Shown: positions 1 to 64,000 of the stretch, in pieces
Layout of the letters: each line of letters starts with the position of its first letter
How positions within the stretch are numbered: the first letter of the stretch is position 1
IMG/VR virus record: IMGVR_UViG_3300028833_000009
Length of the DNA: 64,000 nucleotides
Direction: 5' to 3' (one strand)
Origin: an uncultured virus (IMG/VR IMGVR_UViG_3300028833_000009)
Taxonomy: Duplodnaviria; Heunggongvirae; Uroviricota; Caudoviricetes
Translations under genes and position numbers: made by a program
Notes under the pieces: generated by a model
Database searches by the model: none
Told to the model about the DNA's origin: nothing
Seen by the model: only the letters and a program-made list of their open reading frames with translations

Positions 1-3000
1 AACCATCGGCTGTATTTTTAAGTGTACTAACTTTGCCTTCCGCAGTACTAACTCTATTAGTTAACCCGTCAACAGTATTGCTAAGTGTGCTAATTTTACC
101 GTCAGAATCATAAACTTCATGACTTAAGCCATCAGTTGTATTTTTAAGCGTGCTATAACCAGATTCAACATCACCGACTCGCATTGACAGTCCTTCATGA
201 TCGAGAATCAAAGAAGTAAATCCATCATTGGTTGTTAAGTCGATGATATCCCCACCAATATGTGTCGTAACAGTTCCATCACCAAGTTTTTCAACTATTG
301 TGCCACCAGTCAGATTGCCTTCATCGTAAATACCAAATGTAGCAGTTGTTACACCATCTTTACGAACAATCTTTGTTCCGGCATCCAGCAATACCTGGCC
401 ATCTTCTCCCAGGATCACATTACCTTTGTCATCCAGACTGGCAAGACCAATCTGAGTAGAATCTTTGGCAACCAGGCTGATTGTTTTGCTTACAGATCCA
501 TCTTGACGTTCGCCAATTTTAATATGATCACCGGTAATATAAGTATTAGATTCATCATTGATCATATCAACCATGATACCAGCATCAAGATTGCCTTCAT
601 GATAAACGCCATATGATGTTCCGTTTTGAGTCATGAATAATCCAGTGCCATTCTTGATAATCAGTTTCCTAATACCGGTCTGTTCATCATACTCATATTC
701 ATACTCACCGCAAACATTACTTATATTTTGGAGAGCGTTGGTAACAATCTGTTGAGTGCTGCTGCTGCCAAGAGAAACAATGTCACCTTCGACTTTGGCA
801 ACGACCATTTCTCCACCAGCCCAGTTTTCAATTTCTTCACCAAATTTATAGCTTATTGCATCGCCAGATTCATTGAAGTATTTTTTAGTAATAAGCGCAC
901 CAATAAATCGATTATGATTATCAAGAGTAATTTCATCAGTGGCCATGGTCATTGCTATTTTGTAAATGGATGTTTCAACAACCTCGCCAGTTTTATCATC
1001 GTGAACGTAATAATGCCATTGACCGTCTTTACCTTTATAACTCGCAACATATCTATTTGAAGGATCTGTCCATAAAATAGCTCCGGAATTTTTATCAAAA
1101 AGTTGCGAAATATAAGGATCTTTCTCTGGATCTTCATATGGAACAACATTTTTTAATTCTGCTCCATTTGCCAATGTAATCGTTGAAGGCATTCTTACGG
1201 CAAGACCAGTTCGAATATCGATACCATATTCATCTTTTATATAATCGATCAAATTAAACTGTACAACATAATCAATTGTGTAAGCAGGGACAGTCATTAA
1301 CTGAAGTGTCCATTTGTCACTTGAATACGATTTATTAAGATGATAGTTATAATACTGTTGTGCAAGAGTGCCAGTTGGATCTTCCAATAATAGTGCATCA
1401 TATTCGGTTTGTTTGTAACCCGGTCCCATTGGACTGGCACTTTTATTGTGAACAGCTTTCCACATGTAATTGGTACTGTCAAAAACAGAACCAATATGCA
1501 CAAAATAATTTCGGCCATCTCTTCCCGGATAGTTACCGCTTTGATAATTATCATAGGCTCCTTCTATATAAGGAACAGGACCACCATTACGACGATAAAA
1601 TATCATATGCCGGGTTAAGAAATCAAAAACCACATCTTCCCAATCCCGCTGTTCAGTATCAGAACTGGACGATCCGGAAGATCTACTGGAAATTCCTGAG
1701 TTATTGCTCTTTGCCTGCCTATTCAGACCATAAGATTTTGTCATAACATTTGCAGGAACACCAAAGGTATAGGTATTGTTCTCAGGATTATACAGATCAT
1801 AGCTGATGCTCAAACAAGTCAAGCGAATAGTCTTTTTAACAGATCCAGTTCCATTATCTGATCCGGATGGATAGACAATATCTACCTGATCGCCAACCAG
1901 GATCTTATCGATACTCTTGTTACCAATCTGGTGAAAATCGATAGCTTTCAGAGAAAATCGTACAACATCACCCTGATAGTTATTGATAATCCACTTTTTC
2001 GCTTTTGCAAGCAAGTCTGATTTATTCTCAGCATCATCAAATGTGACAGTCTTAATAATCAGACCATACTTGGTAATTGCATCACGATAATCGTAATAAG
2101 TGTGATAGCCCTGATTAAGTTCTGGATCAGACACAGATTTGCCATTGCAAACATCTGGAACTTTTAGAATCTTTCCATCGATATAGAAATTCTTGGCACT
2201 ATTATTACCACTCGTATAGTGATTGATTCCCACAGGAATAATAGCTGTGAAAATATTGTCCACTTCCATCGTCTGGTTAATGTCAAGAACATTTTTTCCA
2301 ATTTCAAATTTCTGGTTGCTGACTTGGGAATTAAAATAATGATTCATCCAGTCAAGATGATGTTCCCATCTCGATGCCGAAGCATTCCACAAAGACCGAA
2401 CTCTGAAATATCCGCCATAATGGCTTCTCAAATCTTCCAGACCGCTCTTTGTATCAGACCATCCATCTGCTCCGTATTTTCGTCCAGTGTTCGGAAGCTG
2501 CTGTTCAGATGATACTGCAGAGGAATAATGTCCGGGAACTTCACCAACCACGAAATATCTGTTTGGGTCATTTTCAACCCAGTTATTGTGATTGTTCAGC
2601 AACTGCTGAATATATTCAAGCACACTGATCTTTTTACGGTTCTTTTCTTCCTGTCCTTCAAGAGGACTGTCCAGCAGGAAAGAAAGAGGGCCTTCACAGC
2701 GAATCTTTCGAGTCCCGTGAAAGCCCTCATCAACCGTCAGCACACGACCATAAAATATAGTCGTTTCATCATTTGGTATAGTAGGATCGCCAAAGGTAAT
2801 CCTGATATACGTTTTCATTTGCTGGAATGCATTATAAAATGGCGTTCCAGGTTCAATACTGAAATTAAACGATTCGGCATTTCCCATTTCAGCATTAGCA
2901 ATTGGGGAAATAAGCCTTAATTCTCCTTCCGAATTGGCAGGAATTGTCTGGACAAGAGCTTCTTTTGAAATTGTACTTCCATTTTGATTGTAGCCCTTGA

Positions 3001-3016
3001 TATAAATGTTAAACAT
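1..3016 (-). CDS. Tail tip / Tal-like (prophage tail endopeptidase-type) protein, >1000 aa, 3' end outside the window
   Basis: Absent from the ORF track, consistent with no stop in the window. The ATG at 3014-3016 overlaps the Dit stop (TAATG) and reads MFNIYIKGYNQ...IFYGRVLTVDEGFHGTRKIRCEGPLSFL. The frame was open at the spot checks near 1270 and 1-190, where 21-aa STLxNTxDGL repeats occur. Position after TMP and Dit. Confidence 0.75.
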   Translation of the reverse strand, partial: MFNIYIKGYNQNGSTISKEALVQTIPANSEGELRLISPIANAEMGNAESFNFSIEPGTPFYNAFQQMKTYIRITFGDPTIPNDETTIFYGRVLTVDEGFHGTRKIRCEGPLSFLLDSPLEGQEEKNRKKISVLEYIQQLLNNHNNWVENDPNRYFVVGEVPGHYSSAVSSEQQLPNTGRKYGADGWSDTKSGLEDLRSHYGGYFRVRSLWNASASRWEHHLDWMNHYFNSQVSNQKFEIGKNVLDINQTMEVDNIFTAIIPVGINHYTSGNNSAKNFYIDGKILKVPDVCNGKSVSDPELNQGYHTYYDYRDAITKYGLIIKTVTFDDAENKSDLLAKAKKWIINNYQGDVVRFSLKAIDFHQIGNKSIDKILVGDQVDIVYPSGSDNGTGSVKKTIRLTCLSISYDLYNPENNTYTFGVPANVMTKSYGLNRQAKSNNSGISSRSSGSSSSDTEQRDWEDVVFDFLTRHMIFYRRNGGPVPYIEGAYDNYQSGNYPGRDGRNYFVHIGSVFDSTNYMWKAVHNKSASPMGPGYKQTEYDALLLEDPTGTLAQQYYNYHLNKSYSSDKWTLQLMTVPAYTIDYVVQFNLIDYIKDEYGIDIRTGLAVRMPSTITLANGAELKNVVPYEDPEKDPYISQLFDKNSGAILWTDPSNRYVASYKGKDGQWHYYVHDDKTGEVVETSIYKIAMTMATDEITLDNHNRFIGALITKKYFNESGDAISYKFGEEIENWAGGEMVVAKVEGDIVSLGSSSTQQIVTNALQNISNVCGEYEYEYDEQTGIRKLIIKNGTGLFMTQNGTSYGVYHEGNLDAGIMVDMINDESNTYITGDHIKIGERQDGSVSKTISLVAKDSTQIGLASLDDKGNVILGEDGQVLLDAGTKIVRKDGVTTATFGIYDEGNLTGGTIVEKLGDGTVTTHIGGDIIDLTTNDGFTSLILDHEGLSMRVGDVESGYSTLKNTTDGLSHEVYDSDGKISTLSNTVDGLTNRVSTAEGKVSTLKNTADG

Positions 3017-3528
3017 TACAATCCTGCCTTTCCGCCATTAACCAGATACCTGTAAGGATCAAGTGTATACTCAATAGATACTGTTGAGTTCACTGCCCCG
3101 GGTTTCCAGTCTCTGAACATAAATCTACCTATGTAGTAATAGTTTCGTTCATCTTCAAGATACATTTTCATCTTTGACCCATCAAGAAAAGAAGCAATCG
3201 CAGCTCTTCTTGAAGGCCAGTCACCGTAATTCGTGTTTGCATACTGTTTAACACCATCTTTAGTCGTACGCTCATAAGGCGAATAGAATTCCGGACCATT
3301 GACAACATAAAACTCAAATGTGCCCGTCCGATTGGAATATACAGGTCTGCCAATCAGATAATCTGTAAGATCTAGCTGACCGTCTGCACCGGGAATGTCC
3401 ACGTATTTATACATAGCAGTCGGCTGGGCAACAATCGGTCTGGCAACAGGAATGAGATGCCAGTTGTCCCACGTGTTTACATGAATGTTACTGTTATCCA
3501 GCTTTTCAAATATTAACGAATGATACAT
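3016..3528 (-). CDS. Distal tail protein (Dit)
   Basis: VDIPGADGQLDLTDYL...YSNRTGTFEF and YYYIGRF...DPYRY motifs; directly after the tape measure gene. Confidence 0.8.
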   Translation of the reverse strand: MYHSLIFEKLDNSNIHVNTWDNWHLIPVARPIVAQPTAMYKYVDIPGADGQLDLTDYLIGRPVYSNRTGTFEFYVVNGPEFYSPYERTTKDGVKQYANTNYGDWPSRRAAIASFLDGSKMKMYLEDERNYYYIGRFMFRDWKPGAVNSTVSIEYTLDPYRYLVNGGKAGL

Positions 3529-3548
3529 ACTGGCATCTCCTTCCTAAA

Positions 3549-6500
3549 TTAGTTTTTCATGTTTATGCGATATGCATAATAACCCTGTTCGCCAAGGTAT
3601 TTGTCCATTGCCGGACCAATACCGAGTACGAGGTCTTCGCCGTCAACATGGAGATTAAGTGCACGTACTGCATCTCCAACATTGCCAACAGAAGAGTCAA
3701 CACTAAGTAACCGCTGATACAGAAGATCAAGTTTGGCACTATAGTCAATCGGTTTGATGGACTCTATAGATTCAGTTGCAAGAGTGAATGAATAATTTGT
3801 ACCGGCATTCAATGCATCTTTAAGTTCCTGTGTTTTATCCAGCACAGCTGTTCCATTCAGTATTGCATGCATTTGCTGCACTTGAGACTTGAATGTGGAG
3901 TCGTCAAGGTTGAGAACTGGAGTGATGGTTGGAGACAGGAAACTGGAAGCTTCAGATGAAAATTCTGAATAGTTTAAAGATTCAAAGAAACCATGCCAAT
4001 CAAATTTTGAAAGATTATCAAATGTAGAAGATCCAAAAGTAGCATCTGCAAAAATATTGCTTTGCGCCATAATGTCTCCGGCAACACTGATAATATTTAA
4101 AAACTGATGCGCAGAATCTAATTGCCGCTGACCAAACTTTTCAGTAAAATTAAAGAAATTAGTAAATGTTGATTCTTTAGTTATGATTGATTCCATAATA
4201 TCAGAAATAGTATTAATATATGCGTCAATTGGAATGGTATATACGGATCCAATTCCACCAAATGGATTAGCGCCATTATTAGTAAAACTATTATATGTTT
4301 CTGATAAAGCATGACTCAGGGAATTAATAATGTTTGCAAATGACTGTATGACTTTTACCATTCCTTCAATGTATGGAATTGCAGCTTCGAATTCTTCCTT
4401 AGTTATATCATTAGCTTTTAAATCTGCAACGACATCTTTTATAAAAATAAACAATGTATGCAAAGAACCTTCAAAAGTAGAAGCTCCTGTAGCAACATTA
4501 CTTCCTTTAAGCGTTACTTTCTCTTTATAACCAAACAAACTTTCAAAAATCGCATTAATCGAGTCATTATATCCGCTCATCAGGGAACCATTGTTGCTAT
4601 TCGTTAATGTGGCCGTCATTCTGACAACAGCATTAACTATGCTTGTGAATAAATCAATATATTTCTGAAGCGTAGGCAAATATTTCTCAACATCTTTGAA
4701 AGCATTGTATGATTCGCTTACATAGAACATGCTATCGCTTATGTTTGCAACTGGTTTGTCTTTTTCTCCTGTTATTTCTAGTGCAAATCCTGACATAAGC
4801 GCACTAAACCGACTAAACCATACTCCAAATGATCCAATAGTTCCATCATCAGGAGGCTGCGGAAGATCAATGGCTTTCTTCATAACATTCAAAAATGAAG
4901 AAGCAACATCAAATAAGTTTAATAACCATCCAAAATCATCATCCTTGGGTTTTACTAAAACTTCAGGATTTGTCAAATTATTCAAAGCTATTGCCAATTG
5001 CGTAGCAAATTCTGAAAATTTGTTAAAGAATTCAGTATTAAACTTGCTTGGATCATATTTGTCCAAAGATATAGCCATTTTTGTTATCATTGTGGCGGTC
5101 ATTAATGCCATTCGAACATTTGCTTCATTATATGTGTGAGAAAGCTTATTTTCTGATTCTTCATTTACATTATTAATGGCATCTAAGAATTGACCAAGAC
5201 CAGTTCCAAGTGATTGAATATTGCTAGCGAAAGCACTTAAGCCCTTGTCGCCATCAAATATCTTAGTAAGGAATGAATCGCTTGGAAGATTCCTAAGACT
5301 AATGCCTATTTCAGTGATTGCATGCAATGCCTGAATAGCAAGTTTTATATTTTTTTCATCCAGTGTCATTGTATTAGAAGCAAAAGAACTCAATGCATTT
5401 CCAAGTTCACCAATATTTAGCGAAAACTTGGAAACATTTTCGCTATCTGTACCCGAACTAAATGTGATTCGCTCAATAATACCTATAAATCTATTGATAT
5501 CTTCATCTTCAGTTCCAGTTAATTCCATACATGCTTTTGCAATAGATGACAAAGATCCAGCAAGAATAATCAAACCTTCGGCAGATTTCAATCCTTCACC
5601 ACTTACCTGCGGAATCGATTCTTTATTAAACATTTCAATAGCATTTTTAAATTCATCATCTTCAAACATCTTTTTCAGCAGTGTTGTAACATTTGTAAAA
5701 TCGATTTCTTTTGGTTCTTCTCCTGGTTTGAATATAGTAGTATCATTGAACAACCTTGCTATTGCCCCAAGACTCATAAAAGCATCTTTAAAATTGGCAA
5801 ATGCATTATCTTCATCAACTGCAAATTCTCCAAATGCTTTCATTTTATCTTTCAGACTAAGCAATGAATCAAGTCCTGTAGCAGCCTTATCAAATCCGTC
5901 AACGCCTTCTTTAAACAAACCTATTGCACTGCCTAATTTACTAAACATTGTTGATAATATGCCAATTGCTTTTGGAACATCATCAACATGCTGCATCTTA
6001 GGAAGTTCTTGATCAGTGCCTTCTTTTATCTCAATGTCAATTGTATAAAGAATAGATAGTATTTCTATAATTAATGTTTTTGTATCCTTAACTGTCTGTA
6101 TAGCACTGCCAAGTTGATCTTTTACACTTGAAAGATCTCTAGTTATATTTACAATGTTACCAGCTAAAGTTTCTCCACCAAGGCCAAGATTGCTAAGAGC
6201 ATCTGCAATATTTCCACTCATCAATTCGACAACATCCGCCAACTGCCCTGCGCCAAGAGACAAACCTGTAGTTTTTCCAAGTGTTCCGCCCAAGTTCTCA
6301 ATCCATGAAATAGCACCGCTGCCAAGCCATCCGGTAAGGTTCGTTAATCCCTTTTTAAAAAGCCCATCATATTCATTTTTTGCAATGCCATTAATTAATT
6401 CTCCTGTTTCTTTTTCACCATCAAAAAGATCAGTAACAGCATCTACAACGTCATCTGAAGATTTACCTTGCTCTTTTTTGGCTTTTTTAAGCTCAGCAGC

Positions 6501-9500
6501 TTCTTTACGCCAATCAAAGAATGCTCCAAGTGCTTTTAAACCATATTTAATTCCAGCATACCACATCAGTTTATCAAGAATTTCTTTTATAATTGTACCA
6601 AATGATTCTAAAGTTTCTAAAAATCTTTGAAGCTTTGTTTTGCCATCAGCACCAATAGTGTCATCCAAATTTAATGCCGCAAGATATGCAAGCACTCCGA
6701 CAAGACCTGAAATGAATATTGTTATGCCAGTCCATTTTATAGTATAACCAATATCTTCTATCTCATCACCAATGGATAGCATGTCTTTTAATTGAGCAAG
6801 CAATGCCGTTACAGCAATAAGAACAACAGATATACCAATAAGTTTATTATTGCTAACTGCATTAATAAAGTCGGATATTTTATTAAATATGTCTTTTCCG
6901 GTGCCAAGTATACGGTCCCAAAAAGATTCTTGTTTTTCAGCACTCTCAGCAGCGTTCTCGGTATCTTTAGTACCTTCAGCACTTGCTGTACCTAATCCGA
7001 ATATAGATAAAACTGTACTAAGAATATCCATACCTTTTTCTGCGCCAGAAGTTGAATCCTGCATGTTTTCAACAAAATCCATGCGCCATTTATCTGCTGC
7101 TTCCTGTCCCTGATTAACAAGAATATCGTTATACATTTTTTCTTGAATCGGAGTCAATTTCTTTTTAAATACAGCAGCTGTTTTATTAGCTTCTTTTTCT
7201 ACTTCTTTTACAGCTTCATTATCATTACCACTACTAAATAACTTCGAAAACAACTTTGGAATCTGCATACTAACTTCAGCAACTGCAGATTCAATAAACT
7301 TCGGAATCGTTTCAGTAATGAATTTCCAAATCGATTGACCGATATTCTGAATGGATTCCCACAGCGGATTTCCTTTACCTTCTTTTTGGTTCTTATTTTC
7401 TTCGGCAATCATTCCGCCAATATCAAGGCCCTTTTCGTGTCCGGCATTCAGCCAGTTGGTAAGATTGGTAACACCATTACCTAACCATTGTATGGCTTTA
7501 TTAATGCCATCCAGAATCACAGGACCCATATTGGAAAATAGTGCACCGACAGAATTAATGACACCTTTAAAGAATTTGGCAATTGGATTAGCATTCTCAG
7601 TTCCCTGTTTATAAAGACCTGCTTCAACAATCTTGTTTTGTTTGATCAGATCATCATAAACCCGTTGATCAAATACATTGTCCCAGTCATTGACAATATC
7701 CTCAATGAATCCTTGTCCATTCTTTTTGTTCTCTTCAGAAAATAAGGAACCAAAGAAGGTGTCAATAATCGAAGGAAGTGTGGTAACAAAATTGGGAACA
7801 TCTTCAGTTATAAATTTTTTCACTGCATCAGTAGTAACTCTTACCCAATCTTCCAACTGTTTTACAATTGTATTAGTATGACTTTTACGATATTTTTCAG
7901 CTTCAGTCCATCCGCCACCCTTAAGAATCTGATCATATGTTTCCTGAGAAAATCCACCAACTTTTTCTGCAAGGGTTCTGGTTGGATCAAATAAAGTTTT
8001 AAAGAACTTTCCGGCAACATCTAATGTATTGCCTATTTTTTTGGGAATATCTTTTATAAAGTTCTCAACGTCGATAACTGCCTGATCAAACCAATTCTTT
8101 AAAGGAGTTTCAACTTTAACATATTGTTTCATGCCATTTTTAGTTCCAACTTCATATTTTTTATAGAATAAACCATCTATAAATTCTCCAATAATTGAAG
8201 GAACTTTGCTGACAAATTCCGGAATAGTAACTGTAATAAAATGCCACACATCAGACACTGCTTGATTAAGCCATTCATTCAATGGCGTTGCGACCATCAA
8301 GTCATAAGTGTTACCATTTTTACCAGTAACAGTTCGACGTTCATAGAACAATCCTTCAATGAAATTCCAGACAATTGAAGGCAGCCTCTTGACAGTATCT
8401 GGAATCGTGACAGTAATGAACTTCTTAACATCCTCGACAGCCTGGTCAAGCCAGCGTTTAAGATTTGTGTTAGTTACCTGCTCATATTTCTTGCCATCTT
8501 TTCCGGTTACCGTAGTTCTAACATAAAAAAGCTTATCAAAGAACGAACCAATAATAGATGGGATCTTCTTAATGTTTGCAGGAATTGTAACTGTGATGAA
8601 CTTCTTTACATTTGCAATGGTACTGTCAAGCCATTTCTTAAGAACTGTCTTACGCTCAAATTCTTTCAGATTGCCATTAACGTCTCTGTAATAAAGTGCA
8701 TTGCCTTTTCGATCTGTTGCTTTCTCATAGAACAATCCATGAACAAATGAACCAATCAAAGAAGGAATAGACAAAATAGCATTCGGAATATCCTGCGTAA
8801 TAAACTTCTTAACATCCTCGACAGCCTGATCAAGCCATTTCTTAAGAGGCGTACGATTATCTACAAAATCACCATAATGATATACGCCCTTCGCATCTGG
8901 CTTCAATTCACCATTATCTACATAAAACAGACTTCTGAAAAATGTTCCGATAGCCGATGGGATTCCCTTAACAGTATTCGGAATTGTAACAGAAATGAAA
9001 CTCCATACATCTTTAACTGCCTGATCCAACCATTTCTGAATACCTATAATGATCGGATTAGTATGACTTTTACGATATTTTTCAGCTTCAGTCCATCCGC
9101 CACTCTTAAGAATCTGATCATATGTTTCCTGAGAAAATCCACCGATCTTTTCCGCAAGGCTAGTCTTTGAATCTGTCCAGTGAGAAACAAACTTCGAAAT
9201 ACGGTTTGGAAGATCTCTGATAAAGTTACCAATATTCTCGATCGCCTTATTAAAGTTCTCTTTGACTTTCTGTACAAAATCATTAGTTTCAAAGAATTTG
9301 GAAATGTTCTTAAATATGCCGCCTTCTTCGACATCGCCATTAGCTTTGTCAATACCGAGCAAAACGCGTAAATCATCAATAATGGATTTAAAGAAATCTC
9401 CAACTGCACCAAACGCCTGCTTGCATGCGTCGCCAAGTTCTTTAATATCATCCGCAATTCCACCGATAACGCCTTTTCCATCTTTTTCCTGTTGAACAGA

Positions 9501-11639
9501 TCCAACACCGATAATTTCCAAAACTAAACCAAGAAGGTCTGAAAAGAATTCAATTGTGTATTGAATGGAAGATGCAGACATATCCGCAAAGAATACACCA
9601 ATGTCAGCAAGAAAATCAACAACAGGAGATAAAACTGTACTTGCTTTTTCTGCAAGTTTCACAATATTTCCTATACCGTCTTGTACTTTTGAATATGCAT
9701 TATTACCCAAATTTACATCAGGATTAATCAAATCAAAGAATGGTTGCGAAACTTTAATGATCGCATCAAATATATGATCAAACAACGGACTCAATGCAGT
9801 AAACAGCTTAAGAACACCATCAAAACCCATTCCTACAGCTCGTCCTGCACCTTTTGCCAGAATTCCTATACGCTCGAATACCATTCCGATTCTATCAATT
9901 CTGGAAATACCGTTTTCATCAACCTGATTAAACCAATCCCGAATATCCAGAATAAAGTTTTTAATATCCCTTGACATAATAGCAAGGCGAATACCAATTT
10001 GTTTTGTAGAATTATCAAATGAATTGGCTGCTTCTTCTGCTTGATTTTTGATATTCGTTTTATAAGCTTCAGCAGCATCATATCCGCCAAGACTCAAAAT
10101 TCGATCATATTCCTTTTTATCAAATAACTTATCAAACATTTCTTCTGCAGAATAACTAAGCAAACCAACCTTTTTAAAAATATCACCAAGCAGATCGTCA
10201 ATCGCTGTCAAAGCGCCAACCATGCTGTCACGTCCGCCGTTAGCACTCCATTTTTCAAGAATGCTGTTCCGAAAATCACCAATAGCATAAATAGCGCTTG
10301 CAAGATTGCTTTCTGTTAACTGCGTAAAGAAAGTAGCAGCTTCATCAAGTTTGCCAAACAAATATTCAAAAGACTTTGCCCAACCTCTGGAAATAGTATC
10401 TTTCAGAGTGTTCAGAACATCTGTAAAACTTCTTGCTTCCTGACCTGCACGAAATGCTTCCCATGAAAAGCGAGTTAAATTTAAACCTTTTGTAAATTCA
10501 TTAAGTTGCTTCGTATACTCTTCCTGAGTAATTGCTCCTTCGGAAAGTAGCTCCTGAAGCTCTTTTGTTTTATCTGCTATTTCTTCACTTTTCAGATTTT
10601 CAAAATATTCATCCATTGCAGCATTATACTGCTCCTGGGTGATCGTATTTTCTTTTAACTGTTTATTCAGATCACGTTCAAATTCTTTTATCTCGTTAAC
10701 CTTGTCAACATCAACGGTACTAAAATAATACATCTCGCCAAAAACTTTCTCCATGACCTGTTTATTAAACCATCTTGAAGCAAGCTTTGTACCGAGATTT
10801 TCAGCAGTAATACCAGAAGTATCAGCACCACTTGTCTTTACTTCTGATCCTGCCAGTTTCTTTGTCTTATAAGTACCTTTTTTCTTTTTATCTTCTTCCA
10901 ATGTTCCGATAGCAACCGCGGCATCCAATATAGCCTGATTAAACTTTGTGCCAACCATCGGAAGAGATTCAAAGCTGATCCAGTCATTGCTCAGCATGGC
11001 ACCTTTGGAATATGCCTGCTGAAGGTTCAAATATGCTCTTGTTGCCTCCTGTGTATTAACACCCATGGAAGCAGCAGCATTCGAAAGACCCTCAACCATT
11101 CGCTGAGCAGTGTCAAGAGAAGCACCAGATGTCTTAAACTTCGCCATTGTGGAAACAAGCTGATCCAGTGAATATGAAGTCTGATCGGCATATGTTCCAA
11201 GTCGTTCGATAACATTGTATGATGCTTCCTGAGTTTCTCCGGCAGACACAAGCGTTCGCACAGATCCCAAAATATCAGTATACCGCTGCATACCATAACT
11301 GACCTGTGCGGAACTGAGACTGTGTACAAGACCATTGAAACTGTTCTGAATCTTAAAAAATACGCCGACAACTTCATCGGCGATACCGCTCAGCAGTTTC
11401 TGTCTGAGCATACCTGTAAAGGAAGTAAATCCTTTCTGGAGCTTCTCAAGAGACTCAGATGCCTTTTCAGTTGCTTCTTTCGTCTTATTGGAAAGCTCTG
11501 CAATAGACTTATCGGCGTCTGCCAGATTTAAAGACTTTTTAAGTTCATCCAGCTTTTTAACTGTTCTGTCAACGCCTTTTTCGAATTGTTCCGAATTAAA
11601 TTTCGCTTCAACAACTCGAGTATCAACTACGTCTGGCAC
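3549..11639 (-). CDS. Tape measure protein (2696 aa)
   Basis: VDTRVVEAKFNSEQFEKG N-terminus, YADQTSYS tape-measure domain, helical W/F repeats, position in tail module. Confidence 0.92.
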   Translation of the reverse strand: MPDVVDTRVVEAKFNSEQFEKGVDRTVKKLDELKKSLNLADADKSIAELSNKTKEATEKASESLEKLQKGFTSFTGMLRQKLLSGIADEVVGVFFKIQNSFNGLVHSLSSAQVSYGMQRYTDILGSVRTLVSAGETQEASYNVIERLGTYADQTSYSLDQLVSTMAKFKTSGASLDTAQRMVEGLSNAAASMGVNTQEATRAYLNLQQAYSKGAMLSNDWISFESLPMVGTKFNQAILDAAVAIGTLEEDKKKKGTYKTKKLAGSEVKTSGADTSGITAENLGTKLASRWFNKQVMEKVFGEMYYFSTVDVDKVNEIKEFERDLNKQLKENTITQEQYNAAMDEYFENLKSEEIADKTKELQELLSEGAITQEEYTKQLNEFTKGLNLTRFSWEAFRAGQEARSFTDVLNTLKDTISRGWAKSFEYLFGKLDEAATFFTQLTESNLASAIYAIGDFRNSILEKWSANGGRDSMVGALTAIDDLLGDIFKKVGLLSYSAEEMFDKLFDKKEYDRILSLGGYDAAEAYKTNIKNQAEEAANSFDNSTKQIGIRLAIMSRDIKNFILDIRDWFNQVDENGISRIDRIGMVFERIGILAKGAGRAVGMGFDGVLKLFTALSPLFDHIFDAIIKVSQPFFDLINPDVNLGNNAYSKVQDGIGNIVKLAEKASTVLSPVVDFLADIGVFFADMSASSIQYTIEFFSDLLGLVLEIIGVGSVQQEKDGKGVIGGIADDIKELGDACKQAFGAVGDFFKSIIDDLRVLLGIDKANGDVEEGGIFKNISKFFETNDFVQKVKENFNKAIENIGNFIRDLPNRISKFVSHWTDSKTSLAEKIGGFSQETYDQILKSGGWTEAEKYRKSHTNPIIIGIQKWLDQAVKDVWSFISVTIPNTVKGIPSAIGTFFRSLFYVDNGELKPDAKGVYHYGDFVDNRTPLKKWLDQAVEDVKKFITQDIPNAILSIPSLIGSFVHGLFYEKATDRKGNALYYRDVNGNLKEFERKTVLKKWLDSTIANVKKFITVTIPANIKKIPSIIGSFFDKLFYVRTTVTGKDGKKYEQVTNTNLKRWLDQAVEDVKKFITVTIPDTVKRLPSIVWNFIEGLFYERRTVTGKNGNTYDLMVATPLNEWLNQAVSDVWHFITVTIPEFVSKVPSIIGEFIDGLFYKKYEVGTKNGMKQYVKVETPLKNWFDQAVIDVENFIKDIPKKIGNTLDVAGKFFKTLFDPTRTLAEKVGGFSQETYDQILKGGGWTEAEKYRKSHTNTIVKQLEDWVRVTTDAVKKFITEDVPNFVTTLPSIIDTFFGSLFSEENKKNGQGFIEDIVNDWDNVFDQRVYDDLIKQNKIVEAGLYKQGTENANPIAKFFKGVINSVGALFSNMGPVILDGINKAIQWLGNGVTNLTNWLNAGHEKGLDIGGMIAEENKNQKEGKGNPLWESIQNIGQSIWKFITETIPKFIESAVAEVSMQIPKLFSKLFSSGNDNEAVKEVEKEANKTAAVFKKKLTPIQEKMYNDILVNQGQEAADKWRMDFVENMQDSTSGAEKGMDILSTVLSIFGLGTASAEGTKDTENAAESAEKQESFWDRILGTGKDIFNKISDFINAVSNNKLIGISVVLIAVTALLAQLKDMLSIGDEIEDIGYTIKWTGITIFISGLVGVLAYLAALNLDDTIGADGKTKLQRFLETLESFGTIIKEILDKLMWYAGIKYGLKALGAFFDWRKEAAELKKAKKEQGKSSDDVVDAVTDLFDGEKETGELINGIAKNEYDGLFKKGLTNLTGWLGSGAISWIENLGGTLGKTTGLSLGAGQLADVVELMSGNIADALSNLGLGGETLAGNIVNITRDLSSVKDQLGSAIQTVKDTKTLIIEILSILYTIDIEIKEGTDQELPKMQHVDDVPKAIGILSTMFSKLGSAIGLFKEGVDGFDKAATGLDSLLSLKDKMKAFGEFAVDEDNAFANFKDAFMSLGAIARLFNDTTIFKPGEEPKEIDFTNVTTLLKKMFEDDEFKNAIEMFNKESIPQVSGEGLKSAEGLIILAGSLSSIAKACMELTGTEDEDINRFIGIIERITFSSGTDSENVSKFSLNIGELGNALSSFASNTMTLDEKNIKLAIQALHAITEIGISLRNLPSDSFLTKIFDGDKGLSAFASNIQSLGTGLGQFLDAINNVNEESENKLSHTYNEANVRMALMTATMITKMAISLDKYDPSKFNTEFFNKFSEFATQLAIALNNLTNPEVLVKPKDDDFGWLLNLFDVASSFLNVMKKAIDLPQPPDDGTIGSFGVWFSRFSALMSGFALEITGEKDKPVANISDSMFYVSESYNAFKDVEKYLPTLQKYIDLFTSIVNAVVRMTATLTNSNNGSLMSGYNDSINAIFESLFGYKEKVTLKGSNVATGASTFEGSLHTLFIFIKDVVADLKANDITKEEFEAAIPYIEGMVKVIQSFANIINSLSHALSETYNSFTNNGANPFGGIGSVYTIPIDAYINTISDIMESIITKESTFTNFFNFTEKFGQRQLDSAHQFLNIISVAGDIMAQSNIFADATFGSSTFDNLSKFDWHGFFESLNYSEFSSEASSFLSPTITPVLNLDDSTFKSQVQQMHAILNGTAVLDKTQELKDALNAGTNYSFTLATESIESIKPIDYSAKLDLLYQRLLSVDSSVGNVGDAVRALNLHVDGEDLVLGIGPAMDKYLGEQGYYAYRINMKN

Positions 11640-12033
11640 GATTTACCTCCTCCCATGCTTCTTTGGCCATTCTGTGAAAAATACTGTCAATGGCCGGATT
11701 AATATAATCCGTTCCTTCAACATATCCTCCATTACCGGTTGCATGACCGTACTGAAGCAATATTGCTATTGGAGCCCAGTCATCACCAAGATTCGAATTT
11801 CGCCAAACAATTTTCAGATCGCCATTCGGATCTTCTTCAATGGTATATGACCAGGACTCTGATGTTTTACCGGTATCTTTAGGTGTTGCGGCTCTTAGAG
11901 CATCCACACCTTTTTGCCCATATCGCTGCATAATCATTCTGATAAACGGCTTAAAACGTAGGCCATGTGCCAGAAATGCTTCAATCTTCTTAAAATCACC
12001 CTTATGAATAAACTGTATCATTGGTTTAGCCAT
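11623..12033 (-). CDS. HK97 gp10-like neck/tail component
   Basis: ATPKDTGKTSESWSY, ILLQYGHATGNGGYVEG motifs. Confidence 0.75.
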   Translation of the reverse strand: MAKPMIQFIHKGDFKKIEAFLAHGLRFKPFIRMIMQRYGQKGVDALRAATPKDTGKTSESWSYTIEEDPNGDLKIVWRNSNLGDDWAPIAILLQYGHATGNGGYVEGTDYINPAIDSIFHRMAKEAWEEVNRARRS

Positions 12034-12572
12034 TAATGTCTCGCCGCCCTGTTCTTTGCCCGGATTGATTTGTTCTGAGCAAATATAGATGCCAGATCCA
12101 TTGACTGGCTTGTAGTCCCGCCTTTAATCCCGCAAATCTTAATAAGCATCAATAACCTGTTTAAATGCCATTTTTCGCAGGACATGGGAATACCAAAATA
12201 AATCATGTAATAATATAGTAATTCTGAGGTGATTCTTTCACGACTGGGTCTTTGATTCTTACTTCTGTCTGTAATTGTAGATGCTGTATGCGGATCACTG
12301 ATATACTCCAGAATATTTTTCAGCGTCTGATAATCGAGAGTTCTGATTGCATCAATGTCCACATTCTTATCAATTGACATACAGCAAATATAATCAAACA
12401 GTTCTTCTCTGGTATGCTCTTTATCATCCAGATAAGGTTTCTTCCATTTTGATTCCCATTTGGACAATGAGATGAGAGAATGCTCAAGATGAAGCTCCTG
12501 GGCTTTAATGGTTTTAAAAGTCTGGGCTTTTTCATCATACAATTCTTTTTCCGGGATCGTAATGGTCAGCAT
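12033..12572 (-). CDS. Tail assembly chaperone (second)
   Basis: LEHSLISLSKWESKW, WHLNRLLMLI motifs. Start moved to MLTITI (12572), which follows GGAGGTG. Confidence 0.65.
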   Translation of the reverse strand: MLTITIPEKELYDEKAQTFKTIKAQELHLEHSLISLSKWESKWKKPYLDDKEHTREELFDYICCMSIDKNVDIDAIRTLDYQTLKNILEYISDPHTASTITDRSKNQRPSRERITSELLYYYMIYFGIPMSCEKWHLNRLLMLIKICGIKGGTTSQSMDLASIFAQNKSIRAKNRAARH

Positions 12573-12589
12573 TCTCTCACCTCCATTCA

Positions 12590-13057
12590 TTATGTATTCA
12601 GCAGATGCGCCTGCCCATCATCAGCAGGCTCTTCCGTCTTCTTTTCAGTTTCAGTGTTTTCTTTCTCAGCATTTTCACGGGCGGCCGCAGCTGCTGCAAC
12701 ATCAGCAGGCACAATACCATTAATAAACGCCGCAGCAGATTCTGCATTTGTCAGCAATTCCATATAAAGCTGAGAATATGCTTCAGTCTGAGAGAAAGCT
12801 TCGGACAATTCTTTCGTCTTAATAAAGCGACGACCATCCGCAGATTTTTCGCCATAAGCCTTCAATACAAGAGATTTCAAAGCTTCCATGATCTTCGGAA
12901 TATCCTGCTTTTCAATAATCAACTGAATCAGATTCTGCATACCGCCAATCGTACCCAGCTCCATATCAAGCAGCTCTGCTTTACTCAGATTGAAATAGAA
13001 ATTTTCGGAACGTTCGCGTCCATCATAGTCAACATAATTGATAAGTTTCTTTAACAT
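12590..13057 (-). CDS. Tail assembly chaperone (first)
   Basis: FYFNLSKAEL...AYGEKSADGRRFIK...FSQTEAYS; between major tail and TMP. Confidence 0.7.
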   Translation of the reverse strand: MLKKLINYVDYDGRERSENFYFNLSKAELLDMELGTIGGMQNLIQLIIEKQDIPKIMEALKSLVLKAYGEKSADGRRFIKTKELSEAFSQTEAYSQLYMELLTNAESAAAFINGIVPADVAAAAAARENAEKENTETEKKTEEPADDGQAHLLNT

Positions 13058-13091
13058 TTTCCTTGCTCCTTTTCTTTTAAAAACACAATAA

Positions 13092-13125
13092 TCAGGAGCC
13101 CCATCATAATCGACAGGGCCCCTGA
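13092..13125 (-). terminator. Intrinsic terminator after the major tail gene
   Basis: 14-bp stem TCAGGGGCCCTGTC/GATGGGGCTCCTGA (with G-U pairs) followed by TTATTGTGTTTT. Confidence 0.7.
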
Positions 13126-13139
13126 AAAATAACAGTTAA

Positions 13140-13841
13140 TTAGGGATTCGGGTTATTCGGGTTGGCACTGCCACCACCGGTCGTAGTGCTCTTCATGGTG
13201 GAAATAACTTCCGCGGGAAGCGGCATGGCAGGTTCACTACTCTCGCCACCATAAATCTTCGTTTCCAGAGTAGTCAGCTTTGTTTTATCACACTTGGTGC
13301 TGTCGATAACGATAGAAGAAGTCGCCTTATATCCTTCCACATTCACAGGAGTAGAGTTCGCATCCCAGCTCATCGTGATTGCATCAGGATTCTCATTAAT
13401 CGTGGTATAACCACGTCCAGAAGGAGTCGCCGTGCAGTTATAAATGATATGGATCAGATAACCCTTATCCATACCCGGATGCGTGTCATCACCAATCTTG
13501 GTCTTGTACACAAGGCCAAAAGCTTTACGGGTCTGCTGCCCAATATACACACCAGGAGTTACTTCCTTGCTGCCATCACACTCAGACCATTCATCCGGAT
13601 AGTCATAAGCTTCAATACCAAAAGCAAACCGCTCAGCAGACTGCAGAGAAGCATACTTAATATCATCAGCATACAGATCTGTGATGTCTGCACCGCTGGG
13701 GTTCTCGGAAATACCGGTAACACCACTCCAGGCAACACCCTTCTCATATTCACCATTGCTCCCCATGGGGAACAGAGCAACTTCGCTTACACCACCCTGA
13801 AACTCTCGGGTACCGGTCTGATCCCAAACCAATTTACTCAT
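13140..13841 (-). CDS. Major tail protein
   Basis: LVWDQTGTR...GVAWSG...LYADDIKY...GQQTRKAFGL, phi13-like major tail protein motifs. Confidence 0.88.
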   Translation of the reverse strand: MSKLVWDQTGTREFQGGVSEVALFPMGSNGEYEKGVAWSGVTGISENPSGADITDLYADDIKYASLQSAERFAFGIEAYDYPDEWSECDGSKEVTPGVYIGQQTRKAFGLVYKTKIGDDTHPGMDKGYLIHIIYNCTATPSGRGYTTINENPDAITMSWDANSTPVNVEGYKATSSIVIDSTKCDKTKLTTLETKIYGGESSEPAMPLPAEVISTMKSTTTGGGSANPNNPNP

Positions 13842-13858
13842 ATGTTTTTACCCTCCAT

Positions 13859-14182
13859 TTAATACCATATCGTATAGACATAGTGGTTCAAGTTGTCCGA
13901 TGAAAATGCCGTATCAAAACTGCAATATTGCATATCATCAATTTTATCCGTCATTGGATCATCGGGATTTTTGGTAATATAGGTGAGGCTGTATCGATAA
14001 AGACGTCTGTATATCTTATTATCGGCATGCACATCATTGGCAGTTGCCAGCTTATACACAATTGCCGGATAATTCAGCTTTGTTCCTGTCGGTGGCTGAA
14101 AATATACATTCCGTGATCCGAGAAGAGCCTCAAGCTTTCGCTGCAGTTCAGTTCTTCTCAGGCTCATGATACTGACCTCCAA
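13859..14182 (-). CDS. Tail terminator/completion protein
   Basis: NVYFQPP...YPAIVY...DNLNHYVY; position. Confidence 0.7.
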   Translation of the reverse strand: MEVSIMSLRRTELQRKLEALLGSRNVYFQPPTGTKLNYPAIVYKLATANDVHADNKIYRRLYRYSLTYITKNPDDPMTDKIDDMQYCSFDTAFSSDNLNHYVYTIWY

Positions 14183-14495
14183 TAGTCAAAATAATTCGGG
14201 GATACTGAATTTCAGCATTTGTTACTTTCCAGGTATCCCCGAGCCATCTGACAAATTTCATTGCGCCAAGATTGCTTCTTGCAAAAGTATCGGCAACAAT
14301 ACTGATGCGGTTATTGATTGTCAGATTATCATTGAAATTTCCATTTTGATCCCAACGACGGCTATTTGAAAGCACATCGCCATAATATGGTCTTTCCCTG
14401 AGAACTTCCGTACAAACACCAGGATGATTATCTGGATCTGTTTCTTCTGTTCTCAGAAACCCTACGGTTCCATGAAATCTGGCCATTCTTTTCAC
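14148..14495 (-). CDS. Head closure/stopper protein
   Basis: RPYYGDV...ISIVAD...WKVTNAEIQYPRIIL; position. Confidence 0.65.
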   Translation of the reverse strand: MKRMARFHGTVGFLRTEETDPDNHPGVCTEVLRERPYYGDVLSNSRRWDQNGNFNDNLTINNRISIVADTFARSNLGAMKFVRWLGDTWKVTNAEIQYPRIILTIGGQYHEPEKN

Positions 14496-14521
14496 CGCCT
14501 TTCAGTATAAATTTAAGGCGC

Positions 14522-15397
14522 CTACGGATAAGAAGGCACCAAAGTTCCGCCTGTTACTGTAACATTCGGAGTTTCCTCATTGCTGAGGATCTGAATAGAA
14601 TGATCGACACCGGTAATCACACCGCCGTTTATAGTCAGGCTCATTCCAGCATTACCCGGATAATTAGCTGCTTCGTCATAAATCACAGCACTAGTACCAG
14701 TCATAACACGACGATCATCAGCAATCATGCCATCTGTTCCGGCAGTTGCTGTGATAGAACCATTATTAATCGTAACATTACCGCCACGCATACAAAGACC
14801 GGTTCCACCATTGGCATATATTTCGCCACCGTTCATTACAAACGTGTCGCTGTTTGCAATATAGACACCAATCGCTTCATAGCCAGTGGTTACGATATTC
14901 GCACGAATAATACCGCCGTTCATGGTAATGGTATTTCCGCCACGTCCGGAAGTTCCGTTAGTTGCAATACCGAAATTATCCTCAGTAATGATTGTACCGC
15001 CATTCATTTCAATGGTGCCACCACCGGTAGCTGCAGTCAAAGCACCTTCCCTGCTGTGAATTTCACCATTGTCAAATATCACGGTACCACCACGTGAAGC
15101 CTGGAATCCTTCACTAGTTGTACTTGTATAAATGCCGCCTTCTATTTTGATTGTGCCACCATTACGTGCAACGCCAACAACTTTCGTATTTGTAACACGC
15201 CCATCTCCCGTCAGGGTAAGAGTGGCTCCAGATACACTGAAAACGGAATTAACAACGCCTTCGATCTTATGATTATTCAGATCAATGGTTACGTCTCTAT
15301 TGACAACCAAAGCTTTATCCGGAGTCAAATCATTATCAAGTCTGATTTCTTTCGCGTCTCCAGAAAGTGCATTTCTGATTTCATCAATAGTAGACAC
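14522..15397 (-). CDS. Right-handed beta-helix (pectin-lyase-like) domain, probably expressed as a capsid C-terminal extension
   Basis: VTIDLNNH start and repeated (M/I)NGG-x-I units. Weak RBS; the frame is open upstream through a Pro-rich linker to the capsid 3' end. Confidence 0.7.
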   Translation of the reverse strand: MSTIDEIRNALSGDAKEIRLDNDLTPDKALVVNRDVTIDLNNHKIEGVVNSVFSVSGATLTLTGDGRVTNTKVVGVARNGGTIKIEGGIYTSTTSEGFQASRGGTVIFDNGEIHSREGALTAATGGGTIEMNGGTIITEDNFGIATNGTSGRGGNTITMNGGIIRANIVTTGYEAIGVYIANSDTFVMNGGEIYANGGTGLCMRGGNVTINNGSITATAGTDGMIADDRRVMTGTSAVIYDEAANYPGNAGMSLTINGGVITGVDHSIQILSNEETPNVTVTGGTLVPSYP

Positions 15398-15480
15398 CCC
15401 TTCTGGCTGATCAGGGTCCGGACCCGGCCCCGGAGTTGGAGTCGGGTCTACGGGCTGATCGTCGTCACCTGAAGGGGGCG

Positions 15481-17433
15481 TTAAGGGTTTACTTCTTCCT
15501 CAATAACGATCGCGCTCATGGGCTTGATCAGAGCGCCAGAGCACCTGGTTTCAATCAGGTACTTCTGCTGGTTGTAATCGATATCGAAGTCCTCGAACAT
15601 ATTCACGCTGCCGCCCTTATCAGCACCAACATTATAATCATTCAGGTTCACGATAATCGCAGCGGGCTTGAAGGTCTTGCCGCTGGTAGTATCAGTCCGA
15701 ACAGTAGAGGCATCCGCCATCACAGGCACAGTGATGATCTCACGCACACCCAGAACATTCGCGGCGGTCTCCTTGGTGGGATACAGGAAATGACCAATGC
15801 CATCTTCCAGCAGCAGCAGTTCGCTCAGCCAGTCTTCGGTCACGAAAGCAACAGCATTGCCGGAACCCTTATAGTCCTTCCAGGCCTTACGCACAGTCTT
15901 AATGAAAGTCTTCGCCTTGGGCTCACCCTGCACAGCAACCAGTTCCTTACGAACAGTGTACAGATCATCATCCCGGAAAATGCTGCGGATGTGGCTCTCA
16001 CTGATATGATCATCAGAAGAAGTCTGCCGACCATCACCGATCAGGATAGCACGGGCAATTTCCTCATCCAGCATCATCCGCATTTCAGCCTTCAGCCAGG
16101 ACACGACATCGAAGTCAGTAATATCGATCACATCGTCACGGTCAAGCTTCTGCTTCTTATAAATGGTCTGGGGATCAGTGGTCCGCTTCAGCAGCGTGAA
16201 CACTTCATTGACTTTCTTGTTGCCCTTGATGTAACCCTTCGCACGGGCTTCATCTTCAGTGATATCCGCGAACAGCGTCTTGATGCGGCTAAAAGGAGTA
16301 TGTTTGGTTCCCTGCATGACCTTGCTTACCCAGCCCTGGTCACGCTGAATGAAAGAAGGGACCGTATCAACATTCTTAGCATCCGGGAACAGCCAATCGA
16401 TCTGCTGAATGCCGTAATCATCAGCATGAGCCAGAACAGCCTCACGAAGGCTTCCGCCGCGCTTCGCATCTTCGAAAATGGTTTCAATCTCGGCATGGCT
16501 CAGTTCGCCACCAACGGTAACATCATCCATAGCGGTGTTCTCAAAAGGATTGTTTTTCATAAGTTCATACCCTCCAAATCCGGAATGAGCGACGGCTTCG
16601 TCCTCTTCCTCGTCATCTTCATAGTCTTCATCGTCGAGTTCGTCGTCTTCGTCGTCTTCCTCGTACTCATCGTCGAACTCATCTTCATCGTCTTCTTCGT
16701 CGGCATCATCCTCTTCGTCGTCTTCCTCGTCGTCGAAGTCGTCTTCTTCATCTTCTTCATCGAAGTCTTCTTCGTCGTCCTCATCCTCTTCGTCGGCGTC
16801 GGGATCATAACCAACAGCATTCAGAGCATCGATCTGGCCCTGCTCATAAAGAGCGTTCACAACAGCCAGCTGCTCTTCGTTCATCCCGTCCAGAATGTCC
16901 TGAACGTCAAGAGTAGCGTTTTTACTCATGTCGTCTTCCTCCATGTCGTTTTCTTCTGAATGGCACAAAATCTTCTGTTTTTTAGTATAGATAAGCGCCT
17001 CTTCGTCATCCATAAAAGTAGAGCCATCACTGTGCGCAAAGTTCAGGTTCTCAATCACAGCGCCCTTATTAGCACCAGTCAAAACAAGACTGACTTCCTT
17101 AATGGAGCCGTGAATAACATCCTGACCTTTCTGCACAAGCTGATTGGCATAAATAGAGAACTGCTTAATATCGCCGTTCGCTACTGCATTTTTAGCCGCC
17201 TGAGCCTTCGGGTTCTTATTGAACCAACAATAACAGTAGACACCCTTATCACGATTCTCTAGCAGTGCATGACCCAGAACATTCTCAGGATCACTGTGGC
17301 AATGCTGAAAAACCATGGGGACTTCTTCACCGTCATTATCGATGAAGGCATTCGGGCGGATAGTCCGGCCGTCCGTGCATTTGATATTACACATCGTTGC
17401 CCAGCCGGAAATGTCATAAGGTCTGTCTTTCAT
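15481..17433 (-). CDS. Prohead protease - major capsid protein fusion with long acidic linker
   Basis: N-terminal HK97-type protease (FQHCH...LGHA, FSIYA, EVSLV), D/E tract, capsid domain (DWLFPDA, HTPFSRIK, DFDIDYNQQKYLIETRCSGAL). Start set at MKDRPY after GGAGG. Confidence 0.88.
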   Translation of the reverse strand: MKDRPYDISGWATMCNIKCTDGRTIRPNAFIDNDGEEVPMVFQHCHSDPENVLGHALLENRDKGVYCYCWFNKNPKAQAAKNAVANGDIKQFSIYANQLVQKGQDVIHGSIKEVSLVLTGANKGAVIENLNFAHSDGSTFMDDEEALIYTKKQKILCHSEENDMEEDDMSKNATLDVQDILDGMNEEQLAVVNALYEQGQIDALNAVGYDPDADEEDEDDEEDFDEEDEEDDFDDEEDDEEDDADEEDDEDEFDDEYEEDDEDDELDDEDYEDDEEEDEAVAHSGFGGYELMKNNPFENTAMDDVTVGGELSHAEIETIFEDAKRGGSLREAVLAHADDYGIQQIDWLFPDAKNVDTVPSFIQRDQGWVSKVMQGTKHTPFSRIKTLFADITEDEARAKGYIKGNKKVNEVFTLLKRTTDPQTIYKKQKLDRDDVIDITDFDVVSWLKAEMRMMLDEEIARAILIGDGRQTSSDDHISESHIRSIFRDDDLYTVRKELVAVQGEPKAKTFIKTVRKAWKDYKGSGNAVAFVTEDWLSELLLLEDGIGHFLYPTKETAANVLGVREIITVPVMADASTVRTDTTSGKTFKPAAIIVNLNDYNVGADKGGSVNMFEDFDIDYNQQKYLIETRCSGALIKPMSAIVIEEEVNP

Positions 17434-17476
17434 GACACTTTCCTCCGAATTAATTTCCATTTTGATTTAGAATTGA

Positions 17477-18904
17477 TCATCCGGTTTCCGGCTGAGGATT
17501 ACCGGAGGGAGCCTCTTCTTCCTCTTCTTCGAGGTCTCCGTTTTGATACTTTTCAGCCAGCTCAACGATTTCAGAATCTGATAATTCACTCAGATCCTTC
17601 TCATTCAAGCCAGCATCAAGTAATATCTTTCTGGCTGCTTCCAGTTCTTCAGGATCAACAGGTTCCTCTTCTTCAGGAGGAGGTCCGTCTTCAGACTGAG
17701 GCATATTGCTGTTACGCAATTCATCAGCCTTCGGATCATCGCTCGGCATAATACCAATAATGCTGCGAATCTCATTGGCCGTAAGAATCTCATTACGGGT
17801 AAACTTATCGGCAATATCCGCAATATTGTTAACCGGAACAAGCTTGAAATGATCCTGGAAATACATAATGGACTGACCCTGTGTTCTGGCTGTCTTTGTG
17901 AGGAAGATTCTTATCATCGCATCACAAATCGCGGCAAGAATCGGTTCGATGGTCCGGTTATAGTAATTCAGCATAACCTTTTCATCGGCAGTCCCATTCA
18001 TAATTTCATTTGTCAAACCAAGCTGACCATATACCTGATCGGTTAAATCCCGAATTTGTTCAAGAAGGTTATTATCCAGCGGTCGGTTCAACTGTGTAAT
18101 CTTTTCTGTTGCGTCAATATAACCGATTCCATATTTGGATGTAACAAGCTGCTCTTCAAGCTTCTTACTTCTCTTTTCAGCTTCCTTCATTCGCATTTCT
18201 GTCTTAATGGTATAAGGAAGTTGAACGATCATATTAAGCTTATTAGAGCTAATCGTTTCATCCACCATATCCTTCAACGCTAGCTTTCGCAGCAGACGCT
18301 GAAGGGTGGAGCTCGGTTCATTCATAACTGCATAGAAAGGATTCTCTACAATGGCAACAGCCCGCTTGGAATACCAGATTTCTTCTTTGAGGCCTCGGTA
18401 CTCGTTGTATACTTGCACCTTAACCTCATCTGGTCGCCATTGAGTAATTTTGCCTGTCCTTAGAGAAAGAATATCAAATGATGTATTCAGATTCGGATTA
18501 ATATCCGCAGCTGTTGGAACAATCGCAATGCAGCCTTCATCCAACATGCTCATAACAACATCCTGAATAAACTGTCTTCCGGATTGATCCATATTAGCCT
18601 CTATGGACAGGCAGTTATTAAGCCCGGATAGAATGGTTCCCTGATATCGGCCATTCTCATTCACCCGGACATGTTTAATTTTTACCGCGGCTGTATCAAC
18701 AGCAATCCGATTGTAAATCGCGGTAATAATTGACCGATCTTTACCTCGCGTCAATCGAACCCTGTCGGGCCGAGTGCTGCTTGTGTACCCGACGGTCACG
18801 GGATCTGGCAGTCTGCTGTATACTGCGGAAATATCATCCGTGGGGTCTCGATTATTACGAAAGGCTGCCCAGGCATGCTGGAGCCTTTGTCCAAATGAGG
18901 CCAT
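17477..18904 (-). CDS. Portal protein
   Basis: IYNRIAVD, ENPFYAVMNEPSSTLQRL, DKFTRNEILTANEIR; between terminase and capsid. Confidence 0.9.
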   Translation of the reverse strand: MASFGQRLQHAWAAFRNNRDPTDDISAVYSRLPDPVTVGYTSSTRPDRVRLTRGKDRSIITAIYNRIAVDTAAVKIKHVRVNENGRYQGTILSGLNNCLSIEANMDQSGRQFIQDVVMSMLDEGCIAIVPTAADINPNLNTSFDILSLRTGKITQWRPDEVKVQVYNEYRGLKEEIWYSKRAVAIVENPFYAVMNEPSSTLQRLLRKLALKDMVDETISSNKLNMIVQLPYTIKTEMRMKEAEKRSKKLEEQLVTSKYGIGYIDATEKITQLNRPLDNNLLEQIRDLTDQVYGQLGLTNEIMNGTADEKVMLNYYNRTIEPILAAICDAMIRIFLTKTARTQGQSIMYFQDHFKLVPVNNIADIADKFTRNEILTANEIRSIIGIMPSDDPKADELRNSNMPQSEDGPPPEEEEPVDPEELEAARKILLDAGLNEKDLSELSDSEIVELAEKYQNGDLEEEEEEAPSGNPQPETG

Positions 18905-18982
18905 AGCATCACCTCATATTTTCATTTTGATTTAAAGAGTTGTGGTATGCCTTTGTTTATAATATAATTCGTGGTAAAGTAA

Positions 18983-19789
18983 TTACCGCCGACTACGACG
19001 CTTCTTCTGCTTCGGACGATATCCGGAAGATGCCACCTGATTGGCATACTTGGTTCCGGCGAAAGCTTTATTCATTTCGCTACGGAACTGAGCGGCTTTC
19101 TTAGCAGCACGCTTTGTGGTAGCAGCACGGTAAGCATTGTAACCAGCACCAGCAGCAAGACCAGCGCCAAGACCGGCGGCACCAAGTCTCACAACGCCGC
19201 TGTTACTAATTTTTCCAACTCTATTCAGATACGGATTTGCCCAATGCGCTTCAGGAATCTTAGCTGCGTTTGCAAATTTGTTCACAGCATTTTTAGCTAC
19301 GTTATTTCCTTTACCCCATTTTTCAATAGCGTTGCCAGCTTTTCCACCTACAAGATTAACTTTGCTACCGGCGGTCTTCATGGTGCTACCAATTTTCTGT
19401 AAACGACCACCGCCTCTTACACCAAATTTGGACATAAGCTTACCAGCTCCAGAGGCAGCTGCACCAAGACCTCTGGTTGCTTCACTTGCTCCACGCATTC
19501 CATAACGCACAGCTGTGGATACACCTTTTGTGCCAGTAGCAGCAATCGCTCCAGCTCCAGCAGCACCAAGACCAAGAGCAGCCGCACGCTTGGCATATTT
19601 CTTACCACTGGCAGCACGTTTTTCAAGTTTGGCCAATTTCTTCTGAGCCCTTCTAAATTCACGATCCATGCGCCTATCAGATCCACTTTCGCGTGCTTTA
19701 CGTACTCCCCACTTCATACCTTTAACGCCATAGTGAGCAAGATAATCAGTAGTAGGAGTAGTAGGCGCTCCATAATAAACATTATCCAT
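18983..19789 (-). CDS. Basic HYGVKGMKWG-motif protein (putative internal virion protein)
   Basis: DYLAHYGVKGMKWGVRK; K/R-rich with Gly/Ala hydrophobic segments. Confidence 0.7.
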   Translation of the reverse strand: MDNVYYGAPTTPTTDYLAHYGVKGMKWGVRKARESGSDRRMDREFRRAQKKLAKLEKRAASGKKYAKRAAALGLGAAGAGAIAATGTKGVSTAVRYGMRGASEATRGLGAAASGAGKLMSKFGVRGGGRLQKIGSTMKTAGSKVNLVGGKAGNAIEKWGKGNNVAKNAVNKFANAAKIPEAHWANPYLNRVGKISNSGVVRLGAAGLGAGLAAGAGYNAYRAATTKRAAKKAAQFRSEMNKAFAGTKYANQVASSGYRPKQKKRRSRR

Positions 19790-19795
19790 TTTGAT

Positions 19796-20506
19796 TTACC
19801 TCCGTTTTCTTCTTTTCGGTTTTTGATAAACATACTTGCCAGCATATTGTGTTCCGGCAAAGCTTTCATCCATAGCATTTTTAAATGCTTCTGCTTTTGC
19901 ACGATATTTCTTTGCATGCGTAGCACGATATGCATTTTGTGCGGATTTAGCAGCTAAGCCTGCTGTTGCTAATCCTGCGCCAGCTCTAAATAAATCATTA
20001 TTTGTTATTGTTAATTTACGATATTGGTTAACCGCTGTTGGATGTGTTGGATTAGGTGCATTTGAATCTGCACGTCTTGTTAATATGTTGAAATTATGCT
20101 CCTTATTGCCAAAGTCAATCAATCTGTTTGGGATCTTTTCTTTCATATCGCGAGATAAGAAATATAAATCAAGATTCCTTACAGTTCCATTAGGTCTTAA
20201 TGAAGCTTTTCTTACAAGGGGACTTAATTTCTTTATTGCACCTGCAACAGTACCTGTTCCACCAACAGCAAGCGTTCCAGTACCTGCAGCTGCTGCACCA
20301 TAGGCTGCAGCTTTTGCAGCATACTTGCCTGGTCGCATACCAATATCCTGCAATTTATAAAGCTTTTTGGCCGCTTTTTTGAAATGTCTGTCAAGCGCTT
20401 TCTGGTTACCAGTATATAGCGCTTTTCTCACTCCCCATTTCATTCCCTTAATGCCATAGTGTTTAAGGGATTCATCGGAGCGAGTTACTCCATAATATTC
20501 GCTCAT
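19796..20506 (-). CDS. Basic HYGIKGMKWG-motif protein, paralog of 18983-19789
   Basis: SLKHYGIKGMKWGVRK; shares NAYRA...FAGTxYA C-terminus with its neighbour. Confidence 0.7.
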   Translation of the reverse strand: MSEYYGVTRSDESLKHYGIKGMKWGVRKALYTGNQKALDRHFKKAAKKLYKLQDIGMRPGKYAAKAAAYGAAAAGTGTLAVGGTGTVAGAIKKLSPLVRKASLRPNGTVRNLDLYFLSRDMKEKIPNRLIDFGNKEHNFNILTRRADSNAPNPTHPTAVNQYRKLTITNNDLFRAGAGLATAGLAAKSAQNAYRATHAKKYRAKAEAFKNAMDESFAGTQYAGKYVYQKPKRRKRR

Positions 20507-20527
20507 TGTAATTCACTCCTGATGAGT

Positions 20528-22276
20528 TTAGTCAAAAGCATCACGATTCATCTTATAAGCAACCAGCGCATCAATCATTGCAGCAACACTGTCGATCTTT
20601 TGATCATTCCGTTTCTTATAAAGCTTACGGTTACCATTGTTGTCAGTAATTGCAATGGAATTACCCATTGTGAATGTCATCATTTGCTGATCAAATATAA
20701 GCGCACGTTCTTCAGCAAGTTTCTTAAGTTCTCCAAGAGGTACACTTTCTGTCTTAGCTCCCTGCCGAACCATTACTATGCCGAAGTCACCATTCTCGGA
20801 TGCCCATCGTGCAACAAAATCTTTTGCATTATACGGGTCATAACCAATACAACGCACATCATATTTTGATTGCATGATAAAATTGTCCAAATCATCATAG
20901 ACTTCCATCATGTCAAGAATTGCTCCATCCAATACGGCGAGACTATTCTCATCAATGAATTCATCATACTTATTTCGCATAGACTGAGGAAGATTTGCAA
21001 ATGTCGCAGAGGAAATATAGCAACGCGTCTTGATCCCGAATGTTCCATCTCCAAGAGGAAATAAGAACGTAAAGGCGCAGAAGTCATCGCCTCGTGACAA
21101 GTCAATACCCATCGAACAACCCATGTTCCAAAAGTCTCTATGATGATGTGGCAATGTCTCATTGAATGTAAAGAAATAAGTGTAACCTTCAAGCGGGATT
21201 CCAAATCTTTTAGCCAGAATATCATTACGAGCTGATGGTGCCTTTTCAGCACGCTCCACATCAAGCTGGTATGCTTCATAGCTTACTGTTTTACCAAGAT
21301 TTGGATTCGCTTTTACCCACATGCTTGGATCTGCAACTTCCTTGACATCATCAAGTTTGTAGTACCAGATACTGACATGCGGGTTATCGTATTCTCCCTT
21401 CAGGATGCTCATCAATTCCATTTTGATGTCATCACCACTAGCATTTCGAACTGTTCCTTCAGAACTTGTTGCTAGGATAAAATAATCATCAAGTTTGGAA
21501 GCACCCTGCTCAATAGCTCCGATGACGTCTTCGCGGATATCCCCCGACAGCCATTCGTCAACGGTGGCTACCTTTGGACGAAGACCTTGAAGTTTGTCAA
21601 TCGTCATAGGGCGAGGCTCAATAATTGAACCATTTATAAAATTTTGTATTCCGAGTTTCGTTGAAGCCAGTTTCACACGATTGGCTTTTGAGCCTGTCGT
21701 ATTCTGAAGACTTCCTTCTGTCAGGAATTTAAACAGCGGACCTCTTGCACGAACAATTGCTGTACGAATCGGTCCAAGTGTTTCATCGGATTGTCGGATT
21801 GTTGGCGCAGTAACAATCTGGTCAGTTGTTTCTGTTGAAACATTCAGAAAATAGCTCTGAATGCAACTGGCATAAATACTCTTAGCAGCACCACGACCAA
21901 CAATCAGAAACTGTTTTGTTGTAAGACGCTTCTTAACTGTCCTGGTCTCGTAGTGAACTGAATGACCATCGGGACTTAATACAGGAACGCTCTTTTCAAC
22001 AAAATAATACCATCCAAAAACCTGTTCAGCCCAGAGCTTGAAAGAATCCAGAAGCGTTAGATCACTTCCGTCTGTCAGGCACATTTCTCCTTCACAGAAA
22101 TTTATAAATGCCTCGACAGGCTGCGGATCATAATATACTCCAGGATTATCAATCAGATCTTGAATCCGATACATTTCCATGGAGATTTCTTTACAGACTG
22201 GAATCTCTCCTCGAAGAACTAGATCACGAAACTGTGCGAAATACTTCGGCGTGGCTGTATTGCTGAGGTAGATCAA
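20528..22276 (-). CDS. terL: Terminase large subunit
   Basis: Walker A-like IVGRGAAKS, Walker B VATVDE, nuclease GIDLS...DDF, KIDSVAA. Confidence 0.92.
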   Translation of the reverse strand: MIYLSNTATPKYFAQFRDLVLRGEIPVCKEISMEMYRIQDLIDNPGVYYDPQPVEAFINFCEGEMCLTDGSDLTLLDSFKLWAEQVFGWYYFVEKSVPVLSPDGHSVHYETRTVKKRLTTKQFLIVGRGAAKSIYASCIQSYFLNVSTETTDQIVTAPTIRQSDETLGPIRTAIVRARGPLFKFLTEGSLQNTTGSKANRVKLASTKLGIQNFINGSIIEPRPMTIDKLQGLRPKVATVDEWLSGDIREDVIGAIEQGASKLDDYFILATSSEGTVRNASGDDIKMELMSILKGEYDNPHVSIWYYKLDDVKEVADPSMWVKANPNLGKTVSYEAYQLDVERAEKAPSARNDILAKRFGIPLEGYTYFFTFNETLPHHHRDFWNMGCSMGIDLSRGDDFCAFTFLFPLGDGTFGIKTRCYISSATFANLPQSMRNKYDEFIDENSLAVLDGAILDMMEVYDDLDNFIMQSKYDVRCIGYDPYNAKDFVARWASENGDFGIVMVRQGAKTESVPLGELKKLAEERALIFDQQMMTFTMGNSIAITDNNGNRKLYKKRNDQKIDSVAAMIDALVAYKMNRDAFD

Positions 22277-23916
22277 TTCTTCTTCTTTTTACTGCCGCCA
22301 CCGTTGTTGTTACTATTTCTTGGTTTACCCCATTTTTCAACAATTGGATCATAAGATGCTACTTTAACTTGTTTAGGCGGCTGCATATTGAATTTTGGTT
22401 CTGGACGAACTTTAGGATACTCTAATTTAGGCAAAGGATGTTTGATAATATCAGGTTTTTCAGGAATTGCCAGCCCCATCGAAACATTACGCGCAGCTTT
22501 ATCATTCCATTCTCTTTCAGCAGCATCTCTATCTGCACGTAATTTATTATATTCAGGAAGGGCTTGCTGATATTCTTGTTGAGCGTCAAGAACTTCTTTC
22601 TCCCATGCTCTATGATCTTTCTTAAACACTTCTTTGGCAGCATCAAATTTCTTCTGCTCAATTTCATACTGCTCCTGCTTTTCCTTAGCTTGTTCACGTT
22701 GATCATAACGTTTTGCCAAATCATTCGTAACATCAACGAAAAACCTATTCCTAACTTCCTGACGATATTCAGCATCATTATTATATTTATGTTTTTCACG
22801 CTTACTTAAATTATAATGATTTTGTATATCTTCGTCATTCACATTTAAGTCGTTTGTTAATTCAAAGAACTTTTTATCATATTCTTCTTGAACAGCATTC
22901 TGTGCATCGGCTAAACGCTTTTGATCTTTAATTGTTTTATAATTTGTTAATTCAAATAACTTCTTCTCATATTCTGTCTTAACAGCATTCTGTGCATCAG
23001 TTAAACGCTTTTGATCTTCGATTGCTTTAACATTTGCTTGATAATCATGAATCGTCATTGGCGCTCTTCTGGTAAACCAACTTTCGCCATTCTTGGCCAT
23101 AACTTCGTAAGCTTGTTGCTTGATATCTTCATCAATCTCACTCTTAGTTTTCTTATTTCGTTCACGATTCTTGATCTTATCCAGAATGCCTTCCTGCTTA
23201 GCAGCCTGATTCAACTTACGCCGATCCAGAATATGCTTGATACCAACCTGAGCACCTGCACGAGCAACTTCCTCCATAACTGCAGCAGTACCACGTGTAA
23301 TACCCTGAAGCTGACCAGCACGACGTGCTTCCTTCTTCTGCTGACGCCAAGTCTTTTCCTGAGAACCAAGCTTTCTGGTCTGATTCTCAAGATTCAACCT
23401 GTCTTGAACGCGCTCAATTTGTTCACTACTCAGCTTGCCATATTTCAATTTGCCCTGACGTGCCTGCTTCATGATCTTGTCCATGCGCTTTTCAATCTTG
23501 GCGGCACGCTTAGCATTCTTATAAGAAACATAAGCACTGTTTGCAGCAGTCTTACTTTCAAGTCCAGCCTGCTTCTGCATCCACTTCTGCTGCTTCTGTT
23601 GCTGCTTAAGATCTCGATTCAGCTGCTTGGCATATGCTCGCTCGTTATCATATCGATTCATACCTTCGATATAATTAATACGATCACGCGCTTTTCTGGC
23701 AGCTTTAAGTTGCTTTTGTCTCTGATGAGTTGCTCTGGACTTCGACAGGTTTTCAAGACCACTTCGCATGTTATTCCGAAGTTTAGCAGCAGCCCGTTTA
23801 AATGCCTGGCTTTTAGGTCTCAGGTCGTCGCCAAAGAGGTGCTGACCCCATTTCATACCTTTGACGCCGTAGTGATACAACTCACGAGGGTCATTGGTAA
23901 CGGCATAGTATTTCAA
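22273..23916 (-). CDS. Large basic coiled-coil HYGVKGMKWG-motif protein
   Basis: ELYHYGVKGMKWG. Start reassigned to TTG at 23916 after GGAGGTG, giving MKYYAV like its paralogs. Internal 30-aa tandem repeat. Confidence 0.7.
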   Translation of the reverse strand: MKYYAVTNDPRELYHYGVKGMKWGQHLFGDDLRPKSQAFKRAAAKLRNNMRSGLENLSKSRATHQRQKQLKAARKARDRINYIEGMNRYDNERAYAKQLNRDLKQQQKQQKWMQKQAGLESKTAANSAYVSYKNAKRAAKIEKRMDKIMKQARQGKLKYGKLSSEQIERVQDRLNLENQTRKLGSQEKTWRQQKKEARRAGQLQGITRGTAAVMEEVARAGAQVGIKHILDRRKLNQAAKQEGILDKIKNRERNKKTKSEIDEDIKQQAYEVMAKNGESWFTRRAPMTIHDYQANVKAIEDQKRLTDAQNAVKTEYEKKLFELTNYKTIKDQKRLADAQNAVQEEYDKKFFELTNDLNVNDEDIQNHYNLSKREKHKYNNDAEYRQEVRNRFFVDVTNDLAKRYDQREQAKEKQEQYEIEQKKFDAAKEVFKKDHRAWEKEVLDAQQEYQQALPEYNKLRADRDAAEREWNDKAARNVSMGLAIPEKPDIIKHPLPKLEYPKVRPEPKFNMQPPKQVKVASYDPIVEKWGKPRNSNNNGGGSKKKKN

Positions 23917-24298
23917 GGGTCTCACCTCCTTCACTTTCATTTTGATTCCAATTACGTTCATTTTGTGCAACCAATCGCCATTCAAGTTCTGCGATTCTGG
24001 AATTGATTGCGTCTGAAACTACTGATGATGCTGGCGGATCAAATACAAGTCGCGCCTTATAATAGACATAAGTCTTTACAGCTTCGATCAGTGTTTTGTC
24101 TTTGGAGAATTCTGACCATGTCGTACTGGCTTCATTGATGGAGAAACCTTCATCAGGACCAATACCAAGCTGATGTAATGTCATAAATATTTCATTGATA
24201 AACATCCCGATCTGTGTATCGAATGCTGGATCGGACTCATAAACATTTAGCAGATTTTTAATACTCATCAGAATGCTCTGATTTTCTACAAGAGGCAT
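23891..24298 (-). CDS. Head-tail connector (adaptor) protein
   Basis: SILMSIKNLL...FD...LHQLGIG...VKTYVYYKARLVFDPP...ELEWRL. Confidence 0.7.
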   Translation of the reverse strand: MPLVENQSILMSIKNLLNVYESDPAFDTQIGMFINEIFMTLHQLGIGPDEGFSINEASTTWSEFSKDKTLIEAVKTYVYYKARLVFDPPASSVVSDAINSRIAELEWRLVAQNERNWNQNESEGGETLEILCRYQ

Positions 24299-24442
24299 GA
24301 TCCAAACCCTCCTTTCTATTATTTTATGGCAAAGACGTCAGGCCTTGTTTTCGACTAACCGAACACCTGAAATCACATGGAGCCATCAAAGTTCGCTTCT
24401 AACATTTCGCATGCTTGTATATGTCATGTAAATATCAGTTGT

Positions 24443-24853
24443 TTACTTCCATGGGCACATGTCATTCGGTGTTCGTTCAATTGGTAATTGCGGCAAAAGA
24501 CTTTCATCACCATAATGAATAGCATTGTGTGTTTGCTTGCTTACACAGACAAGAAATTCTGGATTAAGAATGTAGTCAGGTACATCGATTAAATCTTCTG
24601 GAACCATCGGGTTCATATGATGGATAAATATATCATGCTGTAATTCATATCCCGGCATTGCAAGATCGCGACCTTCATCACGAATAATTACATCTCTTCG
24701 GATTCGTTTCCATTCCGGAGAATGATAAAACTTCTGATTGAGATATCGATCAAATCCAAATGTTGATTGACCGACCTGGCCAGCAAGACGTAAATATTGG
24801 TAGCGCTCTTTAAATGTAGGAATCTGAATCAGCTCTGTGTAAGATCTTTTCAT
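24443..24853 (-). CDS. HNH endonuclease (packaging-associated)
   Basis: FYHSPEWKRIR...IHHMNP...THNAIH; next to the terminase module. Confidence 0.85.
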   Translation of the reverse strand: MKRSYTELIQIPTFKERYQYLRLAGQVGQSTFGFDRYLNQKFYHSPEWKRIRRDVIIRDEGRDLAMPGYELQHDIFIHHMNPMVPEDLIDVPDYILNPEFLVCVSKQTHNAIHYGDESLLPQLPIERTPNDMCPWK

Positions 24854-24858
24854 AAGGG

Positions 24859-25506
24859 TTAGCCTCTACGTTTCTTTTTACTAATCTCTCCAGTTGTAAG
24901 ATTTACATTTACAGGAACTCCAGATTTATACATTGTGAAATTTGCATTACCATCACCATGCTTGCGCACTTTGATTCTTGTACCGCCTATTGGAATAACA
25001 CCAATTCCACGTCCTCGAACCATTGCAGGTTTTGGAGTAAATACTGATCTTGATTTTACAGTGTATCCGCTATTTGTTGCTTTTGCAGCAAGAGCATCCT
25101 GTATTCTTTCAATGTTATACGTTTGTGTAGCATATCTGCGTCCTTTTTTAATCGTATCCGCTATGGCTTTATCAATATTCTTCTTACGCTTTAATGCACG
25201 ATCTAATTGCTTTGTATTTTTAGGTTTCTTTATTTTTCTTTCATTCCATGCATCAATTGCAAGTAAATCATTTAATTCAATTTGTTTAGCTTTTTCTTTG
25301 GCTTTGATTTTGCCATAAGATTTATCAAACTGATTAAAGTGCCTTTGAATAGTTCGTGGTTTTACCTGACCTGAATACTTTTGTATGAATGCGGCATTCG
25401 GTCTTGCATATTCATCCGTGTAGCGTCTTACTCCCCACTTCATTCCTTTAACACCATAATGTGCAAGGTAATCATTTGGAGCTGTTATAGCATAATATTC
25501 GCTCAT
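24859..25506 (-). CDS. Basic HYGVKGMKWG-motif protein
   Basis: DYLAHYGVKGMKWGVRR. Confidence 0.7.
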   Translation of the reverse strand: MSEYYAITAPNDYLAHYGVKGMKWGVRRYTDEYARPNAAFIQKYSGQVKPRTIQRHFNQFDKSYGKIKAKEKAKQIELNDLLAIDAWNERKIKKPKNTKQLDRALKRKKNIDKAIADTIKKGRRYATQTYNIERIQDALAAKATNSGYTVKSRSVFTPKPAMVRGRGIGVIPIGGTRIKVRKHGDGNANFTMYKSGVPVNVNLTTGEISKKKRRG

Positions 25507-25521
25507 ACTACTGCACCTCTA

Positions 25522-25854
25522 TTAATATTCTTCAACACTGTGAGGAGAATAACGACGCATGGCTTCGATAGCCTGCGCATACAGAATCTCACGATCTTTC
25601 TCAGCCTTGATTGCTTCAGTCTTTGCATTCAGCAACTGAATTTCCTTTTCGAGTTTCTGTCGTTCGTACTTTTCACGCATTGATCCCAACTTTAAGTAAT
25701 GCGTAATGACCTGACTCGATGCGGTTCCGTTGCGAAGCTGTTCTTCTGCAAGATCAATGGCATAAGAAATGAGTTGGTCCTCACGACCCTCTCCAGTAAT
25801 CGCTGGAACCTGCTTCGGGGCAGGCTCTCTTAAAACTTTGCCCTTACTTTTCAT
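25522..25854 (-). CDS. Conserved phage protein, candidate terminase small subunit
   Basis: LAEEQLRNGTASSQVITHYLKLGS; position between cos candidate and HNH/terL (function inferred). Confidence 0.5.
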   Translation of the reverse strand: MKSKGKVLREPAPKQVPAITGEGREDQLISYAIDLAEEQLRNGTASSQVITHYLKLGSMREKYERQKLEKEIQLLNAKTEAIKAEKDREILYAQAIEAMRRYSPHSVEEY

Positions 25855-25910
25855 AAGGTTCCATCTCCTTCTGTACTATTTTGATTTGGTTTGGTAGAAG
25901 TGTTCTGTAG

Positions 25911-26091
25911 TTTAGAGGCACTTTTAGTAAGGATTCTGGGACTTTTATTGATTCTAGGAGGAAAATCAACATGAAGAAACTAGGAAACCAGCAAGGAGAA
26001 TCTCACAGCCCCAACCACGATTCTGCAAGATTCATTAGGAGGACGCCATATCCATACCCGTCCCAGAATCCTTATTAGAAATGTCTCTAAA
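25911..26091 (+). repeat. 32-bp imperfect inverted repeat enclosing a GGA-rich 117-nt loop
   Basis: Arms 25911-25942 and 26060-26091 pair almost perfectly. Confidence 0.85.
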
Positions 26092-26096
26092 GAGAA

Positions 26097-26137
26097 AGGG
26101 CGTTGAAGCATCCTGTTAAGAACTACTTCAACGCCCT
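26097..26137 (-). terminator. Terminator after 26153-26659
   Basis: AGGGCGTTGAAG/CTTCAACGCCCT 12-bp stem plus TTCTCTTT on the minus strand. Confidence 0.7.
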
Positions 26138-26152
26138 GATCAGTTTAATCCA

Positions 26153-26659
26153 TTACGGCCATTCACCGAGAGGTTTTGCAAGTGCTTTATCTTTTGCAGT
26201 TGTGCAGAAGAACATTGCGAACTTATCACCAAACACATCGCGAGCGATGTCTTCATACAGCATAGACTTGTTGCCATTAATGTCAGCCATGTTGTCATTG
26301 AAAAACTGAACGACTCGGTTATCGAATACTGCATAGTTGAAACTGCCGACCAGACTCTTGATAGGCATTGCGCATTCATATGCAGAGTTTCCGCAGAACG
26401 CGTCATCGAACATCTGGCAAATGTCTTCTTCGTTCGTCACATTGTTGGAAGGAACGACTTCGATCTTCATAGTGATATTGCCAAATGTCTTCTCGGTAGG
26501 CATGAGCTTCGTAAGAGCGTCACACTTCTTGGGATTATTGTCCACGAAGATCTTAACAACGTTCGCCTGCTCATCATACTGCACTTTAATTCCAGCATCA
26601 CGCTTAAAAAGTTCTTCGAGCTCATGTACAAAAGTATACCACGGTGCAGATACCTTCAT
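26153..26659 (-). CDS. Hypothetical phage protein
   Basis: 168-aa ORF with AAGGAG RBS. Confidence 0.7.
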   Translation of the reverse strand: MKVSAPWYTFVHELEELFKRDAGIKVQYDEQANVVKIFVDNNPKKCDALTKLMPTEKTFGNITMKIEVVPSNNVTNEEDICQMFDDAFCGNSAYECAMPIKSLVGSFNYAVFDNRVVQFFNDNMADINGNKSMLYEDIARDVFGDKFAMFFCTTAKDKALAKPLGEWP

Positions 26660-26753
26660 AAATTTCTTACTCCTTTTTCAATTCAACAATTACTCACCGA
26701 AAGTATATAGCGAAACCCAACCCATGAAACATCCCCCCGGAGATTTTTTTGAG

Positions 26754-26762
26754 AGGGCGGCG
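26754..26762 (-). other. Putative cos site (9-nt 3' overhang CGCCGCCCT)
   Basis: GC-rich non-coding island with G/C runs between the RNAP block and the HNH/terminase block. The sequence matches the overhang I recall for related actinophage clusters. Confidence 0.65.
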
Positions 26763-26814
26763 ATGTCAGAGGGGGTGGGTAGTTGGGGACCCCTCCCCCG
26801 GGTGTCCTGATATA

Positions 26815-27126
26815 CTATTCCTGTCCAAGATAGACAGAGGGGGTATCATCCAAGCGTTCACCCTCCCGGGATATCAATGTATAAATGTCCACCCCGAGTT
26901 CATTGTTAATTCTGATGATGTCGTTGAATGCAGCGACTCTTTCATAAGCTAGTTCTTCATCGCTAATGTCAGGATCGAGCATTCCAACTTCTCTTGCAAC
27001 ATACGCTTCGGTGTTATAATGCATAGTGTTCTCATCGAAGTGTTTCCAATCATCGTAGTCAGTAAATGGATTGAAAGGATTGTCTTTTGTTGTCAGCAGA
27101 ATATCTACGTCTTTAATCTTAGCCAT
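26815..27126 (-). CDS. Conserved phage protein downstream of RNAP
   Basis: LLTTKDNPFNPFTDYDDW...YNTEAYVAR. Confidence 0.7.
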   Translation of the reverse strand: MAKIKDVDILLTTKDNPFNPFTDYDDWKHFDENTMHYNTEAYVAREVGMLDPDISDEELAYERVAAFNDIIRINNELGVDIYTLISREGERLDDTPSVYLGQE

Positions 27127-27145
27127 TATGCATCATCACCACCTT

Positions 27146-30115
27146 TTACTCATTATCTTTGTCAAGAGCTCTGTACAATGTAGAAATAGAGACACCAAGA
27201 CTTGCAGCAACTTCATCAGGAGTATAACCACGCTCAAGCCGCAGTTTGGCTGTTGACAATTTGGCAGGAGAAATACCTTTTGGAGTTTTCGGCATTGCGC
27301 GCTTCTTGACTTTATCAATATCGCAGTTCTTTAATATCTCTGTCAGCTTGTTGGAAGATACAGCACCAGCCTGAATAGCTTCCCACTGACGGTCAGTAAT
27401 ATCGATCAGGTTCTTCTTGGCACCTACACGATATCGTGCTTCCTCCAGACACTGGCCTTTGACTTTCTTTATTTTATCATTATCATATGCCAGCTCAGGA
27501 TTATCCTCTTTCTTCATATTAAAGAATTTGTTTGCAAGCATCTGGGCTTTACGCTCCAAAGGAGCATTTCTTTTTGCCTCCTTGAGGGCCATGTCAAGCT
27601 CATGAATTTCCTTCAGATATAGCTGCTTTGCAGAAATGTTCTGTTTGTAAGGACGAATATGCGAAGCTTCGAGACGTGCCGCATTACCTAATGCTTTCAT
27701 CTCATTTGCATATTCTCCATACACCTTTTCCATAGCCGTACCGGAAGATAAGACCATCGCGTCAGGTTCTTCATACATTTTCTGACTCTTCATCATTTTT
27801 GGAACGCGCTTCCAAATAACGTTGCCATTCTCATCCAGCACGGGCTCTTTGATTTTCTGTTTGGTCTTTGGATCAATTATAGGTTTGCCTGTCTCAGGAT
27901 CCTTAACCTCTCTTAATATACGCCGGGCCGTCTCCTTACCGGTGTACGTCCACAATTTAGCGCCGGTTACAGGATCAGAATAAAAAACCCGAGGCTTTCC
28001 AGTCTCGGGATCGATCAATTTCTTACCGGCCTTCCGGTGTGGAATATCTTTCTCGCTTGATGCCTGAGAAATAAGTGTTGATGCACCACCTTGCGCTCGC
28101 TTTTGATACTTCAGATATAGCTGACGAATATTATTATCTTCAGCAGACTGTCGCCAATCAAGGTCGTGCTTCTCCGCATCAATAATAACCATGGAATGCT
28201 TAACGGCTCTGGCAATTTCCGAATCGGGTGCCTTCTGAAGGGTCATGTCAGTAATAAGATTTGATACCAAACCCATCTGCATGCCCTTCTCATGAGGAGT
28301 CATCTGCTGATATGGTGAATCTGCAGGCCGTTTATAGCGCTCATGCATGGTCTCAGAAAATCCCTCAAGCTGCGGAAGAGGACTCTGTGTCTTTACGCTT
28401 CCGCTATTGTTGGGAATAACCAATACAGTATCGCCATCGAAATCCGCGCCGGATAACTGCTGTGCCACCTTCGGATTTATACCAACAGCATCCCGTTTCA
28501 CCGTTGGATCAGCTCCGCCAATTATACGACGACCTTCCTCAAAACGGTTGTTAACAACAAGCTCAGGAATTTCAAAGCGACCTGTATGAGGAAATCGCAC
28601 AAGGCATACGCGTTCGCCGTCACGGAAATTAGGTGCGTAAATTTCATGCTCATCCAAATGAGGAAATGGAATAATAAGCTGCGTCGCCTGTCTTGGCAAA
28701 GCAGCTGCCTTTAAATGAACAGCAGCCGAGTCACAATTATCCGCAAAGCTTTCCAACAAATTCTTCTTGACGACAGGATTATCGATGGCTTTGATCTCAT
28801 CAAATTCATCCTTCCGCATCCGTGCATCCAAAGATAACTGACGCTTGGCCAGAGGAATTGTCTGCTTCGCCAAAAATTGGCTGGACAAATTACGATTCCA
28901 TTCATCCCAGGTTCCCTGCTCATTCACAATATTGAGTGCGGATAAATGTTCCTTGCCATCCTTGCCAATATAGTGAGCCTGGAAATAACGCAGAGGATGC
29001 TTAGTCTCGCCTGCGTCATCCTGATTTATGCTGGCACCAAATGGGTTATTTGTGATCGGATCATTTTTCATGGGCTTGAGTACAGACTCACTGCCCTTTG
29101 CACCTTTCATAGGTGTGCCATCAGGTTTACTAGTGTTGATCCGAATATCAACGCCCTTGGGAAGATCATCCGCATATACAGCAACGCCTTTTGCAAAATG
29201 AGTTCCATCAACAGCAATACGTACCTGAGCATATGAATTGCGTCCCAGATTAATATCCTCAACTCCACGACGAAGTTCAATAAGACCATCCTTTTCAGCA
29301 CCGCCGTCTTTCGGATATGCAATCTGAATACGCTTGGAATCCACAGAAGTTGGTGTCTCCAATTTATGCGGATTGTCGTATTCACCATGCTCATAGTGGA
29401 ATCCAGGAAAATCAATCTCAGCATTCTTACGGGCCTTCTCAATATCAACCCAGGAAGCATCGGCAGGGGCCAGAACCTTCATGGTTGTGGCTTTGCCAGT
29501 TCCCATCTGAGGCTGTTCATGATATGAAATCTTGAATCCTTCTTCACGCAATAATGCAACCGCGTGCCGAAGCTTGTCTTTGGAAATGCCCATCTGACTT
29601 TCGCAGCCATGACCCACATCAATATACTTCTGTTCGGATATGGCTTTCTTCAGTTCCTCCGCAATGGCGCGTGTAGAGTTCTCTTTCACCTCATCCACTT
29701 TCTTCAAAACATTCCGAACAGTGGATTCCGGAATTTGCAGTTGCCTCGCGATCGCGATCTTGGAATATCCCTTATCTCTCAGCTTAAATACGGCGGCGTC
29801 CCTTCCGCGTGTAATGTTCTCGCTGGCAATATCAATCTTTGCCCGCAGCTGAGAGGTATTCATCTTCATGGATTTGGCGATCTCCTTCTGTGTCCAGCCC
29901 TTTTGTTTCAGGCTGGCAACATGTGCCTTAAAATCCATGTCCCCCTGATATGGATTTTCTCCGGAGCCCCAAGGATATCTGCCTGAATGCCGAGGCGTTC
30001 CGTAATGCGCAATATCCTCATCGCTCTCCTGTTCCAGAAATGCCTGAGCATTCTCAAGCGCTTCCTCAGAAATAGATACCACAGGTCTCTGGTTGGGTTT
30101 CGTCTGGCGTCCCAT
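27146..30115 (-). CDS. Phage RNA polymerase-like protein (DFDGD) with terminal HTH motifs
   Basis: LVRFPH and LSGADFDGDTV (DFDGD at 28430-28444), the double-psi-barrel catalytic loop. HTH-like segments at both termini. N-terminal IAHYGTPRHSGRYPWG. Confidence 0.75.
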   Translation of the reverse strand: MGRQTKPNQRPVVSISEEALENAQAFLEQESDEDIAHYGTPRHSGRYPWGSGENPYQGDMDFKAHVASLKQKGWTQKEIAKSMKMNTSQLRAKIDIASENITRGRDAAVFKLRDKGYSKIAIARQLQIPESTVRNVLKKVDEVKENSTRAIAEELKKAISEQKYIDVGHGCESQMGISKDKLRHAVALLREEGFKISYHEQPQMGTGKATTMKVLAPADASWVDIEKARKNAEIDFPGFHYEHGEYDNPHKLETPTSVDSKRIQIAYPKDGGAEKDGLIELRRGVEDINLGRNSYAQVRIAVDGTHFAKGVAVYADDLPKGVDIRINTSKPDGTPMKGAKGSESVLKPMKNDPITNNPFGASINQDDAGETKHPLRYFQAHYIGKDGKEHLSALNIVNEQGTWDEWNRNLSSQFLAKQTIPLAKRQLSLDARMRKDEFDEIKAIDNPVVKKNLLESFADNCDSAAVHLKAAALPRQATQLIIPFPHLDEHEIYAPNFRDGERVCLVRFPHTGRFEIPELVVNNRFEEGRRIIGGADPTVKRDAVGINPKVAQQLSGADFDGDTVLVIPNNSGSVKTQSPLPQLEGFSETMHERYKRPADSPYQQMTPHEKGMQMGLVSNLITDMTLQKAPDSEIARAVKHSMVIIDAEKHDLDWRQSAEDNNIRQLYLKYQKRAQGGASTLISQASSEKDIPHRKAGKKLIDPETGKPRVFYSDPVTGAKLWTYTGKETARRILREVKDPETGKPIIDPKTKQKIKEPVLDENGNVIWKRVPKMMKSQKMYEEPDAMVLSSGTAMEKVYGEYANEMKALGNAARLEASHIRPYKQNISAKQLYLKEIHELDMALKEAKRNAPLERKAQMLANKFFNMKKEDNPELAYDNDKIKKVKGQCLEEARYRVGAKKNLIDITDRQWEAIQAGAVSSNKLTEILKNCDIDKVKKRAMPKTPKGISPAKLSTAKLRLERGYTPDEVAASLGVSISTLYRALDKDNE

Positions 30116-30118
30116 AGG

Positions 30119-30679
30119 TCATTCCTCCAGTTTCATTTTTTCAATCGTGTCGTTGAAACGCACGATCGTTTGCATAATTCTGGTGATCTCTTCGCCTTTC
30201 GGCTCACAAATCTCAATCGCGTCGTTCTGATAAATCCGCAACTGCATATCGCATTTGTCAGGCTGTTGGTCATATTCCAGACAAAACAGCGCTGCATAAA
30301 TCATCAGCTGTTCCATATGTGCCGGAATGGTTCCAGTCTTTAAATCGTGTATACGCAAAAAACGAGAAGACTCGTCGAAGGAAATAGCATCAGCTGTACC
30401 AAAGCAGTTTCTTGAAAAATATAGTGGCTGTTCTGGTTTTAGATTATATAGCAGCGCATCGTTTACATACATGTTCAGCGTCTTTTTAATCTTTGGCAGT
30501 TTGATTTTTAACTTAATGCACTGGCATGCAAAATCATGAAGCTCAGTACCTTTCTGCACGGCAAGGCTGCTCAAATATGCTTTGATCAGTTTGTCCTCAT
30601 CGTAATTAATCCAATGATACTTACTTGCTCCCAGAAATGCATGCTGTCCGATCAAGTCCGAATGTGGAATAAAGTTCAT
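30119..30679 (-). CDS. PD-(D/E)XK exonuclease (Cas4-like/DUF2800 type)
   Basis: GTELH, FGTADAI, IHDLKTG, QLMIYA. Confidence 0.75.
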   Translation of the reverse strand: MNFIPHSDLIGQHAFLGASKYHWINYDEDKLIKAYLSSLAVQKGTELHDFACQCIKLKIKLPKIKKTLNMYVNDALLYNLKPEQPLYFSRNCFGTADAISFDESSRFLRIHDLKTGTIPAHMEQLMIYAALFCLEYDQQPDKCDMQLRIYQNDAIEICEPKGEEITRIMQTIVRFNDTIEKMKLEE

Positions 30680-30947
30680 TCAGCACCTCGCTTTTGTTTT
30701 CAGGGCTGATGAATTTGGAAAATGACATGTTGTTCAGGAGATCCACATAATACTCCTGATTGGGTTGCTTCGCGGCATCTTTCTCCCGCTTGCATTCCAA
30801 TGAGCCCCATTTGTCTTTGTACAAAATTAACAGATCGGGGAATCCCTGCGGCGTATTGGAACCGTCATTTTTCAGAACCAGACTTCCTGGCAGCGTTGAT
30901 CGGATTTCCTTAATCAGCAAAGACTGAAAATGACTTTCCTTTCTCAT
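30621..30947 (-). CDS. VRR-NUC nuclease
   Basis: ESHFQ...QGFPDL...LECKR...QPNQ; start set at MRKES. Confidence 0.8.
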   Translation of the reverse strand: MRKESHFQSLLIKEIRSTLPGSLVLKNDGSNTPQGFPDLLILYKDKWGSLECKREKDAAKQPNQEYYVDLLNNMSFSKFISPENKSEVLNELYSTFGLDRTACISGSK

Positions 30948-31049
30948 CCCGGGTGTTCCCCTTTCTGTTAATCTTTTAAAGGAGATTTTCGTTATGTACA
31001 CGAAAACCACAAATGGTATGGGCTGCTGCTTCCCAATGCCCAACGCCAG

Positions 31050-31161
31050 TTTATGCAGATAAAAACGAATGGCGTGTTTGTATCAGTGCGGTATGAACCA
31101 GCATCTTTTTGAATGATTTAGCCTATCATCGAAGTAACGCCATTCTGCAATTCTGCATAAA
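31050..31161 (-). ncRNA. Structured leader RNA, copy A
   Basis: Nested stems TTTATGCAGA/TCTGCATAAA and GAATGGCGT/ACGCCATTC; shares loop motifs with 56532-56649. Confidence 0.65.
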
Positions 31162-31254
31162 AAATGAAGGACTCGTATATGTCTTGCGACACATCTTATC
31201 CTTCTCTCCTATTATAGGCCTAGTTTTTTTTGCGATTTTTAAAAAGCACAAAAA

Positions 31255-32457
31255 TCAGAATCCGGCAAAATCTTTCTCGTTAAAATTCTTCTTCTTGCTC
31301 AGTGCTCTGCTAATCGCCATGTCAATCCGCGAGCGACTGGACAGATGAAAATAGTGCAGATCAATATAAGGCGTATTGATTCTGTCAATGCGTCCGGCCG
31401 CCTGAGTCATCAGCTTGTAACTATAGTTTTGTGAATAGAAAATGATCGTGTCTGTCGTGATACAGTTCCATCCTTCTGCTCCGGCATTATACTGCACCAG
31501 ATATGCCCAACGGTTTCCCGTCGGCAGAGGTTCATGTTTGTGGCCGTTCCATTCGGCAATCTTTGTCGGGAGCTTCCGCAGAATTTCCAGTTCATAATCG
31601 AAGTTGTAGAAAATAATCGCTTTCGGATTTGCCTGAAGCAGCTGGCACACCATTTCAAAACGTGACGGGTCTTCATTGGTGATCTTCCGCAATATGCGGC
31701 ACAGTTCACCGGCATCTTCAATCGGTGTGTTCGTAAACGGATTCCACCGCTTCCGGATAATATCCTTACTCTTCTCAGCATCATATGGCAAATAAATCGT
31801 CTCGTGGTGCGGATGCGTTTCCTTCTTCTTTTCCATATGAACAGTAATCATGTTTCTTTGGCGTATCAATATACCTTCATTAAAATACCGTTCAATCTGC
31901 GGAAATTTACCCCATCGCTTCCATACGGCATGCTGATCCGTAAAATCTTTCTTGCTTCTGTAAAATCCGTTGGCAATAAATACCGGACAGTATTCGATCC
32001 AGGTATCACCAGGCGTTGCCGTCAGCAATATCCACCGGTTGGCTTTGGCAATCTTCAGAAATGCTTTCACCCACTTGCCATAACCAACCAGCCGCTGCTC
32101 ATCAAAAATAAAGAACGCGTTTTTGGCTTCTGTGTACTTGCCAATATTGTTCCAGCTATCCACATGCAGCTTTACACCGCATCCTTTCCCGTCTTCGAAT
32201 ATGGCAAACCGCTGTGCTTCCTTATGCCAGTCGCGGTCATCCCGCTTCTTGGCTGTCGTAATAATATACAGCGGAACCTTCCGGAAATGCGGGTCTCGTA
32301 TGTTGCGCTCGGGCCAGAGCGAGCCCCCGCACTCCTTCTGCAGGAAATATGCGAGGGCTGTAATGCTCTTCCCGATTCCGACGTCAGCGCATAATATCTT
32401 TCCGCTGTCAAGCCGGTCTACCGCGTCTTTCTGGTAGGAATATAGCTCAACCTTCAC
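31255..32457 (-). CDS. SF2 (SNF2/DEAD-like) helicase
   Basis: DVGIGKS, FIFDEQ, LTATP, QAAGRIDR. Confidence 0.88.
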   Translation of the reverse strand: MKVELYSYQKDAVDRLDSGKILCADVGIGKSITALAYFLQKECGGSLWPERNIRDPHFRKVPLYIITTAKKRDDRDWHKEAQRFAIFEDGKGCGVKLHVDSWNNIGKYTEAKNAFFIFDEQRLVGYGKWVKAFLKIAKANRWILLTATPGDTWIEYCPVFIANGFYRSKKDFTDQHAVWKRWGKFPQIERYFNEGILIRQRNMITVHMEKKKETHPHHETIYLPYDAEKSKDIIRKRWNPFTNTPIEDAGELCRILRKITNEDPSRFEMVCQLLQANPKAIIFYNFDYELEILRKLPTKIAEWNGHKHEPLPTGNRWAYLVQYNAGAEGWNCITTDTIIFYSQNYSYKLMTQAAGRIDRINTPYIDLHYFHLSSRSRIDMAISRALSKKKNFNEKDFAGF

Positions 32458-33061
32458 CGGCGATCATGTACTCCGCATACTTGCCGCCGAAATCATTAAC
32501 CGGAACTGCCATCGTATACATCGTCTTCAGATATCCCTTCTTCGCATCCGGATTTGCGATGCTGCGGCCATGAACATAAGGATGGATCACCATATCTACA
32601 TTCATCAGCTCTTCACTGTCCAGCCGGTACCACTGATCCGAAGGCACCAGTGCCATGCTCTTCTCGCCATTGAATTCACTGACCTTATAGATCTTCGGCG
32701 GATATTCACTGTTCTCATTCACAACGACTTCCGTGTAAATAAGCGCATGGTCAAAGGTATTTTTGTAATTGCTCATATAATCATTAAAGGATACGGTCAT
32801 CGTGGTCTCGCCATCCTCCAGCTGATGATCACGAACTTCCTTCACCTTAATATTCCATCCTGTGTCGTTCAGCCGCTCGGCATAGTCCTCATTCAGCACC
32901 AGAGAAAATGTCCGCTTTCCTCCGGCAGGATTTACCTTCGTAGGCTTCCCGGTAAAGTTCTTGTAAATCATGACAGCTTCTTCAACATTCAAGTTTCCGT
33001 TGATCAGCAGTTCAAATTTGCTCTTGGTATTCACATGGTTAATCGCATCAATATAATTCAT
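32447..33061 (-). CDS. Putative single-stranded DNA-binding protein
   Basis: YKNFTGK...NPAGGKRTFSL...GWNIK...KGYLKTM; between polymerase and helicase. Confidence 0.6.
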   Translation of the reverse strand: MNYIDAINHVNTKSKFELLINGNLNVEEAVMIYKNFTGKPTKVNPAGGKRTFSLVLNEDYAERLNDTGWNIKVKEVRDHQLEDGETTMTVSFNDYMSNYKNTFDHALIYTEVVVNENSEYPPKIYKVSEFNGEKSMALVPSDQWYRLDSEELMNVDMVIHPYVHGRSIANPDAKKGYLKTMYTMAVPVNDFGGKYAEYMIAGEG

Positions 33062-33078
33062 TGTTTTCTTTCTCCTTC

Positions 33079-36000
33079 TTATTCACCTAATATCTGGTGT
33101 TCAATGTTGTAACCTAGTTTGCAGCAATAACCGTAGTTATCATCTGAAAAATTCGGACAATCCGAACAGAATGGATACTCCGTGTTACCACATGGATGGT
33201 TCCACGGTGTCTCAATCTCAATCGGACTCTCCTTTTCCCTGGAAATATCATTCTCATCGATCACGAAAGTATCAAAATCTCCATACTTTCCAATCTGTTC
33301 CTTTGCATCATCCACCAGACAACGGAAATACTTCAGATCAATATAATCTTTCCAGTCTGATAGTTGATGCATACTTTCACTTTCCAGCCACCTGAATCCT
33401 TTGGTGCCGGTTGCGTAGCCATATTCTCCGCTGTCTTCCTTCCGCATCAGAAGGCCTCCGCCTTTTCCCGGCAATATGGGCATGAATTCGCCCGCCTTGC
33501 CTACGAAATGATACGAATGGCCTTCGGCGATGTCTTCCCGCAAAACGTCCATGTCCTTCTGCAGGTCTTCCATCTCGTTCCGAATCTTCTCCTTATCTTC
33601 ATCAGATATAGCAGGATCGGTCAGAAGTTTCGACAGTTTCCTGGATCTGGTTTTGATCTTTGCCAGATCCTTTTCTTCCTGGCTGACATCCTTTAGTCCT
33701 TCATTCAGATCCAGATACAGGGATGTCTTCACAGTCTTTGTTTCGCAGTAATCCCAGAAATCCAGCGGCTCCTTACTGAATAAGGTCTTAAATACATACG
33801 GATGTGCAAACTGAGCTCCTGTGGCCGTCCACCTTGTCGGCTCAATATACTCTGTATGATTCTTCTCCGCTTTCTCCTTCGCTTTCCGGCATTCCTTCAG
33901 CCATCCCGGATCGTCTTTCTCCCGCAGTGCAATATACACAGCGTGGTTCACCAGACAAATCCGTTCGTACTTACTTTCTACCTCAAAGGTGTAGCCGTAC
34001 TGCTTTCCGAAGTCCAGTACAAAATCCTGCAGTTCCTGGGTGGGATTCACAAGCTTGATAGAGTCGGTCTTGATATGTATCACATGACCGCCCATTGCCT
34101 GCACCTTTCTCCGCAGGGTCTCCATAAATAACGCGCCGCGCTTGGCAACCCAGTTGTCCACGTTTCGTGGATCCTTGAACCGGTTCTGAAAATGCGCTGC
34201 TGTCATTCCGTAAACAGAATTTAACGCAATCTTCAGCGCATGACTCAATGCATCCGCATCTTCGTCACTGGTCAGATATGGCGCAAGTCTTCCATCAAAC
34301 ATCTTCCGTGCTTTGTCGTAGTCTTTATGCTTGATCGCGATTCTTGCTTCATACAGATCGGCATAGTTCTTTGTAAAACGCCCAAATCCGTTTTCCACAA
34401 TTTCGCTGGTCGGATGCATACCCGCTACGTCAAATGTGATCACATGATAATATCGGCCTTCCTCCGCGTATACCCGGCCACCTTCTCCGATTGGTTCATC
34501 CAGAAAATAGCTCTTTCCGTGTTCAAATCTGTATTCCGGAAATTTCGCTTTCAGATCAGGATAAATAAACTCATGCCAGGGCTCACGCACATCGCCGAAT
34601 ATCAACTGTGCGGTCAGATTGTTTGTGGAATCATTTACAGTCATACCTGTCAACGCGGCCAGAATCTGACGGGCCTTAAAATCCGCCTGCCATCCCTTGC
34701 TCAGGAAATACGCTTCCGTTGCCAGTACATCGTTCTCACAATATACGGCAAGTCTTTCCCATTCGCTTTCCGGCAATGGCTGGCTCCAATCGATCTCCAT
34801 CTCCTTATGCGGCAGATGCATTTCGATCTCGATTTTCTTCAGACCTTTCTTGTCACTGGAAACATCAAGCGTGTCGGTATAGCTCATGTTTCTCGCTTCC
34901 CGCCATGGAATACGATTGCCTTTCACAATAATATCCTGGCTTAGCTCAAACACCTGCTCCGGCGTATAGCCCATCCAAAGTGCGTACAGAATATAGTTGT
35001 CATATCCCGTAACATTATGTCCGACAATCCGCATAGTCATCAGCCTCTCAATATCGATCGGCTTCGGATTATACAGACGCACACACTTCTTCACCGGGCC
35101 ATCCGGCTTCAATATACCTGCAACGCCATCCGGTTCCAGTTCCTTGTAAATCACCAGCGTCAGATTCCGTACAACTTCACAGTCCAATATGATGATCGGA
35201 GCATCTTTTTCATATGATCCATCCAGAATATTGGCTGTCGGCTGTTCAACTTCTTTCGGCCATACAAACTCCATGTCATAATATCGCCTGACACATTCTT
35301 CCTTGTTGTGATGACTGTTTGCAGCAAATGCATACACTGCTTCACTTAAATCCCGCAGGTCATACGTCATGTTGCTTTCCTGCGCCATCTTCAGAATATC
35401 GGCAATATACTTCACGCAGGTAATGGTCTTTGGCTCCTCTCCGTAAGGACGACACTCTTTCTTGATTGCCTGTAATATCAGGTTCCGCAAATGCCGGTCA
35501 TCCTTCACTCCTTCCCAGTTGATCACTTTCTTCTCCTTTAATGGCAGTCCGCTGGAAATATGGGCAATTGGCAGATCATTACACAGAAATACCCTTCTTC
35601 GTATTGACAGAAGCTTATCTTCCGGAAATACCTTGATCTCAATATGTTCATCAAACATACTGCTCAGGTCGTTGACATCTCCGTCATACCAATAATATGA
35701 GTGAATCCCTCCGCCACTGTTACTTGTCTCCGCATAAGTCTTCGGCCACTGACTGCTTCCGGCTTTCTTCATGTTGATTTCCAGATTCTTTTTGCCGTCC
35801 GCGTCCCGAAAATCAAAGTCAATAAATATCAGCTGGCTGGGTCCCTTCACATAATGGGTCTTCGATGTATCCAGATCCTTTAGTTTTGTCTTTACATTTT
35901 TCCAGGTGTATTTCAGCGGATGGTCCGGATTATCAATTTCATACTGTGCAGGATATTCCGCAAGAATATCATCCAGCAGACTGTGCTGTTCCTCGAATTT

Positions 36001-37431
36001 CAGCCAGCCGGATTTATAAACTTTCTTTTTGGCTTCTTCATAAACAACAGGTGTTTCTTCGGATTTCATCTCTGCAGCTTCTGCTTTTCTGTTTTCTCTT
36101 CTGGTTTGTTCAGAAGATGAATGATTAAACTTTTCAAGATTTAAATCACTGAACCAGCTTCGAACAGAGCTTCCGTTAATACTCGTTGCTTTCTGAAAAT
36201 TATTGAAATAACTTTTCGCTTCTTCAATAATTTCAAAACGCTTTCGAATATAATCCACACCTGATTCCGCGCAATATGCCTTCCACATGGCCCATAAATC
36301 ATTTGCTGTTACGCCACCGTTACGAATAAATACTTCCTGCTTCTCTTCCATGAAATTGAAGAATGGATCTGTGCGATACATCATTCGTTCAGGAATATAG
36401 CCACTGTAATAAGTTCTTCCCAAACTCTGATATACATCCAGACAATGCTTTGCAATCGCTCCAAGCTCAAAATTCGTTTGCTCGACAAGCCGGTCATATT
36501 TTCGTTCAGGTTTAATGATTCGTCCGCTGGGCTCAACATCAATCAGTCTTCGAATAATACCACTCTTTGCATCCGTAATCTTTACAGGTTTATTTGTACC
36601 AAGCATAAGCATACAGATCGGCTTTTTGGAATATCGATTCTTGAACTTTTCATTCACTTTTAACTGCTCATGGCTGACAAGCTGATTCATTAATGCATTA
36701 CTTTCAATCCGATTCAACTCAGTATCTGCATCAATTGCAATCAACGGATCATCTGCCAGAAAATCCAGATTGAAATTATCTCCGCCTCTGACAAGATTCT
36801 CCGCTTTGAATGTCGTATAATATCCATCAAACAGTTTCATCACGATGTTCAATATCGTACTCTTACCGCTTCCCTGTGGACCATAAAAAACCAGAAACTT
36901 CTGAATCTTTCTTGAATCTCCGGAAATAATGGAGCCAATCGCCCATTCAATCTTCTCCCGTTCTTCCGGATCATACAAAGTGGATATGATCTCTTCCCAT
37001 GCAGGTGCTTCACCATCCTGTAAAGAATACTGAAGGGATTTTGAGATATGGTCATCCTTTGTTACAACGGAATCTTTAAAGGTTACCTTTTCATCAAGCA
37101 GTTCATAGTCATCCGGAAGATTTCGAATAAACGCTTTAAACTCCGCCCACTTGCCGCTTGAATTATCTTTCAGGTACTTTGGAATGATTACTTTGGAATC
37201 AAACAATACTGCATTTCGTTCATCGCGAATAAAGTTATCAATCTCTTTATCCACGATTCTTTTAACAGCGCGTTCGTTACGATTCCATTTTTTCTTGCTC
37301 TCATCCCAAACTGCATAAAAGGCTCCGCCGCGAATCATGATATCGTGATACTCTTCGTTTACCTGAAAATCCGGATAAACTTCAATTCGTCCGCCACGTA
37401 CTTCTCGATGTCTGATTTCATAAAAGTCCAT
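33079..37431 (-). CDS. Helicase(SF3/D5)-primase-family B DNA polymerase fusion (1450 aa)
   Basis: Walker A YGPQGSGKST; PrimPol-like FIDFD...SGGGIH; exonuclease LDCE/HNVTGYD/YCENDV; PolB motifs DVAGMHPT, KIALNSVYG, IKTDS. Confidence 0.88.
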   Translation of the reverse strand: MDFYEIRHREVRGGRIEVYPDFQVNEEYHDIMIRGGAFYAVWDESKKKWNRNERAVKRIVDKEIDNFIRDERNAVLFDSKVIIPKYLKDNSSGKWAEFKAFIRNLPDDYELLDEKVTFKDSVVTKDDHISKSLQYSLQDGEAPAWEEIISTLYDPEEREKIEWAIGSIISGDSRKIQKFLVFYGPQGSGKSTILNIVMKLFDGYYTTFKAENLVRGGDNFNLDFLADDPLIAIDADTELNRIESNALMNQLVSHEQLKVNEKFKNRYSKKPICMLMLGTNKPVKITDAKSGIIRRLIDVEPSGRIIKPERKYDRLVEQTNFELGAIAKHCLDVYQSLGRTYYSGYIPERMMYRTDPFFNFMEEKQEVFIRNGGVTANDLWAMWKAYCAESGVDYIRKRFEIIEEAKSYFNNFQKATSINGSSVRSWFSDLNLEKFNHSSSEQTRRENRKAEAAEMKSEETPVVYEEAKKKVYKSGWLKFEEQHSLLDDILAEYPAQYEIDNPDHPLKYTWKNVKTKLKDLDTSKTHYVKGPSQLIFIDFDFRDADGKKNLEINMKKAGSSQWPKTYAETSNSGGGIHSYYWYDGDVNDLSSMFDEHIEIKVFPEDKLLSIRRRVFLCNDLPIAHISSGLPLKEKKVINWEGVKDDRHLRNLILQAIKKECRPYGEEPKTITCVKYIADILKMAQESNMTYDLRDLSEAVYAFAANSHHNKEECVRRYYDMEFVWPKEVEQPTANILDGSYEKDAPIIILDCEVVRNLTLVIYKELEPDGVAGILKPDGPVKKCVRLYNPKPIDIERLMTMRIVGHNVTGYDNYILYALWMGYTPEQVFELSQDIIVKGNRIPWREARNMSYTDTLDVSSDKKGLKKIEIEMHLPHKEMEIDWSQPLPESEWERLAVYCENDVLATEAYFLSKGWQADFKARQILAALTGMTVNDSTNNLTAQLIFGDVREPWHEFIYPDLKAKFPEYRFEHGKSYFLDEPIGEGGRVYAEEGRYYHVITFDVAGMHPTSEIVENGFGRFTKNYADLYEARIAIKHKDYDKARKMFDGRLAPYLTSDEDADALSHALKIALNSVYGMTAAHFQNRFKDPRNVDNWVAKRGALFMETLRRKVQAMGGHVIHIKTDSIKLVNPTQELQDFVLDFGKQYGYTFEVESKYERICLVNHAVYIALREKDDPGWLKECRKAKEKAEKNHTEYIEPTRWTATGAQFAHPYVFKTLFSKEPLDFWDYCETKTVKTSLYLDLNEGLKDVSQEEKDLAKIKTRSRKLSKLLTDPAISDEDKEKIRNEMEDLQKDMDVLREDIAEGHSYHFVGKAGEFMPILPGKGGGLLMRKEDSGEYGYATGTKGFRWLESESMHQLSDWKDYIDLKYFRCLVDDAKEQIGKYGDFDTFVIDENDISREKESPIEIETPWNHPCGNTEYPFCSDCPNFSDDNYGYCCKLGYNIEHQILGE

Positions 37432-37439
37432 ATGTCAAA

Positions 37440-37800
37440 TTCATCCCTCCTTTCGTGTTAAATATTTTTGTGGTGGATTTACCAAAAAACCGCGTTTTTG
37501 TAAATTTTCCTATTCTTATACAGATGAATTAATTCTCCTGACGTAATTGGTAAAAATTTGTGAAAACGCGGTCGAATTGGCCTCTAAGCCTTGATTTATA
37601 AGGGTTTGAGCCTGCTACGTTTTGACCGCAAAAATGCGTTTTTTTTCGAGTTTGTCAATTTTAGACAACTTTTTTGGCCAATTTTCGCCACTTTTTCGCT
37701 CAAAAAATTCTCCAAAAAATTGCCAAAAATTGCACAAAAAACGCATTTTTTACAAAAACGCATTTAAAACGCATTTAAAACGTAGTAGCTATTTTTGCCA
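37440..37800. other. AT-rich non-coding region with A/T tracts and repeats; candidate replication origin
   Basis: AAAACGCATTT tandem repeats, AAAAATTGC repeats, inverted ACCGCGTTTT/AAAACGCGGT; upstream of the primase-polymerase. Confidence 0.55.
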
Positions 37801-37802
37801 TT

Positions 37803-38099
37803 TTAGCCACTTTTTACACCATATTTTTCACAAATTGCCTCATAATCTGACATGCTTGCAGCCCGAATTTTGGGTATCAAATCCTCTACTTTCAGCTCAG
37901 ATTTAAACACCCACTTGCCCAATTTCTCCTGCAAATACTTAAAATATTCAGGCGCACCATAAAAGCCGACCATGTCATAACCGGTATGAGCGAACACAAT
38001 TGCCTTCTCGCGACCGGTCATAACGTTCTCAAATTCGACTATAGGTGGCGCAGTCAGATCACTTTTCAGGCCTTCATCAGCCATCAAAATCATCTCCAT
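37803..38099 (-). CDS. Hypothetical protein
   Basis: 98-aa ORF in genome orientation. Confidence 0.5.
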   Translation of the reverse strand: MEMILMADEGLKSDLTAPPIVEFENVMTGREKAIVFAHTGYDMVGFYGAPEYFKYLQEKLGKWVFKSELKVEDLIPKIRAASMSDYEAICEKYGVKSG

Positions 38100-38184
38100 C
38101 TGTCCAGTTTTTGTCCAGAAAATCCATACCGCGAACGTTTATACGAGGGTTAAAAAGCTACCTTTTGAGTGCCAAATTCACCAA

Positions 38185-38862
38185 TTATCCAGCCTTTTCA
38201 GGGATCTTCCCAGAACCCTTCCCAGTCTCTTCACAAGCATCCAGATCCGAAAATGCTTCCCTTTCATCATCAAAAATCATGAACTCCGCATCATCGTCCA
38301 GATGTTCACAAAGCCAGCTGTTTAGTTGGTTCCAGATTGGTTCTTTCCGCTGGTCTGTCTCAGCATGCCTCAGAGGAAATAACCAGCCCGATCCATCAGA
38401 ATTAAACTCACGCTTCATCGCTTTAAAGATGACATCAATCTTCTCAAGTTCCTCACATTCCAGCTGATCCCATCCGCAATTATGAATCATAATCCTGAAA
38501 AATATCGGTATCCAGTCACCATCGTTACCTTCGTTTACGGTCTCATCCAGGTACTTTGCCAGACTGATAATCACCTCAAGAAGGCTGCAACGTCCGTGTA
38601 TGGTCTTCCAGATATTGTGTATATCATGTTCATCTTTGGTTTCAGATACGGCTTCTGCATAATAATGGCGAAGATCCATCGCCTTGTCAGCACGTATCAT
38701 ATCATCCTGAATAGCTGGATCCCAATAAAAATCAATGTCAAACAGCATGTCTGCAAGCGGATCATGGTAGTTAATCATTGATTTCAGCCATTCCAGATAA
38801 TAATCAGAAGCCTTCAGGTTCGTAATCTTCCTCTGTTTGGCCATGTGTATAAATGCTCCCAT
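38185..38862 (-). CDS. Conserved phage protein
   Basis: DDMIRADKAMDLR, CSLLEVIISLA, GSGWLFPL, IWNQL. Confidence 0.7.
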   Translation of the reverse strand: MGAFIHMAKQRKITNLKASDYYLEWLKSMINYHDPLADMLFDIDFYWDPAIQDDMIRADKAMDLRHYYAEAVSETKDEHDIHNIWKTIHGRCSLLEVIISLAKYLDETVNEGNDGDWIPIFFRIMIHNCGWDQLECEELEKIDVIFKAMKREFNSDGSGWLFPLRHAETDQRKEPIWNQLNSWLCEHLDDDAEFMIFDDEREAFSDLDACEETGKGSGKIPEKAG

Positions 38863-40234
38863 CCTTTAATGATGAATATGACTCATTGTAACGGGTAATT
38901 TCCGCTGCCAGATTATGCTTTGGATTCTTCACATAGACCGTATTTTCAATAATTTCCCAGTTTTCATCGTCAATATGCTCATCATCCAACTGTTCCTTAG
39001 CACGGAAAAGATCCTTTCCTTCCACAAAACCGAACAATTCGAACGGATCAATCGGCTTTTCAGGGTCTTCGCTGTCAATAAATACGTTATCTTTTGCATA
39101 ATACTCGAAATAACCATGATCTGCGTACTTATCATCTGTGAATTCCTGCTCAGAAATGATCCTCGGAGCGTCTTCAGGGTGTGGAATATAGCGATCAATA
39201 TGGTCCAGATACTGCTGTTGCTCCAAAGTCTTCTCAAAAGGCTCCGGAATACTCATATCTTCGTCCCATGCAAGGCTGTCCTCCGCCTTTTGACCCTCAG
39301 AAATGGCCTCAAGATCCTCAGATTCATCAGAAAATGCGGCTTTTCGCGTCTCACTTTCGACTTCTTCCTCAAAAGTAGGCGCATAATCACCCCATTTCAT
39401 CAATATCCAGATCCTCCGAAGCTTCTGAACATCTTTTTCATACTCCCGAAGGTTCTGCCGAAGCACCGATTCACCAACAAAATTGCCATCATCGTTGTAA
39501 AATAACCCACGCGGATAGTGTAAATTGCATCCACGGATCATAATATTATCGCCAACACGTTTAAAATTATCTTCGATGGGCAATTTAGGCACTTTTGTTA
39601 CGACTGCCGTGGAATTTCCATCAGAAAAGAACCTTTGAGGCCGTTTTTCTTCTGTTTCAGCCTCGTTCAGAGCAGTTTTTTCCTCTTCGTTCGACGATTT
39701 TTGCCTTTTTTCTTCGTTCAGAGGCTTAGAATCGACATTTTTGACAGGCTCGCGAGTCGTTTTTTCGGTGTCAATATCCTTTTCTGTGGGGGATGGAATA
39801 TGGGGAGAGAGGATGTCAGTGGATTCATAGGAAACAGTGTTGAGTTCCGGATTTTCGATTTTAGATTTCAGATTTGCTGCAATTTCGTCAGGATTATCGC
39901 CGTCAACGATCATGATGTTTTCGGAAATCCACTTCTGGGATTCGGCAAGGGTGTCTTCCGTACCCTGAGCATAACCGGATTCGTAGCCGGATTTATAGGA
40001 TTCCTCATTATTGCGAAGACCGTCCTGATAAGCTCTGCGGCGAACTCTGGAAACAGTTTGTTCATGCTCAAGCATGAGTTTTTTACGTCTGCTGCTGGAA
40101 ATGAGGAATGCTGTCAGTCCGGTACCGAGAATACCGCACCCGGCACCAATGGCAATACCTACGCCAAATCGCGAACCCTGTTGCACTTGCTGGGTCGGAG
40201 CATAGGAAGGACCGCTGTAAATCGTGTTTGTCAT
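38804..40234 (-). CDS. Membrane-anchored acidic phage protein
   Basis: N-terminal hydrophobic segment; C-terminal PRIISEQEF...YYAKDNVF...VYVKN. Confidence 0.65.
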   Translation of the reverse strand: MTNTIYSGPSYAPTQQVQQGSRFGVGIAIGAGCGILGTGLTAFLISSSRRKKLMLEHEQTVSRVRRRAYQDGLRNNEESYKSGYESGYAQGTEDTLAESQKWISENIMIVDGDNPDEIAANLKSKIENPELNTVSYESTDILSPHIPSPTEKDIDTEKTTREPVKNVDSKPLNEEKRQKSSNEEEKTALNEAETEEKRPQRFFSDGNSTAVVTKVPKLPIEDNFKRVGDNIMIRGCNLHYPRGLFYNDDGNFVGESVLRQNLREYEKDVQKLRRIWILMKWGDYAPTFEEEVESETRKAAFSDESEDLEAISEGQKAEDSLAWDEDMSIPEPFEKTLEQQQYLDHIDRYIPHPEDAPRIISEQEFTDDKYADHGYFEYYAKDNVFIDSEDPEKPIDPFELFGFVEGKDLFRAKEQLDDEHIDDENWEIIENTVYVKNPKHNLAAEITRYNESYSSLKDGSIYTHGQTEEDYEPEGF

Positions 40235-40240
40235 ACGTGT

Positions 40241-40411
40241 TTAGTCTCCTTTTTTATCAATTTCGTAAGGTAATTCATGGCAATGGTTCAAATAATAGTC
40301 CCGAATTTGTTTGATTTCCTGTTTGTAAGATTTATACTCTATCCAGGAACCGGCCATAATGCCAGCAAAGAATGCAATAAATGCGATCGTGACCACAGCA
40401 AGCGTACTCAT
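40241..40411 (-). CDS. Small membrane protein (56 aa)
   Basis: Manual translation MSTLAVVTIAFIAFFAGIMAGSW...; GGAGG upstream. Confidence 0.55.
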   Translation of the reverse strand: MSTLAVVTIAFIAFFAGIMAGSWIEYKSYKQEIKQIRDYYLNHCHELPYEIDKKGD

Positions 40412-40413
40412 GA

Positions 40414-41544
40414 TTAAACATCCTCCACCTGTGTAAATCTCGGGTCATCAGATTTAACCTGATCCAGAATTTCGAATAACGGATCCGTGTCCACATCGAT
40501 ATAGATCCAACAATGGTCTTTCAGGCCGTCCATGAAGTCTTGGTCGTCCTCATAGTGAAGATTTACCATGGCACCGCGCTCGGGATGCTCAGGATTACCC
40601 GGATCCCATACACGGCCAAACATACCGCCAGCACCAAGATCACCTTTAGGACCAAAGAATTCGCGACGCACATCGTTTACCGTATACTGTCCGCCATAAA
40701 TAAGCTGTCGGTTCAGATCAGCCACAATAGACTCGAGATTGATCAGTCGCAACGCATGAGATTCACTCCAGACACGCGGTGTCGTAGCTTTGGAATATAG
40801 GATTTTGAACATGTTCTGATCAACAGATACCGTAATACCCTCTGTTTCACCCTTGTCATTCTTTACGGCTTCGAGCTTGGTGCCGTCTTCCATGGTAGCT
40901 TCGTGGATTTTACGGTTCTCTTTGCGTGTTGTCAGATATCTTCGATCCGCATCCATGCCCAGATCATCGATAACGTTCTGACGGTAGGCCATAAAATCCG
41001 CTGCCATCAGTGCCATACCGGTTGCCGCATGCTGAAAATGTTTATGCTCAATGGACCAGCCTTTCTGGGTCACATATGCACTCAGACTGCCTCCCACAAT
41101 ATCCGGAAGATAGTCTTTTGCTGTCTTCAGTGCATATTTGGAATCTGTTTTGAGAATACGCAGCCAGCGGTGGAGTTTCTTTTCACCATCAATATACTCA
41201 CGGGCTTTCCGCATTGCTTCTCCATTGGCTTTTAGTTTGTCGTGGTTATTATAAGTTTTGCGGCTGGCATGCAGGCCTGTTAAAAATAAACCCGTCGTTC
41301 CGGCAACTGAGCAGATCTGACCGCCATTCTTGTTCCAGAAATTCAGGAATCGATTTTTCATGTAATCATAGCCGTCAAGAATCGTTGGTTGCGGAATCGG
41401 TAAATTTCTTTTTCCTGCCATTTTTTCGGGCCTCCTCGATAAGTTTCTTAATGTCCTTTTTGCTTTCCAGAATATCCAGCGTATAGTCGTGATGCTGTTT
41501 CGAATCTTCGATATGCACCCGGGTATATAAAAGGCCGGAGCCAT
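40414..41544 (-). CDS. DUF6353-like conserved phage protein (true start probably near MKNRF)
   Basis: N-terminal hydrophobic segment, FMAYRQNV, LNRQL...TVNDV, WIYIDVD. Confidence 0.6.
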   Translation of the reverse strand: MAPAFYIPGCISKIRNSITTIRWIFWKAKRTLRNLSRRPEKMAGKRNLPIPQPTILDGYDYMKNRFLNFWNKNGGQICSVAGTTGLFLTGLHASRKTYNNHDKLKANGEAMRKAREYIDGEKKLHRWLRILKTDSKYALKTAKDYLPDIVGGSLSAYVTQKGWSIEHKHFQHAATGMALMAADFMAYRQNVIDDLGMDADRRYLTTRKENRKIHEATMEDGTKLEAVKNDKGETEGITVSVDQNMFKILYSKATTPRVWSESHALRLINLESIVADLNRQLIYGGQYTVNDVRREFFGPKGDLGAGGMFGRVWDPGNPEHPERGAMVNLHYEDDQDFMDGLKDHCWIYIDVDTDPLFEILDQVKSDDPRFTQVEDV

Positions 41545-41707
41545 CTCCGGATTTGTGTTCTGTCATCTCGACAATACACTCCTCCGGAAGATATGCTGCC
41601 TTCCCGGATTCTCTGTTTGTCACAGAAATCACTTGACGCTGCCCTCCACGGGAATATTCACTTGCGTCGGTGCTGAAATACCCAGTCTGCTGCTTGAAGA
41701 ACTCCAA
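41375..41707 (-). CDS. Hypothetical protein
   Basis: 110-aa ORF in operon. Confidence 0.45.
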   Translation of the reverse strand: MEFFKQQTGYFSTDASEYSRGGQRQVISVTNRESGKAAYLPEECIVEMTEHKSGDGSGLLYTRVHIEDSKQHHDYTLDILESKKDIKKLIEEARKNGRKKKFTDSATNDS

Positions 41708-42279
41708 GAACTGGTATAGCGATCAATACAAGCGCACCCCACGCCAATTCCTGCCACAGCACCCACGCCAATGAGGAATCTCTTCCAGAATTTCTTGTTC
41801 TCTTCCTTCTGTTCTTCCCGGAATCTGTCTGCTCTTGCTTCAAGACGTTCACGCTCCTTCAGCTCAAGTTCGAATTTCTTCAGCTCAAATTCACGGGCCT
41901 TATCCTTTTCCTCGGCCTCAAATTTCAGCTGCATCTCGCGAACCTGGCACTCCCGTTCAGAGAGCTCCCTGTTCTCCGGAAAATAGTTATGTACGTGAGT
42001 TTCCGGCTTCTCACGAATTACGGTGGGTTTCTTGTCCTGTTCGCTGCCGACCTTGACTTCCACCGTCTGGGTATGCGGCTGGCTGGAAATATCCTGCTTG
42101 GGCTCTGTAGTCTGTTTTGCCGCAGATTTGGCATCAGTCACATTGGCTGCAAGCTTGGACAGGTTAGCCAGCGTTTCAATACCCTTCTGAATATCCATGT
42201 TGTTCATAATGTGTGTTCTCCTTTCATTGTTTAAAAAATATTGTTTAGTCTTCAGGATGCATGCTTTCGCCGATTTCAC
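41629..42279 (-). CDS. Coiled-coil protein with C-terminal TM segment
   Basis: E/K-rich coil followed by FLIGVGAVAGIGVG. Confidence 0.6.
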   Translation of the reverse strand: MKSAKACILKTKQYFLNNERRTHIMNNMDIQKGIETLANLSKLAANVTDAKSAAKQTTEPKQDISSQPHTQTVEVKVGSEQDKKPTVIREKPETHVHNYFPENRELSERECQVREMQLKFEAEEKDKAREFELKKFELELKERERLEARADRFREEQKEENKKFWKRFLIGVGAVAGIGVGCACIDRYTSSWSSSSSRLGISAPTQVNIPVEGSVK

Positions 42280-42505
42280 GCTTGTGAATCTGCCGGAATT
42301 CCTGTTCCTTTAGAAAATGCTCATAGGCTTTAAAACAATCTGGACACAGTGCCCATTCCTCATTCACCAGTTTGCTTCCGGTAAAATGACTTTTTGCCAG
42401 AATGCTGTACCAGGGAGAATAAAGATTGATTGCATCTTTACAGATATCACACTGTTTCGGAAGCGTTTTCTCCTTCGGGTTCCGTAAGATGGGCATCTTC
42501 TGCAT
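42245..42505 (-). CDS. Small CxxC zinc-binding protein
   Basis: CDIC...LCPDC. Confidence 0.6.
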   Translation of the reverse strand: MQKMPILRNPKEKTLPKQCDICKDAINLYSPWYSILAKSHFTGSKLVNEEWALCPDCFKAYEHFLKEQEFRQIHKREIGESMHPED

Positions 42506-42854
42506 CCTCCTCTGTCAGTGCATTTTTCAGATCTTCCAGATGAATAATCGGAACACCATACTCGCTGCACAAAATACAAAGCCTCCGCCATTTGCGGAAG
42601 CTCTGTTCCAGAATATTCTGCGTGCCATCATGCTGCGCCAGTTCATCTCTGCTCAAACCCGCTGCATCAGGTCCAAGCTTGAATACAATCTGATCAAATA
42701 CTTCCTTTCGGAATGCATCGATCAGTTGTTTCCTGAGTAACTCACGATTCCTGCTCAACCATGCGGCATCATTATTGCCATCCTTCTGCAGTGGGGCCAC
42801 AATAAAATCATGAAAAAACTGTTTGACACTTCGAATTTGTACCATTTCATTCAT
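42447..42854 (-). CDS. Hypothetical protein
   Basis: 135-aa ORF overlapping neighbours. Confidence 0.55.
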   Translation of the reverse strand: MNEMVQIRSVKQFFHDFIVAPLQKDGNNDAAWLSRNRELLRKQLIDAFRKEVFDQIVFKLGPDAAGLSRDELAQHDGTQNILEQSFRKWRRLCILCSEYGVPIIHLEDLKNALTEEDAEDAHLTEPEGENASETV

Positions 42855-43134
42855 GGTTAGTGCTTTCTCCTTCGTTTTTCATTTCAGGCAAATCCCAGAA
42901 TGTCATCTGCTGACATATGGGCTCCTGATATTTTTCAGTTTCTTCTGTTTTTCGGACTTTACCGGTAGGTTTTTGTTTTTTCTTTTGGGGAACCAGCCGT
43001 CCTTCTTCCAGCATGCTCCGATATATAGCGCATACCTGCCGGTTGTCCATGGCCTGTACACGATATCGCCAGGTTGGTCCGGCATAGACAAAGCTGATGG
43101 CTTCCCGCATCTGTTCCACTGTCATGGAAATCAC
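42847..43134 (-). CDS. Conserved small phage protein
   Basis: MREAISFVYAGPTWRYRVQAMDNRQVCAIY. Confidence 0.6.
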   Translation of the reverse strand: MISMTVEQMREAISFVYAGPTWRYRVQAMDNRQVCAIYRSMLEEGRLVPQKKKQKPTGKVRKTEETEKYQEPICQQMTFWDLPEMKNEGESTNHE

Positions 43135-43192
43135 TTCTCCGTTTCATCGAAAATGTTTGCTCCTTTCGATTACACATGAGAAAAAATAATGT

Positions 43193-43849
43193 TTACGCTT
43201 TCAAACTTATCGGCGTCGGCAGTGTCAGATAGAATCCGTTTCCATCAGGCCGATCCTTGATTTCCGTCTTATCCAGATTTTTCCATCCGCTGGAGGAACT
43301 CACACCATTGGCTTCGCACAGCTGCGGCACACCACTGATTTCGTAATATTGCCGCACCGTCACGCAGCCGCCTTCCTCGGAAATGGTGTTCTTTAGTTCA
43401 TTCAGCACACGATCCGCTTCTGCACGCGTTCCAAAGGTCAGCTCTTTTACAGGAGATGACATAACCATCGCTTTGATCGGCTCATTCTTTCTGGAAATAT
43501 TGCTGAAGCTCGTACGGTCGCCGCCCCATTTGCCATCATCCAGGGTTTTGCCATTCCAGATCCACCTCTGAAATGTATGCTTCAGCATCAGCAGAAAATG
43601 CTCCACAATATCATTGGCTACTCGCTTACCGGTAGGCTCCAGATAACTCTTCCAGATATACTTTCCGGGTTCAGCTATTTCTTCACCAAACGCATATGCA
43701 GATAACCGCTGAGCAACAGTCTTTTTGGGTTCCGCGACTTCCGGCGCATCATCCACGACGGATTCCTTTGTTTTATGCTGCATGGCCGGGTTTTTAACAA
43801 GAACCTTATATTCCTGTTTGTTTTTCATGATTACCGGTTGCTCAGCCAT
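43193..43849 (-). CDS. Conserved phage protein
   Basis: FGTRAEADRVL...VTVRQYYE...GW...LTLPTP. Confidence 0.7.
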   Translation of the reverse strand: MAEQPVIMKNKQEYKVLVKNPAMQHKTKESVVDDAPEVAEPKKTVAQRLSAYAFGEEIAEPGKYIWKSYLEPTGKRVANDIVEHFLLMLKHTFQRWIWNGKTLDDGKWGGDRTSFSNISRKNEPIKAMVMSSPVKELTFGTRAEADRVLNELKNTISEEGGCVTVRQYYEISGVPQLCEANGVSSSSGWKNLDKTEIKDRPDGNGFYLTLPTPISLKA

Positions 43850-44201
43850 TTGTCTCTTCCTCCTCGGATACTTCGTTCTTCTCAGGCTTTACGTCATCCC
43901 AGAAATCGACAACCTTGTCCACGGCCTTTCCGAACCACTTGGACGTCAGCGCACCCAGGCCCATAGAAATAACAGCCCCTGCTCCAATGGAGCAAAGACT
44001 TACGGGTCCGTTCTGCTGTTCTCTGGCGTTCCGGACAATGGGCGTCATCAGACCGGCACTTCCAATATACATCAGAAGACTTCCGGCGGTCTTAACGTTT
44101 CTTTTGATTCGTTCCCGTTTGGCTGACGGGACTGTTCCGGTAGGTGTATTTGTCATAACTGTGTTGTCTTCTGGAGCTGTAATTTTCCGGCTGGTAGCCA
44201 T
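43842..44201 (-). CDS. Membrane protein
   Basis: Two hydrophobic segments; GGAGG RBS. Confidence 0.6.
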   Translation of the reverse strand: MATSRKITAPEDNTVMTNTPTGTVPSAKRERIKRNVKTAGSLLMYIGSAGLMTPIVRNAREQQNGPVSLCSIGAGAVISMGLGALTSKWFGKAVDKVVDFWDDVKPEKNEVSEEEETNG

Positions 44202-44529
44202 ACGAATATCCTCCTTTGTGCTTCTCCTGATAATAATTGTTAATCACAATGGGTCTTCCGGAGCTGGGCAAACCATAGGGCTGCTGCATCGGCATGTTTG
44301 AATAATAATTGTACTGTTTGGTCAGATGTCTTCCGCCGAATATCACAACGCTCAGCACCAGTCCCATTTTGATAATATCGCCATACTGATCAATCTTGTC
44401 ATTCAGCGTTTCTTTTACGCCTTCGATGCCTGCATCCGTTGCTTTGCTTGCAAAATGTTTTGTCCATTTTTCAAACATAGAGAAATGAGGAGTACCGTGT
44501 TTTACGATACTCCTCCTCCTTTCGTTCAA
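44092..44529 (-). CDS. Hypothetical membrane-associated protein
   Basis: ORF with hydrophobic GLVLSVVIFGG. Confidence 0.5.
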   Translation of the reverse strand: MNERRRSIVKHGTPHFSMFEKWTKHFASKATDAGIEGVKETLNDKIDQYGDIIKMGLVLSVVIFGGRHLTKQYNYYSNMPMQQPYGLPSSGRPIVINNYYQEKHKGGYSYGYQPENYSSRRQHSYDKYTYRNSPVSQTGTNQKKR

Positions 44530-44762
44530 TATTCGTTGTTCTGGTTCTGCTGCTCCTGAGCCTGCTGTGCTGCATAACGCTTCGCAGCCCGCCTCTTACC
44601 CAACTCGGCGACGCCTACCGAGGCACCAACGCCTCCGGCAAAGCCTCCAACGCCGGCAGCAACTGTCTTCCAGTTTCTGCTCCACCACGCTTTAAACTTT
44701 CCGGGTTTCTTGCCTCCGTTGTTCGCTCCATTGTTTACGGTCTTCTTCACATTTTCACTCAT
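44526..44762 (-). CDS. Small Gly-rich membrane protein
   Basis: WWSRNWKTVAAGVGGFAGGVG; promoter motif upstream. Confidence 0.65.
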   Translation of the reverse strand: MSENVKKTVNNGANNGGKKPGKFKAWWSRNWKTVAAGVGGFAGGVGASVGVAELGKRRAAKRYAAQQAQEQQNQNNEY

Positions 44763-44834
44763 AATAGTTATCCCCTTTCAATTTACAAATATTGACCTAT
44801 CGGTCTATTCTATGCGTTGTATTTTTTGCGATTT

Positions 44835-45149
44835 TCAATCACTGTAATCGTCATCCTCGACACTGCTACTTTCAGCCAGAAACTCAAGCGCATCCGCAAT
44901 CCTTGCGAGCATCTCCAGCTGAACATCCAGCCGCTCGCAAATCGCCATGCGAGTCTTCTTGAGTTCCTTGGCTAATATAGACTCTTCCTGTATGTCCGAA
45001 TGCTGAATATGCCGTTTCGTCTCCACCTGTTCAGCCTTCCTCCGCCGAATTTCCGAAATATGGATTGGTATATGCTGAGATCCATCCTCTTCCATTCCTT
45101 TTGCGGATTCCTGTGCATTCTGAACATCCTTGTTCACATCATCACTCAT
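44835..45149 (-). CDS. Hypothetical protein
   Basis: AAGGAG RBS, 104 aa. Confidence 0.6.
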   Translation of the reverse strand: MSDDVNKDVQNAQESAKGMEEDGSQHIPIHISEIRRRKAEQVETKRHIQHSDIQEESILAKELKKTRMAICERLDVQLEMLARIADALEFLAESSSVEDDDYSD

Positions 45150-45233
45150 TGGAAATATACTCCTTTCTTAAATCCATCCCCAAAAATGGAGTTCGGCGAC
45201 CAATCGCTCGGCCGCCTCTGCTCCGTTTTCTTT

Positions 45234-46139
45234 TCACAGTCCGTTTGTTTTAATCAATCTGCCAAGCCTGAGACTTGTCGGATTCTTCTTCCAGATAATA
45301 CTCGTAACCGCGAACCCTGGTTCGAACTCAATCGGTGTCGTGTAAAATTCAATCGGATCATCATCGCTACCATCACCGGCGCAACCTTTATTCCAACCCT
45401 GCTCACGACGCTCATCCGTACCCCATACATCCTTGGAATATCCGAGCATGGACAACCATTCACTATACCGAACGCCTACAATCTTATCTACATAATCCGA
45501 CGTCCGGTCTCTCGGACGTAGTTCGCTCATCATTTCCTGCAGCGTTTTCTCCTGAAGCCGCAGATAATCAATATTCGACCACACCGGAAGTTTGGTATAA
45601 GCATCAATAAATGGATGCAGTTCGCCATTACCGACTCTCGGCGCATCCTTAAACGCATTGGAGCTCACATAAGGTAGTCCGGTCGCAGGATTTGCTTTTG
45701 TCAGTTCTTCCTTAACCACTTCATCCTGCACCTGTTTGGCTTTCTTGTCTCCAAGCACTTCCCGTGTCTTCTGACTCAGCTTCTCATAGGCCTTCTCACT
45801 GGCAATCAGAAGCGCTGTTCGATCTGCAATAGTTCGTGTATTAATCTGATCACTTTTAAACTCAGAAAAACATGCCAGTCCGCCGATCAGGGCCGCATCA
45901 ATATAGTCCTTCCAGCAAAGTTGCATCTTTTCTTTAAACGTCAGTTCTCTTCCAAGTTCTTCTTTTTTTCGGTCAATGCGTCTTGCTGCTTTTGCTCCAT
46001 CTCTTGCAGACAATACGCCGGTTCCGATGGTCCCGACGATTCCGAGTCCTGTGAAGATATGCGCTTTGTTCTTCTGATAGAACGAGCCCATGTCTCCGAA
46101 CATTTCCCGGAATCCTGCCAAAATGTAGTTCTCCGTCAT
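45234..46139 (-). CDS. DUF6353-like conserved phage protein
   Basis: NKAHIFTGLGIVG...CWKDYI; start set at MTENY after AAGGAG. Confidence 0.65.
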   Translation of the reverse strand: MTENYILAGFREMFGDMGSFYQKNKAHIFTGLGIVGTIGTGVLSARDGAKAARRIDRKKEELGRELTFKEKMQLCWKDYIDAALIGGLACFSEFKSDQINTRTIADRTALLIASEKAYEKLSQKTREVLGDKKAKQVQDEVVKEELTKANPATGLPYVSSNAFKDAPRVGNGELHPFIDAYTKLPVWSNIDYLRLQEKTLQEMMSELRPRDRTSDYVDKIVGVRYSEWLSMLGYSKDVWGTDERREQGWNKGCAGDGSDDDPIEFYTTPIEFEPGFAVTSIIWKKNPTSLRLGRLIKTNGL

Positions 46140-46258
46140 GTGTACATCCGCTCCTTTGATATAGTAGTATGGAGAAACAAAAGAAGAAGGAGCAGATCTC
46201 TTAAAAGATCCACTCCGTCTCCTATTATAGGCCTTGTTTACCTTGCGAAATAACCAAA

Positions 46259-46816
46259 TTATCCTCCCATATACGGCATGGAACTGTTCCACATCCAGTC
46301 AGAATAATGATGTGTCTCATGGTCCGTATCGCCATTCATATAAAATGTGGATCGGTCTGTATACTGCGCACCAAGCTCCCATACAAATATACGAATGTCG
46401 ATCTTATACTCCATAGCTTTCTTTCTGAAATATGCGCAGTCAATATCCCATCCTGCATTAAAATCATCAAAAACAAGAATCTGATCTCTCTTAGTGCTTA
46501 TGCCTTCGGACCAGGTTACCGTAAACGCTGTGTCGTCCTTGAACAGAAATTGCCGCTCTGATCCTTTAAAATAATACCAGGGATTCGTATCAGGATCTCT
46601 CCGGATGATCAGTTCCTCACCTCCACAATTATCCTCCAGCGTTACCGGGCGATATTCACGACAGGATGATAATAATGCAGGATTACCGTTTTCATCTTCC
46701 TCTTCTTCGGAATATGTCTGATCCTCATAAATGGCAACCAGTTCATTGGAAATAAAGCTTAAAATGTTTTCTCGCTTTCCGCGCAGTCTGATGTTTCCTT
46801 CGGCCCAGTTTGGCAT
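46259..46816 (-). CDS. Conserved phage protein (MPNW...G family)
   Basis: MPNWAEGNIRLRG...AGW...YKIDIRI. Confidence 0.65.
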   Translation of the reverse strand: MPNWAEGNIRLRGKRENILSFISNELVAIYEDQTYSEEEEDENGNPALLSSCREYRPVTLEDNCGGEELIIRRDPDTNPWYYFKGSERQFLFKDDTAFTVTWSEGISTKRDQILVFDDFNAGWDIDCAYFRKKAMEYKIDIRIFVWELGAQYTDRSTFYMNGDTDHETHHYSDWMWNSSMPYMGG

Positions 46817-47208
46817 GTGTTGTCATCCTCCATCTTATATGGTTCAAGCAACATTGTTAAATTTCTATAGCATGAAATGATTTTTGGCATCTGTATTGCA
46901 ATCCAGTCAACCATAGTTTCTTCATGACCGAAACGATGTGCATGCTCAAAATCAGTTGAAAGACCGCTTTCATACAAAAATGCATGCACCAGTTCATGTT
47001 TTATAGTATGGAAGATATAAAGTCTTGGATCCGACAGTGCTGCGTCATTGACATTGCAGTTTACATATATTCTGCGTGATATCGAATCGCAAAAACCATC
47101 ACAGTTAAGTTTATCAAAACGCGGTTCTTCTTTATCAGTTGTCAGAAAAAGATCGTAAGCGCTTCCAAGAACATCCACCGGTATTTTAGCAGATTTGTAA
47201 TATTGCAT
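46759..47208 (-). CDS. HEXXH zinc metallopeptidase-like protein
   Basis: DGFCD...KHELVHAFLYESGL...EETMVDWIA. Confidence 0.75.
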   Translation of the reverse strand: MQYYKSAKIPVDVLGSAYDLFLTTDKEEPRFDKLNCDGFCDSISRRIYVNCNVNDAALSDPRLYIFHTIKHELVHAFLYESGLSTDFEHAHRFGHEETMVDWIAIQMPKIISCYRNLTMLLEPYKMEDDNTCQTGPKETSDCAESEKTF

Positions 47209-47225
47209 TTCGAAACACTACCTCC

Positions 47226-47543
47226 TTAATATCTTGGATCAGGTTCCGGGTCTTTCATGCGTTCAGATACAACTACCGGGTCCAGCCATTCCAGTTCCTT
47301 TCCTGTACGATAATCGGTTACTTTGATGGTTGTTGGTTTCTTATCTTTCGGAATGGTCGGATCTTTCAGCTTTTCCATGTACTCCTGAATATGGTACATG
47401 CGTCCGGTATCCAGATCGATCCAATTACTTTCTGTTCCAAAAGCCAGCTTAAAATTGTCCGTCTTTCGAATATTCCCTGAAGAAAATGGTTCAGCGTGCT
47501 TATGCCGGTTCAGGTTTTTTTCTGTGGTTTTGATTTCGCTCAT
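47226..47543 (-). CDS. Hypothetical protein
   Basis: GGAGG RBS. Confidence 0.6.
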   Translation of the reverse strand: MSEIKTTEKNLNRHKHAEPFSSGNIRKTDNFKLAFGTESNWIDLDTGRMYHIQEYMEKLKDPTIPKDKKPTTIKVTDYRTGKELEWLDPVVVSERMKDPEPDPRY

Positions 47544-47815
47544 TTGTTGTCTTCCTCCCGTCCAAATATCGCTTCCAATTGACTTTGACTAAGCCAGTTC
47601 AATGAGGCATATGTCTCCGGATCATCTGCAAGCTTCACTTTTCTTTTCTTACCATAACCATAAATAACGGCTAACTGATTTGCGCTCATCCATGTAAGAG
47701 CATCTAATTTTTCAGCATCCAGAATTTCAGTTTCCTGTGGTTCTTCCCTTGCTTCCTGTTTAAGCGCTTCCTGACCAAGCCGTCCAAGAAAATCCAGAAT
47801 GTCAATCATTGCCAT
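47540..47815 (-). CDS. Hypothetical protein with internal duplication
   Basis: LTWMSANQLAVIYG / LNWLSQSQLEAIFG. Confidence 0.6.
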   Translation of the reverse strand: MAMIDILDFLGRLGQEALKQEAREEPQETEILDAEKLDALTWMSANQLAVIYGYGKKRKVKLADDPETYASLNWLSQSQLEAIFGREEDNK

Positions 47816-47833
47816 AAATATATGTCTCCTTTC

Positions 47834-48160
47834 TTACGTTTCGGGTCTAAATACACGAAGCGTGGCTGACACGATAAGATTACTGCCTTCTGTCTTTCTG
47901 GATATAGTAATCATGTTCTGTTGTTTATATAGCAGCTCATTAGCCAACTCATCTGCCAGACGTGCTTTCAGTTTATACAGAATATAGTCATCTGTAAGTC
48001 CGTCCATTACATTCCATGGAATAGCGCAGTCTACTTTCACAATTTCCAGGTTTCCATGGGCAATATTGACAATCTGTTTGAGCCTCCAGTATTCATCAGG
48101 AGGAATACCTCCAAGTTTTCTGATCAGTTTTTCTTTCCACTTCTGCCAACGTTTACGCAT
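47834..48160 (-). CDS. Hypothetical protein
   Basis: GAGGAGG RBS; KLIRKLGG. Confidence 0.6.
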   Translation of the reverse strand: MRKRWQKWKEKLIRKLGGIPPDEYWRLKQIVNIAHGNLEIVKVDCAIPWNVMDGLTDDYILYKLKARLADELANELLYKQQNMITISRKTEGSNLIVSATLRVFRPET

Positions 48161-48174
48161 GAAATATCGCCTCC

Positions 48175-48465
48175 TCAGAAAGTTTCAAAAGGGTCCGGCG
48201 GATATGCCCATGCCAGCACTTTATACCAGACCATGGTTTCTTCCGGTTGACCGAATTCATTGACGCATGTTGTACAGAAGCAAAAATCGTCCGTGTCCAG
48301 ACGTTTCAAATATGCGTCAATCCATACTCTTCGTTCACCATTTACATTCTCAATTGTAATAAGAATCGGTTCACCTTCTGCAGGCAGATCATCCGGATCA
48401 ATCGATAGCACATGCCATTCTGTTACCGTTCCTGGATAAACATTACGAGCGATCAAAATATCCAC
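48175..48465 (-). CDS. DUF551-like protein
   Basis: EWH...DLP...ILIT...VLAWAYPPDPF. Confidence 0.55.
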   Translation of the reverse strand: MDILIARNVYPGTVTEWHVLSIDPDDLPAEGEPILITIENVNGERRVWIDAYLKRLDTDDFCFCTTCVNEFGQPEETMVWYKVLAWAYPPDPFETF

Positions 48466-48471
48466 GCCTCC

Positions 48472-49374
48472 TTATTGTTTTCTTGGAGCAGGTGCAAGAC
48501 CAAACAGTTTTGCCGCTTCATCCAGAACTGCCATCTTTTTCTGAATATCTGCCCGTTTTGCTTCTGCATCTCTCCGCTTTTTCTCAATATCATCAAGATA
48601 AGCATCAATCTTTTCAATCTGCTCTCTGAAGAAATGCTTTTTGTCATTAAACTCCTTCAGAATATTCAATTGGTTCGATGCTGGTTCCTGTTTTGTCTGT
48701 GTCTGTGAATTTGACATATCTTGCTGTACATCTTTCTTATCCTGTTTCTGTTCCGGTTCTTCCTGCTCGTTCAGAAAATCCTCGATGCTGACTTCATCAT
48801 CTGCTTCCTGAATATCCTGTTTGACTTCTTCAGGCTCCATAGGTGTTTCCTCCTTTGATCTGTTTTTCAGATAATCACCGAGCTTCATTTTTCGGATAGC
48901 TTTTCCTGCAGGAATCAGAGCATATACGTTTAGAAGATCATACTTTTTATTCAGATCCGGATATCGATTTCCCCAGTCATACATATTAACCCTCAGACTG
49001 TTTATGGTCTTATTTGGATCTTCCTTCTGATAATAGATCTCTAAACGTTCAGCAGGTGTCATTGCCTCCGTTCCTTCAAACAGAAATAGAACTTTATTCC
49101 GACCGATATGTTTTTTCTCCTTAATCGGTTCCTTGGGAATATCTTTGGTCATGCGCCCAGCCCGTTCATTAAATTTATCAATCTGACTTTTTACAGGCTC
49201 GGTTTCCTGATTCAGAATATCGTTTGCCCGCTTTCCAACTTCACAGGTATTTTTCTTTATACAGTCAATGCACTTCAGGTACCATTCGTTTGTATGATTA
49301 CATTCGATGCAGGCATATTTTCGAAGAGAAATCAGATTGCAGTTTTGAATTTTCTGAATAACACTTTCGCTCAT
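48472..49374 (-). CDS. Cys-rich N-terminus plus coiled-coil protein
   Basis: CIEC...CIDC...C; C-terminal coil. Confidence 0.65.
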   Translation of the reverse strand: MSESVIQKIQNCNLISLRKYACIECNHTNEWYLKCIDCIKKNTCEVGKRANDILNQETEPVKSQIDKFNERAGRMTKDIPKEPIKEKKHIGRNKVLFLFEGTEAMTPAERLEIYYQKEDPNKTINSLRVNMYDWGNRYPDLNKKYDLLNVYALIPAGKAIRKMKLGDYLKNRSKEETPMEPEEVKQDIQEADDEVSIEDFLNEQEEPEQKQDKKDVQQDMSNSQTQTKQEPASNQLNILKEFNDKKHFFREQIEKIDAYLDDIEKKRRDAEAKRADIQKKMAVLDEAAKLFGLAPAPRKQ

Positions 49375-49376
49375 GA

Positions 49377-50255
49377 TTAATCCTCCAGTCCATCTTCTTT
49401 ACGTACAGTTGTCATCAGGGACATAAACTGAAAAGGTTCCGCGATCTTATATTTTTCCGTAACCTTTTTGCCTGCATGAAAATCCTGCATTGCCATAATC
49501 AGAATTTCCAGCCGTTCCTTCTGAATCTGATATCCGCAATTCTTATTACCACGTTCATCCATCATTCGCTGGGCAATAATTGCAGATGAAGCTTCATAAC
49601 CATCCGCACCAGTGTAACCGAAGTCATTCAGCAACCTGAAAAATAGCTCAATCTCATAGGATGGCATGCTCTCCGTACGCAGCATCAGATATGCCGCACA
49701 TACACTTGGCGCATTCTTGTTCTTTGCACCTGTGCCATAACATACAATACGTTTCGCCCGATTCAACTCATCAATATGCGATTTCACATAGGCTCTTGTG
49801 GAGGTATTGTCTTTTCTGGAATTGAAACGGTTCACTAAAATATTCGCAGCCGCAATTACCGTAGAATCTGCATCCACTTCCTCCGCCTGCAGAATATCCA
49901 TATTGGTCCGTTTCTTGCCTGTATCATATTCATCGACGTCTTTCGCCACATTACGCACAACAGTCATACGTACAGTGGTCTTGCTGAATATGATTCCCGC
50001 CAGACGATGCTGACCATCCTTCAGTACACCATCCACGTCAAAAACGATCGGAACACCTGTTGTTTGCCATTTGCCGTTTTTCATGTCCTCAGCATATGCC
50101 ATAAAGGTATGCCTGCTCAGTTTCCGGTAATTGTTGGTATTGTGCTTCAGATATTCCTTAGCCAGTTCAGGGGTGATGTCTTCTACAGTCATTTTCAGTT
50201 CTGTTTTCGCGGTTGCCATGAATATACGTCCTCCTTCATTAATCGTGAGTAACAA
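49377..50255 (-). CDS. ParB-like N-terminal domain protein
   Basis: ITPELAKEYL...YAEDMKNGKW...DGQHRLAG. Confidence 0.7.
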   Translation of the reverse strand: MLLTINEGGRIFMATAKTELKMTVEDITPELAKEYLKHNTNNYRKLSRHTFMAYAEDMKNGKWQTTGVPIVFDVDGVLKDGQHRLAGIIFSKTTVRMTVVRNVAKDVDEYDTGKKRTNMDILQAEEVDADSTVIAAANILVNRFNSRKDNTSTRAYVKSHIDELNRAKRIVCYGTGAKNKNAPSVCAAYLMLRTESMPSYEIELFFRLLNDFGYTGADGYEASSAIIAQRMMDERGNKNCGYQIQKERLEILIMAMQDFHAGKKVTEKYKIAEPFQFMSLMTTVRKEDGLED

Positions 50256-50301
50256 ATATATAAAAGCATTGGAGCCGTGTTTTCACACAGCTCCTTTGCT
50301 T

Positions 50302-50541
50302 TCATCTCAGCCGTATAATCGGCCTCTCTTCTAATTCTTTTTTGACTTTACGTTCCTCAGCTTTTGTTTTAATATAGTCGGTTACTGACTCGGCTCCCTC
50401 ATGGATCTTGTCGCCGATAACACTGATTGCCGACTTCATGCTGTCTTTGTTCACAAGTGATCTGAATAATACAATCACAAATTTCAGTCCAGCAAGAGTT
50501 GCCATCACACCGGCAAACCACATAATAAGGTTCCAGTTCAT
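50302..50541 (-). CDS. Small membrane protein
   Basis: N-terminal TM segment; GGAGG RBS; terminator follows. Confidence 0.6.
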   Translation of the reverse strand: MNWNLIMWFAGVMATLAGLKFVIVLFRSLVNKDSMKSAISVIGDKIHEGAESVTDYIKTKAEERKVKKELEERPIIRLR

Positions 50542-50587
50542 TTGCCATATCCTCCTGTAAAATATAGTCAGAACATAACGTCTGCTA

Positions 50588-51082
50588 TTACAGGCCTTGC
50601 TTCAGTTGCGATTCGTATTTTTTCAAGCGCCACCTTGCAGAATATACATCGAAGCCCATCTGCATTAACTGGACAATCTTTTTTGCCATCAGTTCCACTT
50701 CCATTGCTGTGTGGAAATCGTATTCTGCACGCATGATTGCAGGATATCCAACCATGAACTCCCATTTGCGTCCGGGATTGTATTTAATCCACCGCAAATA
50801 TTCGCCATGATTCTTAATTTGAATTTCCAAAATACAGCTGCCGTAAAGTGTATCCTGTTCATTCTCTTTTGGCTGATAATATGTATGTTCTTCCTGGGAT
50901 TCATCAGACGCTTCGGTTTCATCTTCATCGGTTTCCTGTTTCTTGAATTTTCCCATTGCTTCAAAAATATCCTTACCAAAGTCTGGATCACCAAATACGC
51001 CTATGTTTTTGCCAACGTTAAGAAGTTCATCAAAAATATTCATGCAGAATCTCCTTTCAAACAAATAAGGAGCCGTTTGCAC
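50588..51082 (-). CDS. Hypothetical protein (start probably MNIFD)
   Basis: AAGGAG RBS before 51043. Confidence 0.55.
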   Translation of the reverse strand: MQTAPYLFERRFCMNIFDELLNVGKNIGVFGDPDFGKDIFEAMGKFKKQETDEDETEASDESQEEHTYYQPKENEQDTLYGSCILEIQIKNHGEYLRWIKYNPGRKWEFMVGYPAIMRAEYDFHTAMEVELMAKKIVQLMQMGFDVYSARWRLKKYESQLKQGL

Positions 51083-51106
51083 GACTCCTCCTAATTATCC
51101 ATTTAT

Positions 51107-51364
51107 TTAGATAATCCAGTTCTTTGGCTGACTCATGTCCAGCCTCATTTTTTCATTCCTATTTTCATTCATCTCTGCGTGCTTCCACGCATTATACTTT
51201 TCCTGCTTAGGAATTTCTGAAATTGCCTTGGTCAGGGCTTCCGCGGTTTCCTTCTGCGATTTGCGATATTCTTCAAAAATTTTCTGAATAATCGCAAATG
51301 CCGTAACCATCACGGTAATACCAATCACAAGGGTCAGAATTACATTTCCAAGAACTTCCATCAT
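51107..51364 (-). CDS. Small membrane protein (cassette ORF)
   Basis: TM segment; flanked by promoter motif and hairpin. Confidence 0.65.
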   Translation of the reverse strand: MMEVLGNVILTLVIGITVMVTAFAIIQKIFEEYRKSQKETAEALTKAISEIPKQEKYNAWKHAEMNENRNEKMRLDMSQPKNWII

Positions 51365-51475
51365 TTCTTGTTCCTCCTGTTTTTTTATAATGAGAGTCTT
51401 TCAACTCCATATAAGACGTTGAAATATTTGCGATTTCAAAAATAGAGAGCCTTGTTAAGACTCTCTTTAAGGGTT

Positions 51476-51784
51476 TTAAAACATCAATAATTCTCTCGAA
51501 TAATAATATCTCTTATCTTCCTTAAAGTTATTTTCTGTCGCAAAGCATATACAATTACAATAGGTATTGCCATCTGCATCATCCACATTATTTGTATAAC
51601 CAGGATCGCCCATTACCATGTTAGGAAATCTTTCACAGTAATTCTTTAATACTGTGCAAACTTCCGACATTGTATTACAATCTTGTTTTACAACATTAAT
51701 ATATCCTACGTCTTCCCAATCCTCTTCATTTTTAGGGTACTTATACTCTGCATAAAAAACCGCATACTTTTTATTCTCTGACAT
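51476..51784 (-). CDS. Cassette ORF, paralog of 52704-53015
   Basis: Shared KKYxVxY...DCxxxSEVxxVLKxY...P.M...DxxGNxY. Confidence 0.7.
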   Translation of the reverse strand: MSENKKYAVFYAEYKYPKNEEDWEDVGYINVVKQDCNTMSEVCTVLKNYCERFPNMVMGDPGYTNNVDDADGNTYCNCICFATENNFKEDKRYYYSRELLMF

Positions 51785-51834
51785 TTTGATGTCACCTCCT
51801 CACCAATATCCTTGATCCATTTGCGAAAAATAAA

Positions 51835-51900
51835 AGGCCTTGCGGGCTTCGAACCCGCGTCTCCGTTCACACGGTGTCCTACCATTGAACGATTCTGTCA
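51835..51900 (-). ncRNA. tRNA-like element (degenerate, GTG in anticodon-like loop) within an ORF-less cassette
   Basis: D-arm-like TCGTTCAATGGTAGGAC, short CCG-TGTGAA-CGG arm, T-arm GCGGGTTCGAAGCCCGC; no canonical adjacent acceptor stem. Confidence 0.5.
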
Positions 51901-52058
51901 GCTAGTAAAACCGGAACAGTTCCTTTCATCCAGAATTACTTCCAATAAATATCCCTGATCTTTACGCCTCATCAACGTCCGGCCCTCTGACGGGTTTATA
52001 CACTCCCAAGCCTTCTAATATAGGACGTGTCTATGTTGCGAAAAAAGAAAGGAGCCGA

Positions 52059-52322
52059 TTATTTAATCGACTCCCAATCAGTCCAGTAACAACCTACCCC
52101 GTATCCACGGTGACAGATCTCACGAGACGCGAGATTAATCGCCCACTCGCACTCAGCTCCGTCATCGTATACATTGATAATCACTCGGGCTGCTTCGCCC
52201 TCGATATCAAGTCCGTAACGGACTTTGTCCGTGTGGGGAACACTAATATCCCACTCGCGCATCAAAGCATCTGCCTGCTCAGCAGATAAGTTTATACCGA
52301 ATTTCTCCATCATCTTAATCAT
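52059..52322 (-). CDS. Cassette ORF, hypothetical
   Basis: AAGGAG RBS; promoter motif upstream. Confidence 0.65.
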   Translation of the reverse strand: MIKMMEKFGINLSAEQADALMREWDISVPHTDKVRYGLDIEGEAARVIINVYDDGAECEWAINLASREICHRGYGVGCYWTDWESIK

Positions 52323-52423
52323 TTTCTGTTTCTCCTTTCTTTTTTAGAGGCTTATGCCTCTTCTATTATAGGACGTGTCTATGTTGCGAAAAATAAAAGC
52401 TTAGGGCATTGCGCCCTTTGCTT

Positions 52424-52600
52424 TTAGTCGTTTTCCCACGACCATAATTGACCTCCTTTCAACTCGATATTTGCATTAGTCATCGGATAAATTTTCACCG
52501 AAACCGCATCGTCCATCGTCTGGAGACTGTGCACAAATAGTGCAACAGGTACTCCAAAAAACAGCACAACTGCTATAATAATTCCTATGATTTTCTTCAT
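52424..52600 (-). CDS. Cassette ORF, small secreted/membrane protein (58 aa)
   Basis: Manual translation MKKIIGIIIAVVLFFGVPVALFV...; AGGAGG RBS. Confidence 0.6.
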   Translation of the reverse strand: MKKIIGIIIAVVLFFGVPVALFVHSLQTMDDAVSVKIYPMTNANIELKGGQLWSWEND

Positions 52601-52703
52601 TTTTCCGTTCCTCCTAAAATATTTTTCTTGGTCTCCTACTATAGGCAGTGTCCATGTTGCGATGTAAAAAATAAGGAACCTTGTTCAGGTCCCTTTTATT
52701 AAA

Positions 52704-53015
52704 TCAGTTTATAATAATGCCTAAAGTTTTCCCACGACAATGATTATCCACTTCTGCAAATGTATTTGCAATTGGACAGAAATCATACCTGTTTCCTTCG
52801 ATATCGATTACGCTATCTTCACATGACTCTTGCTCACATTCAAGTTTCATATCAGGGTACTTATCAAAGTATTGTTTCAACACAATAGTAACTTCTGATA
52901 AATTCCCACAGTCCGTTTTTTCAATTTCAGATCTGATAGTTTCTAAATAGGTTAAATTTCCGTCCGTTAAATCTTCCCAATCATGATAAATCACCGTATA
53001 TTTTTTCTTTGACAT
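52704..53015 (-). CDS. Cassette ORF, paralog of 51476-51784
   Basis: See paralog; identical AGGAGGTGACAT leader. Confidence 0.7.
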   Translation of the reverse strand: MSKKKYTVIYHDWEDLTDGNLTYLETIRSEIEKTDCGNLSEVTIVLKQYFDKYPDMKLECEQESCEDSVIDIEGNRYDFCPIANTFAEVDNHCRGKTLGIIIN

Positions 53016-53079
53016 ATTTATGTCACCTCCTATTATAGGCAGTGTCCATGTTGCGATATAGAAATAAAGAGCAACTTGT

Positions 53080-53382
53080 TCAGCTGCTCTTACGAATTTT
53101 ATATAACTCTTTTACGTTTGCATGGATTGTTCCAAATAGCATCACTAACACGATTTCCCACAATACAAATGTTAATATAAATGAGATCGCATACATAATA
53201 CGTTTGTCATTTACCATTGTTGAGTAAATATTGTCCGACTCTCTTCTTAGTCTTTCCATTACTTCATCAACAATATCGTCTCCATACTTTATTGCCTCAA
53301 TTACATAAAACACCACTGTTCCTATAAAATATATAGGTATTCCAATAATCATGTTGATACATATAATCCATCCAAGACTCAT
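53080..53382 (-). CDS. Cassette ORF, two-TM membrane protein
   Basis: Two hydrophobic helices. Confidence 0.65.
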   Translation of the reverse strand: MSLGWIICINMIIGIPIYFIGTVVFYVIEAIKYGDDIVDEVMERLRRESDNIYSTMVNDKRIMYAISFILTFVLWEIVLVMLFGTIHANVKELYKIRKSS

Positions 53383-53465
53383 TGTTCTTCACTCCTTTCG
53401 TCATATCAACCCTTGATCTGATTGCGAAAAAGAAAGGGCCTTGTTCAGACCCTTCTGAATATGTC

Positions 53466-53843
53466 TCATGAACGAGGCTTATTCATGAATTTCGTCGCTG
53501 ACGAATTGATTATATGTCCCTGTTCTTCGCTTCGGATCACATCCGTGACGTTTCGTCTATTCATTACATTTCCTATCATTGTTCCAGCCAGATTACCAGC
53601 AACCTGGACTAATGTTGGCAGTATCCACTGATACTGTGCTTTCTCAGTTGCTTCTGTCTGTGTTTCATTGCGTTCAGATTCCGTAATAATCGACAGCTGT
53701 TCGTTCAGAAATGCATACTGCGATCGGTCCTCCTGTTTGGACGGATCCAAAGCTGCCATACGGCGAATCAGGTCTTTTTTCAAATCGATCGTCGTGACTT
53801 CGTCTTCATTTTCTTCCTCATCATAATTTACATACTCGGCCAT
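53466..53843 (-). CDS. Cassette ORF, conserved phage protein
   Basis: AGNLAG...EEQGHIINSSATKF. Confidence 0.65.
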   Translation of the reverse strand: MAEYVNYDEEENEDEVTTIDLKKDLIRRMAALDPSKQEDRSQYAFLNEQLSIITESERNETQTEATEKAQYQWILPTLVQVAGNLAGTMIGNVMNRRNVTDVIRSEEQGHIINSSATKFMNKPRS

Positions 53844-53959
53844 CTTTTCAAAGTCTCCTTTCTTAATATCGGAAAGACACTGTTTATCTCTCCATTATTA
53901 AACCTTGCTTCGTTTGCGAAAATAAAAAGCCAGGCATTGCTGCCCAGCTATTGGTTTTG

Positions 53960-54181
53960 TTACTTTTGTTCCACGATCATCGTAAACATTCCCATTTTAT
54001 TATACTTCTGTTGCTTTCTAATGCTTTGTAATAGCGTCATTCTTTTTGGAATTGTGACCGTCAATGGATAAACTCCATTTAATTGTCGGTTTACATCTCC
54101 ATAACCTTCTTTTGATGCTATCAGCATCGCATCCTTTTCATTGTCCAACAAAATTACAATTACATACTTTTTTTGAAACAT
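53960..54181 (-). CDS. Cassette ORF, hypothetical
   Basis: AAGGAGG RBS. Confidence 0.6.
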   Translation of the reverse strand: MFQKKYVIVILLDNEKDAMLIASKEGYGDVNRQLNGVYPLTVTIPKRMTLLQSIRKQQKYNKMGMFTMIVEQK

Positions 54182-54247
54182 TTACAATCCTCCTTAAATA
54201 TAGAATTTAGAATACAATCCCACTTAAGGAGTTGGTTTGGTTGCGAA

Positions 54248-54370
54248 TCATGGAATCAGATTCAGGCCAAGGTCTGATCCAAGCACTCCAAGCAGAATAA
54301 ATATCACGATAACAATGATTAACAGATCAAAACCTTCTCTTTCTTTATCTTGCCTGCGCATTTGAATCAT
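54248..54370 (-). CDS. 40-aa single-TM peptide directly after the pentamer array
   Basis: Manual translation MIQMRRQDKEREGFDLLIIVIVIFILLGVLGSDLGLNLIP. Confidence 0.45.
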   Translation of the reverse strand: MIQMRRQDKEREGFDLLIIVIVIFILLGVLGSDLGLNLIP

Positions 54371-54390
54371 ACCTCTTTTCCTGAATATCT

Positions 54391-55112
54391 TTACCCTTAC
54401 ATACCCTTGCTTTACCTCACCTTAACCGTACCATTCACTACGGCACGTTACCCAACCCGACGTCGCGTAACCTTTACCGGACCGGACTGCACTATACGAT
54501 GCATAACCTTTACATCACGCAACTGTATACTACCGTGCCCAACCATCACTTAACCGGCCTGAACAAGACATTACCATTACTTGACAACACACTACTTCAC
54601 CTTACCATTACTTGACAACACGCCACCTCACCTTACCGTTACTCCACTAAACTGAACCTTGCATAACCTTCACATAACTTCACGCAACAATTCCGCACCT
54701 TACCGCTACTCTACGCTACTCAACGAAACCCCACACAACCTTCACTTCACAAAACCTCACTTTACCTTTACTTAACGTTTCATAACCGGACTTAATAATG
54801 CCATACGTTACAACGCCATACCTTGACTTACCTTCACGTAACACTACCTCACCGTTACTCCGCGTTGCGATACCAGACTATACCATCACACAACAGAAAC
54901 ACACCACGACCCTACGTTACATAACCTTGACCTCACATAACCCTACTGTACCATGACGAAACACAACGTATCTGCACTATACCTTCACTTCACATTACGT
55001 TGCTCTGCCTTGACTCAACAGATCTGTACCCGGCTTTACCTTTACAGCACTGGACATGACTGGACTTAACCAAACCATCACATAACCGGACTCATCCGCA
55101 CTTTACCTTCAC
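54391..55112 (-). repeat. Non-coding array of NNN-GT pentamers punctuated by N(A)NGGT hexamers; putative guide RNA array
   Basis: Minus strand reads GAAGGT AAAGT GCGGA TGAGT CCGGT TATGT GATGGT TTGGT TAAGT CCAGT CATGT CCAGT GCTGT AAAGGT... for ~720 nt; no minus-strand ORF of 60 aa or more. Confidence 0.9.
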
Positions 55113-55118
55113 AAAATA

Positions 55119-55736
55119 TCAGCTCTTAGTGCGCTCCAGAATTTCGTAGGTAAAACGTCCTTTTCCGGAATTTCTCCACTGACCGGTACCGTTATAACGA
55201 CCATGATTCAGGCACTCAAGTACCATTTTTTCATGCTCGTCCAGCAGACAAATAATCGTGAAAGTCATCTCTGCGCCTGCAGGAATAGCTTCACTGGTGG
55301 CAAGAGCAATCCGCTCACCCTGGGCAGTAGATGCTCGAAGCGGGCGCTGGCAGAGAGTAATATCGCCATCAAACTCGATCGGAATGGCCCTGGGTTCCAC
55401 AAAAATAAGTCCGTCGATCTCCTTTTTGTAGGACTTAATCTTACTGCAGGCAGTTCCGGGAATTTTCCGAAGCATACCGACCTTGTCCTTCAAAAATCCC
55501 TTCCACTGATAGTCCCACATAATTGGCTGATAGTTTACTCTCGGAAATACAGTAATGGACTTTTCGAATTTGTCTTCAAGATCGATGGCAGATTCCTCTA
55601 CAGCTGCAGTTTCTTCCTTTGCTTTCGCCTCATCTCCGGATTTTGTGGAAATATAGGTCGCATGAATGTTCGGATCAGCATTGGAAGTGCCAAGAAGTTC
55701 TTCAGTAGTGGTAACCTTAACTTTCAATGTAATCAT
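55119..55736 (-). CDS. Stand-alone RAMP/Cas7-like RNA-binding protein
   Basis: LKVKVTTTEELLG first strand, PIMWDYQWKGFLKD, EAIPAGAEMTFTI, C-terminal Gly-rich loop GTGQWRNSGKGRF. Confidence 0.75.
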   Translation of the reverse strand: MITLKVKVTTTEELLGTSNADPNIHATYISTKSGDEAKAKEETAAVEESAIDLEDKFEKSITVFPRVNYQPIMWDYQWKGFLKDKVGMLRKIPGTACSKIKSYKKEIDGLIFVEPRAIPIEFDGDITLCQRPLRASTAQGERIALATSEAIPAGAEMTFTIICLLDEHEKMVLECLNHGRYNGTGQWRNSGKGRFTYEILERTKS

Positions 55737-55765
55737 CGTGTTAATCTCCTTTTTAAAAATATTGT

Positions 55766-55972
55766 TTAGTCTTTTGTAGCAATATAGTGTTTTAGTGTGT
55801 CACGTGAATCATAAGCTTCATCAGACCACCAGTTCGTTTTGTCTTTAATAATTTGCTGTAGTTTATATCCTTGCTGCTCAATTTCCCGAAGTTTCTTCGA
55901 GATAACAAAGTCCGGAATACAAAAATCAATCAGATTTTTCCCAGTGTCCTTAAACTCGACAAGCAGCGTCAC
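55766..55972 (-). CDS. Hypothetical 68-aa protein in the RAMP operon
   Basis: GTG start overlapping the upstream stop; GGAGGT RBS. Confidence 0.6.
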   Translation of the reverse strand: MTLLVEFKDTGKNLIDFCIPDFVISKKLREIEQQGYKLQQIIKDKTNWWSDEAYDSRDTLKHYIATKD

Positions 55973-56496
55973 TTCTTTTTACCTCCGTCAACCTTTTTAG
56001 CATCCTCAACGTAATACCCATACAAACCCGCAATATCAAAATCAATTCGTGCCTGAATATAGTTTAGTTCAAACCGCTCTGCCTGCTTCAACACACAAAT
56101 ATACTTTGCTGCTCTGATCAGTTCATCATCAGTTGCACCGAATTTCTTGATAATAATCATGAGCGTATAAATACTGCTCATTTCAGTAGAAATCTCAGAA
56201 GGCGTTGGTTTACGCATTAATCCGCCAATTGCATAATCAACCGTTGGATTATAGTTTGCGAGATCTTCTGATTTTTCCATCAGTTCACCGATAATCCGTT
56301 CACCTTCTGAACGCACTCCTCGGTTACGAATATCTTCTGTAGAATCCATGGTAAAAGATTCTTCGATGTTTTTCGAGGAACGGTTCTTATATTTCCGAAT
56401 TCCCCATTCCACAGCTTTTGTAAGTAAAGATCCTGCACCTGCTGAAATTGCCACAAGTCCCACCGTTCCTAATGTAGATCGATTGTTGTTGTCCAA
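55969..56496 (-). CDS. Protein with N-terminal hydrophobic segment and C-terminal copy of an RNAP subdomain
   Basis: Start set at TTG 56496 after AAGGAGG; 21/65 ungapped identities (hand count) to RNAP residues encoded at 28106-28300. Confidence 0.7.
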   Translation of the reverse strand: MDNNNRSTLGTVGLVAISAGAGSLLTKAVEWGIRKYKNRSSKNIEESFTMDSTEDIRNRGVRSEGERIIGELMEKSEDLANYNPTVDYAIGGLMRKPTPSEISTEMSSIYTLMIIIKKFGATDDELIRAAKYICVLKQAERFELNYIQARIDFDIAGLYGYYVEDAKKVDGGKKK

Positions 56497-56531
56497 TGTG
56501 GTCTTTCCTCCTTTAAAAATGATAAAAGAAA

Positions 56532-56649
56532 GGAGAAGCGGACTAATTCGATAACAGTATTTTTGTTTTGGAATTCCGCGCTCATTACGAGTCGCGCTTT
56601 CCACTCTTTCCATAATCGAAGTAACTGTTATCTGCAGTTCCGCTTCTCC
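56532..56649 (-). ncRNA. Structured leader RNA, copy B
   Basis: GGAGAAGCGGA/TCCGCTTCTCC 11-bp closing stem plus U-tract; inner GATAACAGT/ACTGTTATC; starts right after the promoter motif. Confidence 0.7.
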
Positions 56650-56675
56650 ATTATCAGGCTTGTATTTTTTGCGAA

Positions 56676-57059
56676 TTATACGGATTTAGAATTGTCTAAA
56701 TAATCATCAAACAGATTCATAAATAACTTTTTTCTTTCTTTTCTGACAGTTTCTGACGGTTCACTAGGATCCATCAATGTAACTTTGTCTATAATTTTTT
56801 CATAGTCTTTTCTGGAAAGTTCACGATCATTCACAGTAACCCAGGTTTCGAACTGTTCAGAACATTCAGGGCAAAGATCAAACTTTGGATACCGTAAAAT
56901 ATAGTCGCAGGTTTCATACTCAGCATTTCCACGTTTTGCGAAAGTAAGATCCTCAATGTGAATATAAGGATCGTCATTCTCAAATGGATCAAAACACTTT
57001 TTGCAACGATCACATTTAATTGCTTTACTCATTAACATCAAGCTCCTTCTGGATAACAT
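56676..57059 (-). CDS. CxxC zinc-binding protein
   Basis: KCDRCKK...DLCPEC. Confidence 0.65.
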   Translation of the reverse strand: MLSRRSLMLMSKAIKCDRCKKCFDPFENDDPYIHIEDLTFAKRGNAEYETCDYILRYPKFDLCPECSEQFETWVTVNDRELSRKDYEKIIDKVTLMDPSEPSETVRKERKKLFMNLFDDYLDNSKSV

Positions 57060-57292
57060 CCATACTTATAGAAATGCATCATGTCATAGAGAAAATCTTT
57101 ATTATGCAGTAGTTTTGTTGGAATATAGAATTGCTTAAAATGTGCCTGTTTCATAGATAATTTTCCAATTCGTTGGTTTCGTTCTGCCAATGCCTGCATG
57201 AGCCATAAAATTTCATCTTCATAAATCACAGGATCTTTTGGAGGAATCATCTCAATCCGCTTGTTCATGCTGTTTTTCTTCTCCTTTTTCAA
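57038..57292 (-). CDS. Hypothetical protein
   Basis: ORF in operon. Confidence 0.5.
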   Translation of the reverse strand: MKKEKKNSMNKRIEMIPPKDPVIYEDEILWLMQALAERNQRIGKLSMKQAHFKQFYIPTKLLHNKDFLYDMMHFYKYGCYPEGA

Positions 57293-57461
57293 GCATTCTG
57301 TAAATATGTTTGCAACGGTTGTAGCCTGTACATCGAATCAGATTTTCGGTATATAAATCTTCTGTACCCGCATGAATTGATAGTTTATTAATTTCCAGAT
57401 TCAATTCCGGGCAGCCTTTACAAATATCCCCCAGGCATTCAACATTCATCTGTATCGTCAT
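57252..57461 (-). CDS. Small Cys-rich protein
   Basis: CKGCP...RC...RC. Confidence 0.55.
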   Translation of the reverse strand: MTIQMNVECLGDICKGCPELNLEINKLSIHAGTEDLYTENLIRCTGYNRCKHIYRMLEKGEEKQHEQAD

Positions 57462-57691
57462 GCAGGCTCCTTTTCTGATGATTCCATGCTGTCAATCATC
57501 CACTGCAAATACACCTGTGCTTTCTTCAGATCCTCCAGGCCATTCTTCATCTTATGTCTGCTGATATATTTCAGTACATTACCCATACAGAATCCCTGAA
57601 AAGCTTCCGGAGTCATTTTGTCGCGAATATAATTGATCACTTCGATGCTTCCGAATGTATAGTGTGAAGGTGAATGAACATTATCAGACAT
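57458..57691 (-). CDS. DUF3310 protein
   Basis: DNVHSPSHY...IEVI...GNVLKYISR...KNGLEDLKKA. Confidence 0.85.
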   Translation of the reverse strand: MSDNVHSPSHYTFGSIEVINYIRDKMTPEAFQGFCMGNVLKYISRHKMKNGLEDLKKAQVYLQWMIDSMESSEKEPA

Positions 57692-57706
57692 TGCTTTGTA
57701 TCCTCC

Positions 57707-58015
57707 TTAGTTTAAATATGGGCTGACCGCTTTCGGTTCAACCCGTAATGTTCCAAAATTACCATCTGCTTTTGCGATACCGAGTAATAAAGATCCTACA
57801 GGGCAACCTTGTTCACGCATCCAGTCAGATCCTTCCTGCACCATGTCTGCCCAAAGCACAGTATCGTCATTGGTTAAATATCCACGCAGAATGGCAAGAT
57901 CCAGCATCTTACGTATCTGACCAATATTGATTCTGGTTTCCTGGATTAAATTTACTTTCTTCTTTTCATCCATTGGCTTTCTTCGCCTTCTTTTTCTTGG
58001 CAGTCTGATCAACAC
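57707..58015 (-). CDS. Hypothetical protein (start probably MDEKK)
   Basis: ORF in operon. Confidence 0.5.
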   Translation of the reverse strand: MLIRLPRKRRRRKPMDEKKKVNLIQETRINIGQIRKMLDLAILRGYLTNDDTVLWADMVQEGSDWMREQGCPVGSLLLGIAKADGNFGTLRVEPKAVSPYLN

Positions 58016-58466
58016 CGGAATTTACAATCTTATTGACTCTGGAATTGTTCTCATACATTTTCTTGGCGAGTGCTGCACAGAAAGCATAATATTTATTGAA
58101 TTTTTCTCCCTTTGCTTTCTTTACAACAGTCTTGGTTCCATCTTTCCAGAAAACAACCGTGGCAGGATTATTATAAATGATACGTTCAGGCGTATAAGCT
58201 GCTGGCTGTGTATATTTATCCACTATTTTTATAGCAGCTTCATACAAATTAGCATTAACTATGGAATCAAGATAATCAGGTCGCGCAACTACTTTCTTAT
58301 ATGGAATGGTGATATTGCCCTGACAATCGCATGAATCTTTATCCCAGCCATATGTCGTTGTAGCAGAAAGACTATTGGAAATATTTGGACCAATGTTTGC
58401 TGAAGCTGCCGTCATTTTGTTTAAAATTTCACTTGTTGCTTTGATACCGAAATCACACTTAGCCAT
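57966..58466 (-). CDS. Conserved phage protein
   Basis: IIYNNPATVVFWKDGTKTVVK...ALAKKMY. Confidence 0.75.
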   Translation of the reverse strand: MAKCDFGIKATSEILNKMTAASANIGPNISNSLSATTTYGWDKDSCDCQGNITIPYKKVVARPDYLDSIVNANLYEAAIKIVDKYTQPAAYTPERIIYNNPATVVFWKDGTKTVVKKAKGEKFNKYYAFCAALAKKMYENNSRVNKIVNSGVDQTAKKKKAKKANG

Positions 58467-58568
58467 TGTGGTTTCTCCTCCTCAAAATATAAAAGTTAGT
58501 AATAAGAAAGGAAGGAGCCGTTTTTCACAGCTCCTCTCCTATATATAGGCTTGTAATTCTTGCGAATT

Positions 58569-58919
58569 TTAGCCATAACATACTCTGTAGGTTTTGTCCT
58601 TGTCTAAACCCAATTTGTCTGCCAGCTTCCAACTTGGTTCAATTATACCAACTAACCATCCAAACGAATCTTTGTCACCTGCAAATACTTCCCATCCTTT
58701 TTCACATAGTACATTGATTACACTCCAGTTGCAATTCATTGGTTGACTTATGTCAATCAATAAATCCTCCAGATTATAATCAAGATCTCCTGCTTCCAAA
58801 TATAAGATGCTTTCATCATCTTCGCACGGTTGAAAATCCTCCTTATGATTCTTAAACGTCTCCTCAAGTTTATCACTGAGAATACCAGCATTCTTGATTT
58901 CTTCCATCAAATTGTTCAT
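58569..58919 (-). CDS. Cassette ORF, hypothetical
   Basis: GAGGAGG RBS; GDKDSFGWL. Confidence 0.65.
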   Translation of the reverse strand: MNNLMEEIKNAGILSDKLEETFKNHKEDFQPCEDDESILYLEAGDLDYNLEDLLIDISQPMNCNWSVINVLCEKGWEVFAGDKDSFGWLVGIIEPSWKLADKLGLDKDKTYRVCYG

Positions 58920-59021
58920 CTTTCAAACCTCCTCATATTTTTGGCCTTATGCCTATCTTATGGGTTTGTCTGATTGCGAAAAATAAAGCCTTTGGAGCTT
59001 GTGCTCCGCGGGCAGAACTAT

Positions 59022-59399
59022 TCATTTTCTACAGTAATCGATTTTATCATTTTTATATGCATTATACATAACATCCAAATTATTTTGTACGGCATCTATT
59101 GTTGCATCTTTTGCACAATCTTTTTCAAATATATGTTCCAAAACATTATATAGATCAGACAAATGCGTACTCACTATATCTTCATTATCATTACCTTTAC
59201 CGAGCATAATATAGTAATTTGCTCGTGAAATTAACATAAAGATAGCATCTACAAAATCATCAGATCTTGGCTTTGAACTATTGTCTTCCGTTTTTGTCAA
59301 TATATCTCTCATAACTTCTAATAGTCTATTGTCGAACCATGCACTATTACCAGATTCTTCTTTTTGCCGTTTGTATTCTTCTGCTGTGATTTTATTCAT
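59022..59399 (-). CDS. Cassette ORF, hypothetical
   Basis: AAGGAGG RBS; AT-rich. Confidence 0.65.
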   Translation of the reverse strand: MNKITAEEYKRQKEESGNSAWFDNRLLEVMRDILTKTEDNSSKPRSDDFVDAIFMLISRANYYIMLGKGNDNEDIVSTHLSDLYNVLEHIFEKDCAKDATIDAVQNNLDVMYNAYKNDKIDYCRK

Positions 59400-59500
59400 G
59401 ATAAAACCCTCCTTAAAAAATTAATTAGTCTCCATTATAATAATTGTTTCACTTGCGAAAAATAAAAGGCTAAGCACTTGTTCAGTGCCTGCCTTTGGTT

Positions 59501-59662
59501 TTAATGCCTTCCGAAGGAATCTTCAGAAAGCCATTCGTCCCTTCTTTCCTGCATTTCCAGATCATAATTAATTTCCTCAATACGAGGATCATCCTTATGA
59601 TCTTGTTTTTGAATCCTTTCTTCCTTCTTTAAGAAAAGATGAATGTAGCTTTTAATTTTCAT
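59501..59662 (-). CDS. Cassette ORF, 53 aa
   Basis: Manual translation MKIKSYIHLFLKKEE...; AAGGAGG RBS. Confidence 0.5.
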   Translation of the reverse strand: MKIKSYIHLFLKKEERIQKQDHKDDPRIEEINYDLEMQERRDEWLSEDSFGRH

Positions 59663-59789
59663 TTTAGTTCCTCCTTTTTATTGTTCGGGGTGTCCGTCCC
59701 CTCTTATTAAAGGAGGTGTTTATGTTGCGAATTTGTTACATCAGCGAAAGCTGTGTAAGCGAAATTGTTACAAAAATGAGAAGCCCTTG

Positions 59790-59924
59790 TTAGGACTCCT
59801 CTTCGGAAACAGCCTTATAAGCGTCCAAAAAATCGCTTCTGTTGGCAAATTCCTGTTGATTTCCGTTTGGCATGATGCCAATGTAAGAATATCCGTCAGG
59901 CAGCCAATATCCTTTTGGTTCCAT
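59790..59924 (-). CDS. Cassette ORF, 44 aa
   Basis: Manual translation MEPKGYWLPDGYSYIGIMPNG...; AAGGAGG RBS. Confidence 0.55.
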   Translation of the reverse strand: MEPKGYWLPDGYSYIGIMPNGNQQEFANRSDFLDAYKAVSEEES

Positions 59925-59994
59925 ACTGCTCCCTCCTTTCCTATCCATAGCCTTGTTTCTTTAGCGATTTAGTGTACTAAAGCATAAAGGCCAA

Positions 59995-60150
59995 AAAAAA
60001 GAAGGGTTGCGCTACGTCTTTGGATCGCAACTCCATCAACGCCGCAGCCCTCCGTTCTATAACGGTGCATCAACGTGTGCCAGTCGGTTCTGTCGTCAAC
60101 CCCTGCAGAGGGTTAACAACTGAATCCAACCAGCATCTACGTCTTCTCCT
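59995..60150 (-). ncRNA. ORF-less structured RNA cassette
   Basis: Promoter motif at ~60151-60175, nested hairpins, terminator with T8. Confidence 0.55.
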
Positions 60151-60220
60151 ATTATAGGATGTGTTGATGTTGCGATTTTTTTAGTATGACAAAAAGAAAG
60201 GACATGTTCAAATATCTATT

Positions 60221-60427
60221 TTAGAAATTCTTGATTAAATGCTTGATCCCAATAAATATGCTATTGGTGAACACTGCTGCGATCGTAATCGTTGCAATCC
60301 TTCCGAACCAATCAGAGCTTACATAGCTCATAACCATTTCAGCAGATGCAAACATCATCGCAATGAAATACATGTCTACCAAAATCATGATGACCGTAAA
60401 AATACGATCAAATATTTTTTTAATCAT
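60221..60427 (-). CDS. Cassette ORF, two-TM protein
   Basis: Hydrophobic; AAGGAGG RBS. Confidence 0.6.
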   Translation of the reverse strand: MIKKIFDRIFTVIMILVDMYFIAMMFASAEMVMSYVSSDWFGRIATITIAAVFTNSIFIGIKHLIKNF

Positions 60428-60744
60428 TTTTCCTCCTTCTATGTCCTTTCTTTTATGAAGAGTCTGACTCTACTGAATCCTTTACTCCTCATTATATGCC
60501 ATGTTGATGTTGCGATTTCGCTACATGGATAGAATATTGTGTGTACGCAATTCTCTAACCGCGAACGTTTATAAGTAAACTCATCCAGGCTTGTCCAGAT
60601 TTAAGAAAAAGAGAAGCCCTTGTGCAGAACTTCTCTCAGCAGAACTGACCAAAAGATTGGGAGCCGTGCTTACCAGCTCCCAACCATATATCAATCAGTT
60701 CAGATGGAAGTTCATCCCATTTCATATATTCATCCATCCTACTG

Positions 60745-60978
60745 CTAATCTATGCCTTGTATTTTTTGCGAATCATTATTCCTTGCTGCTCTTTTAGTTT
60801 CATATAATGCTATATCAATTGCATCATTTACATTTTTATAGCATGCATCACACATAAGGTATTTAGCATATCGTCCACAGTCTCCATGATCCCATCCAAT
60901 ATTTAATTCTGTAAATGATTCATAGAATGGAAAGGGCTTTCTACAAATATCGCACTGCTTCACATCATTTGCTAGCAT
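60745..60978 (-). CDS. CxxC zinc-binding protein
   Basis: QCDICRK...MCDAC. Confidence 0.6.
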   Translation of the reverse strand: MLANDVKQCDICRKPFPFYESFTELNIGWDHGDCGRYAKYLMCDACYKNVNDAIDIALYETKRAARNNDSQKIQGID

Positions 60979-60981
60979 TTA

Positions 60982-61170
60982 TTACTCCTCCGTTAAAACT
61001 GATTCATCCTCATCTGTAAAGTTCATAAAGTGAATATACGGGCATGGCCTCATGTAACAGATCGATTCTCCATGATTTTCTGGTGTCCGGTATTCACAAT
61101 TAATACACATTTCGGCAAGATGATACCCATCATCGTTTTCATTCTTACAATATAAAGGCCCATACGACAT
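60982..61170 (-). CDS. Small Cys-rich protein
   Basis: CINCEY...C...PC. Confidence 0.5.
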   Translation of the reverse strand: MSYGPLYCKNENDDGYHLAEMCINCEYRTPENHGESICYMRPCPYIHFMNFTDEDESVLTEE

Positions 61171-61225
61171 ACTATGTCATCTTCTTTCTTCTGTAGTTTG
61201 GCTGCTTCATTGCAAAATATCCTCC

Positions 61226-61486
61226 TCACACTACGAACTCGCGAACGTTGAAAAGAGCCTTGATCACATCCGGAATAATAATCTCGTATCCGGTTTTTGT
61301 TTCTTTCAATTGATCCCTGTACTCATCAAATATTGGATCAGCAACCTGTTTGTCCAGTTGTTCTTTAGCTTCTTCCGGAGTATTAAACATACCGCAAATA
61401 CATTCGCCATCAGTGTTCACATGTTTCTCATCGGGATGTTCAAACTTAATGTCCCAGGTTGCAATATACCATACCATTTGTATCAC
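61226..61486 (-). CDS. Hypothetical protein
   Basis: GMFNTPEEAK. Confidence 0.55.
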   Translation of the reverse strand: MIQMVWYIATWDIKFEHPDEKHVNTDGECICGMFNTPEEAKEQLDKQVADPIFDEYRDQLKETKTGYEIIIPDVIKALFNVREFVV

Positions 61487-61693
61487 TCTTCTTTCTCCTT
61501 ACTATCATCCGGATGCTTATCCCTGAATTTATGCAATCTGTTTTCTTTGCACCATGGACATGTACCATGATTGCGGCACGAACAAAAGTATGCTTTTGAT
61601 CCGGTATAAGGTTTACGATGTTCTTTACCATGTTTAATTGCTTTGTCAAGCGACATGGTCAATCAACTCCTGATTTGAATCTTTTAGGATATT

Positions 61694-62092
61694 TTATCTT
61701 TTCAATCTGTTGATTCGTTCAGCTTCATAACGTTTTGCAATATTATCTGGAAGATATCTGAAGTTATGGTTATTTATAAGGTATACTAAATTGTCAAATG
61801 AATAATCATCAAGACCCCAACTAATCAACATTTCATTATCGCCTTTAAAATATCGTCCTGAATTATATAAGACTGAAAATCCAAGATCATTATAAAACTG
61901 AGCTATTAATAGATAATACTTTTCTGAAAATTCTTTTGACTTAAAAATCCTAATTTCACTTTTCCCGGATTCTGCAGCATTTTCGATTTGCTTATTGATT
62001 ATTCCTGAAGTCCATGCAAGTCGTGCTTTAAATATCAGACCTTTATGTTTCAGAGTCCCTGACATTAATTCTTTTGCTTCATCAGCAGTCAT
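61694..62092 (-). CDS. Hypothetical phage protein
   Basis: MTADEAK...IENAAESG...LGFSV...ISW. Confidence 0.6.
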   Translation of the reverse strand: MTADEAKELMSGTLKHKGLIFKARLAWTSGIINKQIENAAESGKSEIRIFKSKEFSEKYYLLIAQFYNDLGFSVLYNSGRYFKGDNEMLISWGLDDYSFDNLVYLINNHNFRYLPDNIAKRYEAERINRLKR

Positions 62093-62105
62093 GATGATTC
62101 TTCTC

Positions 62106-62327
62106 CTACTGTATCAGTTTATCCCAGTATACGCATCCATCCTTTTCAAGGGAATGACCATCTGGACTTTTTAAATGCTCCAGATAATCTTTCAAATATC
62201 CGCAGACTTCATTGATAACTCCCTGAGTTGTCTTTGCATGCAGTAAATATGTTTCTATTGTTCCATCTTCCATGTAATTTTGTCTGAATGTAACATCATT
62301 TTCGGTAATGCTGACATCGATGTGCAT
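62106..62327 (-). CDS. Hypothetical protein
   Basis: GAGGAGG RBS. Confidence 0.55.
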   Translation of the reverse strand: MHIDVSITENDVTFRQNYMEDGTIETYLLHAKTTQGVINEVCGYLKDYLEHLKSPDGHSLEKDGCVYWDKLIQ

Positions 62328-62331
62328 TATA

Positions 62332-62793
62332 TTAATCCTCCTCTGTTAAATATGTCAGGTCAATCCAACCGCTTTTACATTTTCCCCAATTAAAAAGAAC
62401 CTGGCTGATAACTACTTCTTTGCCAGGTTTCAAATATCCAATGACTTTTCCGAATGGTTCTTTTCGAATCTTTACTTTGGATTTATTGTTGTTAATCCAC
62501 ATAGAATATTCTTCAGTTTGTTCATCCACATATTCGTACCAAACCCAGACGGTTCCTGTTTCGCCACCTTCAACCTCAATCCAATGATGATTCTCACTCC
62601 ATCCGTAAGCTTTCAGAATATCGCCCTGGTCAAACAACGATTCTGCTTTGGCTTTCTTTCGTGGTGCTGCACGACCGTTTAAAAGATTTGCTGTTACAAT
62701 CACATTAGTAGACTCAGGTATTTTTTCTGTGTGGGATGGAAATATGGGGAGAAATGTGAACAGAACGATTAGGATGATCAGAAAACGTTTCAT
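62332..62793 (-). CDS. Secreted protein with two bacterial SH3-like domains
   Basis: Signal peptide MKRFLIILIVLF; LNGRAAP...WIEV...WVWYEYV and VKIRKEP...GWIDLTYL. Confidence 0.7.
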   Translation of the reverse strand: MKRFLIILIVLFTFLPIFPSHTEKIPESTNVIVTANLLNGRAAPRKKAKAESLFDQGDILKAYGWSENHHWIEVEGGETGTVWVWYEYVDEQTEEYSMWINNNKSKVKIRKEPFGKVIGYLKPGKEVVISQVLFNWGKCKSGWIDLTYLTEED

Positions 62794-63485
62794 GTAATAT
62801 CTCCTCCGATGTCGTTAAATATCACAGGAACTTTCTGCTGAAGTTCTCGGAGCAGCGGAATCATCACCTCCCGAATCTGCGGATGGGCGTCTTTGGCAGT
62901 CCGAAGCTTTAGAATATTCCGCCATTCCCGGAAATTTGCAGTGACATATATTTCTGTTTTCAGGCTGTTTGGAAGTACAGCTCTGGCTTCCTGAGGGGTT
63001 GCGCCTATTTCAAGGAGCTGAAAATATCGACTTTCAGCAATCAGACAAGAGTTATACCAGAGAACATAGCGTTTTGTAATATCGGAGCTGTCTGAATTTG
63101 CCTGCAAAAATGGATGGTCATCGCTATGATGAATATCCTGTTCATTTCGTTCTTTGTAGAAACAGGGTTCAATCACAGTAATTTCATTGCCGAACTTGTC
63201 CTGAGAGTAGTTGCAGAATCGTGTACTTTCCTGAGAATATGACGCCAGACGATGTCTTACCATTTCATGCGATACACCACGATCCACAATAAATTTCACA
63301 GTGATTCGGCTGTGCTCAATGGCTGATTCGTGACCTCTGTCCATGAGAAGAGCGATGATTTTTTCTGCTGATCCCTCTTTGATGGCAGATTCACTTTTGT
63401 AGCATATTCTGGCTGCTTCCTCAATGATGGAAATATCATCCAGATCGAGTTTTCTGATTTCATAGGATGGTTTAATGACTTTCAT
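62790..63485 (-). CDS. thyX: FAD-dependent thymidylate synthase
   Basis: GHESAIEH, RGVSHEMVRHRLASYSQESTR, ARAVLP, RTAKDAHPQIR. Confidence 0.95.
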   Translation of the reverse strand: MKVIKPSYEIRKLDLDDISIIEEAARICYKSESAIKEGSAEKIIALLMDRGHESAIEHSRITVKFIVDRGVSHEMVRHRLASYSQESTRFCNYSQDKFGNEITVIEPCFYKERNEQDIHHSDDHPFLQANSDSSDITKRYVLWYNSCLIAESRYFQLLEIGATPQEARAVLPNSLKTEIYVTANFREWRNILKLRTAKDAHPQIREVMIPLLRELQQKVPVIFNDIGGDIT

Positions 63486-63825
63486 TTATTAATGCCTCCA
63501 GTTTCTCTGAATAGTCTTTCTTGCAGGTTTCATATCCAAGTTTGTAAGCTTCTTCATAACGTTTTTGATCAGCAGTAAGTGCTTTAATAAGGTCTTCTTT
63601 GTTAATATCAATTCCCCATTCATATGCAATTTGGATACATTCATTAGCAATTTTTTCATCTATTTCTTTACCAATATTGCTGATTTCAGGTTTTTTATAA
63701 AGACGCGTTATTGGACTGATGTACATTTTTCCTCCTATAATAATCTTGATATTAACAATATCCAAACCAGCCGCAGTCGCATTCATACTTACGCTGCGAA
63801 GGATAGGAAAACATGATAATATCAT
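63472..63825 (-). CDS. Conserved phage protein (start probably MYISPI)
   Basis: INKEDLIKALTADQKRYEEAYKLGY. Confidence 0.6.
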   Translation of the reverse strand: MILSCFPILRSVSMNATAAGLDIVNIKIIIGGKMYISPITRLYKKPEISNIGKEIDEKIANECIQIAYEWGIDINKEDLIKALTADQKRYEEAYKLGYETCKKDYSEKLEALINESH

Positions 63826-63952
63826 ATCTTACATAGACTTGTTTTCCACATTTGGGACATTCAATATTTGTGAGTTCTCTGTGAGAATTGCTCAATAGCA
63901 TTTTCATGATAGATGAATAATCGGGTTTCTTCTTATATTCTTCCCAAGTCAT
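63752..63952 (-). CDS. Zinc-ribbon protein
   Basis: IECPKCG...YECDCGW. Confidence 0.65.
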   Translation of the reverse strand: MTWEEYKKKPDYSSIMKMLLSNSHRELTNIECPKCGKQVYVRYDIIMFSYPSQRKYECDCGWFGYC

Positions 63953-64000
63953 TATTCATTCCTTTCTGTTTTTCTCTGATTTTTCATTTTTTTTATGTAT

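Follow-up and report, generated by a model that had tools for sequence, protein, structure and literature searches.

A five-base guide-RNA array in an uncultured gut phage whose six-base units most likely delimit separate guides

The locus considered here lies in 64,000 nucleotides of DNA from an uncultured virus (IMG/VR IMGVR_UViG_3300028833_000009), the whole of which we call the window. The window is phage DNA, carrying a terminase large-subunit (TerL) gene, DUF3310 and PHROG families, and the sequencing runs that contain it are from sheep gut. On its minus strand, a gene for a small Cas7-like protein ends 7 nt upstream of a long array of short tandem units that has the same orientation.

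55119..55736, minus strand: vipr gene, encoding a 205-aa Cas7-like RAMP protein with a C-terminal glycine-rich loop (GTGQWRNSGKGRF); identified from the open reading frame, a structural model, and profiles
54388..55112, minus strand: vrRNA array of 140 tandem units; identified by parsing

The preliminary description of this DNA had postulated a RAMP protein at the locus, and the predicted structure bears this out. An AlphaFold (AF2) model of the 205-aa protein, built from 71 aligned homologs, has a mean pLDDT of 92.5 and a Cas7 fold; the best solved structures found with Foldseek are those of Cas7 from type VII and Csm3 from type III systems (E 3e-8, TM 0.56-0.58, probability 1.0). Profile comparison with PDB sequences gave Cas7 at E 6e-6 and the G-loop of Csm4 at E 0.0026. 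The PDB structures matched (as of April 2026) are Cas7 chains, with no Vipr among them, and searches of Pfam and PHROGs assigned the protein to no family. Judged by the model, the protein is a small RAMP with a glycine-rich loop, and it is encoded outside any CRISPR-Cas locus: the only cas-like gene near the array is vipr itself. Its family is a large one: one search gave 7532 homologs at E<=1e-3, and a second gave 1500 clusters at 50% identity. Relatives on viral contigs number 255. The family is carried by phages and prophages whose hosts are Clostridia of the gut and rumen. A BLAST comparison of the locus with GenBank phages matched four gut phages without annotation, and those only in the protein gene.

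We compared nine neighboring open reading frames with 160 homologous loci in search of an accessory (vap) gene (tblastn, E<=1e-4, a search that distant or non-orthologous vap genes would escape); eight recur nowhere and one in a single locus. Two reading frames near the array deserve a word in their own right. A 42-aa frame directly after the array (54245-54373, minus strand), outside that set of nine, is preceded by a ribosome-binding-like site and is predicted to form a single hydrophobic helix (MIQMRRQDKEREGF..., then a run of I, L, and V). A 214-aa reading frame two genes upstream of vipr (55969-56613, minus strand) has a weak match (E 8.8e-6, about 90 residues) to a PHROG family labeled RNA-dependent RNA polymerase; it recurs beside vipr homologs in none of the 160 loci.

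The array occupies the position that the preliminary description had given it and runs without interruption for 725 nt, from 55112 to 54388 on the minus strand, in units that mostly open with GT. The distance from one GT to the next is 5 nt in 66 cases and 6 nt in 23, and no comparable period-5 GT/AC signal is found elsewhere in the 64-kb window. A dynamic-programming parse resolves the 140 units into 116 pentamers (G-T-N-N-N), 23 hexamers, and one terminal 7-mer. The pentamers hold a G at position 1 (114 of 116) and usually a T at position 2 (94 of 116), positions 3-5 are mixed, and the G may be preceded by any base (A 36, C 19, G 31, T 30). The hexamers are a distinct class with a consensus of their own, G-T-N-A-H-G: G and T are invariant at the first two positions (23 of 23 each), the third is free, and A (21 of 23), a base other than G (22 of 23), and G (22 of 23) complete the unit. 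Read together with the GT of the following unit, this consensus is the N(A)NGGT hexamer of the preliminary description; a full GGY is found mainly at the hexamers. The units that bear on the argument below are as follows.

55107..55112, minus strand: hexamer unit 1, first of the array (parse)
55076..55081, minus strand: hexamer unit (parse)
55040..55045, minus strand: hexamer unit (parse)
55009..55014, minus strand: hexamer unit (parse)
54983..54988, minus strand: hexamer unit (parse)
54952..54957, minus strand: hexamer unit (parse)
54926..54931, minus strand: hexamer unit (parse)
54884..54889, minus strand: hexamer unit (parse); the stretch upstream, about 54910-54890, is degenerate and the parse uncertain there
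54853..54858, minus strand: hexamer unit (parse)
54822..54827, minus strand: hexamer unit (parse), followed by the longest run, 10 pentamer-length units of which one is degenerate
54766..54771, minus strand: hexamer unit (parse)
54740..54745, minus strand: hexamer unit (parse)
54704..54709, minus strand: hexamer unit (parse)
54668..54673, minus strand: hexamer unit (parse)
54637..54642, minus strand: hexamer unit opening copy 1 of a duplicated 31-nt block (parse and tandem-repeat result)
54606..54611, minus strand: hexamer unit opening copy 2 of the duplicated 31-nt block (parse and tandem-repeat result)
54575..54580, minus strand: hexamer unit (parse)
54544..54549, minus strand: hexamer unit (parse)
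54508..54513, minus strand: hexamer unit (parse)
54427..54477, minus strand: terminase-matching guide block, a hexamer (54477-54472) and 9 pentamers, the longest clean block (parse and target scans)
54421..54426, minus strand: hexamer unit closing the terminase-matching block (parse)
54395..54400, minus strand: last hexamer unit before the array end (parse)

The hexamers are regularly placed. The preliminary description had the register slipping every 3-6 pentamers; the punctuation is there, and its spacing is tighter than that, with 19 of 22 hexamer-to-hexamer gaps falling at 5-7 units (mean 6.27, sd 1.75). Counted in nucleotides, the spacings are 31 (ten times), 36 (five), 26 (four), and 11, 51, and 56 (once each), and the autocorrelation of GT reaches 83 at lag 31, against 74 at lag 5, with further peaks at 62, 93, and 124. 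One hexamer, GTTTCT near 54900, is probably an artefact of parsing a locally degenerate stretch. Apart from its units the array is plain. It holds no minus-strand reading frame of at least 50 aa, there are no inverted repeats in 54300-55200 and hence no hairpins in the array, an Rfam scan of 53500-56000 gave no match, and we found neither a conserved structured 3′ tail nor a non-repeat segment between blocks. Between 53000 and 56500 there are no CRISPR-type repeats, the 5- and 6-nt units and the 31-nt super-period being the only repetition; scans for promoters and terminators gave nothing above shuffled sequence. One sample, sequenced in two metatranscriptome runs, yields contigs over parts of the array at a depth of 2-3, although these may be DNA carry-over and the contigs convey neither ends, strand, nor level.

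The arrangement is not peculiar to this phage. A period-5 array adjoins the homologous gene on the same strand at 78 of 80 viral loci and 77 of 80 loci from assembled bacterial genomes (for the most part gut and rumen MAGs of Clostridia), and in all 155 of these array-bearing loci, out of 160, the array is co-oriented with the Cas7-like gene. The second fixed base of the homologous arrays is mostly C or A, and not T; since most use G-C or G-A, their sequences are unrelated to that of the window array apart from the grammar. That grammar includes the hexamers. In nearly all homologous arrays base identity at lag 31 is about that at lag 5, with lag 30 at background, and the best super-lag in the 66 genome-derived arrays of at least 250 nt is 31 in 31 arrays, 26 in 18, 36 in 13, 41 in three, and 21 in one. 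Among 108 distinct parsed arrays, the window's own included, the 1752 hexamer gaps are most often 5 units (438), 6 (414), 7 (287), 4 (135), or 8 (116), and the mean gap per array ranges from 4.5 to 6.9 units. The hexamer consensus of the homologs, taken from 108 distinct 31-nt blocks, has A at position 4 with a frequency of 0.78 and G at position 6 with a frequency of 0.94. These are also the positions that change least: among related arrays (whose pairs are not independent) the mismatch rate in hexamers is 0.05 at position 4 and 0.01 at position 6, as against 0.10-0.12 at variable positions, and in pentamers it is 0.03 at the fixed G as against 0.10-0.12 at positions 3-5. The preliminary description had proposed comparing unit lengths and hexamer consensus in homologs, where spacing like that of random indels would have spoken against it; the punctuation recurs in the 108 arrays and no such spacing is seen, so we regard hexamer punctuation as a conserved rule.

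The rule has its local variants. In the array of an Atopobiaceae MAG (L095, 1528-2099), where the 26-nt super-period accounts for 13 of 20 gaps, and in a second array (L110, 2175-2467), five units per block are preferred and the hexamers lack the A at position 4. Block size and hexamer consensus may thus vary with protein clade. Some loci carry arrays on both sides of vipr (L134, at 550-867 and 3066-3592; L009, at 3455-3785 and 4285-4640), and the window has one, downstream only. Arrays flank vipr on both sides at the SUSP1 locus as well, as that locus is described in the preprint text (10.64898/2026.04.26.720920).

These features identify the locus as a VIPR system, in which a Cas7-like Vipr is accompanied by a tandem five-base guide-RNA (vrRNA) array, here with the variant repeat N-G-T/NN. 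VIPR (Viral Interference Programmable Repeat) is described in the preprint text as a phage-encoded ancestral RAMP, Vipr, working with vrRNAs built from pentamers of the form GGY/NN; the NN bases pair with the DNA target, in which one base of every three, usually at the codon wobble position, is skipped (10.64898/2026.04.26.720920). Seven types are distinguished there, with variant motifs NNNGG, YNNNG, and NNNNG, arrays interspersed with hammerheads, and "staggered arrays with overlapping vrRNAs" (10.64898/2026.04.26.720920). The type II systems of Escherichia phage SUSP1 and a Pseudomonas fulva prophage have been characterized (10.64898/2026.04.26.720920; 10.64898/2026.04.26.720927), and in that of SUSP1 one Vipr protomer occupies each repeat in a right-handed filament (10.64898/2026.04.26.720927). 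An Evo-PIN survey adds non-canonical VIPR-like period-5 clusters, WGT/NN, TGH/NN, and GAC/NN (10.64898/2026.10.21.760802), and the calling of vrRNAs is treated in 10.64898/2026.10.15.759431. The window shares with these systems the tandem five-base array, co-oriented with vipr and alternating fixed with hypervariable positions. It does not have the canonical GGY/NN consensus, but a variant motif does not exclude membership, since the preprints, in the parts cited here, allow related consensus sequences (YNNNG, NNNNG, WGT/NN). The structured 3′ tail that each type II vrRNA bears is absent, as are the direct repeats of about 24-48 nt, unique spacers, and nearby cas genes by which a CRISPR array is recognized. 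For one guide, complementarity predicted from sequence shows the one-nucleotide skip in frame with codons and points, as would befit a phage-encoded system directed at competing elements, to a foreign TerL motif. The main text, legends, and passages of the VIPR preprints on which this account draws mention no six-base unit, 31-nt period, or consensus for hexamers, although fig. S18 may show the same thing. The VIPR kind itself is already known; what the present analysis adds is a bounded terminase match and the block-wise indels.

To look for targets we adopted as a hypothesis the rule that the two bases following each G-Y pair with the target, of which the next base is skipped, and built search patterns from the two longest in-register runs of the window array. 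The pattern given by the first eight units of the block at 54477-54427 (16 fixed bases) has 56 exact matches in viral_contigs. Forty of them lie in frame on a conserved motif of terminases, YDRWNASM; these represent 31 distinct sequence contexts, with differences at wobble positions. The other 16 are scattered; the dinucleotides that follow G-Y in this block, with one base skipped, equal codon positions 1-2 of YDRWNASM. The fifth base of the guide does not track the third base of the target in the TerL matches, as expected for a skipped base. Patterns of equal size from three other arrays, used as controls, gave 22, 9, and 22 scattered matches with no gene in common, mostly in short open frames. 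An earlier mismatch search of five MAGs with a homologous locus had yielded one match with two mismatches, where about 0.6 would be expected by chance, in frame on EIAYDRWNATMM of a prophage terminase large subunit; that lead being unremarkable by count, the weight of the terminase match rests on the later, unbiased scan of viral contigs.

The match is confined to its block. The exact nine-unit pattern has no match in viral_contigs, the ninth pentamer agreeing with one of two bases in most of the TerL matches. At the other edge, the dinucleotide of the opening hexamer matches neither base of the conserved codon before the motif in any of the 40, and in the 31 distinct contexts six units upstream and six downstream are at chance at shifts of -3 to +3. 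With the flanks at chance and the hexamer unmatched, the complementarity fills one hexamer-bounded block, stopping at its edges or one unit inside. A match so bounded is what separate guides would predict, this being one of about 22, and is not what a guide read through the hexamers would give. On this evidence at least one guide is predicted to target competing phages through their gene for the terminase large subunit. The phage has a terminase of its own.

20528..22276, minus strand: the phage's own TerL, 582 aa, with nuclease and ATPase domains (domain match)

At the motif this protein reads GYDPYNAKD, and it matches the guide at 11 of 18 positions, a difference that looks like self-avoidance or an escaped target site. 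The reading frames that flank this terminase gene (22273-23985 and 19796-20506, both minus strand) open with a similar motif, ...HYG[IV]KGMKWG..., and the shared start suggests an N-terminal module duplicated in two structural or injected proteins.

Other searches for targets gave nothing above background. The other blocks, mostly of 4-6 pentamers and 8-12 fixed bases, are too short for such a test; the TerL block aside, they did no better than shuffled guides against three terminase-bearing phage genomes, and against 80 TerL loci they gave nothing above chance. The 11-unit pattern, made of the 10-unit run and the dinucleotide of the next hexamer, had no match. Eight-unit windows of 51 arrays, set against the window and 80 loci, gave five matches where shuffled controls gave 8-16; in-register runs of at least seven units from the 108 arrays did no better than controls against 3.5 Mb; the long runs of three other arrays returned background only, with no coherent target; and a motif search of the 108 arrays for further terminase-type guides found only the window's block. 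In metagenome_contigs the nine-unit pattern has three matches that we regard as chance. One of these, in a GC-rich non-phage reading frame, agrees at 30 of 33 contiguous bases, and we attribute it to chance because its third positions fit the GC bias. We also considered reading the three variable bases as a contiguous codon, but the depletion of stop triplets in that reading is not diagnostic, since it is present in other frames too.

Related arrays differ from one another by whole blocks. In an inspected alignment of seven of them, a 26-nt deletion removes exactly one hexamer and four pentamers, a 31-nt deletion begins at a hexamer, a tandem 21-nt duplication consists of a hexamer and three pentamers, and larger deletions have their ends inside two hexamers. 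The window array itself contains a tandem 31-nt duplication (54643-54571; period 31, 2.4 copies, 90% matches). Such indels resemble the gain and loss of repeat-spacer units, although they could be explained simply by recombination at the shared hexamer sequence; their sizes between related arrays are varied and are not simple multiples of 31. We rely on the inspected alignment because an automated count of BLAST breakpoints, which clustered at hexamers, was partly an artefact of the hexamer consensus and of alignment and has been discounted.

Because whole blocks, each opening with a hexamer, come and go between related arrays, we think that the hexamers most likely delimit separate guides, which may or may not be cut apart there. 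If they behave as boundaries, the array is multiplexed, as the preliminary description had supposed, and regular spacing, a conserved consensus, low substitution at positions 4 and 6, block-wise change, and one bounded target all speak for its view, the target being that of a single guide. The preliminary description had also given the guides the length of a CRISPR spacer. This holds for the RNA, at 26-36 nt, and fails for the pairing: since the published rule reads two of every three target bases, most blocks specify 8-12 bases. Blocks of 4-6 pentamers thus fall far below the 9-16 repeats of characterized vrRNAs, which counts against our reading.

As to how a boundary might work, we lean toward an arrangement in which Vipr protomers sit one per unit, a run in one register stops at the extra base, and each block forms a filament and a guide of its own, with or without cleavage. 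By analogy with SUSP1, a protomer would bind each five-base unit, holding the fixed G and pyrimidine, and would present the next two bases to double-stranded DNA, with every third target base skipped. Every 5-7 units an extra base (G-Y-N-A-H-G, then G-Y) would shift the binding register by one and so mark a guide boundary, and protomers assembled in one register could not extend their run into the next block. Since a register-bound run could not continue, a long transcript would fall into some 22 short guides, each 4-10 pentamers long, which could remain as separate beads on one RNA or be cut at the exposed junction. The full GGY at each hexamer may be a preferred start or stop site. Between its guides this array family has no structured tails, hairpins, or ribozymes, and the register slip would serve instead.

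A broader and bolder version strikes us as possible, though we would stop a little short of endorsing it: that one large branch of VIPR, found in gut and rumen, sets its guides apart by shifting the register a single nucleotide, in place of using a repeat, hairpin, ribozyme, or tail. A full GGY with one extra base before it would nucleate or stop the filament, and an unstructured transcript would sort itself into about 20 ribonucleoproteins of 4-10 protomers, each a DNA-silencing guide, gained and lost whole at the stops.

The strongest competitor, which nevertheless seems to us unlikely, makes the hexamer a geometric spacer: a continuous Vipr filament would extend over many blocks, and an extra nucleotide about once per helical turn would relieve strain. 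The numbers lend it some appeal, for a turn of the SUSP1 filament is described as taking six subunits when the complex is binary and five when it is ternary, with DNA bound (10.64898/2026.04.26.720927), close to the mean spacing of 6.27 units in the window and to the modes of 5-6 units across the 108 arrays, and a jitter of plus or minus one unit could be tolerated in relieving strain. A helically symmetric filament, however, needs no irregularity at each turn, and the SUSP1 vrRNA, as presented in that preprint, has none over 12 repeats (10.64898/2026.04.26.720927). Nor would a spacer account for block sizes of 4-10 within one array served by one protein, or call for A at position 4 and a base other than G at position 5. 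The terminase block, moreover, contains nine pentamers without an internal hexamer, and its match is absent from the neighboring blocks at all shifts from -3 to +3.

We consider it very improbable that the one-base slips are neutral by-products of array growth by replication slippage or unequal recombination, tolerated and without a role. Blocks are indeed duplicated and deleted as arrays evolve, and the indels are of varied size, as this explanation would have it, but slips arising at random would be geometrically spaced. Random placement of an equal number of hexamers gives a gap sd of 5.1, and none of 20,000 simulations matched the regularity observed. Nearly all slips, moreover, are of +1 and few of -1, there being no 4-mers among the 140 units of the window array by the same parse and 0-3 per array among the homologs; and the consensus is conserved, with lowered substitution, in arrays whose sequences otherwise have almost nothing in common and that differ even in the second base. 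That the feature acts as double-stranded DNA, with GT phased at half the helical repeat in a protein-coating or curvature element (centromere, packaging site, or origin), we find barely credible, for although 31 bp is three turns of 10.33 bp and close to B-DNA, the signal is strand-specific and co-oriented with the gene of a Cas7-like RNA-binding protein wherever an array was found (155 of 160 loci), the period varies among 26, 31, and 36 within one array, the variable bases of one block appear to spell a foreign terminase motif under an RNA-guide rule, and VIPR arrays of like build are reported in the preprint text to be transcribed and to co-purify with Vipr (10.64898/2026.04.26.720920).

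Delimitation of guides by hexamers would have some practical consequence. VIPR is a discovery only months old, made known in preprints of 2026, and type II, with its tailed vrRNAs of about 100 nt, is the only type that has been worked out. If six-base units set guide boundaries, arrays of the present kind could be parsed into guides from sequence alone, target prediction would be opened for thousands of uncultured phages, and the minimal element needed to multiplex such guides would have been identified. If guides are delimited by register shift, no known RNA-guided system would have a more minimal array grammar, and an array of this sort could be a stepping stone toward repeat-spacer arrays. 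The terminase match offers one concrete, checkable candidate for a target of phage against phage.

Among known systems, the "staggered vrRNA arrays" probably share the architecture of the window array, to judge from the text and the legend of fig. S18 (10.64898/2026.04.26.720920). In the legend, positions in staggered arrays overlap by 1 nt, whereas neighbors in the window are separated by one extra base; the text passages on these arrays give no period of 5-7 units, hexamer consensus, or test of boundaries by a target, and do not count them among the arrays confirmed by small-RNA sequencing (10.64898/2026.04.26.720920). The Evo-PIN clusters likewise have five-base repeats, a degenerate first fixed base, and a Vipr-like fold encoded alongside, and WGT/NN fits the units of the window; unlike the window, they are described as having a pure 5-nt periodicity and about 10 repeats, and six-base units or a super-period go unmentioned in the passages concerned (10.64898/2026.10.21.760802).

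The likeness to the type II VIPR systems of SUSP1 and P. fulva is broad. Both are phage-encoded and combine a small single-RRM RAMP bearing a G-loop with a co-oriented five-base array in which fixed and variable positions alternate, and in both the target, predicted in our case, is read two on and one off in frame with the codons of an essential gene of a competitor, with no self-match. They differ in that the window fixes only the G and following pyrimidine (N-G-T/NN, not GGY), has no conserved 3′ tail or pseudoknot, and shows no conserved accessory gene. Whereas each type II vrRNA is an RNA of its own, about 100 nt long and with 9-16 repeats, the window array is a single run of 725 nt and 140 units, in which guides are apparently set apart by a six-base unit.

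Two systems farther afield are instructive. In Bacillus, the TRAP protein binds the trp leader RNA through 11 G/UAG triplets that lie 2-3 nt apart and wrap around the protein ring. As predicted for Vipr, a protein oligomer there reads a short fixed motif every 5-6 nt on unstructured RNA, but TRAP is a closed ring of a different fold, acting at one regulatory site and with no variable guide bases. Class 1 CRISPR arrays, with their Cas7 backbones, resemble the proposed system in having a RAMP backbone whose thumb periodically interrupts guide-target pairing, multiplexed guides against mobile elements, and the gain and loss of whole units. The array considered here lacks their direct repeats of 24-48 nt, contiguous spacers, cas operon, and known acquisition machinery, and, unlike them, it has its periodicity written into the RNA sequence itself.

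Follow-up and report, generated by a model that had tools for sequence, protein, structure and literature searches.

The DNA analysed here, a stretch of 64,000 nucleotides to which we refer as the window, belongs to the genome of a siphovirus-like phage. A PHROG scan of the window's 68 ORFs places all of the recognisable genes on the minus strand (Table 1). Many small unassigned ORFs lie after position 37431 and up to 64000, among them the gene described below. The window contains no tRNA and no Rfam family at gathering scores. Identical DNA is present in sheep-gut metagenome runs, and the clusters to which the window's proteins belong point to contigs of ~97 kb.

Table 1. Features of the window referred to in the text.
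Feature	Position	Strand	Remarks
Tail genes	2–13841	−	PHROG
Head and packaging genes	14522–24298	−	PHROG
HTH-flanked, YonO/RdRP-like single-chain RNA polymerase candidate ('1706 family'), 989 aa	27146–30115	−	phrog_4291, E 0, 1072.8 bits
Residues 578–672 of the polymerase candidate, the segment copied in the small gene	28100–28384	−	Dense invariant residues
DFDGD metal-binding loop, residues 558–562 of the polymerase candidate	28430–28444	−	Invariant in the alignment of 54 full-length relatives
Exonuclease, endonuclease, helicase and 1450-aa polymerase-primase	30119–37431	−	PHROG
205-aa phage protein, glycine-rich C-terminus ('RAMP' of the original prediction)	55119–55736	−	255 relatives in viral contigs
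68-aa ORF	55766–55972	−	Begins with GTG in the sequence GTGA, where it overlaps the small gene's stop codon
Small gene (protein P0001, 175 aa)	55969–56496	−	N-terminal hydrophobic anchor (putative), charged linker and C-terminal polymerase-like domain
Polymerase-like domain, codons 74–164 of P0001	56005–56277	−	hhalign, BLASTP, phrog_4291 and residue comparison
Hydrophobic Gly/Ala-rich stretch, codons 8–26 of P0001	56419–56475	−	Kyte–Doolittle 19-residue maximum 1.48, then a Lys/Arg-rich stretch
Leader of the small gene	56497–56680	−	Conserved box (56659–56680), long hairpin and small hairpin

The longest frame with an ATG start at the small gene spans 55969–56613 on the minus strand and would encode 214 aa. 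The TTG at 56496 is, however, the likeliest start of P0001 and preferable to that ATG, because AAAGGAGG at 56514–56507, 10 nt upstream, is a strong ribosome-binding site. The original prediction had placed the start at this same TTG, and its coordinates and strand for the gene are correct by the ORF list. Both forms occur in public collections, the 175-aa protein in one source and the 214-aa form (P0223) in others. Codons 8–26 of P0001 may form a single membrane helix of marginal hydrophobicity; the 19-residue maximum of 1.48 is marginal for such a helix, and the values at the matching N-terminal place in two distant relatives (P0007 and P0013, see below) are 1.67 and 2.29. By the positive-inside rule, the C-terminal domain would then be cytoplasmic. 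P0001 contains no DxDGD motif and nothing that can be aligned to the polymerase barrels. The earlier description of a protein with an N-terminal hydrophobic segment and no catalytic motifs is thus borne out for the motifs, and for the segment (residues 8–26) only with the reservation that its hydrophobicity is marginal. Neither P0001 nor any of the other stand-alone forms has a credible family match in Pfam, NCBIfam or PADLOC. The locus is an intact, free-standing gene that lacks catalytic equipment.

The gene had been described as part of a 'RAMP operon', a label with little behind it. Its 205-aa neighbour has no match in Pfam, NCBIfam, PHROG or PADLOC, and the name derives from its resemblance to an Atlas cluster of an unnamed family that was automatically called 'Cas system-associated RAMP superfamily protein'; the nearest cluster carrying Pfam RAMPs scores 0.76. 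The adjacent repeats are irregular and not CRISPR-like. We also considered that the polymerase-like domain might travel with this gene, and rejected the idea as none of 80 homolog loci carries the domain within 6 kb on each side. The 68-aa ORF that overlaps the end of the small gene has no family match in Pfam, PHROG, NCBIfam or PADLOC.

Upstream of the gene is a leader with its own conserved sequence and predicted structure. The 22-nt box directly upstream of P0001 has three matches in the window at up to three mismatches (0 expected), all on the minus strand, and its 15-nt core occurs in four exact copies, again all on the coding (minus) strand. The predicted RNA fold of the leader has a z-score of −4.75, with 0 of 200 shuffled sequences equally stable, and in the small hairpin at its end the ribosome-binding site is paired with a run rich in U. 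Both the box and the first half of the hairpin are found again in the related phage record G007 beside that record's own stand-alone ORF (83% identity over 62 nt), and in both stems the differences between the two leaders include two-sided changes that preserve pairing, as judged by eye. Terminator-like sites at 58536–58512 and 53949–53928 flank the region. A sigma-70 promoter scan returned scores at the shuffle level, and Rfam searches of 53800–57200 gave chance-level matches only. Two metatranscriptome runs from one sample yielded contigs that are at least 99% identical to 56358–56597 and to about 55617–56000, with carry-over of DNA possible; the depth of the RNA-library contigs is 2–5 on the small-gene region versus 17–30 at 53800–54230, and stretches of the gene have no such contig on them, which carries no information either way. 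The gene is probably expressed. In one DNA contig an apparent joint skips 56535–57977; it is held by 21 letters on one side, too short to trust, and was set aside.

Homology to a segment of the polymerase candidate

The 989-aa protein belongs to a family that has been linked to RNA polymerases by several routes. The corresponding protein of phage 1706 is one of five YonO-like families in the analysis of Ruprich-Robert and Thuriaux (2010; PMC2919709), and the preprint of Koert et al. (10.1101/842583) reports an HHpred value of 95.68% and says of the HTH protein no more than that it 'could potentially have RNA polymerase activity'; the activity is predicted only. The same preprint describes a phage group made up of Lactococcus phage 1706, Faecalibacterium FP_oengus and an actinophage supercluster, with a signature of helicase, HNH protein, RecB-type exonuclease, HTH protein and a small conserved protein, and the window has that conserved module as it is described there. 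The 1706-type polymerase, its activity so far a prediction, is a signature of a large group of phages: more than 8000 protein clusters match it. In our Pfam searches the 989-aa protein matches HTH families at both ends and the RdRP family PF05183 below threshold (E 0.006). Among the matches listed, PF05183 appears below threshold in at least nine of the 12 proteins scanned (E up to 0.05, all below the 23.8-bit cut-off), and in four of nine such proteins the match is collinear from the metal loop to profile positions 512–538 of 582.

The relationship between the small protein and this polymerase candidate is beyond chance. The ungapped alignment originally proposed, of 56011–56205 with 28106–28300, was recounted and contains the 21 identities in 65 residues that had been reported. 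BLASTP of the small protein against the 989-aa protein gave 38.5 bits and an E value of 2e-7 with 24 of 75 residues identical, and the Smith–Waterman score of 83 was reached by none of 1000 shuffled sequences (mean 38.2, sd 5.3, maximum 73). Residues 117–205 of the 214-aa form match positions 540–633 of the 909-position phrog_4291 profile at E 8.8e-6. When five stand-alone proteins were aligned as a profile to 54 polymerases with hhalign, the probability was 99.3% and the E value 2e-20 over 91 columns, pairing P0001 residues 74–164 with polymerase residues 578–672. The significance of the alignment, which the original prediction had left to pairwise BLAST and HHalign, is thereby established, and its placement of the copied segment directly C-terminal to the DFDGD loop is correct (residues 578–672 against 558–562). 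A profile of the domain matches just two ORFs in the window, the small gene and the 989-aa protein. Taken as sequence comparisons, these results confirm that residues 74–164 of P0001 are homologous to residues 578–672 of the polymerase. Homology is limited to this region: barrels, DxDGD, R-x-P and HTH domains are all missing from the small protein, and it has gained the putative anchor. By these features it is a derivative of the phrog_4291 family and not an enzyme member.

Alignment of 54 full-length relatives allowed the copied segment to be located relative to the landmarks of better characterised polymerases. The motif D[FY]DGD is present in all 54, as is an R-x-P motif 40–60 residues before it; in the 989-aa protein this is R507-F-P509 (the 'Pro-gate' loop), 51 residues ahead of D558. 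Within the segment M614, G615, N619, L620, D623, S641, M642, V643, I645, D646, K649, H650, L652 and I663 are invariant, and two further motifs lie 50–61 and 77–88 residues past the first Asp of the metal loop in 53 and 51 of the 54 proteins, respectively. In QDE-1 (PMC9508822) the corresponding landmarks are R962-x-P964, the metal loop D1007–D1011, the bridge-helix residues L1082, M1084, N1087 and R1091, and D1116 of the trigger loop. Compared by spacing, R507/P509, D558–D562, N619 and D646 occur in the same order, with 27 residues from Asn to Asp here versus 29 in QDE-1. The polymerase gp66 of a crAss-like phage (preprint 10.1101/2020.03.07.982082) has DFDID at 1361–1365, a bridge helix at 1529–1559 and a trigger loop at 1598–1636, and compared by sequence position its metal loop, bridge helix and trigger loop follow one another in the same order. 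Given this shared order of motifs, the close Asn–Asp spacing and the collinear sub-threshold PF05183 matches, residues ~606–672 are probably the equivalents of the bridge helix and trigger loop. When the sequences of solved structures were searched with the polymerase, the 54-sequence profile and the domain profile, the only matches were to HTH proteins or at chance level.

Free-standing copies and their divergence

We searched for other free-standing forms of the segment in several collections. An exhaustive phmmer search of 1.84 billion representatives gave nine matches at E values up to 0.001, namely P0001 itself, two repeat proteins (taken as spurious), two full-length polymerases, a 628-aa polymerase piece and three short proteins. 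The short proteins are P0007 (198 aa), which has an N-terminal anchor, a linker and the domain, like P0001, together with P0005 (190 aa) and P0009 (110 aa); beyond these three weak stand-alone matches, no P0001 ortholog was found among the representatives. A profile word-index search added P0013, a metagenomic protein and the second of the anchor type besides P0007. This search returned 95 short proteins, and 16 of the 17 that were inspected are polymerase pieces close to the consensus, which either lie at the end of a contig or are fused to other sequence. The word-index search with P0001 returned P0001 alone, the Atlas gave no P0001 neighbour at 0.9 or above, and viral contigs contain no relatives of P0001, P0013 or P0009. 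A profile of the anchor-type proteins found nothing in metagenome contigs or species genomes, and a degenerate DNA pattern for the anchor peptide had no match in viral contigs.

Records that carry the polymerase were also taken as the starting point, irrespective of any second copy. Of five IMG/VR records with relatives of the window polymerase, two are complete (G006 and G007). In G007, whose polymerase shows 78% identity, a 120-aa ORF gives a match to the domain profile at E 6e-9 (hhalign probability just 57%), and G006, also a close relative, has no stand-alone copy. Among 30 diverse polymerase-bearing records of at least 40 kb a single one (G019) carries an intact second copy, of 63 aa, and a polymerase-bearing 62-kb contig of a species-genome bin has none. 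Free-standing copies thus occur in two of the 36 polymerase-bearing records not selected for having one (G007 and G019), and are sporadic. All of the stand-alone copies lie amid small genes of the accessory/early region, and they have no constant neighbour.

The P0005 family is the best populated of these forms, with 16 viral loci at 82–98% identity. In four of the five records searched the short frame and a 907-aa polymerase are both present, 35–47 kb apart; the fifth record is 53% complete. The domain has a dN/dS of 0.09–0.17 and the family is under purifying selection. Its C-terminal part differs from that of the other forms and has a weak DUF7736 match (E 2e-4). The recurrence of free-standing forms (the P0005 family and the 120-, 63- and 110-aa proteins) at varied degrees of divergence suggests that expression of the segment on its own has been selected repeatedly.

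In a tree computed from 64 rows and 101 columns of the segment, P0001, P0007 and P0013 form a clade with support of 100/85, on branches of 5.8 changes per column compared with a median of 0.11. Long-branch attraction may contribute to this grouping, and the common architecture of the three proteins supports it. The P0005 group branches on its own within the polymerases, where its sister is not the polymerase of its own phage, and the tree requires at least two changes of state for the stand-alone copies. The domain of P0001 begins with a conserved N-P ... Y stretch which is found in many other polymerase lineages and is absent from the window polymerase. Since P0001 lies on a long branch with P0007 and P0013, away from the window polymerase, it is not a recent duplicate of that enzyme. 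The original description of a stand-alone paralog of a polymerase subdomain therefore holds as regards homology and fails if it is read as a recent copy of the phage's own polymerase.

The free-standing forms differ markedly in which residues they have kept. Seven polar residues were scored (G615, N619, D623, S641, D646, K649 and H650), all of them invariant in the 54 polymerases. P0001 has kept none, with S, T, I, I, Q, R and F in their places, and P0007 and P0013 have likewise kept none. P0009 retains two of the seven, the 120-aa ORF of G007 three, the 63-aa ORF of G019 five of the six that can be aligned, and the P0005 family six of seven. P0001 still has M614, L620, V643, L652 and I663, and its hydrophobic positions are mostly preserved. 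Having no barrel, and with all seven polar invariants replaced, P0001 cannot polymerise; since almost all of these residues persist in the P0005 family and in the 63-aa form, 'dead' is not a general description of the free-standing copies. The loss of every polar invariant together with retention of the hydrophobic positions would suit a dead mimic of the module, and would suit less well a decoy that displays a conserved surface.

A decoy of the latter kind could titrate a host factor (an inhibitor, a protease or a sensor) directed against a polymerase segment that the phage cannot change, with the anchor sequestering that factor. The copied piece is indeed the most conserved stretch of the family, with its 14 invariant columns within 614–663, the P0005 and 63-aa forms would still present most of the polar invariants, and long branches are typical of arms-race genes. 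A precedent exists in Bodo saltans virus, where a decoy role was proposed by the authors for fragments of essential genes, and which in the account given (PMC5871332) resembles our phage in having extra small genes made from pieces of its own essential enzymes; it differs in being a giant virus of a eukaryote in which the fragments are fused to ankyrin repeats and form a large multigene family. Our tailed phage, by contrast, has one copy, fused to a putative membrane anchor and derived from a single-chain two-barrel polymerase. With no polar invariants left in P0001, P0007 and P0013, there is little conserved surface to imitate, and once the enzyme has folded the segment probably lies in its interior. 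In addition, there is no PADLOC match, and a protein that bound an abortive-infection sensor would set that sensor off. We know of no host defence against the 1706-type polymerase family, which also counts against a decoy, and on balance we think this role unlikely.

The same observations bear on whether the gene has a function at all. A recombination scar in the part of the polymerase gene that is conserved best, its frame open by chance, would agree with the sporadic occurrence of the copies and with the many polymerase pieces that are joined to unrelated sequence in public proteins, such as the near-consensus pieces that dominate the short matches inspected. We nevertheless regard a functionless remnant as very unlikely. 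The frame is intact and preceded by a strong ribosome-binding site, a box and structured leader of its own, and RNA-library contigs lie on the gene; hydrophobic core positions are retained despite very long divergence, P0001, P0007 and P0013 have a common architecture, and the P0005 family is under purifying selection.

More credible, if still doubtful, is that a captured polymerase piece has become a small helical domain with a job outside transcription; it might, for instance, form the cytoplasmic portion of a membrane protein for lysis timing, injection blocking or host takeover. Such reuse would explain the extreme branches, the disappearance of all functional polar residues from P0001, the fusion to an anchor that is foreign to the polymerase, the different C-terminal part of the P0005 form, and the lack of a partner gene conserved beside the various copies. 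Against it stands the fact that two or more separate lineages acquired or retained the same segment, with the same boundaries, and that a full polymerase is present wherever the whole record could be searched, which argues for a link to the polymerase itself.

Possible action of the small protein on a polymerase

The reading that we favour, tentatively, is that the small protein is a membrane-tethered and catalytically dead mimic which interferes with a polymerase of the 1706 family, either that of a superinfecting relative or the phage's own once the early stage has passed. The anchor would place the P0001 domain on the cytoplasmic face of the membrane, where the dead domain could compete for the surfaces against which the module normally packs or to which it binds. 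If the target were the polymerase brought in by a superinfecting relative, the outcome would be exclusion at the site of entry; if it were the phage's own delivered polymerase, the mimic could act when early transcription should stop. That the mimic would be tethered and dead is suggested by the loss of all polar invariants, the retained hydrophobic positions and the anchor, and that it would act in connection with the polymerase by the recurrence of the same segment, always beside the full enzyme where a whole record could be searched, and by purifying selection in the P0005 family. The gene's own box and structured leader, its early/accessory location, the RNA-library contigs on it and the architecture and clade shared with P0007 and P0013 also count in favour of such a mimic. 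Counting against it are the rarity of the gene, its absence from G006, the marginal hydrophobic stretch (1.48), the polar residues kept in the P0005 and 63-aa forms and the fact that polymerase activity of the family is a prediction. Moreover, a bridge-helix/trigger-loop module would be buried in the folded polymerase, and a competitor could then work only while the polymerase is folding, or else on a different partner.

A polymerase partner would also allow a positive role, in which the free module docks on the polymerase or template and alters promoter choice, processivity or placement, e.g. by keeping transcription at the membrane, close to the DNA as it enters. Split multisubunit polymerases carry the metal loop on one polypeptide and the bridge helix and trigger loop on another, which lends this idea some substance, as does the retention of polar residues under selection in the P0005 family. 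The polymerase chain, however, includes such a module already and P0001 is without the polar residues, and a cofactor of this kind seems to us highly improbable.

Small membrane-anchored proteins are familiar agents of superinfection exclusion. The lactococcal Sie2009, the streptococcal Ltp and Imm of T4 have one N-terminal anchor each and are expressed early or in lysogeny, and Ltp reportedly acts on a virion protein of the incoming phage. P0001 is like them in its small size and putative N-terminal anchor and has no sequence relation to them (no PHROG or Pfam match); to our knowledge, no exclusion protein derived from a polymerase has been described. Short derivatives that keep an interaction surface without the activity are likewise well known, among them the Tn5 inhibitor protein and the microProteins of plants, which are products of the parent gene itself or of a closely related paralog and whose partners are established. 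P0001 differs from these in its deep divergence and in having a putative partner only. A bolder version of the favoured reading is that phages with a delivered two-barrel polymerase repeatedly spawn bridge-helix/trigger-loop mini-genes as poison parts that act in trans, such that the membrane-anchored dead module would be taken up by, or would block, a superinfecting polymerase as it refolds. We judge this general form quite unlikely; if true, it would constitute a new class of superinfection exclusion, aimed at the active site of an injected enzyme.

Mini-genes made from a virus's own enzymes are already known as a general device, and what is new here is the origin of one in a 1706-type polymerase, the bridge-helix/trigger-loop-like nature of the segment and its fusion to a putative anchor. 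A limited collection of papers on YonO-like and two-barrel phage polymerases contained no report of stand-alone copies of the segment. The small gene is a candidate for a novel means of regulating or sabotaging a polymerase by phages, and a natural, free-standing and selected copy would provide a ready-made probe of how the module packs and works.

Delivery of the polymerase with the virion, which enters into both targets of the proposed mimic and would count in its favour, is suggested by a database label and a short shared motif. The 1706 homolog of the polymerase is deposited as a 'structural protein', and the label in ReqiPoco6 is by similarity only. The N-terminus of the window polymerase, at a score below the Pfam DUF7211 model, has the pattern H-Y-G ... 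W-G in common with three proteins of the head module that carry DUF7211.

A conserved box and leader upstream of the small gene

The 15-nt core of a conserved box, TCGCAANAANTACAA, occurs in four exact copies in the window, each of them intergenic and on the coding strand, and two of these sites have, after the box, a hairpin starting in GGAGA with a U-rich run next. The related phage G007 shares the copy that precedes the small gene. When the G007 leader is compared by eye with that of the window, both stems are altered on both sides with pairing preserved. Candidate roles for the box are promoter, leader and cassette boundary.

Some contigs from sheep-gut DNA and RNA libraries match the window at 56417-56676 only, a region that covers the box, the leader and the first 27 codons of the small gene (including the anchor), and on either side of it these contigs run into unlike sequence. 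Such contigs may derive from a related genome in which the same leader and anchor piece are joined to a different downstream part.

Features of the window and of related loci and proteins (window coordinates unless a locus is named)
Feature	Position or identifiers	Strand
Box/leader sites	56497-56680, 58550-58571, 60756-60777, 44817-44831	-
Box/leader counterpart in G007	L114:2013-2177	
Free-standing copy, 120-aa ORF of a phage closely related to that of the window	L114:1489-1851	+
Free-standing copy, 63-aa ORF with little beyond the polymerase segment itself	L195:1073-1264	-
190-aa family, free-standing segment copies	L001-L016	
Polymerase pieces in public protein sets	P0021, P0096, P0098, P0040, P0036	
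ORF-poor 720-nt stretch directly downstream of the 205-aa gene	54400-55118	-
Contents of 53800-54230: 73-aa ORF; terminator-like site	53960-54181; 53949-53928	
DUF7211 proteins of the head module	24859-25506, 18983-19789, 19796-20506	

Free-standing copies and polymerase pieces

Members of the 190-aa stand-alone family carry a second, C-terminal part with a weak match to DUF7736, and adjoin membrane-protein genes. Public protein sets also contain pieces of the polymerase that end inside or just past the segment and then continue into unrelated sequence; one broken piece runs on into a homolog of the protein encoded at 25522-25854 in the window. A further protein of 337 aa starts exactly at the segment and ends at the C-terminal HTH. 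These proteins may represent deletions, split genes or assembly joints.

The 205-aa gene and its downstream region

The 205-aa protein (55119-55736) has a glycine-rich C-terminus and matched no curated family, and one of its Atlas neighbour clusters bears the automatic name 'RAMP superfamily protein'. It has 255 relatives in viral contigs, with identities of 54-65% among the best 80 of the 255. The stretch downstream of its gene holds no ORF longer than 71 aa and is rich in G+T (65%) and poor in C (10%), with GTGAAG and GTAAAG words abundant throughout and a 31-nt periodicity at 54571-54643. Its predicted RNA fold is slightly more stable than that of shuffled sequences (z -2.6), and a comparable stretch was found downstream of the 205-aa-gene homologs at none of 80 loci. 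Further along, contigs from RNA libraries, which can contain DNA, reach a depth of 17-30 at 53800-54230 against 0-5 across the remainder of 53800-58600, 5 to 10 times deeper.

The polymerase N-terminus and the host

Pfam DUF7211 was detected, with E 6e-12 to 7e-14, at the N-termini of three head-module proteins. At 29966-30052 the N-terminus of the polymerase has in common with all three an H-Y-G ... W-G pattern, at a similarity that does not reach match level against the Pfam DUF7211 model; this N-terminal stretch may be a head-packaging tag.

The sole match to the polymerase in a species genome is a 62-kb contig (L198, 73% identity) binned with a Bacteroidota genome. Strong Shine-Dalgarno sites precede genes of the window, for example at 56514-56507 and upstream of 55736, and because of these ribosome-binding sites a Firmicutes-like host would fit better than a Bacteroidota one.
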